NCBI GenBank assembly: GCA_965285935.1 | Contig: OZ260665.1 | Coordinates: forward strand, 64,728,001 to 64,792,000 | Source of the DNA: Ophelia neglecta | Lineage: Eukaryota | Length of the DNA stretch: 64,000 nucleotides | Direction of reading: 5' to 3' | In this document: positions 1-64,000 of the stretch, piece by piece | Layout of the letters: every line of letters begins with the position of its first letter | Position numbering within the stretch: position 1 is the stretch's first letter | Translations under genes and position numbers: made by a program | The notes under the pieces: generated by a model | The model's input: only the letters and a program-made list of their open reading frames with translations | Told to the model about the DNA's origin: nothing | Database searches by the model: none

Positions 1-2130
1 TACATAAGTCTCTTGTACGGGATAGCTGGAAGCGATCTAGTTGTGTGAAATTGTGATGGTGTGAAATTTGTCGAAAGAATGTTCATACAAGCCCTGCCTT
101 GGCAGATGTCATAGTTTATTAAATAAATAGGAGTTCTGCATTTTTATTTTATACAAATAAACTTTATCTGTTGCCCTATAGTAAAATAATTGCTTCCATG
201 ATGTTCATTGTTAGAATAAGATGAATGGTGGCCCACACTTCCCAATGGCTCCAATGTAAATATTTTGCATCTGTTGAGCATTTTCTTATTGGGCGAGTTT
301 CCAGTTGACATCTTTCGTCCACTGAGCAGATTCGTCATACATAATAGTAGAGTCATGCTAAATAATAAATTGATCAAGATTTTCAGCAGGAAAATGTTAA
401 CAAAGACAGAAAACTTTTTTTTATAGTTAGCATACATTTGGGCTTTGTACTATTTTATATTTAAAGATCTTTGTATTTTGAATAGTTTCATGTGAACATG
501 AACACAACACGGTTTTCACATGTGATTCAATGGCATGATAGACAATATGATTCAACTCTACTGAACATTGACCTGAAAGGTGTGTTTGATGTGGGAAAAT
601 GTCATGAATGTGTATTCAATTTACTGATGAACTGATAGAATTGATTTCACAGTTGTTGTATTCAAACAAGCAAAAAAAGATTGACACTTAACCGAAATAG
701 TTAAGAGTAAGATTATTTTTGACATTGATAATTTTTTTATGTCCAAAAGGACAAGGCTGTTAAAAAATTAAATCAAGTTAAAGTAATTTTAGCAATTAAG
801 CTTCTCTTTTTTATAATTTTGGTCATTAGGTGACTTTAAAACAGCTCATTCATGCATATAACATAGTTAAATATTTGATTTTGAATGATTGAACATGATT
901 AGCAATCAATATGGGTTTGGAATTGTGCAAAACAGATTAGGTTTGTTGCTCATACCTAAAATTTGTGTCATTTTACTGCATTCTAAAGAGTTCTTGTATT
1001 CTAACCCTCCTCTCCTTAGCAGGCCCAATATGCTGATTTTAAAAGACTCCCTAATATTTATATGGTAAGAATGGGTGCCAGTGACATTGCAGATGCTCCG
1101 AAAAATGAAATTGATGGCGGCAAAGTAATCATTGCTACAAAATTTCAACATTAAATGTAGCATAATATAGTTCAAGGGTTATACAGTAATTTAAAAATCT
1201 TTTGTTTAGTTGGTTGTTGAATGAAACAAGCACTGGGTGAAAATGTTATGTGATGAAATATAAAAGGGTCAAATGTCTCCTACAATCAAGTTTATAAAAT
1301 TAATTAACATAATCTGTATTACATTTAATTGCAGAATACAAAAGGAAGAAAATTGGCTGCACTGCTGAAATTTTGTTGATTGTTTTATTAACAGCATGTT
1401 TAGCAGTGCAACTTTAGGGTAGGTGGATAACACTTCATCTATAGACTAAATCAAAATAATTAAGAGAAAAGGCAAAGTTGAATAAATACCTTTCCAATTG
1501 TGATAAATAAGGCTGATTTTATGTGTTACTCGAGCAATATATTCAATATGGATGTCTTTGGGTATTGCTAAGACACTGCAGATAGGTACATCCTCATAGG
1601 AATAAGCAGGAAATTCAAGTGGTGTATAATACCTCGTTGCATTGTACAGGACTATGAAAAAGATCTGCATAGCCTCTTGTTCCATATATATTTTTTAAAA
1701 AGAAAATACTAAACAGCTGAATGTTACTGGTATAAAAACATGACTGCAGTGTCATTAGTTGTCTTCAGACAAATCAGTTGTGTCATATTTGTAAATACAT
1801 ACAGGTAGTATAGATTCTAGCTAGCAATTTGAACTTTTGAAAATTCCCTTAAGGTGACTTCTGTGTACCAAAGAGTGTGTTTGTATTTGTACAGGATGGC
1901 CCTTTTTATAGGAGTACTGAATGCCTGAGTGTACTTGTGAGTACACACTTTAAATGCCTATATGTTAATCTAGTTGTATGCACAATGGCAATCATTATAG
2001 ATGTCCTCTAAAATGTCCAGTTGACTGTTTTTGAGGATGTAACACAAGTTTTAAATAAATGTGATTATTGCATTGATTATTAAAGTAAGAATCTGCAGTT
2101 TCCTTCTAAGATAATAAAATAATATTGTCA
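1..2130 (+). other. Probable 3' UTR or tail of an upstream gene lying outside the window
   Basis: T-rich and CpG-poor with no spliceable coding exon; AATAAA at about 2054 and 2113. Orientation is inferred from these only. Confidence 0.3.
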
Positions 2131-2196
2131 TAAATTCAGTGTTGCTTACTCTTACCATATTCCACAAACATTAAAAAAACCCTATCTGGTACTTAT

Positions 2197-3070
2197 TAGA
2201 GAGTTGAAGTAACAAGTAAACCTGTAACTTGTAGCCAGCAGTATTTCTACAAGTTACTTATTTGTAGAAATACTACTTAAGTTACAAGTAGCTCAACCAT
2301 TAGGTGGCACCTAGCGGGAAAGATTGTCATTATGCGCACTATTATTATCACGTTAAGCAGCGAATAAACAGAAAAAGTGATTGCAAAACATGCATACATC
2401 AGAACCTATATCTATAGTCAACAGATGATCAGCACCGATTAAAAGATATTTGACAGGGGCACGGCCTACATCGCAATGCATTGCTGATGTAAACAAAGTG
2501 GCTTGTCAGGGCACAGGTGACAACTGCCCACTACGTTTTCTCCGCTGAGTGTACCATCGGGAGTTGATAGTTTTTTTTCTACCACGGGTCTCTTATTGAT
2601 GTATATTTGTTAATATTGTTGATAATTACAGACAACATGACTTACTTTGTTCAATTGCCTCCGCACTAGGTTATTAAAAGACAGTCATCCACTGCTGAAT
2701 ATTTTCAGTGTCCCATTGAGAAAACGCTGGCACCGTATAAATATAGTTCTATGACTTTTTTACACTTTCCTCTGCATTCACACCGAATGGTCATTTATAT
2801 GCACAGTTTAGGTGATAGAATAGTTTATTCTCACTGACAGCTGTCTTTTCGATACATTCTTTTCACCTATACCAATATTGATTATGAGTTGGACAGTTCA
2901 CAGAATGGCATATCACTACGCCTGCACGTACAGGTAGTACTTGTAGCGTTAGCTCTACTAGTTGTTAACTTCTAGCTAGAAGTATGCGAAAACTTGTAGA
3001 TGACGTAATAAGGCTGCACGTGCCGCTACAAGTTGAAAAAAGTGCATTCACTTGTAACTTAAGCTCTCTA
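2197..3070. mobile_element. Non-autonomous TIR DNA transposon (MITE), 874 bp
   Basis: Left end TAGAGAGTTGAAGTAACAAGT versus reverse-complemented right end TAGAGAGCTTAAGTTACAAGT (18/21 identical). Flanked by TTAT/TTAT, or ATT/ATT if the ends are trimmed by 1 nt. Many subterminal ACAAGT/ACTTGT motifs and an internal palindrome GTATTTCTACAA...TTGTAGAAATAC. Confidence 0.75.
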
Positions 3071-4154
3071 TTATAAAACTGTCTGGGGCCACTCTAAATC
3101 AAAGGGCATGGTGCAGTGGGATACACCACTTTTGTAACTCTGTTATGATATTCCATTCAAAATAGAGGGGGAGGTGAAAAAAATTGCAAAATTAGGGTTA
3201 GAAATAATCAGAATTCCAGGAAGCAGTGGGTCTTTGGGACCTGTCTCCTGAAAGAGGGCCCACTTCTCTTACTAGAATAAACCCAAGGAAACAATGAGGG
3301 GGGATTGGTTGGAGTTGGAAATAATGTGCTCACTTTGACCTTTTTCCCCATGTGAAAATTAATGCAATATAAAAAACTTCTAATAAGCATATGTTTAAGA
3401 AACAAGCCTCAGTTGTCAAAATTGATTAAAACTGATTTTCAAGTCCAAACATATATCTTTAATTGAGCCAGTCTGTCAATTAAAGATTTTCCCACTGTTC
3501 ACTCCCTGGTTCTGACGGACTTGCATTGTAAACTGGTCGCTTGTAATGAACTTGTATTGTGTGCAACCAGTTTCTGATTTACCTGGACTAGCGGAAAGAA
3601 ATAACCCTAGCCCAAATATAATAAACATGAAAGATGGTGACTTTGGATCTGATTGTTTCTGAATTACAAACAAAGCAAAACATAATCAGCGGCAGTTAAA
3701 TATAAAATGGAATAAATATCACATCAACATTCTTTCTTTAAAAAAGTTGCAAGCAATTACTTTATTTTTTTTTGAAAATGAAGCTTTATTGAGTATAGTT
3801 GTACTGTGAGTTCAGAGTAAAAAATGATAATGCACACATTTCATACCCAGACATGTAGGTCCATTATATATGTGAATGCAATATAGTTTTAATATCACGA
3901 TCCAATTGGTTTTTGGAAAGAGATGCGAAATTTAAACCACCTGACATTTGCTTGAAACTGTTGTATCCAAATTTTTAAACTGAATTGGAACAGTTCAGGA
4001 ATACAACCCTTTTTAATATGTAATCCAAATAAATGGTCATACTATATGTAGAGATATCTTGCTACATGCACAAGTAATTTGCCTGTTTCGATGAACAACC
4101 CTCAGTAGTAATATAGCAGATATGCACAGCTAGAATTTTGCATGAATGCTTGCT

Positions 4155-6072
4155 TCATGCAGATGGATCATAGAGGTTCCAAAGCTTGTCAAACTCATCT
4201 TGAAAGGGCTTAAGTAATTGAGGTTCATTAGTGATGATCAAATTTTCATTGTTTCCAGTGATGGCTTGTCTTGTCCAGTTAAAAGATCCATTGATAAGCA
4301 CAGACTTGTCTACTATTGCAAACTTATGATGCATCAGATATGAGGTTTTGTCAATGCGTACTTGAATTCCTGAAAATAATAGAAATGAATCAATTGATAT
4401 AAAATTTGTACAGTGCATCTATACCCATATCAAATTAACAATCCCCCATGTGTTACAAGGGATGGAAGACATGTCAATTTGACCTGAGATGGTAAAAACA
4501 AGAGCATGAATTATTGCTGCCAAACTGGTGCAAAATATTCACTAATCATTGTTGTAGGATCATTTGCTAATCAGTAGTCAAAATGGTATTATTGGCATCA
4601 TTTAAACCATGTACACACAGATAAGAGTAGGCTCAAATCCAGTCAAAAACAAGGAGTTTAATAAAAAAAAAAGTATAAAATTACCAGCTGCCCTGAACAA
4701 TCCAATCTGCGATCCTCTGGCATCAACTTGTTCATTATCTGTTATAACACGGACCACAACTCCCATGTCATGAAGATCTATCAATACCTCAGACAGGGCT
4801 GAACACGTTATGCAAAACACACACACGTCAACAGTCATCCGAGCATCGGTCAGAGTCCTGAAACAATGAAAGCGCATTGCAGTAGTAGTAACTTTTAGGC
4901 AAAACATATTCTAAACAACTCTATGATGAATATCTTCAAATGTTGACTTTTTTATTTAGTTGTTTAGCCCAAAATGAGTGCAAGAAAATTCATTGTCAAA
5001 ACCTGGGTTTCAAGATTCTTATTTTTATAATAAATCTGAACACACCATGGACAACCTTTATTATCATGATTATGACTCAAATTGTATCAAACAAACTGCA
5101 TTAGTCTATGTAGCAGAACAAAGTTTAAAACAATTTATCTATGGGAATTGTGCCTATACATCTGTACATGTACAAGCATAACTTATAAATGAACATTGAC
5201 AGAGTATTACTATATTTACACCAAATATTGTAAAACTTTTATATTACCTGAGGAGGGTCTAAATCACAAAATTAAAAGGGGCTCAATAATTAGGGACACT
5301 TTGGGGACCTATTGTCGCATTCGTACATGCAAATTGAAAGTGCAGTTAATTTTTTAAGGCCCCTAAACCGCAACAATTAAGGGCTGCAAATATGAAAATA
5401 TTACCCACTAAAGCAAATTATAAAGTGATTTATTGAATTAAATATAGGAAAACAAACACATTTTTTATTAAGAGGGGGATTTTTATTCCACAGGCTATGA
5501 CATTATTTCTAGGTTTGGAAAGTCCCCTTCTAGGGAGGGGGTGGCTTGGTGATTCTGCCTTCCAAAAAAATTTTCCCAGGCATTCGAGTGTGATGGTATT
5601 TCCAACCATGCAGTGTCAAATGAAGTAAGCCACGTAGTATTGTTCTGGTTTCTCTACCGAGGTGAAGGAATAGCGCTGTTCCCCGAGAGCCACGCCCCCC
5701 CCCCCCCCGCACACACACAGCCCCTCCAATCCTCCCCCCCCCCCCCACATCCCCACCGGGTTGTTGATACTAAACGAAACACTCTCTCAACACTCACCGT
5801 AGGAATCTTGAGTAAGACAGTTCAGGATCATGTGAAAAGCGACATTTCTGAGAAGTACAACCATGTCTTTGAGTAAAATGGGTTCTGCATGCCACTTTTT
5901 TATCTGGAAACAAAATTGTTTTGAAGTACACTAAGTTTTGTCGTCTGCTATTGCCCGTTGAAATCCTCTTTCGCAACCATGTCACAAATTGATAACCCAA
6001 TTCAAGGGTGACTATCCCAGCAATCGCTAAACCGACACATTTTCTGCCTGGATAGCCTGATATGGATTCCAT
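4155..6072 (-). CDS. PLD6: Mitochondrial cardiolipin hydrolase / MitoPLD / zucchini (PLD6), 220 aa; exons 6072-5798, 4857-4685, 4369-4155
   Basis: GT-AG introns in phases 2 and 1 join into an open frame. N-terminal hydrophobic anchor (VGLAIAGIVTLELGYQFVTWL), CCCH zinc finger (CRTHFTQRHGCTSQKCRFSH), VRVITD motif and a single HKD motif (HHKFAIVD...GSFNWT...NNEN). AATAAA on the minus strand near 3785-3790. Confidence 0.95.
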
Positions 6073-6324
6073 TGATTAAGTCTTAAAGCAATGGGTCAAG
6101 TAAATTTATCCTAAAGTTTGATCGGCAACAACCCTCCCGGGCGCTGACATCTTGATATATACAGATATACGTCATCCGCGCGTGCGCCCTCCTCGGGAAT
6201 GACGTTTCGGCGGAAGTTACAGAACAGATCAAGAAAATATCGCAAAACAGATAAATAGAAAGCAATTGAAACGAATAGTGGTATTTTTGCGATTAGTATT
6301 GAGTAAAATTACAAATTCAACAAA

Positions 6325-6331
<7 letters not shown>
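6073..6331. promoter_or_regulatory. CpG-rich bidirectional promoter shared by PLD6 and TVP23
   Basis: 252 bp between divergent ATGs. CRE half-sites ACGTCA 6169-6174 and TGACGT 6200-6205, NRF1-like GCGCGTGCGC 6178-6187, ETS CGGAAGT 6211-6217, and YY1-type AAAATGGCGG 6322-6331 over the TVP23 start. Confidence 0.75.
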
Positions 6332-10032
<3,701 letters not shown>

Positions 10033-12535
10033 ATAGCTCAACAACACTCCATGAAATGAAAATTGGTCTGCGCTACAGATACTGGCATGAAAGAAAATTT
10101 GTATGCCTGGATAAGACTGCCTTAGCCCATTGAAGTAGATGGGCATGTGTGTGACTCTGATAGAATGGACAGTTTTACGGTGTATTATATTGTTGATATC
10201 TTATTTATGTGTACCTCTTGCTCATTTGTGTTGAACACCATTAATGGTTAACTTCCACTAGGAACTGACTCTCTTCTTATAATATTTTGTGCTGTTATGT
10301 TCTTGTTCATGTACCAGGTAGACTTTATTTTGCTGTAAAACCCTTATATTTCATGAACCTTATTGTACGCAGTTTTGGCACTCAACTTCTTTTGCTGCCC
10401 TTTAGTTTGCAATTTAAAGCTTCCTACATTCGGTTCTGGCAGGCCCTTGGTTTTTTGAGAACCCTTTAATTTTGTGATTTTGACCCTGCTCACAAAAATT
10501 GTGAACTTGAAGGTTTTTCACTGAATAGATCTATATCTAAAAAATTATGTTTAACTAGACACATTTTGTTATACTCACTGTGTTTAGTAGGTTTTATTAC
10601 AAGGATCATTATACCCAAATCTCGAGAAAAGGATAAACCATCTGAAATCCGAGTGTTTCACTCAAACATTTAAAACTAAACATGTGACCCACTGAGTGGT
10701 GATAGGATCTCTACTTGACATCCTGTGACACTGGTGTTTTATTTGTCACACAGCTCGTCAGCGCTGATCTGGTCCCAAGCCTGCCAATCCAGTCATAAGA
10801 CGATTCACAATCTCCTGAAATCTTATGTTTCTTGCCATTCTGTACCCCACTAAATGTGGTCCAGTACATGGTACATGGCAATCTTCCATTTCATAAAGCT
10901 TGCTGTATCAGCGTGTTCAGTTGTAGGTCAAGGCATGCCTTAACTTGTATAGCACTACATATGTTGCAATGTGCAAATTAGCTCTGTATTACCCCTATTG
11001 TCAATCGTGCAATATCTTTTGCTGAATTTTAATTTGTGCCAAACCTACTAGTTACCTTGGCCTATTTTTATAACGAAGATTGATTTGGGAAATGTGTGTC
11101 TGGTCACTTATTTCTACACATTTCTTACCGCAGGACATGGACATCAGCACCCAACCCCCATGCCTCTTACTCAACTCCCCCCCCCTTCCCCCTGAAAATT
11201 TATGTGTGACTTAAAATCAATAATATTTTATTGAGTCTGCATGATGAATTGATTATACATTTAGCATACATTGTCAGCTTTGTGAATATTAGATAAAAAA
11301 CATTCATTAATTTTGGAAGAAGAACATTTATTTGAAATATTTGTATTTTAGGCATATTTTATTATAAATAAAACTGCTGAAAATTGATAGTATCTGTTGA
11401 GCATTATGTTTTCAGTGAGACTTTGTTGGCACAATCACACTTAGGGATTTCCTTATGACCTAACATAAGACTGGCACTGTTATATGATAGTGGGTTGAAC
11501 TAGTTGGCTAAAAAACAAAAATTGGAAGACATAGACTGCTTTCTGAAAACAAGTGTTTAATTTGGCTTTTCTGCCCCCCAAACCCAACATCTATGGGTGT
11601 TATGCAATTTTCCAACCACCCCCTTCCCCCTTCAACCTTATTGGATGGTGATTAAATACACCATTGTTGTGTGTGTGGGGAGGGAGGGACTGAAATATTA
11701 AAGAGCCTTTCATATTTTGGAATTGGCACCATGACTTAGAAAGAGGGAGCGGATCTTTCAATGATAATTTTCAGGGTGGAGGGCTCATAACCATTTGATG
11801 TACAATTAAATTTGACCAACTGTTAATTTAGGCTGTAAATTTCGCCCCCCCCCCCTCCCCATTTTAACATATTGAAAAAAATTGCCCCTCCCCCATAAAA
11901 ATCGGGAAAAAATTGCCCCCTCCCCAAAATTATAATTTCTTGGCATTTCAATACACAGACAATGGATCTACTGTATGAATACCCACCCCCCCTCCCCCCA
12001 CCCCCATAAGAAAAGGTAAAAAAATCCCTCCCCCCCCCCCTCAAACAATAAAATTACTTGGAAGCAGTATCGTTATCAACTACCATGCGCCAGCTGGTGG
12101 GAGATGCATGTACCAAGTGTTTAACAGTGTTTTGTGATTTTGTGTCGCCATCTGGCGATTCGATAAGAAGCTTTTTGAAATCCACGAATTAATTCGTCGC
12201 CATTCTCCACTACGCGGCGCAGAGGGGCAGGAAGAAATGTTCATTTTTTTCACCTGTTTACGTCCAGCGGGTGCCGGCCTCCTAAAATGGACCGCCCGGA
12301 ATTGTTGCGTGTCTTTGCTGTAATGAAGATCGATAGCCCATTTTATATGACATTTGCCATAGCCACTATTGCGGCAACAATACCAGTATGTGTCTCATTA
12401 TCCCTAGATAAAATAAGATAAAGACCTTATGTCTTTTTTACGAATAACACATATTCCAGCATGGTTATAGGACACCCCAACAGGTGGCGCCACTGTATGG
12501 GGACGTCCTATTACCTAAACCTGGTTCCAGCGTAA

Positions 12536-13860
12536 TAGTGTGGTATGATATGTCCAAATGATGGGTCCCGTAGGAATTTTGTGCCAAAATTGATTCTTTT
12601 GTGGATTTGGTACTATTGTGAACCATATTAACTGAAAAGTTTAGGGTCCAAATTCATCGGGCCGTGGAACCCTCTTTTTCGGCCATTTTTAAAATGGCCG
12701 CCACCAATCAGGCTTTGTATCATATCTCAGTAACTAATTGGAGGATTTTAATGATTTTTGTGTCTAGATATGGGTTTTTGGGATGCTGAGTCTGATTGTG
12801 AAGTTTCCAGATTGCTATGAGGTAGAAGACAAAACATACGATGCCCCCATTCACTTTTTTAAGTGGGGGGGGGGGGGCATGGCCCCCCGGCCCCCGCTTC
12901 CTACGCCACTGATGGAGACCTCCCACAAGAAGTGAAAGCTTTAGAAACGTTTGTCTGTAATGTATACTCACCAAAAGGGTCCTATACAACTTTGCCCGCA
13001 CTCCGTTGGGAGCTCTTCCGATCCACTAATTTTATATGCATGCGAGACAAATCATATATCTCACCAAATACACGCCGTCCGGCCTTGGAAGAGAATGTAT
13101 GGTTGCTTGAAGAAGGAGTTTACATTCCATTGAAATGACTAGCGGCCCCTGCTCCTTCTGCAGTTCTTGAGCTGGTAAAATGTGGATGCCGAACATTGTG
13201 CAAAAGAAATTGCTCCTGCACCAAAAACAAACTGCCCTGCTCCCCCCTGTGCAAATGTTTCTCTTCAGGATGTGACAATTTCTCTGATTACCACATGCAG
13301 GACAGTGATGATACGGATGACCATTAGCTATAAGGCTGTATAGGTAGTGTTAGTTTGCGCTCTATTAGTAAGTCATAGAGTGATCTTCTATTTGTGTGTG
13401 TATTCCCATTTCTGTTTACACTATATATATCTAGAGCTTGCATTAGAATGAAATATTGAAAATTGTAGTCCTTGTATAGTACTTTGGGTGGAGTAAATTC
13501 TTGACTTAACTGAAAAGTGGTTATATATTGAGTTTCTTTTGCAGCTGTGACCTTGATTTTGGTAAAATAACCCTGTTCTCTACCTCATAGCAATCTGGAA
13601 ACTTCATAATCAGACTCAGCATCCTTTAAAACCCATATACAGACACAAAAATCATTAAAATCCTCCAATTAGTTACTGAGATATGATACAAAGCCTGATT
13701 GGTGGCGGCCATTTTGAAAAATTGCCGAAAAAGAGGGTTCCATGGCTCGATATATTTGGACCCTAAGCTTTTCAGTTTATATGGTTCACAATAGTCCCAA
13801 ATCCACAAAAAAATCAATTTGGCACAAAATTCCTACGGATTTACACATAAGCCTGCACTA
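12536..13860 (+). mobile_element. Academ-like DNA transposon, internal deletion derivative (1325 bp)
   Basis: About 290-bp imperfect TIRs (12536-12826 and 13579-13860) starting TAGTG and ending CACTA. The interior keeps a decayed C-terminal ORF (LETFVCNVY...LPALRWELF...PAPSAVLELVKCGCRTLCKRNCSCTKNKLPCSPLCKC...C). No clean TSD. Confidence 0.75.
12912..13327 (+). pseudogene. Truncated transposon ORF with terminal Cys-rich (CXC/Cys8-type) domain
   Basis: Single frame interrupted by an in-frame TGA at 13136-13138; 9 Cys in the last 50 or so residues; acidic tail; TAG at 13325-13327. Confidence 0.7.
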
Positions 13861-14119
13861 TTATAAACAAAGCAATCATGTGGTATATTTCGCAAGATAA
13901 TAATATATTTTCAATTTGCTTAACGAGTTACAACTCGAAGATTACTATGAAAACCAAGCTGTCATTGATATATCTGCACTTTTGCGAAGGCATTCTCGCT
14001 GATTTTTAAGACAACTGGGGTGTTGGACTTTTGGCCAAACCTAAATTAAAAAACAAACGTTAAGTTTAAAGAAAATGTGGAATAGTTGAATGTGGAAAGT
14101 ATTTTTCTAAATGTCTAGG

Positions 14120-14680
14120 CATTTAAGATCCATCATGGCACAGTTCAGGGCTGGTGTGCTACCGCTGAAAGTTGAAACTGGAAGATTTCTTGGCTTTAGA
14201 ATAGACGTGCGACTGAGTGAAGTTTGCAACTTGAATGAATTGGAAGATGAGACCCACCTTTTATGTCTTGGTCCTGCCTACTCATAACTACGCGAAATGT
14301 TATAGCTCTATACCCGCGCCTACTCTCTTATGTATGGGCTTGGAAACCTCCGTGTCTTACAGAAGTTGGTCTTTTTGCTTAAATCTGTCAAGGAGAGACC
14401 GAAAAATATATATCTAGGGCCTACTCCCTGCGAAAAGAAATATTTTATCTTACATTATAATTCTAAAATTTATTCAGCTCTATTTTCTGTATTATCTGAG
14501 TTCTATTATTCTGTTTTCTCATTTGTATTCTTGTGTGTTCTGCCTTTCGCCTCAGTTTATGTACCTTTACAGTGTGAATAGTAACTTTTCAGAGGGCTGG
14601 GTCTACTGTTGTTTGTGCTGATTGTTGTATACCATATGTCTAGACAAGTCACTTTAATAATGGAGATACAATACAATAAA
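14120..14680 (+). mobile_element. 3' fragment of a non-LTR retrotransposon (RTE-X/CR1-group-like ORF2 C-terminus)
   Basis: Translates as RSIMAQFRAGVLPLKVETGRF...VCNLNELEDETHLLCLGPAYS*LRE, a decayed C-terminal Zn-finger motif of LINE ORF2; ends in an ATACA-repeat tail at about 14667-14680. Confidence 0.65.
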
Positions 14681-15810
14681 GCTTTTAAAATATAGCAACA
14701 TAGCAATCGTGTTTATATAAAGGAGTATTGTCGGTAAAATCAACAACTACTGTAACCATACGCATTTATAAATGTATTGTATTGCTGTTCAACTTGGCAT
14801 GAATATACGTGATTGGAATATTGATTTCCAGTGAAATAATAATGGAAACTCTATACTCAAGATGCCTTGTCGTAAATATCGTTACGTTATTCTCTCAATA
14901 GATGAACGCTGCATATAGGCCTTCTGATATATCATTGTTATAAGCCACGGTGTCTCATTTCAACTATCCAGTGGTGCTTATCTGCTATGACATGACTGTA
15001 GATGACTCTGGTAGCTGAGATCGGACGTCGTTTAACATATTGTGTCAAAGCTGTTGAGGGGTCTGATCAAGTAGATGAAACTTCTTTGAAATAAGCTGCG
15101 GTCAGTAATTCTCTCTCTTTGGAATTAACTTAATATTACAACAATAACGTTAGCTATTATGTAATTTGTCATTGTCCTTTTTATTTGATTTAGCAATCTA
15201 TTTAAACGCCCTTTAAACAACTTATCGGATCCTTTGCGCTCTATTAATAATAACCTCTATCAAGTTAACAATAAATAATATTTAATTAATAATTGTCGTC
15301 ATTAGGTATCCAAATCCGATATGCATAGGAATGCAGATCCAAGCTATATTTATTATCCACTGATAATTTAAAAAGATTAATAAATAAAGGCTTATGTTCC
15401 TTTTATTTCTAAAAAACATGATTAGTCTCAAAAGATGATGTTCCTTTTCTTAATTTCTAATAGCAGGTTGACGTCAGAAACGATTGTACCGTGTCACTGA
15501 TAGGGCCTTCACATAAAGGGCGAGGAGGAACGTGACCAAAGACATTGGACGTTCATGCCAACAAAGAAGTTTAATTACTGCCCGGTTGGCAAATCCGGGG
15601 GCTACACTCTTTAAAGTTTCTAGACCGATGGTAAATTAGGACTTGTTAGACTTCATGCATCGATGAAATTGAATTCAGTCCCTTTTCAACTATTCATAAG
15701 TTATCCATATCTTACGCATTCACACTTAATTTGTATTAAAATACGCCATTACGTAATAAGTCTCTTACACAATATTTTCTAGACCTAGCTCGGTCTATGA
15801 AGACTCGGTC

Positions 15811-15980
15811 CTATATATGAGAGAAAGGGGCTCTGTGGGAAGTCAGTTATTAGAGCGGCTGCGGTTTTGGGAGAAGACTTCATGTTTAACATTGCCTACA
15901 CCAGTTCCAGTTCCATACATGTCATTAGAAACACCATCTACAACCTCTCACCACGTCGTCCATTGACTGTAGTTTAAAAG
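15811..15980 (+). promoter_or_regulatory. TATA box + Inr and non-coding first exon of CUB-protease 1
   Basis: TATATATG at 15812; TCAGTT initiator at 15843-15848; donor AG|GTAGGT after 15980; matching acceptor at 17548 just upstream of the ATG. Confidence 0.55.
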
Positions 15981-17579
15981 GTAGGTTATTTTAGTATACC
16001 CAAACTCTAATATGCTGGTTGCAACAGTAGATATAGGCCTATGTGTGTCAGCTGGAGGAAAATGAAGAACGCGTGCGATTGAAAGGAAATATTAACTGCT
16101 CTCTCTATATATTTTTTTCTTCTATTATTCTACTTATAAGGCCACATTAATGGCGCTTGACGATTTCTTCCATTTTAAAATTTTAATGTTCGCAAAGGTA
16201 GTTCTAGATTCACGAAAAACAGTATATAATAGGTATATATAGTCCATTTACATTTAATTGAAACAGTATGACCACCGGTATTATATTTTGGTTAAATAGT
16301 ATAAACAAAATAAAAGTATGTATTTCGTAAAGCATGTTGATTAAATGCTAACTGTTGTATTTTGTAACCAGTATAACGGAGAGAAAATAAGACATAAACC
16401 TAACTGTTTACTTTGTCAGTCTGCCAGCTGGAACATCCCTTTGTTATACAAATGACAACACAGAATATTTCGGAAATAATTCTTATTTCTAACTCTTCCA
16501 CTTCACAGCAGTTTCAGAAAATTTTATTTTCTTGTAAACCAACCGATATAAATGCAGTCAATCGTGAATTTAGTATAATGATGATATTTATTCATTCTGG
16601 GCCCCAGGCCCTAATAGACTAATCAGGAGAGGTCATATTATATTATAAATACATGTTTTATGCTAACAAATGAATTATAAATAAATTTTACAAAGTGTTC
16701 AAATAACTAATAATAGAAGAATAAAAGATATATATTTTTTTATATAAATCATATATATACAGAATGATAATAATTATTAATGTTTACAGTCAAATATTAC
16801 AATGTTAACGTTATCTTACAACTATCCCATTATGTTTTAATTGGGGTCGGCAAGCACCCATTTAGCTCCATCTTGGCCATTCATGTGTCATGTAATACAT
16901 TTATGCCTAATATATTTACTAACGATGCTCCTAAATTCAATATAATCTTCCACATATTGAACTGGTGGTTTGTACTCTTTAGACCTGCTGTGAGAAACAT
17001 TTAATCACACCAAGGACTTTTACAACTTAATAAAATACCTTGTGCGCAATATGTTTGGGAAATTTAGTGGCATTGCATGTAGGCCTAAACAATGGAACTA
17101 AGTCCATTTTCCACCATTTTATTGCATGGCATTGTATAGGCCTGGACCCTAGCTATTCACCCTCTATTTATTTTCCCAGCCGACCTTAGGGACTGTTCCA
17201 TATTAACATTTGGCCGGGGGTGGGAGGGGGGGGGGGAATTAGAATCGTCGTAGGGGATCAATTGAAATTACTTTGACATTCTTAATGAGCACGCCCAAGA
17301 CTTGGTGACTCCACATTCCTCTTATTTGTGGCATTTGTACTGCAGCGTTCTAGCCTAGGCTTTTATAAGCTATGATTGGTTTCTAACAGAGCACACTAGG
17401 TATTATAAATTTTTAAATGTTCTGCTGAGGTTAGTATTATCAAATAATTTGGATAGCTATTAAATCGAACTCTATGTGCTGATATTGTCATAATTTTGTT
17501 TGAAATGTGAACTTATAATAGTTAATACGTTGTTTTCCTCCTCACTAGGTGGCTGTTTCATTTATCGGGATCAAGTGTG

Positions 17580-26255
<8,676 letters not shown>

Positions 26256-28592
26256 AACTGGAAGAAACATACTTGCTGGTTAAAAGCGATATCCAACTCT
26301 TCGCCTGCAGCTCCTAGACTTATAAGCTATTCTTATTTTAAGAATTTAAATACGCTGCGAAAATAGATTGTTATGAGCGATTTGCTTTGTGTTGGTTATA
26401 TAAAACCAAATATTCACAATATAGGAAATTGATTTACTATCAAGATGACCAAGGGGTAACTTTGACACACACCTCAAATGTCGCAAGGAATAAAAAGTAA
26501 ATGTATACAGTATTCACTTTGTTGTTTCTGATTTAATATACACATTGAACAGCGTTGGACTCAAAGTCGACTCAACTAGTTATTTACCCGATCGGCATTC
26601 TCTTTGAATAGAGTATCAACTCTGTAATTGCGATCATTCACCAATTATACTTTTATTATCGTAGTGTCGTAGAGTTAAACTCGCGTTATTTAGCTAAATA
26701 ATTAGCTAATTGAACAAATGCGTCAGATGAACCAATTCTCACATTTTAACATACGGATATTTAGCTTATGCAAATGGCGGCCAAGCAAAAGGCGGTTGCA
26801 TGTATCATCAGTATACAATAAGAGTAAATCGTTTAAAGTATCTACGTCTCTTCTGATCAGCATATTTTCCTTACTTATTCATCAGGGTTCTGAAATAAGT
26901 GTGTTTAGTTAATTTTTTTTAATTATCCGGCAAGATGCTTTGTTGCAAGTCGACCTGACATGCGTAGCTCTAGATCTAGCTTAGTAACATATTGAACTCA
27001 GTCATGCCGTGAGTGTTGCAACTTTTATGATACTTCATCTTCAAGGATAACTTCTACAAAATTAAAAGGCGAGAGTGGATAGCCGGAAGACAAACGGAAA
27101 TAGTTGATCAAATTAATCGGTCAGAAATCATAAGCAACCAACGCACAGTCTCCGTTACCCTAATAGTAAATGAGTTTATGAAAAAATTGATAATTATACA
27201 TTAAATTTAATATCACTTGCAAGGTGAATGGTAACAGAAGAAGAAAATGTATGCCGTCAAATGTATCCTTTATAAAGGCAGTCCCATTTGAAGCAAAAAT
27301 ATATATCATTTTAATATTTATGAATAGAGTATGAATTAGTTTTTATAGAATGTATTGAGTTGTTTAGCATATATTTTTTCATTAATCGGAAATAGACGCC
27401 TCCCATCTCAGACACAAGCTATGCGAAAGGGAATTGAAAATAAAAATTGGAATCAACTGGCAATATAGGAGTAAACTTAACTTTAACAACATCTGTCCAT
27501 TCGACAAAATTAAATATTCTATGTTCATTCAAGTAAAACCTAAGTTAGTTCAACAAACATTGCTCGTGTGTTTCCCAAATAGTTGTCCATTGAACTTTGT
27601 CTTTTTTTTTCATTCAGCAAACTAAAATATGAGTGAAATGTTGACCTAACATTGGCTTGTGTTGGCTCAACAAACAGTACTCGCGTTCACTTAACAATTA
27701 CCCAGCAAATCTCCTATGTTCAATCAACAAAACACTGTTGTAAGACTGGTTGGTTACACAGACATAGGAAAATTTGTTAGTTCAAGAAGGATATATTTCT
27801 TACAGTTTTACAATACAGTGGCTGCCTGAGAGTTGCCTTAAATATTACGGCGCTTTCATGATATATGGGCAACACTTTCCCAGCGACATACACTACAAGA
27901 TAACTCTAGTTTTCCTTTTACATTAAGACAGAATACATGAAAACATTTATTCAGAATTTTGCTTTGAAATGAGTCAATAACCCTAAAGGGCGTTTCTAAT
28001 GGGTCATCAGGCCATTTTTTTCAGCAATTAATATCAAATATTGTGAACATGAAATAAACGAGCCATGAATGAGTTAATTTTTTGGTATTTTGACTATTTC
28101 TTGATTTTTCTAGGTCAGTTTTTACGACCAAATGGGAATGCAGCATAGGATTCAATATAAACTTCTTTTTCTGAAGAGATAAAAAAATATCTATAAAAGT
28201 CATTCTCAAGTGTTGTATTTATTGTTTACTTATATAGGCCTATAACTCTAAGATCCATTATCTGTTTTCATGGTGTTGATTTTCGCATGTGGTCAAGGAT
28301 CCTCATGGCCGCCTCAAATTTAAGTATCTTCTCTTATCTACAATACTCGAATCTCCTGACCCAGATGATTCCATTCGCTGCGCCTGTGACTTTCAATACA
28401 AGTCATGTACATAATTTTTTCCCGTGTTTAGCCTACAAAGTTCTTTTTACCGAATGTTTTTATGGTGTTGTTAACCTTAAAATATATCGACTTGTAAACA
28501 ATACAATCATTTATGGTACTTTAAGAGAGCGCTCAATTGTGAACTCTGCTAATAAGTGTCTGAGATATAAATTGCCTTATAAATCATTGCAG

Positions 28593-28627
28593 TATAAATT
28601 TGTCTCAGAAGTATGAAGGCCTCAGAT
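28593..28627 (+). promoter_or_regulatory. Candidate TATA + Inr core promoter of the temptin-monooxygenase gene
   Basis: TATAAA at 28593-28598 lies 31 bp upstream of the A in TCAGAT (28622-28627) and about 150 bp upstream of the ATG at 28743. Confidence 0.45.
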
Positions 28628-28742
28628 GAGTTGCACTCATGAATTAGACCAGGTGCCATAAGTGCGCAGTTCTTCAATTCTCTGCTGGCCTTAAGATATT
28701 TGGTGGAGGAGTAAGCCTTAAACTTCACTTAAAAGAGGAGAC

Positions 28743-31700
28743 ATGCCGCGCAAGGTAAGATCGCGTTTTGTTATACTTTTGCTCGTGGACTATTAGAAAT
28801 GTCTGAATTCTGAATTAAAATCTTTAGGAGAGTCGGTTTCACAATATATTATTTTAGTTTGCCTTAGTTTGCACATTCTCTTTGTATTTGTAGTTTCTTA
28901 AACTTCTTGCATGCCTTATATTGATGTGGAATTATTGACTCATTGATTTGTAAAATAATTTGAAGTGTTATTCCAAAGCACATCTCCTCCCGCTAATATA
29001 AGTGTAACTGCTAGGTTGAGTGCACATTTGTTAGACAATACCAGCACGAGTCTTAAAATGGCAATTATCATTTCATCTTCCTTTTATTCAAAAAATCTTT
29101 TTGAAACAAAAAAAATACATTTTAACTAACTAAACACTTCGCTGTAGCCTGTGAATAAACTGTCGTCTGCGCCCAGCTCGTTTATCCCTCAGTGGGCGCA
29201 AAAAGCATCGTATATTTCAAGTAGGCCAATGTAATTATGTATGTACTTGTATTCCATCCCAGGTGCGGTTTGTTTGAATTGGCGCGTGTTTGTCTGCTTA
29301 AACAAAACGTGTAACTGCCACACCCTCAGCATGTAGTATAACGACTGTCTTTAAAATGATTGTAGATCTATTCGATGGTGATTTGGTTAGGCTACCTCTC
29401 CCTGGCAGAGGGGTATCAAATGTACCAAGACAGGATACCTAATGGGCCAAGAGTTCCCCACCCTTGTTATGATGAGTACGTATGGCAGGGGATTGGGCAT
29501 CTTAACCAGTTCGGGGGCGGCTCCAGAAACCCGTTCGGAGATGACTTCAATAAAAATGGAAAGGTAATACCGAAAAATTGCTTGTTTCTAAATTCAAACT
29601 CTGCATGCTGCATTATTATCTCGTTTAAGATTTAATTAATTATCGTTATGTAATGATCACTGTATAGTTAAAATATGGTTCAGGAGGTTAATTGATCATG
29701 CACAAGCATAAACGCTTGTTAAAATGGCACAAAAGAAGGAACCTCAAGTAAAACAAACACATCAAAAGACAGGATAACACCTTAAGGCTTATTTCCAAAG
29801 TGGTCCTTCAAAATATAGGCTTACACTTAAAGCTGCACACTTATAAATACCCTGATACATCACAGGTGCTTATATTAAAAGTAAAAGTATAAACAATTCG
29901 ACTGGTGATAAAAAATTCTAAAGCCTCGTTTCTGACAATTTGGTCTAAATAATAATGCTTGAAAAAAGTTTAGAAATATTGGAACATGATACCCTTCTGA
30001 CTGGCAGGTCATTCCAGAGCTTAGCACCAGTAAATGCAAAACTAGATTTACCACAAGAACCAACTCTGGGCAGAATTACATTATAAGAATTGCTCCTCGT
30101 GGAATAATTGTGAGAAATTTTACTGTGGGTACAGATGAATGTTAGGGCCGGATAAAATGATTTATTATGCTTATTAAGAGTCATGAAAATTTCTTACCAT
30201 CTCTTTTAATAATAAAATATAAGGGTCTATTTCGATGTCAAGATATGTACGTATCTACTAGGTATGGGATGAATGTCTGTGTAAGAAGGATTCGGATGGT
30301 GACGGGCGTACTAATGGAGAGGAACTAGGTGATCCTAACTGTGTATGGAACCAGGGGACGCTGCCAGAACATACCACTGGCATAACACACCCAGGTAAGC
30401 CCAGCCCACCCAACATTAAACATTTTATCAAACGTTTTGAAAAAAGTTAACCACAAACGTTTATAAAATACGTGTATAATAGATTTAAAAACGTTTTTAA
30501 CTTTCTTAATTGCTGTTAAAAAAGGTAAACACAAAACTTTCAGAAAAAAAACGTCAAATGAATGTTTTAAACACCTATTTAATTTGTAATAAAATGGTGA
30601 GTCACGAACATTTAAGGCAAACGTGAAGTCATATTATATAGCACTGTATCAAACGTTTTAAAGTGGAATGAAATGGTTAATGAGAAATGTTTAGAGAAAA
30701 CGTTTTAGAAATAATTTTAATTTTCTAAATAAGTGTTAAAAAGTAAAGTTCTCTTGAAACATTTAGAATAAAAAGGTTTAAATAACGTTTGAAATGCAAT
30801 TTTTATTATGAAATAAGAAATGCAATTTTTATTATGAAATAATAAGGTTACCGCAAACGTTTAAGGCAAACGCGAATAAAACTTTATATAGCACATTTTA
30901 TGAAACGTTTTAATGAAGAAATCCTTTTTAACCACAATCGTTTAGACAAAAGTTGAAAAAATGCTTAAAAACATTTTAATTATTTCAATAAGTATCAAAC
31001 ACTCGAAACTTTAAGTGTTAAACGTTTACAGGGTACCGGGAAATTCAAACCACCGATAATAAAAAAGAAACTTTCTAAACACGCTGTCTGTACAAAGAGG
31101 CCAGTTTTACCTGGCCCGGAGGTGGTCCGAATTAAGAGGATACCTTTCATTGATAGGCATATCTATATTTATATCTACAAAAAGTAGGCCCATGTTTTGT
31201 TTTGAATATTTTTGTGTTTATGTCTGCTGACATTATCTATATCCGTCAGCTCTCCAAATCATGAGACCATTGGACATGGACCGTGCGACTGACCTGTTTT
31301 ATCCTATTATCATTTCGCTATTTTTTTATTGTAATTTTGAATCATTGTTACTACTAAAAGATTACCCAAGCAGTAGTAACGGGTAGTTTTGCTCATGGTT
31401 CTAACACCAGATCACTACTACAGTTGTTTATTTTCATTCATGGTTACGACTGCGCGCGCATCTACGATTTTGAGACATTCGCGCGCATGTACCATTCTGA
31501 GACATGCGCGCGCATGTACCATTCTGAGACATGCGCGCGCATGTACCATTCTGAGACATGCGCGCGCATGTACGTTTTTGTTATAGGATTTTTTACTATG
31601 CTTCTTTGTTCTAAAAAATGGCGCAAAAAAGCACAACTATTTGCACAACTTTCTACCATATTTTTAACTTATGGTGTTGGAAAAGTACAGTTACGTTTTA

Positions 31701-34700
31701 TTATAACATGTTTATTCACTTATGAAATATTATTTTTGTAATAACTTGTCTACTATATATCACATGTTGGGGTAAAGTTTCTATAATGGGATCAAATAAA
31801 GTATATTGTCATTTGTTTAATGTTCAATTTAGATTGCTTTTAGATGTGTGTAAATCACCTGAGATGTGCAGCGTAAAAAGTTTTGTAAACCTTTATGCCA
31901 TAAAAAAAGTATGTTCAAGAAAGCTACAAAGTATGTTCTAGGAAACTAGAAAGCTATGGCATGCTTGATTAATTTGTGTAAAAGTATAGCTTTTATCATT
32001 TATGGCAGTGTTGCCCCATTAAATAAACTTTGTTAATAGTTGGAAAATATTGTATTTATATTATTTAAATGTTTGAAAGAAGAAAGAAATATTGAAAACG
32101 CATTTAAGGAATAATATTGTGAATGTTTTTAAAAGGTTAACATATGTTAAAAAGAGCCAACAGAAGACGTTTGAGGAAAAACCTTATAAAACTGCATGTT
32201 AAAAATGGTTCTAAAAAACGTAACAAATTAATGTTAAATAACAATTTATCTGGGTTTTTTCAAACGTTTATATGTTTTGAAAAAAAAAACATTTTAAAGA
32301 CATTTAAAACACGTTTCTTGGCTTGGTGTTTTAACATCAATGGATGGCGAAAAAAATTGTTAGGTTAGCTGATATTTTATTATTCTTTAGACTGGATAGC
32401 CCTAACCGCTTACGCGGTATTTCATAGGGGACCAGTTAATAAGTACAAATGATACAAGAGTGGAAAAATATAATTATACTAAAGCATCTGTAGTAATAGG
32501 GAGTCAAGCCCATTATTTTGATACAGGGAAAGATTCGGTATGTACAAATATAAAACTATCCCTACTATATACATAAGAAAACACTGTAGCACATTCAGGC
32601 AAATTCAATTATTTAATTACTCAATGCGTATAATTATATGTATACCCTTGAGATTCCCATTTTAATCAAACGTTTGTTTTAGGTCTATGCGAGCCAACAG
32701 ACAGTGCAGCGTGCGTTGAGAAAAATGAAGCATTTGGCGACTTTTGCGTCCGCCCGGTGTCTGAGTGTGACTTAAGCAGTATGACTGGTTGGTATTTCTT
32801 TAACTAGTTGTTAGAAATGGTGTTTCTGTTCAACTTGTTTAACGTTTAATGACTTTAACTTGTGTAAAAAGAATAAAGGAAACAACGAGGCGAAAGGCTT
32901 GTTTCGCATCATGGGAGTTAGACCTTCTTTGCAGTGGTAGGAATACATTTATTTTGGGTTTAATTTATAGTAGGTCTATCATCGAGTAAAAGTAAAGAAT
33001 GCCAAGTGCAATTTCTATTATTGTATATAATAACTGTTGTTTATTGTTGAATTCAAACATATGTAGTCTATCTATATTTGCATGAAGGCATGTCTAGAGA
33101 ATTTCATTCGGGCCTAATATTACTGGCCAGCTACGCATGTTTGTGATTGGCCAAGTAGACTCCCTTTTGCTGGGCGCTGCTGGTTGCTTATCGCCTGGGG
33201 GGGAAGTGGAGGGGGTAAGGGGGAGTTGCACTAAAAGGAAGATGGGGGAAGGCAATTTTTTTCCTACTTTACGAGGGGATTTACCTTAGGCCAAATTGGG
33301 GGGGGGGGGGGGAGGGGAGTGGAGGGGTAACTAGAATTTGATAGAAACTTGTTTTTATATTTTCCCATATATACTAAGTTAGACCCATTATCTCCTCACT
33401 GCTCGAAAAAGACAGTAAAATCAAAGTGTTTGTGTATAGTTATACTACCTAATTAACAAGCAATTGAACTTTACTAACCAGGCAGCTTTTATCGCTTTTT
33501 CTTCACTTCAGATGTCAGAACAATGACTTTAAGGATAAATAACACCGAGGTTTGTTCATACATCATTCATTTTTCGATACAAATTTGTTATACACACTAT
33601 TCTATATATGAGGGGTCTAAATACTGTGCTCCTCCATGAACATAAAATAGCACATTTGAAGCATGGAATAGAAGGGGGAATTGCATCCATTTTATAAGTT
33701 TTCTTTTAATCCAGGTACCAACTGTAGGAACAAAGTTCTACTGTGCCCTATTTGCCCTCCCTTCCGACCAGGACTATCATATCGTGGCCACGGAGGCCAT
33801 CATTAACAATACAAACGTGCTCCACCACCTTTCCATGTTTGCCTGCGAAGACTCCGTAGATATTGAAGGTGGGTAAGCAGATAGTTAGATTGGCATTACC
33901 CACAAGTAAGAGGAATATCAAATGATCTATTATATGTTGTATTATAATAGGAATATATATGTTCATTTTTAAATTAAAAGTGCACAAGAAATGTTCATAC
34001 ATGCTACCGATTTTAAGAGTGCGGTTATACAATTTCACCACAGCAGTTGAAATTTGTTAGCAACTTTTTAGTTGGGAGGGGTCGTGAAAACATCGCGGGG
34101 AAAATATAAGCAAACTTTGTTTTGAGACAAATCGTTCCAATCATATATAGAAATTCATCATGGTTATAAATATAGTTTCGTCGTGATTGCATGTACATGT
34201 ACCGTCCATCAACTTTACGGATTGCAGGTGATGCCCTATTAAACAATTAAATAAACTAGAGCTCATAATTATATCGTTCCTTTGAACAGACGACCCTCCT
34301 TCTACTGAGGCCTCCCTACTTATGCAGGGAGAATGTCGGGGCCCGGGGATGCCACGATGTAGCATCTACTACCCCGGATGGACCTTCGGAGATCGGGATG
34401 GCCATTGTAGTGAAGGCAAATCATATGGGTATCGGTTTGGGAAATCATCTTACAAAAGGATCGGTTTTGAAGTAATTTAAATGTCTAACTTTGGCCCTTT
34501 ACGTGAAAAAAAAACAGTCGGAATTTCGACTTAAACGCGTTTATGTATAGGCCGCCCACCGAATCAACAGCGACTCTTCTGACCATTCTTGGAAGCCAAT
34601 ACTTCTTTCAGAAATTATGTAAGAAGTTGATGATAGGTGACCAAAAGTAATCCGAGCTTAAAATTATTCATTTTACTTTGAGTATTCGAGATCAGCCTAT

Positions 34701-37700
34701 ATATTTGGACGTTAAAACTTCACTTCTTCGACAGTAGGCTAATGACCGGAACAAACGGTGTAATATTATTTCGTTTGCAACCTCTAGCGAATAATGCGAC
34801 AGCTTCGACTCAAGTTACCAAAAGGAACTCAGTATTATTTATATAACATTGGCCTTTAGTCCTACTACCCGTCAATTAAAACATGTAACGTTACAAAGTG
34901 TGCACTTCTTCACCAATGAACATATCTACATTACGAGGAAAAAAATTGTTTATATGAAAATACCATTTGATTAAAGAGCAGTTTGACATAGATCCATGCA
35001 GATGGACTTTTCTGTACACCCTACCTCCAACTGCGGAAATGATTCTCAGCCATCTGGGAGGTGATAGGTATATTTGAAGGTCAGAGCGCACCATGGTTCC
35101 CATGAAAGCCCCTGCCTTTGCATTTCTGTGCTGTCAATATACATGTATCCTGCTTCTGCCGTTAAAACCCTGTTCCTCCTGCAATTACTAATTAATATAT
35201 ATATATATTCCGATTTTCGCAGTATCATTGGTCGAATCCCGAAGAGATTGAAGGTTTTTGGGACAGTTCTGGATTCATTTTTTCCTATACTCCGGTGTTA
35301 CTGGAGCATGATGTGGGCATTCTGGTTCTAGGGCCCGTGGGCTTTTATTTGCCGCCAGGGCAACCTGCGTTCAAGGTGACCGGGAAACTCCGGGCGGAGT
35401 GCTTTAATCTCACGGCCCCCGTCCAAATCTTCGCTACCCATACACATATGCACTACCAAGGTCTGTATAAATGTTATAAGCCATCTAATCAGAGAAATTA
35501 TAATAGTTCAAGTTTCCCTAGGTCCCTAATATGAAGTAGTACCCCTTTATCTAAATTCTATAGTTGTAAACATGACCCGACATTGCCTACATTGACACTG
35601 TCTTTTTGCTTGCAACATTAAGCTTATCAAATAGATTACCTGTTTGAGTCTGTGACTTTAATTTTATGTTCTTCCACCAACTATATACCATTCCCTTTTT
35701 TAAACAATAGTTCCATTTTTCACAATAAACATTACGTGGGACCGTGGAGGACAATGATTAGATGTTTCGTTCTTTGTAGGTCGTAAGGCGAAGGAGAAGG
35801 TGTATCGTGACGGCCAAGAAATCACCTTCCTAGACGTCGACTCCTGGCTCTGGGATAGTCCCACAATCGTCTAGTAAAAGATATTCTCTTGGATAAACCG
35901 GATTATTGATATCAAATTGTATAGCGCTATTTAAATTTCAAAACTCATACGGACAAGAGGGGAGGTGGTAACAAACCCATAATTTGTAGATACGCCCCTT
36001 GGTATGTCGAAATCTTTTTTAACTTATAAATGTCTATTATAGACTTAATGCTATATTTCTTTGTGTCCTCAACTGCAGCAGTTAAGACGCCATAAATGTC
36101 CCCCACGCTAACTATTCGATTAAATACAATAAAAATAATGGCCAACAACCAGAAATTTGCCAGTTAAGCTGGTAATATACCTAGTGGTTTTGCTATAGGT
36201 TACACCTGCGAACTAAACGTGCTACCCTAGGATAAAGGCGGGTTAAACCGCGCATCGTTTAATTCAATTGTAATCGGTTAATTGCGCGCAGGAAGTAGGC
36301 TTATTCCGCCCTTAGTGTACGGGCAAGCAGTTTTCATCGGAATGTATGCGCGGAATAAGGCTACTTCCTGCGCGGAATTAAACGATTAAACGAAACGGAC
36401 TTCTCCCTTTACTATCTCTGTCTATTTGCAGTCATGACCCGCCTATTGAACTGCGACCTGGAGACTCGCTGATTACAGAATGTGAATACAACACCTTGCT
36501 AGAGGATCAATTTATTTATTACGGTGGCAACGCCTGGGACGAGATGTGCTTCAATTCCCACTTTTTCTATCCACCGTTGATGTCAACATCCTATTATGGG
36601 TCTTGGCGGTAAATCTATTTCTTATTCCTGTTCTTTTATCATATCGATACTTGATTATTTGAATCCCTAAGTATAGCCCCAAACTATTCAGTCACATCCT
36701 AAATGTATGAAAATGATAATCGTTACCGTCGTTCTGGGTGTAGAAATGCAAGCCCCCCCCCCCCCCCCCCTCATTTGATAGGTAAATAGTAAACATATTT
36801 GTCTGAAAGTCGACTCCTGTCATAGCCTGAATTATAGCAAGGTCAAATCTAAAATCTCGATAAGATGCGAAAATGTGGTTTCCTTTAGACCTTAGGTTGC
36901 CGATTTACTTCTAAGCCTAACTGCTAAAAAAAAACTGAATTAATCATTTTGGTCATTTAACCTTGAAAGTAAACATCAAGGTCACATCTGAGAACTCGAT
37001 AAGATGCAAAAATGTAGTTTCCTGTAGGTTCTCAATGACTCTGAGGCTCAAACTGATAAATTAAGGCTGAAAGCATGATTGACCTATTTTACCTTAAAAG
37101 GTACGTCAAGATCAAATCTGTTAATGCCTTTAAAATCATAACATAAACGCTCCCAATACATGTTGAAGGCCTAACTGCTCAAATAAAGACGTTACGAAAA
37201 GCAAGAAGAATCGTCACTTGTTTGCCCTTATTATGACAACTTCAAACGTTTTGGGCTTCATAAAGACCCCTGAAACAAGACTGTTCCAATGCTTGGTTAG
37301 ATAAATGATTTTCCTTTTTCACCCAGGGCTGACGAATTTGAAGACGACTGTTGGAGGGCATACCCAGGTGCTACGTCAGCCACTGTGGAGGCACGTGCCA
37401 ATGCCTTGGATCTTTATAACGGCGACCAAACCCGCCCTCTGGTGGAGGATGTCCTCAACACCTGCGATAACTTAGGGGCTAAGTGTTTTCCTGGTTGTCA
37501 GGCCACCATCGACGCTGTCCTATCGTCCGGCCATCCCAGTGTCGGCACCCAGCGTGACCTTGATTACGCCCTTTACATCATCAGGGCAGTGACCCGTCAA
37601 GACAACTTTGAGTCGGCCATGAGAAGCTGTGAGTACTCCCGACATATCAGCCCCATGCGGAGAGTAGCCGGAAACACGTGTGACGACCCGGAGATCCCTA

Positions 37701-37771
37701 ATTCAGGGATTGCTATTGTGGCTAAATATATTGTCTTCATTACACTTATCACTTTTTCATTGGGAAAGTGA
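28743..37771 (+). CDS. Temptin-domain copper type II ascorbate-dependent monooxygenase (DBH/MOXD1-like, no DOMON), probably GPI-anchored, 591 aa; exons 28743-28754, 29366-29563, 30262-30394, 32683-32787, 33512-33549, 33715-33868, 34290-34471, 35223-35460, 35780-35873, 36432-36608, 37327-37771
   Basis: Signal peptide ending AEG|YQMYQDRIPNG. Temptin motifs PHPC..WQGIGH..GGGSRNPFG.DF and LCKKDSDGDGRTNGEELGDPNCVW...THPG. CuH ligands VLHHL and EYHW; CuM ligands HMH and DEMC; LRPGDSLITECEYNT. C-terminal NSG followed by a hydrophobic tail. All introns are GT-AG and phase-consistent. Confidence 0.9.
29900..30200 (-). mobile_element. 3' fragment of an L2/Crack-type LINE
   Basis: HNYSTRSNSYNVILPRVGSCGKSSFAFTGAKLWNDLP matches the typical L2/Crack ORF2 C-terminus (H.Y.TR...F...G.KLWN.LP). 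Confidence 0.7.
30400..32326. mobile_element. Degenerate AACGTT-rich non-autonomous DNA element with nested insertions
   Basis: Ends CCCAGC...GCTTGG. Recurrent AAACGTTT subrepeats in 30400-31030 and 32090-32326, with unrelated sequence between. TIRs are degenerate. Confidence 0.35.
31451..31573. repeat. 27-bp minisatellite, about 4.5 copies (TGCGCGCGCATGTACCATTCTGAGACA)
   Basis: Units start at 31451, 31478, 31505, 31532 and 31559; the repeat explains four spurious overlapping ORFs. Confidence 0.95.
36250..36395. mobile_element. Small palindromic MITE, copy 2 (monooxygenase intron)
   Basis: Starts GCGCATCGTTTAA; CGCGCAGGAAGTAGGCTTATTCCGC pairs with GCGGAATAAGGCTACTTCCTGCGCG; homologous to 19151-19344. 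Confidence 0.65.
36835..37180. repeat. Degenerate tandem repeat of about 130-140 bp (AAGGTCAAATCT...TCGATAAGATGC..AAATGT.GTTTCCT), 2-3 units
   Basis: Unit starts at about 36839, 36978 and 37108. Confidence 0.55.
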
Positions 37772-39940
37772 CAGCTTTGCTAATAATTTGTTCACAAGAA
37801 GACGCAAAAGAGAGCGAGTTATTAAAATCAGTCAGTAATAGTCAGCAAAAAAACACTAATTAGGCCTAATTCGTGTAGCACATTTTAATACATGTTTTAC
37901 CAGATTCAGCGTGAGCGCGAACGCATCTAAAGAGAGCATACATGTAGTCCTATTAATGTCTACTTAGGCCTATACTTTATGTCGCAAGTAAATGATGAAT
38001 GTTAAAATTAGATTCAAGCGATAAATGGTTTGCGCCTTCCGATTTCATCATGTATGCTTACTCTTTACAATTAAACTATACCGTCTGCCTTCACACCAGT
38101 ATGCATATATGCGCTCTAATGTACAATCTCGTAATGATTATAACCAGACCTATATGAATTACAAAATATATCATATTGATATTGACATATTTATGTGAGT
38201 ATAAGCCACATTATAGTTTAGCAAACAAGAGACCCACCAAATGTTAGGTAACTGGGGGTCAGGGCGAGGGCTGAGTGGTTAGAAATGTTTTGAAGAATAA
38301 GAAGGCTAAATTTGGAGTAAGTAAATAGTTGGAGAGAAAAAAAAAAGTTGCTAAAGAAAGGTGTCAATTTGGACCAAATTTAGTAAAAAATAGTTCTGCT
38401 TTTACAAACCAAAATGTTGTTCTGACGAAAAATATTTATCAAAAATGTTGTTAGAAATTAGTCTTCTATCTGCCTCCTAGCCATCTCGTGCTAGGTCCCT
38501 AAGGAATTATTGGGTCTAGTTCTTATTCGCGTCTGTTGAGACTGTGCATTAACTATAGGACAGATAATTTTAATTCCAGGGTACATTTTATTGCTATTAC
38601 TTATCCTAAATATTTCCAAAGTTTTATATACATATACACATATATTTCGTTGACACTTTCTTTTATTGAAGAATTAAATTTAAAGAAAAAACATTGAATC
38701 AATTAGAAGGCGCAACTTAACCCGTAGGATATAGGAAAAAGGTTTATGCTCAGAACGACTGTCTTTAAATTAATTGGGAATGTACATACCCTCCCCTGCC
38801 CCCCCCCCCCCCACGCCGCCCCTCTCCTCGCCACCAAACACGTACAGACTGATTCAAGCAAGTTGCGGTATGAAGAAGTTTGGTGAACTGCTCACGGCCG
38901 AGTTCACCTGACTTTCAAACAGATTCATGCGCTGTTCAGCTGCAGGCAGGTGGATTGCTTGTACACGCGTCTACAGTAAACCGCATGGTTCTGTTAGACA
39001 TTTATATTTCTGCTGCACAGACCATTGAGATCGGCCGTCTTGCCTGTTACAAGCCGCTACCTGGTACCACGAGGTTTGTATATTTCCGTCTAATATTTCG
39101 TTTCATATAAACCTTAAATAATTAAACATCATGTACATTTTTTGAAGCTGCTTTTTGATAATAAGGAAATCATTAACTAGATAGAAATAAGTTCATTGTT
39201 GTTTATTTTCAATTCTCATTGGTTTTAGTTTAATAACTATATACAGAATGGTTCTAAGCCATGGAACGGAAAAGTAGGCATACCTCTACAGTCATGTGTA
39301 TGTTATAGCAATGCAATTTATTACTTGTTATAAATTAGTAAGTCCAGCATTTCAACGTGAACTGATATACTTATTAATTCATTGTATTGAAATTTTAGGA
39401 AAGAAAGTAACTTGTTTTCGTTCTACCCCCGTCCCTTTATGTGTTATAACCTTTGGCCACATTCAATATTTCCCACCTGTGTCTTCGAGAAGGCAACTGC
39501 GTCACGTAGCTCTATGTGAGTTCGGGACTCCTTTTCAATTTGTTCCTGCTCAAGCTATGAATCCATTTCAAAGTAATTGATTGTATCGATGAACAGTGAT
39601 TACCCATTTAAACTTTATAAGCCTATATATTCATTTATATATAAAGTCACATAATTTGTTTTAATGTGATGTGATTGGCCTTCGATGTAAAAATTTTAAA
39701 TAGTCTATTTCTTCGTCCAAGGAGTCTTCTTGTTGATGGCCATTCATTCTGCAGGAAAAGCTCTCATTTCACACGAGTACCTTTATACATGGGCGTGTAT
39801 TATAGAAATGTTTGGGCTTTGTACGTGTTATTGCTGACTACAAATGAACTTTTATTTATTGTCTCTAAAATTGAATAATTGCTCTTTCTCTGCTAGGCGT
39901 TGGTATAAATCTGATTCCGTTTATAGAAGCCTGATTAGTG

Positions 39941-42900
39941 ATGAATGTCACGTGTTTGATCTTTCTGGGCCTAGTGGCACTGGCAAGGTAAGCAAGTTAT
40001 CAAACTTTGAATCAATAATCATAAACTTAATCGGGGAAAAATCAATGATCTTTTAGATATATCCAAAGAACGTAATCAGTAAATGGCGATTATAGTCGAT
40101 TTAAACTTGATCTATTCGACATTCAGTACGGCCTCTCTCTATAGTAAGTTGAATGTTGTGAAATTTGCAAGTTGATAAACGCAATCCAGACCCTGCCCTT
40201 ACATGTAGTTGTTCATTCATACCTTCGACAAGATGATTTGTGCACTTGACTAGCTTATTATTATGGAAATGATACATCTAACTTGTACAGTATTATTTCG
40301 ACTTTTTCACTTTAAAAGACAACATTGATATAAAATCTGATTACGGAATACATGGCAAAATTAAAGTTATTTTAACACCCTTAGCTCTATGTCTGTGTAC
40401 AACAAAGCCAAGGATATCGAAGAAAATAAGTTTGTTCTAGGGAAGATGAGAAGAGGAATCGTGCCTACAAAGGTAAGAAACTGATACAACTTGTGTCCAA
40501 AATAAATCTTCGCATTGTTAACGTGTCGGAATGCTATCCAGCAAACATGATCCAAAGGTAGTGGAGTCTGATTAAAACTATGTAGTCTAACATAGATGTA
40601 ACTGTATAGACATATTTAATGAAATGAATATTTATTAGAGACCTTTTTCAAATAATTCTTGTGTATGAGTGGTTAAAGTACCCTGTTCATAGACGGCATT
40701 TAAATTACTGGCCATGATCACCCGCTATAACCACTGTGAGCAGGGCTCTGGTAATAGCCAACTACTTTGAATTTGTCTCAGCCTCTCACTTTTTCCCGTG
40801 GATGGATGGCAGCAGGGAGTGAATATTGGAGACTTCAACACATGACACTATATATAAGCCTAAAATTAATGTTATTTATAAGATTGCCATTGATGTGCCC
40901 ATTCGGTATCCTATATATAGAAAGCAGACGACATTAATCAGTAAGAGTACTCCAATTCAATTGAGATTTTACCAATGAGTTTTTTTCAGATTGCGAAAAA
41001 TATGACCAATATGTCCGTGGAAAGTAAGACGAGTAAGATGGTCTCTACCAAAGGATGGGCAGATGGTACGCATAAACCTTATTTGTATTAACAGAAAAAA
41101 AACACCGCAACAACATCGACTCCCATTAATAAATTCTGATAAAAAAACTACCTTATGTTAGAATAACTTTATTTTAAGTGATTTTCTGAGGAAGATTGGC
41201 GTAAATAGGTTAATTGAATTAAATGCACCGTTTCACTACTTAGAACCAGGATGCAATCGATATGTGGCGGTCTTTGAAATTGAATCGGAATTTACTTCTC
41301 CAAGATACCCACGGAATTATCCTAATTCTGCCCACTGTGAATATTTGATACAGGCCCCTGCTGGCAAAGTAAGTGTTTTTAACTGTCATCATCAATCAGA
41401 GAGACCTATATAATTAGCGAAGTATTCGTTGGATACATAAATTGTATTAGATTTCACAGATTTTAGTGATTGCCCCAGTGTTTGCATTTAATTAATAAAT
41501 ACGGCATTCAATAATTATGAAATATATTAGATCCATATCACCTTGAAGTTAATTTAAGGTAATTTATAATTATCCAAACCATTTTGCATTTGAATTAAAT
41601 CATGTTACAAATTGCCATTGTTGTATTATAATCACATTTCATTACAATTTTATTATATTATATTTTTTTTCGGGTGACCGTCAATATCAATCATTAGACT
41701 GTCATATTATGTAAGAATTGATTCGGCGGGGCTTCAGACAATGTGCCCATGTGCACCTGAAATATCAAAGTTCATTGGTTAATAGATCCACAGTGACAAT
41801 ATATGAAATAAACCTTTGCAGTCGGTGCAGTTGTCCATCCTGGAGTGTGATATAGAACACCAGATGGATTGTAGCTGGGATTCACTCTGTATTTACGACG
41901 GATCAGATGAGATGGCATCCCAGGTGGTTTGTTATTGTGGGGAAATAGACGATCTAGTATTGGTCAGCGAGTCCTCGGCGCTTTTTGTCGTTTTTCATTC
42001 CGACATCAGTGAACGTCATCGTGGCTTTAAGGCAACATGGACCTTCATTGACACGCAAAGTAAGTTTTGGACATTTAATCGATAAAAAGTTGTTTATAAG
42101 AAATTCTTAAATAAGTTTGGACTGCTCAGCCATTTAGAGCGGGCATGCTTGAATTAGGCCTTGTTTAAAATACATTCAAAGGAGAAATAATTCGCGATCA
42201 TCAATGACACTTAAAAAGAAGAGAGGTAAACAGATCATCTTTAATGTAGAAAGTATATATAATGGCAAATGTGTGCACGCTTTGAAATATTACTATAAAC
42301 TATTATTATTAATATTATAAGTAGGGGGACTAAAAATGTGTTTATGGGGGGGGGGGGGGCATTTAGGGACATAGTTTGTTTAGTAGCATTTCTATTTATG
42401 TGCTGTTTGGGAGCTGGGGATTTATATATGTGGGCCTGTGGTTTCTGATGAGTTCGGACCGATCTAACTTACTATTGTTTTTGCCTTTCCTGCCAGTTAT
42501 CCACTCCCGTTTTTTGCCTTCCCTTGTGACCTTGATGCTCTTGCCCACACTTGACTGCTGTCCATTCTATTTGACATTAAACTTAACAGACTTTTTAATT
42601 TGTTGTACAAAATAATCAGCGATGTTGTCTGCAGCCTATGCCCCTCTCCTCTCATCCTTACAGTAAACAAAATGATATACTAATATTTCTACCTTTTGCT
42701 TTCAGCTACAAGTCACAATGACCAAGGGTCTGGTTCTAACTATTTTGGCAACTACGACTATTCTGGCGATTTTGATTATTCTGGCGACTATGAATATTCT
42801 GGTAACTATGTCGACTTCACTCCTGCACCCCCTTGTGACCAGACACTTAGCGGCCAGTCTGGTATTTTCACGAGCCCAAAGGAACAAGGCAGCAATCATT

Positions 42901-45900
42901 ATCCTAACAATGCACACTGTGTCTTCAGCATCACTGTAGCCGAAGGAAAGGTGATATAAATTAATATTCATTTATTGACCCAATTTACGAACAAACTAGT
43001 TGTCAGTATATGATCCCTATGGGGTTAATGTTGCAGGTGGCATTGTCAAGCCTGGCACTTTACCAGATATATTCCATGGAGATTGTAATAACAACTCTTA
43101 AAAATGCGGAGAAGATTATTTATAAAATTCAACTAAGTTTGCCTAATTGTCAAGTTCATTGACTAAAAAGCATTTCCATAGCGGAAAACGAAGCAAGATG
43201 TGCATGCTTTTTAAGGCAATAGTATGAATCGATTTCTAACTGATCCGACGGAGAAGTTACATAGTTTGTCCAAAGTTTTTGCCGTAATACTAATTGAATA
43301 ATTTGGCACAGGTCCAGGAAAAATATACATATGGTAAGTGCTATGTAAGAGTTCCTAATGCCTTGTAAAGGGAAACACTACTACCCGTAATGGGAACCAC
43401 TACTGACCCTCAAGGGAAACACCACTGTCCATCACGGGAAACACCACTGTCCCTCACGGGAAACACCACTGTCCCTCACGGGAAACACCACTGTCCCTCA
43501 CGGGAAACACCACTGTCCCTCACGGGAAACAACACTGTCCCTCACGGGAAACACCACTGTCCCTCACGGGAAACACCACTGTCCCTCACGGGAAACACCA
43601 CTGTCCCACACGGAAAACACCACTGTCCCTCACCGGAGACACCAGTGTCACTCATCAGAAACACCACTGTCACTCACCGGAAACACCACTGTCCCTCACA
43701 AGAAACACCACTGTCCCTCACGGGAAACACCACTGTCCCTCGAGGGAAACAACACTGCCTCTTAGAAAAAAAACCAGCTATTCCTCAAGGGAACCTCACT
43801 GCCACTCTTGCCACATCTGCACCTTCTTCCCTTTTTTTGGTGTGCGCACTTTGATCAGGTAAAAATATATCTGCTTTGTTTTGTTTGTGATGCCCATACG
43901 AAACTTTTTCGCTTTTGAATTGAGAATTAATTCTATCGCACTGCATTGCTCAATGCTTTGAAATTCACTTGTGATGTAGATCTATTGTTTGCTTACATGT
44001 AATTATTTGCCACCAAAATCAGACATTCACGCTTGACCAAATTTGAAGTATTGAGATACTATTCGACGCCAGACCATTCTTAAAAAAATACTGGTCTTGT
44101 CGTCCTAGTCATTTCTATACTACTGTGAATGGCCAAGTGGCTCTTATTAACAAGACAAGCGCGTCGAAATATTACAATAATAATAACAATTATAATAAAT
44201 AATTGTTTAAAAAAAGTATATGGATGATGTTCCCAAATATCGTTAGACTTTCAGGTAGTAAAAGCATAGAAGGATATTTTTAACTCTTAATGTAGCTAAC
44301 TACTCGAAAATCGAAACGGCTAGATTCTTATCATAATTTGCCTTGTTTGTCACCTTCATAAAAGGAAAAAAATGGAATAGAAGGTAACGAGCTTTTTGAG
44401 GGATAAAGTTTTAAGATAGTAATAGTAGGAAACAGGCAGTCTTGACTGCTATAATAGACATGCAAGAGATAGAAAAGATGTTTCCTAAACATGTTCCCAA
44501 TATTTTATTGCTGTTTCGGTGACTTTTCCAAATTAAATGTTTCTTTCATTATTTACAGAGAGTTCACTTGCGTTTTGAGAATTTTCACCTAGAGTTTGAG
44601 GAATTCTGTAGCTTTGACCGTGTTGAAATCCATGATGGGCTGGGTGAAAATAATACCCCTGTGGTTGGCCAAGTACAGTGTGGCCTATTTGCTCCCGCTG
44701 ATACAACCAGCAGCGGGCGGTCAGTCAGTTTGGTGTTCATCTCTGACCATTCCATTACAGGCACTGGATTCACGGTATGTATAGGGCATTTCGTAAAGTA
44801 TTTTAAGCACACCGATTTCAACAATTACAATGAACACATAACTTTCGGAAAAGGCTTTCTGGTGCTCCTTGTCTCATTCTAGATATTCTGTTCTGGCCTG
44901 AATATGTTCCTGCTTATAAGAAATTATAAATTGTAGAAATTTATAATGAAAATATTCAAAATTTCCTTTAATGTCCACAATAATTATTACTGTTGAATAT
45001 TACACTTTTGGCTAAAATTTTATTAAAGGAAATGTTTATAATATTTTTATAAATTGACGAGTTTCTTATACACGGATGGTACATATACAAATTAATGATT
45101 TCCCTTGCTATATCTAGGTACATTGGACTGCAGTTGGGAATGCAAACGCTCCTGCACCCCAACTACCGGTCCCCTCTCCCGCCTCGCCTAGCCCTCCAGG
45201 GACACCATCTTGTGGGGTTCCTGCCATCCAAGCGCGTTTCCGTATTGTCGGTGGCGTTGTAGCAGAGGCCCACTCGTGGCCCTGGCAAATCTCTCTGCGG
45301 CACCATAACCGTCACATCTGTGGTGGTAGCATTATCTCCAATGACTGGGTAGTCACCGCGGCTCACTGTGTGTAAGTCTAGGCTATATGGAATCTCTGTA
45401 GTCCGTTGACTACTAAAAAACAGAATAATTTTAAAGTGATGTATACTAGTTTAACTGAAGAAATACTCCTTTTAAAACGTCTACTCATATTGCATGTACT
45501 TTGGAGTTCTGAACAGGCGTGGTTTTATTTCCAGGGATGGTAATCCTGACCCCAATAACTTTAAGGTAAGGATTGGGGAACATGACTTTAACAGTGATGA
45601 GGCTTCACAACAGGATATACAGGTACTCGTATCGCTTTTAATACCAGAAAAACACTTGTAGATAATTCAAATATGTTGACATATTAAATGGAAAATGTTA
45701 TTTAAGAATTGCCTGTAAATGACCATTATGAATTTAGATATAAAGACCATATTGATCTCTATGATACATTAAAATAGTACTGTTACTAACCGTCGTATAA
45801 ATCAATGGCAATTTATATTCATACAATACAGGTTTTGCATAAAAGTTGTATTAAAAATCATAGTTCAACCTCGTTCTTATTGATATACAAAATATGCATA

Positions 45901-47433
45901 TATGTACGCATTATCGTATTATGATAAATGTTGATTGTATATAGGTAAATCTGATAGTTGCCCACGAGAGATACAACAGCAATACGATGGACAATGATGT
46001 GGCGGTTTTGAAACTGGCTACCCCAATCACATTCACGGACAAGGTCAGCCCAGTGTGTTTGGCCGCCGCTGACGCCCAAGAGCGCCTTTTGTGTACTACT
46101 ACCGGCTGGGGAACCACCTTAGGTGAGGGAACTTCTTTCAAATCCTTTATAACAAATCTTTATATTTTAAATATAGATAGGACTGAAACTAATATTTTTA
46201 AAAAGAACTCCTGTTAACATCATTTACACCTATGTCTGTAGTGGACATCTTTACATGCAAGTTAATATTTCAGACATCCTGTAATTTGCTTTTTTTTTTT
46301 GCAGGAACTGGGAATGGCAATATTCTGCAGCAGGTTAATGTGCCAATCATTGCCCTGAATACGTGCAACTCCATGTATGAAGGGCGGATCACCAATACCA
46401 TGCTGTGTGCTGGATTCCCGGAAGGAGGGAAGGACTCCTGCCAGGTTAGAACCGAATTTAATTTAAACAAATGATCTATGGTTACCAAGTCCAAATCAAA
46501 TTCAGAAACATTAGTTTTGCTTAGAGCAATCAAACCTACTATTTAACTTATATGCAATCCCTACAACGTGGTGACAATATATATCTAAACTTCTTTAGAA
46601 TTTATGTCCAAACATGCACTGTAGATAATGAAACAAAAACCAGAGTATCTTTTAGACTTCATAATTATAAGTGATAACATTAACAAAGGTCTCCAGGCAC
46701 AGTGGCGGATTGAGGGGGTTGGTGGGAACGGGCACATCTTTTTTCAAAAAGTGAGCCCGGACCAGGGCATGTTTCTGGCCCCAAGCGGGGTGGATTCAGA
46801 GGGTTGGTAACGGGGACTATTCAGGCATTTGCCTTGTGTGCATGTGTAAAAAAATAACCTTTTTCTTGAGATGTAAACTGGATAAATTCAGTTTGTATCC
46901 GTACGATTACAGGGTTTAAATTTTGTAATCTACTTGCATATGATATAATTTCATTATCCGTAAAGTGTTCTGGACTTCCACATACATAAATTATAAAAAT
47001 ACCTATACATTTATAGGGAGATTCTGGTGGACCATTAGTATGTCGTAACCCTGCAGGCACGCACTATTCCTTGTACGGGATTACAAGCTGGGGATTTGGC
47101 TGTGCCGAAGCCAATGCCCCCGGAATCTATTCTCGTGTTTCCCGTCTCACTGGCTGGATAGAAGCCAAAACCGGAGGTGAGACTACTAATACAACCACCT
47201 TATTGGCAATTTATGATCCATTAATCGTCTCCTGTAACAATCCATATCCCTCAAAGTAAATGGTCGAAAAATATTAATTAGTGTACAGTACAAAGATATA
47301 CATGGTGTTCGTGTGCCTAAACACATTTCATTCTTGTGCTGTGTGATAACATCTTTGATACTACTCATAACATTATTTCTTGATACTTAGTCAATCACGT
47401 AATTGAAATTTTACAGTGAGTCCACAACCATAG
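39941..47433 (+). CDS. Secreted CUB-CUB-trypsin-like serine protease, paralog 2, 623 aa; exons 39941-39987, 40385-40472, 40990-41065, 41244-41368, 41822-42059, 42706-42950, 44559-44774, 45118-45371, 45535-45622, 45945-46122, 46305-46444, 47017-47176, 47417-47433
   Basis: Signal peptide [17 protein letters not shown]; two CUB domains; ARFR|IVGG; TAAHC / NDVAV / GDSGG; S1 Asp (GGKDSCQ). Same 13-exon phase pattern as paralog 1, with exons 5, 7, 12 and 13 of identical length. AATAAA at about 47614. Confidence 0.92.
43370..43760. repeat. 22-bp minisatellite (CCCTCACGGGAAACACCACTGT), about 17 copies, intronic
   Basis: Head-to-tail units, homogeneous in the centre and degenerate at the edges, with no spacers. 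Confidence 0.95.
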
Positions 47434-48162
47434 TTAGCCAGACAAACGAGTCCGTTCTATGCCCTACTGGCCGAGATGACTTGGTTAAACTCTACTCCGT
47501 CTAATAATGATAAAATGGGCCTGGTTTCTACTGATACAGAGATATGTTTTATTTATTGTTTGCATTTCGTAAAAAAATATTTACCGTTTTCTGTTTGTTA
47601 GTCACATCATCAAAATAAAAGTCTGATTGTGTGAAAAAAAGTTTGAGAATTGGTCTTGCTTAATGTGCACATTTAAAAGTACTATGATCACCACCAAATA
47701 ATTAGAGGGGAAGAATTAGAACTAATTCTCACTTTAACGAGGCATTATGTTTGTCGTAGGAACCTTCACGATGGTTTTCAATATCTACCGGGGTAAACCT
47801 GCTACTTGTTTACCAAGAATACATTTTCGTAATCCGGCTACCGTAATGAAGCGTTGCAGACCTTCTGAAAAAAATCATTTTCAATTTTTCGTGGACTGTA
47901 ATACTTGGATACCTGTGAATAATACTTTGATCGATTTGGTTATTTTCTAACCATTTAAAATGTTCTCCTGAAATTGCATAGTTTAGACCAGTAGAAGGCC
48001 CACAGCAGTATATTTTAGCCAAGCACATAAATATGATTGGGGCTTTTTTATTGCTTTTTTGCTTAAATATTGTTTTCCTACACCATGAAAAGAATGCATT
48101 TCAGAAGTTGAAATGTAAACTGTAGCATACACAAGGAACAACTAAAGGATAACTAAAATCGA

Positions 48163-48370
48163 ATAAGTTGTAAATGACCACACTTGCATGGACTTCTCTT
48201 CTAGAAGTAGTTGTAAATGCAAATGGATTTATCTTCTAGAAGTAGTGGTAAAGGAAATACCCTTGGATTTCTCTCTTCTAAAAGTAGTTGTAAAAATGCC
48301 CATGGAGTTCCTTCTCTAAAAGTAGTTGTAAATCTCCATGGATTTCCCTTCTAATTTCCTGAAGTAGTGT
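48163..48370. repeat. Degenerate 35-43-bp tandem repeat (TAGAAGTAGTTGTAAA...CATGGATTT..CTTC), 5-6 units
   Basis: AAGTAGTTGTAAA and ATGGA motifs recur at near-regular spacing. Confidence 0.75.
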
Positions 48371-51300
48371 GGAAGCAATTATGCCATCTAATGCATCTAT
48401 AAAGCAATCATGAATAAGGAATTCCTGATCAGTAGCCCAAGCATTATAATTATTTTAAACAAAAAATCTTATCAAAAGTGAATATATTTGATAGAAATTG
48501 ACGTAAACTGCATTTCGCTTCTGTCGGAGAAAAAAATAATTAAATTTCATTATCCAAGAATTTGAGTAAATTTGTCAATTTGGAATTTGTTTGCTCAAAG
48601 TTCAATGTTTATTTATTCGTATTTACAGACTCCTCTAACGTGTGTACATGTACCAGAGAGAGGCAGTAAGGAATAATAATAATCTCCACCTGTAATTTCT
48701 CACTCTGCTTTTGTCATAGAGAGCCAATAGTCGGACGACGATTAAATGGAAAAATGCATCGTTTTTCAGGTTTTTTGTTCCGGTTTATTTGGCTAATATT
48801 TGCTGGTGATGCTTGGGATGTATGTTCTCCGGCCCGGGGGAGGGGATTGAGGGGAGGGGGGTCCGCACTAAACTAGTATACCCCCTAATGATGCGGGCGG
48901 TGGGCTAGGGGTATGTCCTACTGTCGAGGTCGGGTCTTTTTAATTGACCGTTACCCGGGAATTGTATAACTAATTTATCGAGACTCGGAAATGGCATTTC
49001 ACCGTTGTTCGGGAACCAGTATTTTCATTTATAGTAACCTGGGAATGTTGTCTTTAATTTCCCGTTCATTGGGATTCGCTCTTTCAATGTATCGGGATGT
49101 GGGATTTAGCTTATTCCTTATGATAAGAATATTCTAAAGTTTAAATGTTCATGAGTCGGGATGTGCCCCTTAACCCCTCAACAGTCTTAAAAGGTTTATG
49201 CGCACTAATGCGCACGCCGAAATAGTCTTTGAAAATAGAACTTAATCTGTAAAGTGGGTGTTTCTCCACAAAAAACCCGGTTTTTCAACAACCGGACTTT
49301 GCCAGAAAAAAGTCGGTTTTGTTGTATAAATCCTTTTAATGTGTAGGAGAACAACTACAATAGTTATCCGTACTATGGAAAAAAAATCACCATGCTTTGT
49401 TCTCTCAAAATGTTGTGGTGTAATGTTGATTTTGAAGCAATAATCCTAGTATATTAACTTCCATAAATTTTAACTTAAACGTGTTTTATTTTGATCATTA
49501 TTACCATTACTCTCTGGTGGCTTGCTCCCAGGTTAGCGACTCCCGCCACTATAACCCGAGGAGATTCAGCTTCACCGCTAAGCTTCACGCGTGAATTCAC
49601 ACATAGGTAATAGCAACTCGGGTTGCAGCAGCCTCACCCACAGTTGCCGAACAAGCGTTGTAGGAAAAAGGACTATTGCAGACCGTTCCGTTGATAATAT
49701 ATACCAGGATCGGACGATTTGGATACCGCTGGGGTCTTTCAATGTATTGAACATCCTGCAAAATGCGTGTTTTCACGGGATAACAATTAATGGATAGCTG
49801 AGGGAAGATACAGCCACAGCTTTTCTAAGGCCTCTTGTGATGAACTCGGACACACAGGCTCGGAGCTTTACAATAGCATCCCGTTTCTTGGACGCTGAAG
49901 ACACTTTTCTATTCATCGACGACATCAAAACTTAGTTTGGGAGCTCTGAAATCAATGGTAGGTGTGATAAATTGTGACACTTCAGCTTAAATAGAAGCAC
50001 CATTAACATACATTCAAACACTAAGCACCTAAAAAGAATTTATATAACAAAAAATGAGTCTTCAATTGACCACATCCACAACCACTCGCGGCAATGTCTC
50101 CCAAACTTGAAATATCACCCCCTCCCCATATTCTTTACACAAACGTTTATATGTTTTGAAGTGTTTATCTGTCTTTGCATGGACACCTGTGAGTATCCAA
50201 GACATTTATGAATAATCATGTTGCTGGTATCATCACTGAATAAGCTTTATTATTTAAGTTTCAAATGACCAATTATCTGCGACTGTGGGAAATATTTGAG
50301 TGTTTTGGAGTATAAATTGTGTGCCTTAGATCCCAGCTGAATGATTTACAATTCAAACCACACCAACAATGGAAATGTGGATTCCTACCTGGTTTGGATT
50401 GACCCAACTCTATTCAATAAAAACTAAATAATCATAAAAAAAAGTGATGGAAATTAAGGTAAAAATGGTGCTAGCTAACTTGGCTCTTAGCTTCAGCAAA
50501 GTAGTGGGACAACCACCTGGGCCAATGTGTCTAAGAGAACTATGAGCCCAACTCCAGCATCATTAGCCATTGGCCAATGGGTGAGTGAATTCCAACGTTC
50601 ATCACTCTAATGAATAATTGTGCCAATTAAAATTAGATTAATTCAACCCACACCTTTTAGTTCAAGCCACACCCATTTCAGGTATATTTTTATTGTTGAC
50701 TAATAGAGTGGGAATGATGGCTAGGAATCCCATATAAATAAGAGTTTATCATTCTTTTCTAAGTCTCTATGTTGTATAGAAAAACTGACACACATTGTAT
50801 AATATTTTTTGACAAAAGCCTGGGTTAAGCCAGGGCTAAATTGCCTAAACAGACACAATCAATGCATCATTCCTGTAACAATTACTTGATTTAAAACAAG
50901 ACATGTTTTTTTCACAAATGTGGGCTAGAACAGGTACATCTTTGAAATTGATCCATGTGTGATTTCACAGTCTATATTGGTGTATCTTTAACTGCTCTTG
51001 TTTTTCTGAGGGGTTGCGTGAGAATGTGTTTTAATTTATGTCACTTTTGACTAACATCCCTTCAATAGAACTCATATCATGTTTGCACTGCCCACGTTTA
51101 TCTGTGATAACTGCGATTGTCACATGCAAAATGTTGATATGCTCCCTCCAGGTGACAAATAGTGTATATACTAATAGTTAAAACAACCATGCACATATAT
51201 AAATACACCTAATATACCTGGACATATGAATCATCATTTTATATGGACTCCTATTTGTAGAATTTATTTGTTCTGCATGACACAGTTTATTCAATATGTT

Positions 51301-52363
51301 TACATTAGCACAGATAAAGAAATTATTGTACTAATTATACTGTATAATCATAGATACCACAACCAAATTAAATATTAAACAGATAGTAAAGTTCTGACAA
51401 ATCCATTCTATGAGTAACCTTTTATCTATTTTGAAGCCAACCTCTGCCTCAGAAATTTGCAATTTTGAGGTGGGTGGAGAAAGTATTTATGCAATATTCA
51501 TTGAGCAATACTAATTTTTCCAGACATCAGAACGTTCCAGCTTTCATTGGTCACTGATTATTTTGAAAGGCAAGTCTAATTTTCTTTTCATCATTTGATA
51601 CAGGATGTTGGTGGAGAATAGTCTGAAAGTTTTTTATATGGCCAGTATGTAAGGTGAATGACCAGCGCACAATTGGTATCCATATTTAATGTACCTTGCC
51701 AGTGTTATTACAATATAATGCATTATTATTAAATAATATAATGTCATCTTCAGTGCCTGAAAAGTGAAAACTGGGTTAATGTTGTTTTCAGGTTTCTCTC
51801 AGGGAAATCAAATTCACTCACTTGTATAATGAAAAGTGATATGTATTACCTCACAACTTGTGTTTAGGAATGCTTTTAGTTGGTTTGTTTTGTCACCTGC
51901 TATTTACCAGAGTACACTATAGCTCTGAAATATTTCAAAGGCACTTTGAACCTGTCATTCAAAATGTCTCTAATGATGGGAAGTTTAGAAAACCATGTGT
52001 TTGTAAATCAGCTATGTTCACCGTGTAATTTCAAAAGGCAGATTGGTAAACATATACTTGTATTGGTGGGAATCTCGCAAAATTCTAACATAAATCTCCC
52101 ACTTTCCTTTAAGTAATAAATTTGAGGTAATTCCTGCATGTGCTAATAGGGAATGCATTAAACTTTCAGTGTATTTGTCTAATATGTCATATTCTCTGTT
52201 TGAACCATGACAGGCTTTCTCAACCCAGAAGATGATAGACTGTCTCATACTCCCGCCTCACTGCACCCCTCTGATGCCACATTATCTCATATAGTAACAA
52301 ACCCAGCTGGAAATTATCGCCAAGCTAAAAAATTCAAAGAGTAAGGACAATCTCATCAACATT

Positions 52364-55300
52364 ATGTCTCTCCAAAAGCCAAACACCAACTGGAACCTGG
52401 TCAGCCTTGCTCTGCTGATGACAATCACAATCAGTCTTCATGTCACAGGTAATTAGTTCTTATTATAACTAATACCATTTCATCATTTGTGAGCTAGTTG
52501 GTGATAAATTTTAATTCCCCATACTCCTGTTTCTTTGTTATGGTGAAAGTTTTCCCTGAATGTTTTGCCTAGACTAGGGTCATTAATTCTTAGCCGAGTG
52601 GTATCTAATTTTATTCAAATTATCCAGACAGGTGTTTGGGTACATGTATGCATTCAGCCATAACTTCTGCTTCCGTCTTTTACTGTGTGATAATACTGCA
52701 ATTGTATCTATCTCGTCAAAAAAATTACATTAGACTTTAATAGTCTCCCTTTCCTTGGAGTAATAATGATTCCAATATTAATATTTTCCCTTACCAATGT
52801 TAATATGTTTGCATGAAAATAAACTAACAGTATTAATTTTCAGCTAAAACAAGAATCATTTTTGAACAAATTATAAATAAATGTATATGGCTTATGTCAA
52901 ACAAAATGAAGGCGCCTGCAAGCTGCCCTTTTTTCTTTAGATAGTAAAATGCACAATGTGAGGGAAATGAGCCTGCCTTATCTCTGGCCTTTTTGCCCTA
53001 AGCTTCCCCAGTTCAGAATAAAGAAAAGAGGTGTATGAAAGGCTAACAGAACTGTACCTTGTAATGTGAAGGGTGTAAACCATAATTATTTCCCAATACA
53101 AAGTTGCGTTAGCCCACAGGAGTTATGAGCATCTACTACTTATTTGGCCTGGCATCTCGGAAAGCATATTTTTCTGCTCTGCATGACTTGTTTGTCTAGC
53201 ACAGTGGGAGACAGCCAAGAGTTATGAATAGGATACTTATAGTCAGCAAAGAAAATTGTAAAATTAAACTCATGGGCAAAGTCAAGAGGATTTATTCTTG
53301 TATCTTTGGCTAATTCACATGCCAAGGCAATTGCCCGTGACGAAGTTTCATGACAGAATTGATGATTTGTGTGGATGTAACACCTTGCTGTGTAGGAAAT
53401 AGGTTTTTCTGTCACATCTAGTATAATTTTCTTGAATGTTATGGAGTCTTTATATCAGGAAAATAACCAATTCTTGTTTAAAGAAAAGTGATAAAGACCC
53501 CATAGAGGAGCTGACATGAAAACCTTGTCACTACTTATGAAATATTATGATTCATAACAAAGTTGAATAGGGCACTTGATAGATATATTTACTCTAACTA
53601 AATGTCATTTATAGATACAATATGAGATGGAATTGTAAAAATACCAATTCATTGTAATACAAAATACTTCAAGAGGCTTGACATTTGCAAACCAGTAGCC
53701 ATAGAAAGAAAGCCACACATGCTTGCATTTATCAGTGAATACTTTTAAATTGGTGAGCATAAATATACTTAAAGTATTTTCATGTTCATTTGACCATTAT
53801 CAGACTTTAAAATGCGAAAACTAATATACCATTGACACAAAATTGAAGACAAACATTTGGGTCTGTTGTATTTGATGAATGTACCAAACCATATGTATAA
53901 CAAGATGTGTTTCAAATTATTAAAAAATACATTTGACGAATTACATATAATAATATTAGGCAGTACATGAATGTATTACTGTTACTAGTTGCATTGTTAT
54001 TGATAAAGGTTGATTGAGGGTCGTGTGGGTATGGTATATGAATTAGCTGGCAGTTTTTGAATGTTCTTTGTCATGTCTTTAGTGGCCAGAAAATCTATAG
54101 ACCCATTATTATACATCATTCACACTGAAAAAATGCATTAAATGTTCTTGAAGCAAACAATACATCTTCTCCGATATATGTGAATATTGAATAGACTAAA
54201 GTGTAAATTTGTTTATGCTGCATTACCCCATTCTATCAGGCAATATACATGCTGGGCATACTATATCATAAAGTGAATTAGACTACATGTATTATAAACA
54301 TGTATAGGCAATATTCCTTAGTATTGTCCAGTTCACAGGTCATGGTTTTTCTTCAAGATTTCTTAGACTAGGTGTGAATTAAAAGGCTAATAAGCAGATC
54401 CACCCCATCATGAAGATGTTTTTTCCATTGATTTTGCCCTACCATGTAAGGTTTACAATTTTCCAAGAGGATTTTACTTTTCAGCTCTATAATTCAATTT
54501 CAGTTTGCTTAAATCTTTATCTGTCATGTAGTTCTTCTGAAATTGATAGCTCAGCTCAATTCTCAACATGAGGGAGAAGGTGCCAAACATTGAATATCTT
54601 ACTAATGCATTTCTTTGGTCAATAATTTGATAATTCAGATGCAAATTAAATGAATCTATTTGTATCACCTCTCTGTAGTTCGTGCGGTCGTCCGGTATTG
54701 GCAGTACTTCTTAACAGTGTTTTTATCCAAAAGCATTACTGTGGCATAAGTGTAAATATTGTTTCTTTCATCTTGTTGATGGCATTGAACATTTCACACA
54801 GTACATGATATTCATAGAATGGTAAATATTTTCAGCAAACAAGCATAATTGACACAATCTTGTGAAAGGAAATTCAGTTGAATAAATATATTTGTCAATA
54901 TTGTGTATGATAGGTGGAGTGTAGGTTGAGAGTGCACTTCTATCTACTCCAATTCCTCCTTTTAAACCCGAATTCAGACATTCGGCGTGCCAGTATCATT
55001 TTTTCAATGTAATATTTGACCATCACTTACAAACAGAAACAAATAGAAAAACTCAGTAACATTAACAATTTCAATTAATTCATGAAAGGATCCTTTAGCT
55101 AATATATTCTTAGCAAATGATAATTAGAGATAATTTTTAAGTTTGTAAACATGCACAAAGAACAGCAATATATTTATTTTAATGTTCATGACCTTAGTTA
55201 GCGCTTATTAGAATGTGATGTACCATGCTGTATGATCTGTTTTGAACTTACTTCAGTGTGTGCAATTGAGAGAAATGATGTTTTTATAGCCATATTAAAC

Positions 55301-58300
55301 CATTGCAGAGAACATAGAATTTCCTTACAAATGTGGCTACAAATTTCTTACTATTATAGTGGCTTTGTGTTTCACCTGGTTGAACTGTCCTATGAATAAA
55401 AAAGTAAATTGAATTAAGAGGTGACAGGCTTTGCTCATATTCAAGCTCTCAAGCAAAAACCAGTCACATGGGAAAGCTTTTGGTGTTTATAGATAAAATT
55501 TCCACATTTCCAATGATGTCTCCATCATTACTTCCTTGTGGATTGAAAGAAGTTTTAAGAAATTAGATTTCATTGCAGTTAGAATGTTGTGGACATGTCC
55601 TGGAAACCTATTTTTGTTGACTTTAATTTGTTAATTTACATTCCCCCAAGCTACTTAATGATACCAGGCTTATCTCACAGGTACAGTGTTTAGTTTCAGC
55701 CAGTGGTTTAGATTTTCAGCTTTACCTTTGTGTGGCCAGGTTCAGTGGATAACATTTTCACACAACTAGGAGGTCAGTACATACCACATTATCAAGTTAC
55801 AAAGGCTGCATCCTAATGAGAAATTATTCAAGGTGTATAATTAGCATTTCCCTCCCATGGGCTATGTGATGTTAGACCGATCACATGATACACCACCTAG
55901 AGGATGTTTGTTTGTCAATAAGGGGCATAATATCCCCTTATTTGTTTGTAAATAAGGGCCAGAATCAGAATAATTGAATCATCAATGAACCTGTTTAATT
56001 ACAACAATAAATCCTTACAACAGTGGGAAATTTCAAAGTTAGTCTTAGATATAGTTCTTATTAATTATTTGAAAAAAGGTAAGAGACAGAAAGTATGAAA
56101 GTATAAAGTATGATTAAGGAATCCAAACAACCTGTATACCTGCTTTTGTCTGCCCTATTTGATCTTATTTATCAGTCGAAAGTATTTTTTCAACAATTGA
56201 AGTGAAAAAGCAGATTGGTGAACCGTCTACTGTAGCTATGCTGTAACATTAGATAAATAGTAACAGTATAAATGTATGTTCATATGCAGTAGCTATTATG
56301 ATCATTAAATGAAAGTCCTGTGATATGTGACTAAATGCAAAGTCACAAACATATCATCTCTGCCAAATTTTTTCACTTCAGATATATGCATTATACATGT
56401 ATGACAGAATATCTTCATTCATAGTATAACCATAAATTAGCTACCAAATATATATTGGTATTAATTTGCAAAATTTGGCAACCTTCATTGAATTCCTTCC
56501 CCATTTAGTGTGTCAGTGAGTAGGCAGGCGGCTGGCCTTGCTGTGTCTGTTTATTATTCCGGCCATCCTCTCTCATTAGAAATAAAATGTCCTTGTCTAA
56601 CCCAAACTAGCCCTGATTCACATGTTTTCAAAATCTTTGTGATTTACAATGAAAAGATGAAGACATTTCAAGTTGGGTTTCAGTGAGTAAATCTTATACA
56701 GGAGATTAAATTAGACAATATTGTTCTCCCTTCTTTATAAATGGCCACCTGTATTATTTCAGTGAATTTCAGGACACAAAACTGGATTCACTCACCTGGG
56801 TGGTTGTTGTAATTACAGTCCTTATTTAAGTGTTAATTTGTTTGTGTGAGGCTCCTTTCACCAAGCCACAATGGAAAAAGGATGAACTCTTAACAACAAG
56901 CCATGGGTAAACAATATCACCAGTGAACTTTTAAAGGGTCCAATTCTTAATATCTCTCCTTAAAAGCCCTCATTAATTCTTTATAAATAAGTTTATACAG
57001 CATCTATTCCAGCCTTCTATTGAAGTACCTGTGGCTTCAGCTGGATCATTAGAATTAAATTCTTTCTTTTCAAAGCTTTTCTGGATTCTAATGGTTTATA
57101 GATATATGTTAGCTGCATGCTCCCATGACAATCTATCAGGCTATGCAAACAGACTTGTGCCTGGTCAGTTGCCTATCTTGATTAGCTCATTAACCAATTA
57201 AGATAATATCTAAACATCAACATACTCTTAAGCTCATTGACCAAACTCTTTCACCTTGCATATAAAGACCACCATGTTCAATACCCAGTAAGCATGTAAA
57301 TTGTCCTCTCAATACTTATTGTACTAAATTATCTGATTTTCTCACAAAAGTGTCATCATTTATATATGATTCTGTCTGTGATGTATCCATAAAGTATGAA
57401 GTCTGTCACACAGACCTCAGTCTCTTCACCAAAGTGACAAAAACCATCAGATAGTCCTCATGTTAATCAGCGGCCCATTAACAGTACTATAATGATATTT
57501 TATTTGGCTGTCCAAACCATCCCCATAGGGAATAATGTCAGTGATAGCAGAATAAGCAATATAACAAATGATTTTGATGTAGTCTAAAGACTTATACTAG
57601 GTGATGGTATGAGCCATTTATCTGGGAATTTACCAACACATCAAATACTTACCTGTTTAGTGATGCATTGGATGTGACCAGTCGGGGGAAAAGACTGGCA
57701 TGTAGATTTTAACAGCCAGTTATTGTAAACTTGTAATATGAATTTGATGTTCACATTTTATAGATATGGACATTCTTACCCAAGTTTCAATGTATTGAAA
57801 AGTAAATTTGTGGAAATACTGGAGTTTATTTTAATATATGATCATTTATGTCTGCTCCTGACTCACTGCACTTAGGTAGAAGCTTGTTTGCAATGATTTG
57901 ACAAAGTGATTTGACTTGAAAAAGGTCATTAACAGTTTATTTTGCAATGACAATTATTGTACATAAACTTAATATAAGAGCTGGCTCCTAGCTGACACCA
58001 TAACATATTAAAGATCAATAAAGCTTATTCTACTAAACATTATAGATATATTAATATAATGTGAAAAAAAACATTGATGCAAGAAGGCATTATCAGTCTA
58101 TCATCCACTCTCGGGACTGCACATTTTCCCAGTTTGAGTTGCCATATTCTAAGTATTTTAATATAATGGCTAAAATTAATGAGATCCCATGAGTGAGAAG
58201 CAGTTAACTCAAATTCAGAATTATGAAGAGTCTTCTGCAACTTGCCATTTCATGGCTGAAATTAATTTCTGTCCAAATAAAATTGAATAATCCAATAAAA

Positions 58301-61300
58301 GTAACAGCTCAAACATCCCTCTATAGGACGATGTGAGCTTTTAATAATGTAAGGTTCTTGGATTTAATGCTGATCATTGGTGTGTTAATTACCACCAAAT
58401 AAGTCTTTCAACCTTCAAAATATCTGGTAATGTTGGTGCAAATTTGAACAGTTCCCCAGGCCTTTTCAATCTATCAATGTCTTCTGCCACATCCAGTAGT
58501 GGCCTTCATAAGAAATCAGCAATAGAAATTCTTTAACACACAGGATGACCACTCTTTAATGGCCATTTTATTTATTAATAAGTACTGTAAGTACATCTGG
58601 AGATGTGCTTGACCCTTTTTGTTTGCAGTTTTCAATCGAGATTGGAAATGGGCCAGTCCCACTAATATGAAAGAGGAGGGGACATCGAAAATGGTATATT
58701 GGTGAAAAATTAGGCCTCACTGCTTTAACATGGTTAGCACTTTAAACTGGTTGGTATAGTCCCAATAACATTTATCACAACATCATCTATTTCTGTAACA
58801 ATATAGGTTGAGCAAAAGATGTATATCAATATTTAACAGGAAGTGCACTATGAATTTTTATGGAAGATAAATATCTGCAGGAAGCATACACTGCACATGC
58901 CTTCAGCAGTATTCAGTGTTACTAGTAAATTAGACTTCAGGATCAGGGACCGGAATAGTGAATGCATTCTGTGTGAACCTGATGTCCCTATGTTAGAGAA
59001 TGCCTTGTGATTAGCAGGGGTGATTACAAGTGTAATTAGAGGTACCTGGGGCTATAGTACCCTTCACCTGTCACTGAGGTAGCCCGTATTCAGATCACAA
59101 GTCAGGGCCACATACATCAGCCGAGAATTGTGGCTCCAGTCTCAACTTCATGGCCTCATGCTTGTCAAACCAGTCAGGTGCCTTTTCACTTTAAATAAAT
59201 AAAAAAAAATTCACAATACACAATAGTCTTTCTTCTCTTTGGCCATATGTTACATGTCTTGATATGATATGTGGTCACTTTGGCTACATATCATATCATG
59301 GCTACAATTAAATATTCTAGTAAATTAAATTCTCATTTTGTGGTTTGAATTGAATACCATGCTGCTACATTATTTCTTGTTACCACTTTTATTTCACTTG
59401 CCACCTGATATGCCATACTGAGTTGTGGGAACTGTGTCAGATGTACTTTGACCAAATTTTCAATCCTAATTGAGGCACCCTGTCTCCTTTTTGCAGCTGC
59501 TTTTCAACTTTGACATTGTTTGCATGTGAGAACAATTAGGAATTCTACTTAGTACAGGTGTTGATCTATTTTGCTTAAATTTATGGGGCTTATAGTTTGT
59601 AAAAATGCAAATGTTATTTGAAATATAAAACAATTATCCCAGTTTGTATGGCTGAATTCCAGTTTTTACTGGAGTCAGACATCCTTTCTTTCGTTTTATT
59701 GCTAATTACACCTGCATCCATCCATTTTTCTTATCATTTCTGCTTGAAATCCATTCACACCGAGATGGAAAGTAAATGAGTTTTCTTTCTAGAAGCACAA
59801 GGGTACTGCCATATTTGCTTCCATGTAGGTCTTTTTTTTCTGAGATTTAATTGAATCACCAGCATTCATTCCTGATAACCTTTATCATGGAAGCCTAAAA
59901 TTACTGTTTGTTTTTGGTTTGAAAAAAACTCTCATCACTGTTAAAGTTCATTGCAGTCTACCTTTGTTCTGTAGGCAGTATTAATCATGTTTTCCTTCAT
60001 TGAATTACTAGAACTAAATCATGAAACTAGATCTCTGTATAATGAGCTGCTGTTTGGTGGCAGGCTCTAACCTAGGAGACCTGGTATGTATGGGGAATGT
60101 AAGTAGAGCCTTCCAAAAATACTCCTGGGAATTGCCAATTAAGTAATTCAAGCTGGAATGTTATCTCCAGTATCCATCCCCCCTTTACTGTATTTTCTGG
60201 AAGTTTGGAGCTCCCTTACCTGGTCAACCTGGGAGGGAAAATGTTGATAATTTCCTTTTTTTTGGTCACATGATACATGATTTAGTAAGTGGTGCAGAAA
60301 ACACCCCATCACATGAGAGTGTCATATCTTGTCTCTGAGGCTGAGAGTGGTGTTTGCTAAGAAGAGATACATGATCTGTTAATTATTAAAGGATGTGCTT
60401 GTCTGATTTCAACGATTTTTCCACCATAAATGCGTCCTCGGCATCCATCAAACACTTAGACTGGGTGTTATGCCTGAATGAAGACACATCACACCAACTT
60501 TTTATCACCTGGCCATTGTGACTCAGCTCATAAATCACAGACTGATTATAATTTGTGATTTTAATACAATCCTTTGTTTTCATTGTCTCTTTGTGGGAGA
60601 GTTGATATGAGGGCACCAAGAAATCCATGCATCAATGTGTCTCTGACTTTTGAGCCTTCATCAGGATAGCTTTCGTTGCCAACAAAGTAATTGGATAAGA
60701 AACATATTGTAGGCATATGACAATTTCCAATGAGTCGCAATTTAACAGTGCAGTGAAGCTACATGTATGGGATAACAGTGAAGTCCTTTGACTCTTGAGA
60801 CCTGGCCAGTGTACTCATATAAACAAGTGTGCAGTTTGATGGTCAGAGCTGAATATTTTCTTTTGAGGAAGGAAAAGTTGGCAGTGGCACTGTTTTGATC
60901 CTTCGTGATAAGCTTATATTTCCACAAGAAGTCATTGCTGACAAACTGATGAAATGGACTCACTTAATCTAGATTTCCAGAGGTATTTTGTTGAGTGAAC
61001 TGGATAATGATTTCACATGCTAAGAATATGTCAAGGGGTTGTTATTTGTCTGTTGCAGACTTTAAAAATGATGAATAGTGGAAGATATTTTGTGGGAATA
61101 CTTTACACGGTTTTGGCTATTGTAGCCAGTGATCCAACTCTTAAACCAACAGGCAAGTAGAAAGATGTTTCATAGAACATTTAACATTATTAATGAAACT
61201 TGATGGATAGTGATCACGATGGGCAAAGATATGGGGATATTCTTTGATTAATTTGCAAAAAAAAAATCTTTCATTAATCCCAAGGTGGTTAAAATCTCAT

Positions 61301-61968
61301 TGAATTAAGGCATCACTGTTTGATTGATGCATATTTTGTGTATTTTGTGTTGAAATATCCCATTAAGTTTGGAAATACAAGATTTTTTGCCCACTCACTT
61401 CTTGTCCTAGCGAGAATACTGGTGCAGGTGTGATGAACCTGTGTAATATTCATCATCAGATGTCTTGAGAAAAAGCGCTGTGTTTTGTAATCAGAAATGT
61501 AGATAGGCAGTAAAATGGATGTAGGGGGGACATCCATTTCTGTCAGAATTAAAAGGAAATTCGACCCTATTTGTGCTATTTGTTGGCCCTCATGCTATAC
61601 ATGAACATATATTATCTATTTGGCTAGTTATAAGTAATCAAATGATCAGGCATTGCCTACTGAGTAGACTCTAGCAAAAATAAATGTACATGACTTTATA
61701 TTAATCATGTGGAAATACTATTGTCTGATTTTTTTTATTAAAGTCATGTGAAGCAGTTATATATTTATTGTAATATAGTTCTGCTTTTTTGTTGCTGCAA
61801 CATGCTCTTTGTATCACATTTTTTAGTTACACCTATAATGTTCCTGCATTATGCAGTTGATTTAAAAAAACCAATGTTATATGTGATCATCTTCTGTTTC
61901 AGAATCTGGGGTTTCAGGTAATTCATGCCCCACTCTGTATACAGAAGTAAGAGAACACACAGCCATAG
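52364..61968 (+). CDS. 5' end (two coding exons, 52364-52448 and 61903-61968) of a secreted or membrane protein, probably cadherin-like, continuing beyond the window
   Basis: First ATG after in-frame stops gives MSLQKPNTNWNLVSLALLMTITISLHVT with a phase-1 donor AG|GTAATT. A strong acceptor CTTCTGTTTCAG at 61902 and donor AG|GTAAGA at 61968 add ESGVSGNSCPTLYTEVREHTAI(G), resembling the V.E....G start of a cadherin EC1. Confidence 0.5.
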
Positions 61969-62072
61969 GTAAGAGAAGTCTCTCTACATTAGTTTAACCC
62001 ATGTACATGTACTTGTATATACTACCCCCGATTGTATTATCTGTCATCCAGTCCAACATCAATAGCTATACT

Positions 62073-62250
62073 CAGGGAAACCTGGGATTTCAGACCACCC
62101 AAGGAACTAAGAAAAACTGGTCTGCTCACAGAGGTGGTCTGTTTAGACAGGTTATTTCACATTGGAAGGGTACAGCCTGATCTTTTTATTAGTGGTCTGA
62201 ACTTACAGGTGATCTGAATAGAAAGTTGGTATTTAAGCCAGGTTTCACTG
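62073..62250. mobile_element. Tc1/mariner (pogo-like) MITE with an adjacent partial second copy to about 62325
   Basis: TIR CAGGGAAACCTGG / CCAGGTTTCACTG (12/13); internal AGACCAC/GTGGTCT motifs; TA TSD degraded. Confidence 0.6.
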
Positions 62251-64000
62251 AATATCCATAAGGTAAAACCTGCTTCAAAGACCACCTATATATAGAGAGA
62301 CCAACTGTCAAATCAGACCACATGTATGAAGAAAATATCTGGTGTAGTATAAAGACATATATTACCTTGAATATAAAATATATATAACAACAAACATGAT
62401 AATGACACATTCCATTAAGTGTATGTTAGCTCAAGAATGTGAGAGTTATCATACCCATTTGCAAGGTATTATAACTCACAACAGCATCCAATGCTTAGCA
62501 CATCCAGACCACAAGAGGCTGAATCACCTGATGGCATTGATTGTTAATTATCTAATTATCTAATTATAACAGCTGACCAGACTGGTGATGCCCTGTTATG
62601 AATGCCAGATAGGGGCTGAGTCAGCTATGAACAGTCTGGTAGTCAGCAGGTTTTTTGCATCCCAGGGTTATTTGATATTCATAGTCAGGCATACTTTCGA
62701 TTAGTTTTGCAATACAGCAGGGATTTTAGTGATTTGTAATTGCAGCAAGTACAGACAGCCAGGTACATAAAGCCAGGAGACAGTAGGCAAAATAACCTCC
62801 ACTAATTTCCCTGTGCCAAATAATTAAGCCTACCTTGTATATTGACTGCCAATCATGTGATAATACATATTATGGTAGAAAAAAACCTTTACATATTCAT
62901 CCTAGACACAATATATCTTTATTTATTATTATTTGTGGCAGTCACCGCTAGAATTTATTACTGATCCATTTTGAGAGCATGTGCCTGTATAGTCCTGGTA
63001 TGAGCCTATTTCCTCAACACCTTTAAAAACTTGTATTTATTAAAGCATATTGGGAAGTTGTTTATCTTATAAATGTGGGTACATTAAGTTGTAAAATGTG
63101 GATGTGCACCTGACACTGCTTCAGAAGACATCTCCTCCTTGGCTCTCCTATAAAACATTCCACTTAACACAACTAGTCTCTGATGTTTTTTTACATGAGA
63201 AGACATCTTGGTTACATAGCCATCAGGCCATCTTCTCACCTTCAGAACATCCTATTATTAATTGTCAGTCAGCCTGTTAGTGGCCTTTTGCTTTTAAGGG
63301 TAATTAGGGGTTATTGTTAAGGATAAGGTGCTTATTGATTAATCAATTTCTTAGCTTCCCTGAATACTCTTAGTGTAACCCAGTAACTCAAACCTCCATG
63401 TTTTGTTACATCAAAGGCGTATACTGTGGTGATATTCATTGGCATCACATGCTGAGTTAGGAGCTTGTAGGGCGGGTTTTGGCCAATTTATTTATCGATC
63501 AACAACTCTCTGTTGGGAAACTGTGACAGTAGTCAGAATGATATACATACACAGATATGTACCTTGAAATCTATAGACTTGGTGACAGTAATTGCTTTAA
63601 GAATCTGCGGCACTTGAAGGATTTTATACCTCGGATAGAATGTAACAGATATTCAAAACAAGGGTTTATTTCAATAATGTTCAGAGTGTTTATTCATGGG
63701 GTCACGCTATTGCTATAGCTTTTTACAAAAGTTTTATAACAAGGCAATTTATTATATTATGATACATGCAGCAACAACCCAATCTTTTTAACAATCTAGG
63801 GTACAGTAATTTTCATTAAAAAATGGTGAAATTGCATTCATGAACAAGTAAAAAAGGCATGGAACTTTCCTTTTCTACATGTAGTTCGAAGTTTTTTTAG
63901 CAGGGATTGGAAACCTTTCGGAAAAGCATCATGTTTGTACCCTATCAGGATGTACAGGAGTCTGCCCTGTTCTTGACAATGGGTCACATTGTTACCAATG

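Follow-up and report, generated by a model that had tools for sequence, protein, structure and literature searches.

A probable intact and divergent member of the temptin/mono-oxygenase hybrid family in Ophelia neglecta

DBH, TBH and MOXD1 carry an N-terminal DOMON domain, and the C-terminus of MOXD1 is hydrophobic; PHM has no N-terminal module and is fused to PAL in many animals. Temptin is known as a water-borne pheromone component of Aplysia and, according to older modelling, reportedly adopts an EGF-like fold; free temptins (130-148 aa) are encoded by genes of their own in many molluscs and in Trichoplax. Temptin and a copper monooxygenase core occur together in a hybrid family that, to our knowledge, is confined to lophotrochozoans. 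Takahashi et al. (2009) described this temptin/mono-oxygenase hybrid, in which DOMON is replaced, in Aplysia, Pomatoceros and Lottia, with full cDNAs from Aplysia and Pomatoceros (PMC2762978); a literature search beyond this work found no further paper on the temptin domain, PF24784 or a temptin monooxygenase. The hybrid architecture is widely annotated in molluscs and annelids, mostly under the names “tyramine beta-hydroxylase-like” or “DBH-like monooxygenase”, and among the matches listed PF24784, PF01082 and PF03712 occur together in all of at least 120 relatives of the protein P0063. An earlier note on the DNA analysed here had guessed that similar fusions exist among automated annotations, and a large annotated family does indeed exist. 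As this architecture has been in print since 2009 and annotations of it are widespread, the gene described below is a new copy, and a divergent one, within a family already known: what it adds is one divergent member and no new kind of system.

The window, a stretch of 64,000 nucleotides of the O. neglecta genome, contains a gene model of 11 GT-AG exons on the forward strand (28743-37771), the phases of which all match, resulting in a single reading frame of 577 aa (Table 1). The start and end given in the earlier note are the ATG and the stop codon of this model, and its assignment of a temptin module, a 4-Cys stretch, a PHM/DBH core, a Cys-rich C-terminal domain and a hydrophobic tail to one gene holds, as a single open reading frame closes over all of them. 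We conclude with high confidence that the locus is one intact protein-coding gene belonging to the temptin/mono-oxygenase hybrid family of Lophotrochozoa, whose proteins are type II copper, ascorbate-dependent monooxygenases within the DBH/PHM superfamily. Pfam and PDB searches were carried out exon by exon, folding was done on database homologues, and the joined translation was used for local blastp, tblastn, MAFFT and the trees.

Table 1 Exons of the temptin/mono-oxygenase gene model in the window (residue numbers refer to the 577-aa product).
Feature	Position	Strand	Content
Exon 1	28743..28754	+	ATG and three codons (MPRK), donor GTAAGA
Exon 2	29366..29563	+	Remainder of the signal-like hydrophobic N-terminus IYSMVIWLGYLSLAEG and N-terminal half of temptin
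Exon 3	30262..30394	+	C-terminal half of temptin with the acidic loop DSDGDGRTNGEELGDP and HPG
Exon 4	32683..32787	+	4-Cys stretch, part of the temptin module; Cys columns also kept in free temptins
Exon 5	33512..33549	+	38-nt mini-exon VRTMTLRINNTE ahead of the catalytic core; required for phase
Exon 6	33715..33868	+	Start of Cu2_monooxygen; HH pair, CuH ligands H199 and H200
Exon 7	34332..34471	+	Continuation of the N-terminal catalytic domain (C..C..YYPGW...)
Exon 8	35223..35460	+	Third CuH ligand H262 (YHW); CuM pair H-M-H (H335, H337)
Exon 9	35780..35873	+	Middle of Cu2_monoox_C; donor TA/gtaaaa interrupts an apparent TAG stop
Exon 10	36432..36608	+	End of Cu2_monoox_C; DEMC methionine, CuM ligand M409
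Exon 11	37327..37771	+	Cys-rich C-terminal domain (6 Cys), N-S-G, hydrophobic tail IAIVAKYIVFITLITFSL, GK, stop

Three parts of the model were placed by phase and homology only: the 12-nt exon 1, the exon 4 donor, which is weak (GTTGGT), and the exon 7 acceptor. The junction between exons 1 and 2 is of phase 0, and the homologue P0161 aligns to the model from residue 1. Exon 4 has two candidate donors, ACTG/gttggt at 32787 and an alternative at 32778 that shortens the product to 574 aa; 32787 is preferred because it alone reproduces the family spacing of a Cys followed by six residues and the DV motif, and the 574-aa model was dropped. The mini-exon 5 lies between the acceptor cttcag and the donor GAG/gtttgt and fits the family motif DV.N.TLRFP.T.VP. 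The acceptor of exon 7 (ggag/AA), the sole one that keeps the frame with the donor at 33868, is less certain than any other junction in the model; exon 7 taken alone gave no Pfam match, and by local blastp it is colinear with family members. The borders of exon 8 are common to paralogues, the phase-2 junction of exons 9 and 10 reads TAT, and the translation of exon 11 aligns with the C-terminal ends of family members. The public sequencing runs for the organism are all of genomic DNA, and the three sets of contigs matching the window cover the introns evenly, without splice joints. The introns of the gene are invaded by high-copy repeats.

Temptin_C (PF24784, cut-off 27 bits) is matched by exon 2 over profile positions 2-53 (54.7 bits, E 1.5e-14) and by exon 3 over positions 54-97 (65.5 bits, E 6e-18). 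The domain read by the earlier note from the string DSDGDG..TNG.ELGDP.C.W...HPG is thus present across profile positions 2-97, together with that string; the half encoded by exon 2 includes IPNG..VPHPC..GIGH..RNPFG, and the intron at profile position 52/53 is common to all temptin loci in the genome. Each of the invariant temptin columns of the family (D, D, D, N, E, L, G, D, C, W, H, P, G, C) is kept in the window model. The 4-Cys stretch had been regarded as a linker, a view that has to be abandoned: free temptins contain the same stretch, hence the first ~147 residues of the window protein are a complete temptin. Comparison to the free temptins showed that residues ~20-147 match their whole length, with Temptin_C, the DSDGDG loop, the conserved His and Cys residues and the Cys-rich tail in common. 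Free temptin is, however, a small secreted protein (~100 aa), whereas the temptin of the window is a domain of a 577-aa enzyme that is predicted to be membrane-tethered; it runs in frame into the monooxygenase and is not a stand-alone secreted (pheromone) form. The AF2 model built for a free temptin, which is of good quality (pLDDT 86.8), found no PDB match by Foldseek or VIA-align wide.

The catalytic core is matched by Cu2_monooxygen (PF01082) in exon 6 (38 bits, cut-off 30) and by Cu2_monoox_C (PF03712, cut-off 23) in exon 8 (19 bits) and exon 10 (34.9 bits). The earlier note had read an intact PHM/DBH-type core with the ligands HH, H, HxH and M, and all six copper ligands are present and align with human DBH (PDB code: 4ZEL), LHHL with VHHM and YHW with YHN at CuH, in columns at least 90% conserved in the family, and H-M-H with H-T-H and DEMC with EEMC at CuM, where the family consensus is NHMHYLG ... 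DEMC. Each catalytic exon has 4ZEL as its best PDB match (phmmer; exon 8, E 1.8e-6), and no PHM chain was found at E≤1 in the PDB search with any single exon. The AF2 model of the homologue P0161 (pLDDT 92.9, pTM 0.86) matches the fold of DBH best (E 8.5e-30), followed by PHM. DBH is the best match in the PDB both for the sequence of the window exons and for the fold of the homologue, and DBH, TBH and MOXD1 share with the window protein the two-domain copper core and a C-terminal domain after this core. They differ from it by having DOMON where the temptin module is found here: DOMON (PF03351) is absent from every exon and from the whole contig (C8), in line with the earlier proposal that temptin stands in its place. 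PHM has the same catalytic fold and ligands and comes second, as a group, in the fold search with the homologue model; its sequence similarity to the window protein is below that of DBH.

The protein ends with PNSG, about 20 mostly hydrophobic residues and GK. Most family members share such a hydrophobic end (86 of the 112 full-length ones), followed by 0-13 residues (by no more than 8 in all but one), hence the tail without a cytoplasmic part, noticed earlier in this sequence, is a family trait. As judged from the sequence, the conserved tail is compatible with a GPI signal, a C-terminal membrane anchor being equally possible.

The window model is colinear over its full length with annotated hybrids of Lophotrochozoa, and agrees with them in the order of its domains (temptin, Cu2_monooxygen, Cu2_monoox_C, no DOMON) and in its position in the core tree. 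In local blastp, residues 1-568 align with residues 1-563 (of 565) of P0161, the Haliotis rubra “DBH-like monooxygenase protein 1”, with 358 bits, while DOMON types align from residue ~145 only, with at most 160 bits. A phylogeny was built on 286 columns of the catalytic core, with an outgroup set without named mollusc DBH, TBH, MOXD1 or PHM; it places the window model with the temptin-bearing proteins on one side of a branch (SH-aLRT 99) and the DOMON types on the opposite side.

About 33 temptin loci are extant in the genome, each with monooxygenase exons nearby on the same strand, as judged from scan coordinates and from tblastn searches of the first 10 kb of the 30 paralogue loci. The genome yielded no locus for a free temptin, and about seven separate DOMON-type loci are found elsewhere in it. 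Compared to most of its paralogues, the window gene has two extra introns, one inside the region of temptin and the Cys stretch and one before the core. The exons of the paralogues are up to 78% identical to any retrieved protein. In a tree of temptin modules, the deep forks of which are poorly supported, most mollusc free temptins fall into two groups without any fused module, and the label free or fused changes twice, compared to about 20 times with shuffled labels. Since free temptins have genes of their own and for the most part do not cluster with fused modules, the proposal that proteins of this kind are the source of free temptins is without support.

The model could join two adjacent genes, a free temptin (exons 1-4) and a separate monooxygenase without DOMON (exons 5-11). 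In other species free temptins do have their own genes and end after the same Cys-rich stretch; exon 4, however, has no stop, and its phase-1 end is in frame with exons 5 and 6, the junction region fits the family motif with exact spacing, and single local alignments span the junction in many annotated proteins. The same arrangement recurs at all 33 loci in the genome, and fused transcripts are known in other species, both from the cDNAs (PMC2762978) and from P0199, an uninterrupted open reading frame on a 2.1-kb Logan contig, i.e. a transcript. A separate monooxygenase would moreover be left without its own start and signal peptide, and we consider two genes extremely improbable.

A second proposal accepts one gene and regards it as a decaying or functionally relaxed paralogue, either an incipient unitary pseudogene or a binding protein without catalytic activity, within a large, tandemly expanded family. 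The window copy is a fast-evolving paralogue in a family of about 33 loci: its terminal branch is the longest in the core tree (1.98, compared to a median of 0.57) and in one further tree, it is 33-43% identical to the retrieved hybrid members and no more than ~43% identical to any retrieved protein, and it lies by itself on C8, the main clusters being on C9, C7 and C2. The Cys columns of the core are mostly kept, but the family residues C323 and C437 are replaced by Leu and Tyr, which removes the equivalent of the first Cys in the YCTDKC of DBH and its likely partner and thereby probably one conserved disulfide pair; we take the two to be paired by analogy with the DBH disulfide C390-C503. 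An otherwise invariant C-terminal Cys is a Ser in the window copy. These losses and the repeats in the introns speak for decay, and relaxed constraint on this copy is conceivable from its sequence. Set against this, the open reading frame runs through the 11 exons uninterrupted by any stop or frameshift, every splice site is canonical, the six copper ligands and the acidic loop are retained, 92 of the 103 columns that are at least 90% conserved in the family are kept (30 of the 32 invariant ones), and the temptin module is well conserved, with 61% identity to a Pinctada member. Decay or loss of catalysis is accordingly unlikely in our view, if less so than a pair of adjacent genes, and the reading as one intact hybrid gene is retained.

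The intact hybrid would be routed into the secretory pathway by its signal peptide. The tail after N-S-G is predicted to be swapped for a GPI anchor or to hold the enzyme in the membrane, and the enzyme would then act either at the cell surface or within the lumen of a secretory compartment. The two-copper core would work as in PHM and DBH, CuH taking electrons from ascorbate and CuM binding O2 for the predicted hydroxylation of a C-H bond of the substrate. The disulfide-rich temptin module probably binds Ca2+ through its DSDGDG loop and probably packs onto the core in a fixed manner; that it serves as an adaptor for a substrate or a partner, as the earlier note proposed, may be conceivable.

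The temptin domains of this genome are, in their overwhelming majority, parts of enzymes, and the family to which they belong is large and strongly expanded. As the hybrid family has no assigned substrate, research on amine signalling in molluscs and annelids is likely to be misled by automated names like “tyramine beta-hydroxylase-like”. The finding of temptin here only as the N-terminal domain of about 33 monooxygenase genes is the basis of a more speculative proposal, to which we give a low probability: temptin could at root be part of an enzyme and, in a Ca2+-dependent way, bring a ligand or substrate to an extracellular hydroxylase held by a GPI anchor. If so, the temptin fold would represent a new kind of domain for substrate recruitment, the members of the expanded family would act on secreted molecules of the matrix or of signalling, in the chemistry of shell or mucus for instance, and the free temptins that other molluscs use as pheromones would be soluble relatives with the same ligands.

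The DNA of the window is eukaryotic, with a GC content of about 36% and only short ORFs. On its plus strand, recognisable protein motifs lie in stop-free stretches between 28743 and 37771. Read border by border, this interval resolves into 11 exons, all with GT..AG borders and matching phases, which join into a single ORF of 577 aa, reproducing the start, the end and the exon count of the earlier note. The donor of exon 4 at 32787 was preferred because it reproduces the spacing of the family, 'Cys + 6 residues + DV'; a donor at 32778, which would give a 574-aa product, was set aside. The model is least certain at three points: exon 1, which is 12 nt long; the exon 4 donor, GTTGGT, which is weak; and the exon 7 acceptor.

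Positions of the exons, of the adjoining genes and of the monooxygenase loci elsewhere in the assembly (C, contig)
Feature	Position	Strand	Remark
Exon 1	28743-28754	+	border read on DNA
Exon 2	29366-29563	+	border read on DNA
Exon 3	30262-30394	+	border read on DNA
Exon 4	32683-32787	+	border read on DNA; donor 32787 preferred
Exon 5	33512-33549	+	38-nt mini-exon, demanded by phase
Exon 6	33715-33868	+	border read on DNA
Exon 7	34332-34471	+	border read on DNA
Exon 8	35223-35460	+	border read on DNA
Exon 9	35780-35873	+	donor TA|gtaaaa divides an apparent TAG
Exon 10	36432-36608	+	border read on DNA
Exon 11	37327-37771	+	border read on DNA
CUB-CUB-trypsin-like protease gene	18744-26026	+	one side of the monooxygenase gene
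CUB-CUB-trypsin-like protease gene	41162-47256	+	other side of the monooxygenase gene
Main temptin-monooxygenase cluster	C9:5.85-8.75 Mb		12 loci
Main temptin-monooxygenase cluster	C7:9.4-11.04 Mb
Main temptin-monooxygenase clusters	C2:82.9 Mb; C2:96.85-97.37 Mb
DOMON-type loci	C7:33.28-33.32 Mb		three
DOMON-type locus	C7:31.85 Mb		one
DOMON-type loci	C1:123.55 Mb		two
DOMON-type locus	C2:41.9 Mb		one

The exons were searched singly against Pfam (cut-offs: Temptin_C 27, Cu2_monooxygen 30 and Cu2_monoox_C 23 bits). Temptin_C (PF24784) extends over two exons (profile positions 2-53, 54.7 bits; 54-97, 65.5 bits), Cu2_monooxygen (PF01082) scores 38 bits and Cu2_monoox_C (PF03712) 19 and 34.9 bits, values that are far beyond chance. 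Intron 3 (30300-32300) is packed with high-copy repeats, with a summed contig depth of 1,000-20,000 as against about 20 in its flanks; a 27-bp tandem repeat (4.6 copies, 31451-31573) is the origin of long spurious ORFs on both strands.

The protein begins with MPRK and a hydrophobic stretch ending in AEG, followed by YQMYQDRIPNG, in agreement with the consensus GY...Q..IPNG at which the mature proteins of the family begin. The temptin module (residues ~20-115) holds DSDGDGRTNGEELGDP and HPG, and is followed by a stretch with Cys 117, 125, 136 and 143. The best PDB match of every catalytic exon is human DBH (4ZEL), to the ligands of which the copper-ligand residues align (CuH: H199, H200 and H262; CuM: H335 and H337 of an H-M-H motif, and M409). 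Exon 11 encodes a six-Cys domain and ends with ...DDPEIPNSG, about 20 mostly hydrophobic residues and GK. Such a C-terminal hydrophobic stretch, often with small residues just before it, is present in 86 of 112 full-length family members, with 0-13 residues beyond it (at most 8 in all but one); a putative GPI-like signal is thus a trait of the family. The window's copy keeps 92 of the 103 highly conserved columns (≥90%) and 30 of the 32 invariant ones. Of the two invariant misses, the one at family C147 is an alignment artefact, as the Cys spacing there matches. The real differences are Leu and Tyr at two Cys columns, the counterparts of the first Cys in the DBH motif 'YCTDKC' and of its likely partner, and Ser in place of one invariant C-terminal Cys.

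The public runs that contain the window DNA are genomic, with introns at an even depth of about 20 and no splice joints, and whether the temptin and monooxygenase exons form one gene was therefore judged on comparative evidence. The translation used was assembled by coordinates and served in local comparisons only. Residues 1-568 align end to end with residues 1-563 of the 565-residue fused protein of Haliotis rubra (P0161; 358 bits, local blastp), whereas DOMON-type monooxygenases align only from residue ~145, with at most 160 bits. An exon 8 query against 1.84 billion representatives gave 219 matches, about 20 full-length ones of which carry temptin at residues ~10-120; Pfam confirmed all three families in P0004, P0006 and P0016, and DOMON was found in P0002, P0007, P0015, P0026 and P0038. 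With the family member P0063 (Babylonia) as query, 253 relatives were obtained, and all 120 of those listed carry the three families, in gastropods (Haliotis, Littorina, Lottia, Patella, Aplysia, Biomphalaria, Lymnaea), bivalves (Mytilus, Crassostrea, Ostrea, Pecten, Sinanodonta, Pinctada) and the annelid Owenia. P0199 has all three domains in one unbroken ORF of 566 aa, encoded on a Logan contig of 2,105 nt, which is a transcript. The AF2 model of P0161 (pLDDT 92.9, pTM 0.86) suggests a fixed domain arrangement, with a helical C-terminal domain beyond the core and then a terminal helix; its best fold match is DBH 4ZEL (E 8.5e-30), followed by PHM.

When the 762-Mb assembly was scanned in six frames with Pfam, 33 temptin loci emerged, and profile position 52/53 is where every one of them is split. 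According to the coordinates, 32 of them are accompanied on their own strand, within ~0.5-12 kb, by exons of Cu2_monooxygen, Cu2_monoox_C or both, and tblastn found monooxygenase-like exons at the remaining one (C1:86.7 Mb); therefore, no free-standing temptin gene was detected by these searches. The loci lie mostly in tandem clusters, with single ones on C1, C5, C8 and C12, and the window contains one, the studied copy. Two loci at C17:67962-117855 have scores and spacing identical to two at C7:10989817-11037614; the probable cause is that C17 repeats this part of C7 as an unplaced duplicate or haplotig. The closest paralogues are at C2:97.36 Mb (80% identity in exon 3) and C2:96.85 Mb (73%). 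Exon borders at model residues 70/71, 258/259 and 337/338 are common to the paralogues, most of which, unlike the window gene, have exons 3 and 4 merged, as well as 5 and 6. The DOMON-type loci, about seven, are all apart from the temptin loci, and the genome scan found none on C8, the contig of the window.

The adjoining genes on both sides, on the same strand, are paralogous multi-exon serine protease genes with RIVGG...TAAHC and GDSGGPL...WG.GCA motifs, one ORF having a Pfam CUB match of 53 bits; beyond this adjacency, nothing pointed to a functional module. Within the region of the downstream gene, at 43369-43859 (+), all three plus-strand frames are open, with repeated units of ~22 aa and no Pfam match; two readings fit this stretch, a repeat and a low-complexity exon.

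In a tree of all kept columns, temptin-bearing proteins and the window's model fall on one side of a branch with an SH-aLRT of 100, and they stay together (SH-aLRT 99) in a catalytic-core tree of 286 columns from which the temptin columns were excluded, a pattern that would fit a fusion that arose once, as measured against an outgroup of algal, chytrid, apusozoan, trematode and nematode DOMON proteins that includes no named mollusc DBH, TBH, MOXD1 or PHM. No terminal branch is longer than that of the window's copy (1.98, median 0.57).

With the temptin exon of a paralogue as query, free temptins, 130-148 aa long, turned up in Mytilus, Magallana, Ostrea, Patella, Biomphalaria, Lymnaea and others, as well as in Trichoplax and a monogenean. 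In an alignment with the fused proteins they run on across the Cys-rich stretch, so that what the earlier note had read as a 4-Cys linker belongs to the temptin module. The AF2 model of the Magallana gigas free temptin P0277 (ma9c1dadbc57f; pLDDT 86.8) is confident, mostly irregular with short helices, and neither Foldseek nor an exhaustive VIA-align wide search found a match in the PDB. The same note had considered fused genes as a possible source of free temptins. On a weakly resolved module tree (112 columns), with deep forks lacking resolution, the free/fused label changes twice, as against ~20 times for shuffled labels, and two groups without a fused module take in most of the free temptins of molluscs. 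This argues that free temptins are not recent products of fused genes.

The fusion had been rightly read from the sequence, as the domain matches, the single ORF and the colinear homologues confirm. Its architecture is of a kind that has been published before and is widely annotated. Takahashi et al. 2009 (PMC2762978) sequenced a Pomatoceros cDNA in which temptin takes the N-terminal place that DOMON has in the DBH-like family, identified this hybrid gene in Lottia as well and named the 'Temptin/mono-oxygenase hybrid' a lophotrochozoan synapomorphy. We found no paper assigning it a substrate or function. In studies of the mantle and shell of molluscs and of the infection response of snails, 'temptin' and 'DBH-like' are listed among regulated genes, the architecture meant not being stated. 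The window gene is a new, divergent member of this family and, by analogy with the PHM/DBH family, its product would be a two-copper hydroxylase, either in the secretory pathway or tethered to the surface, whose temptin module would bind Ca.
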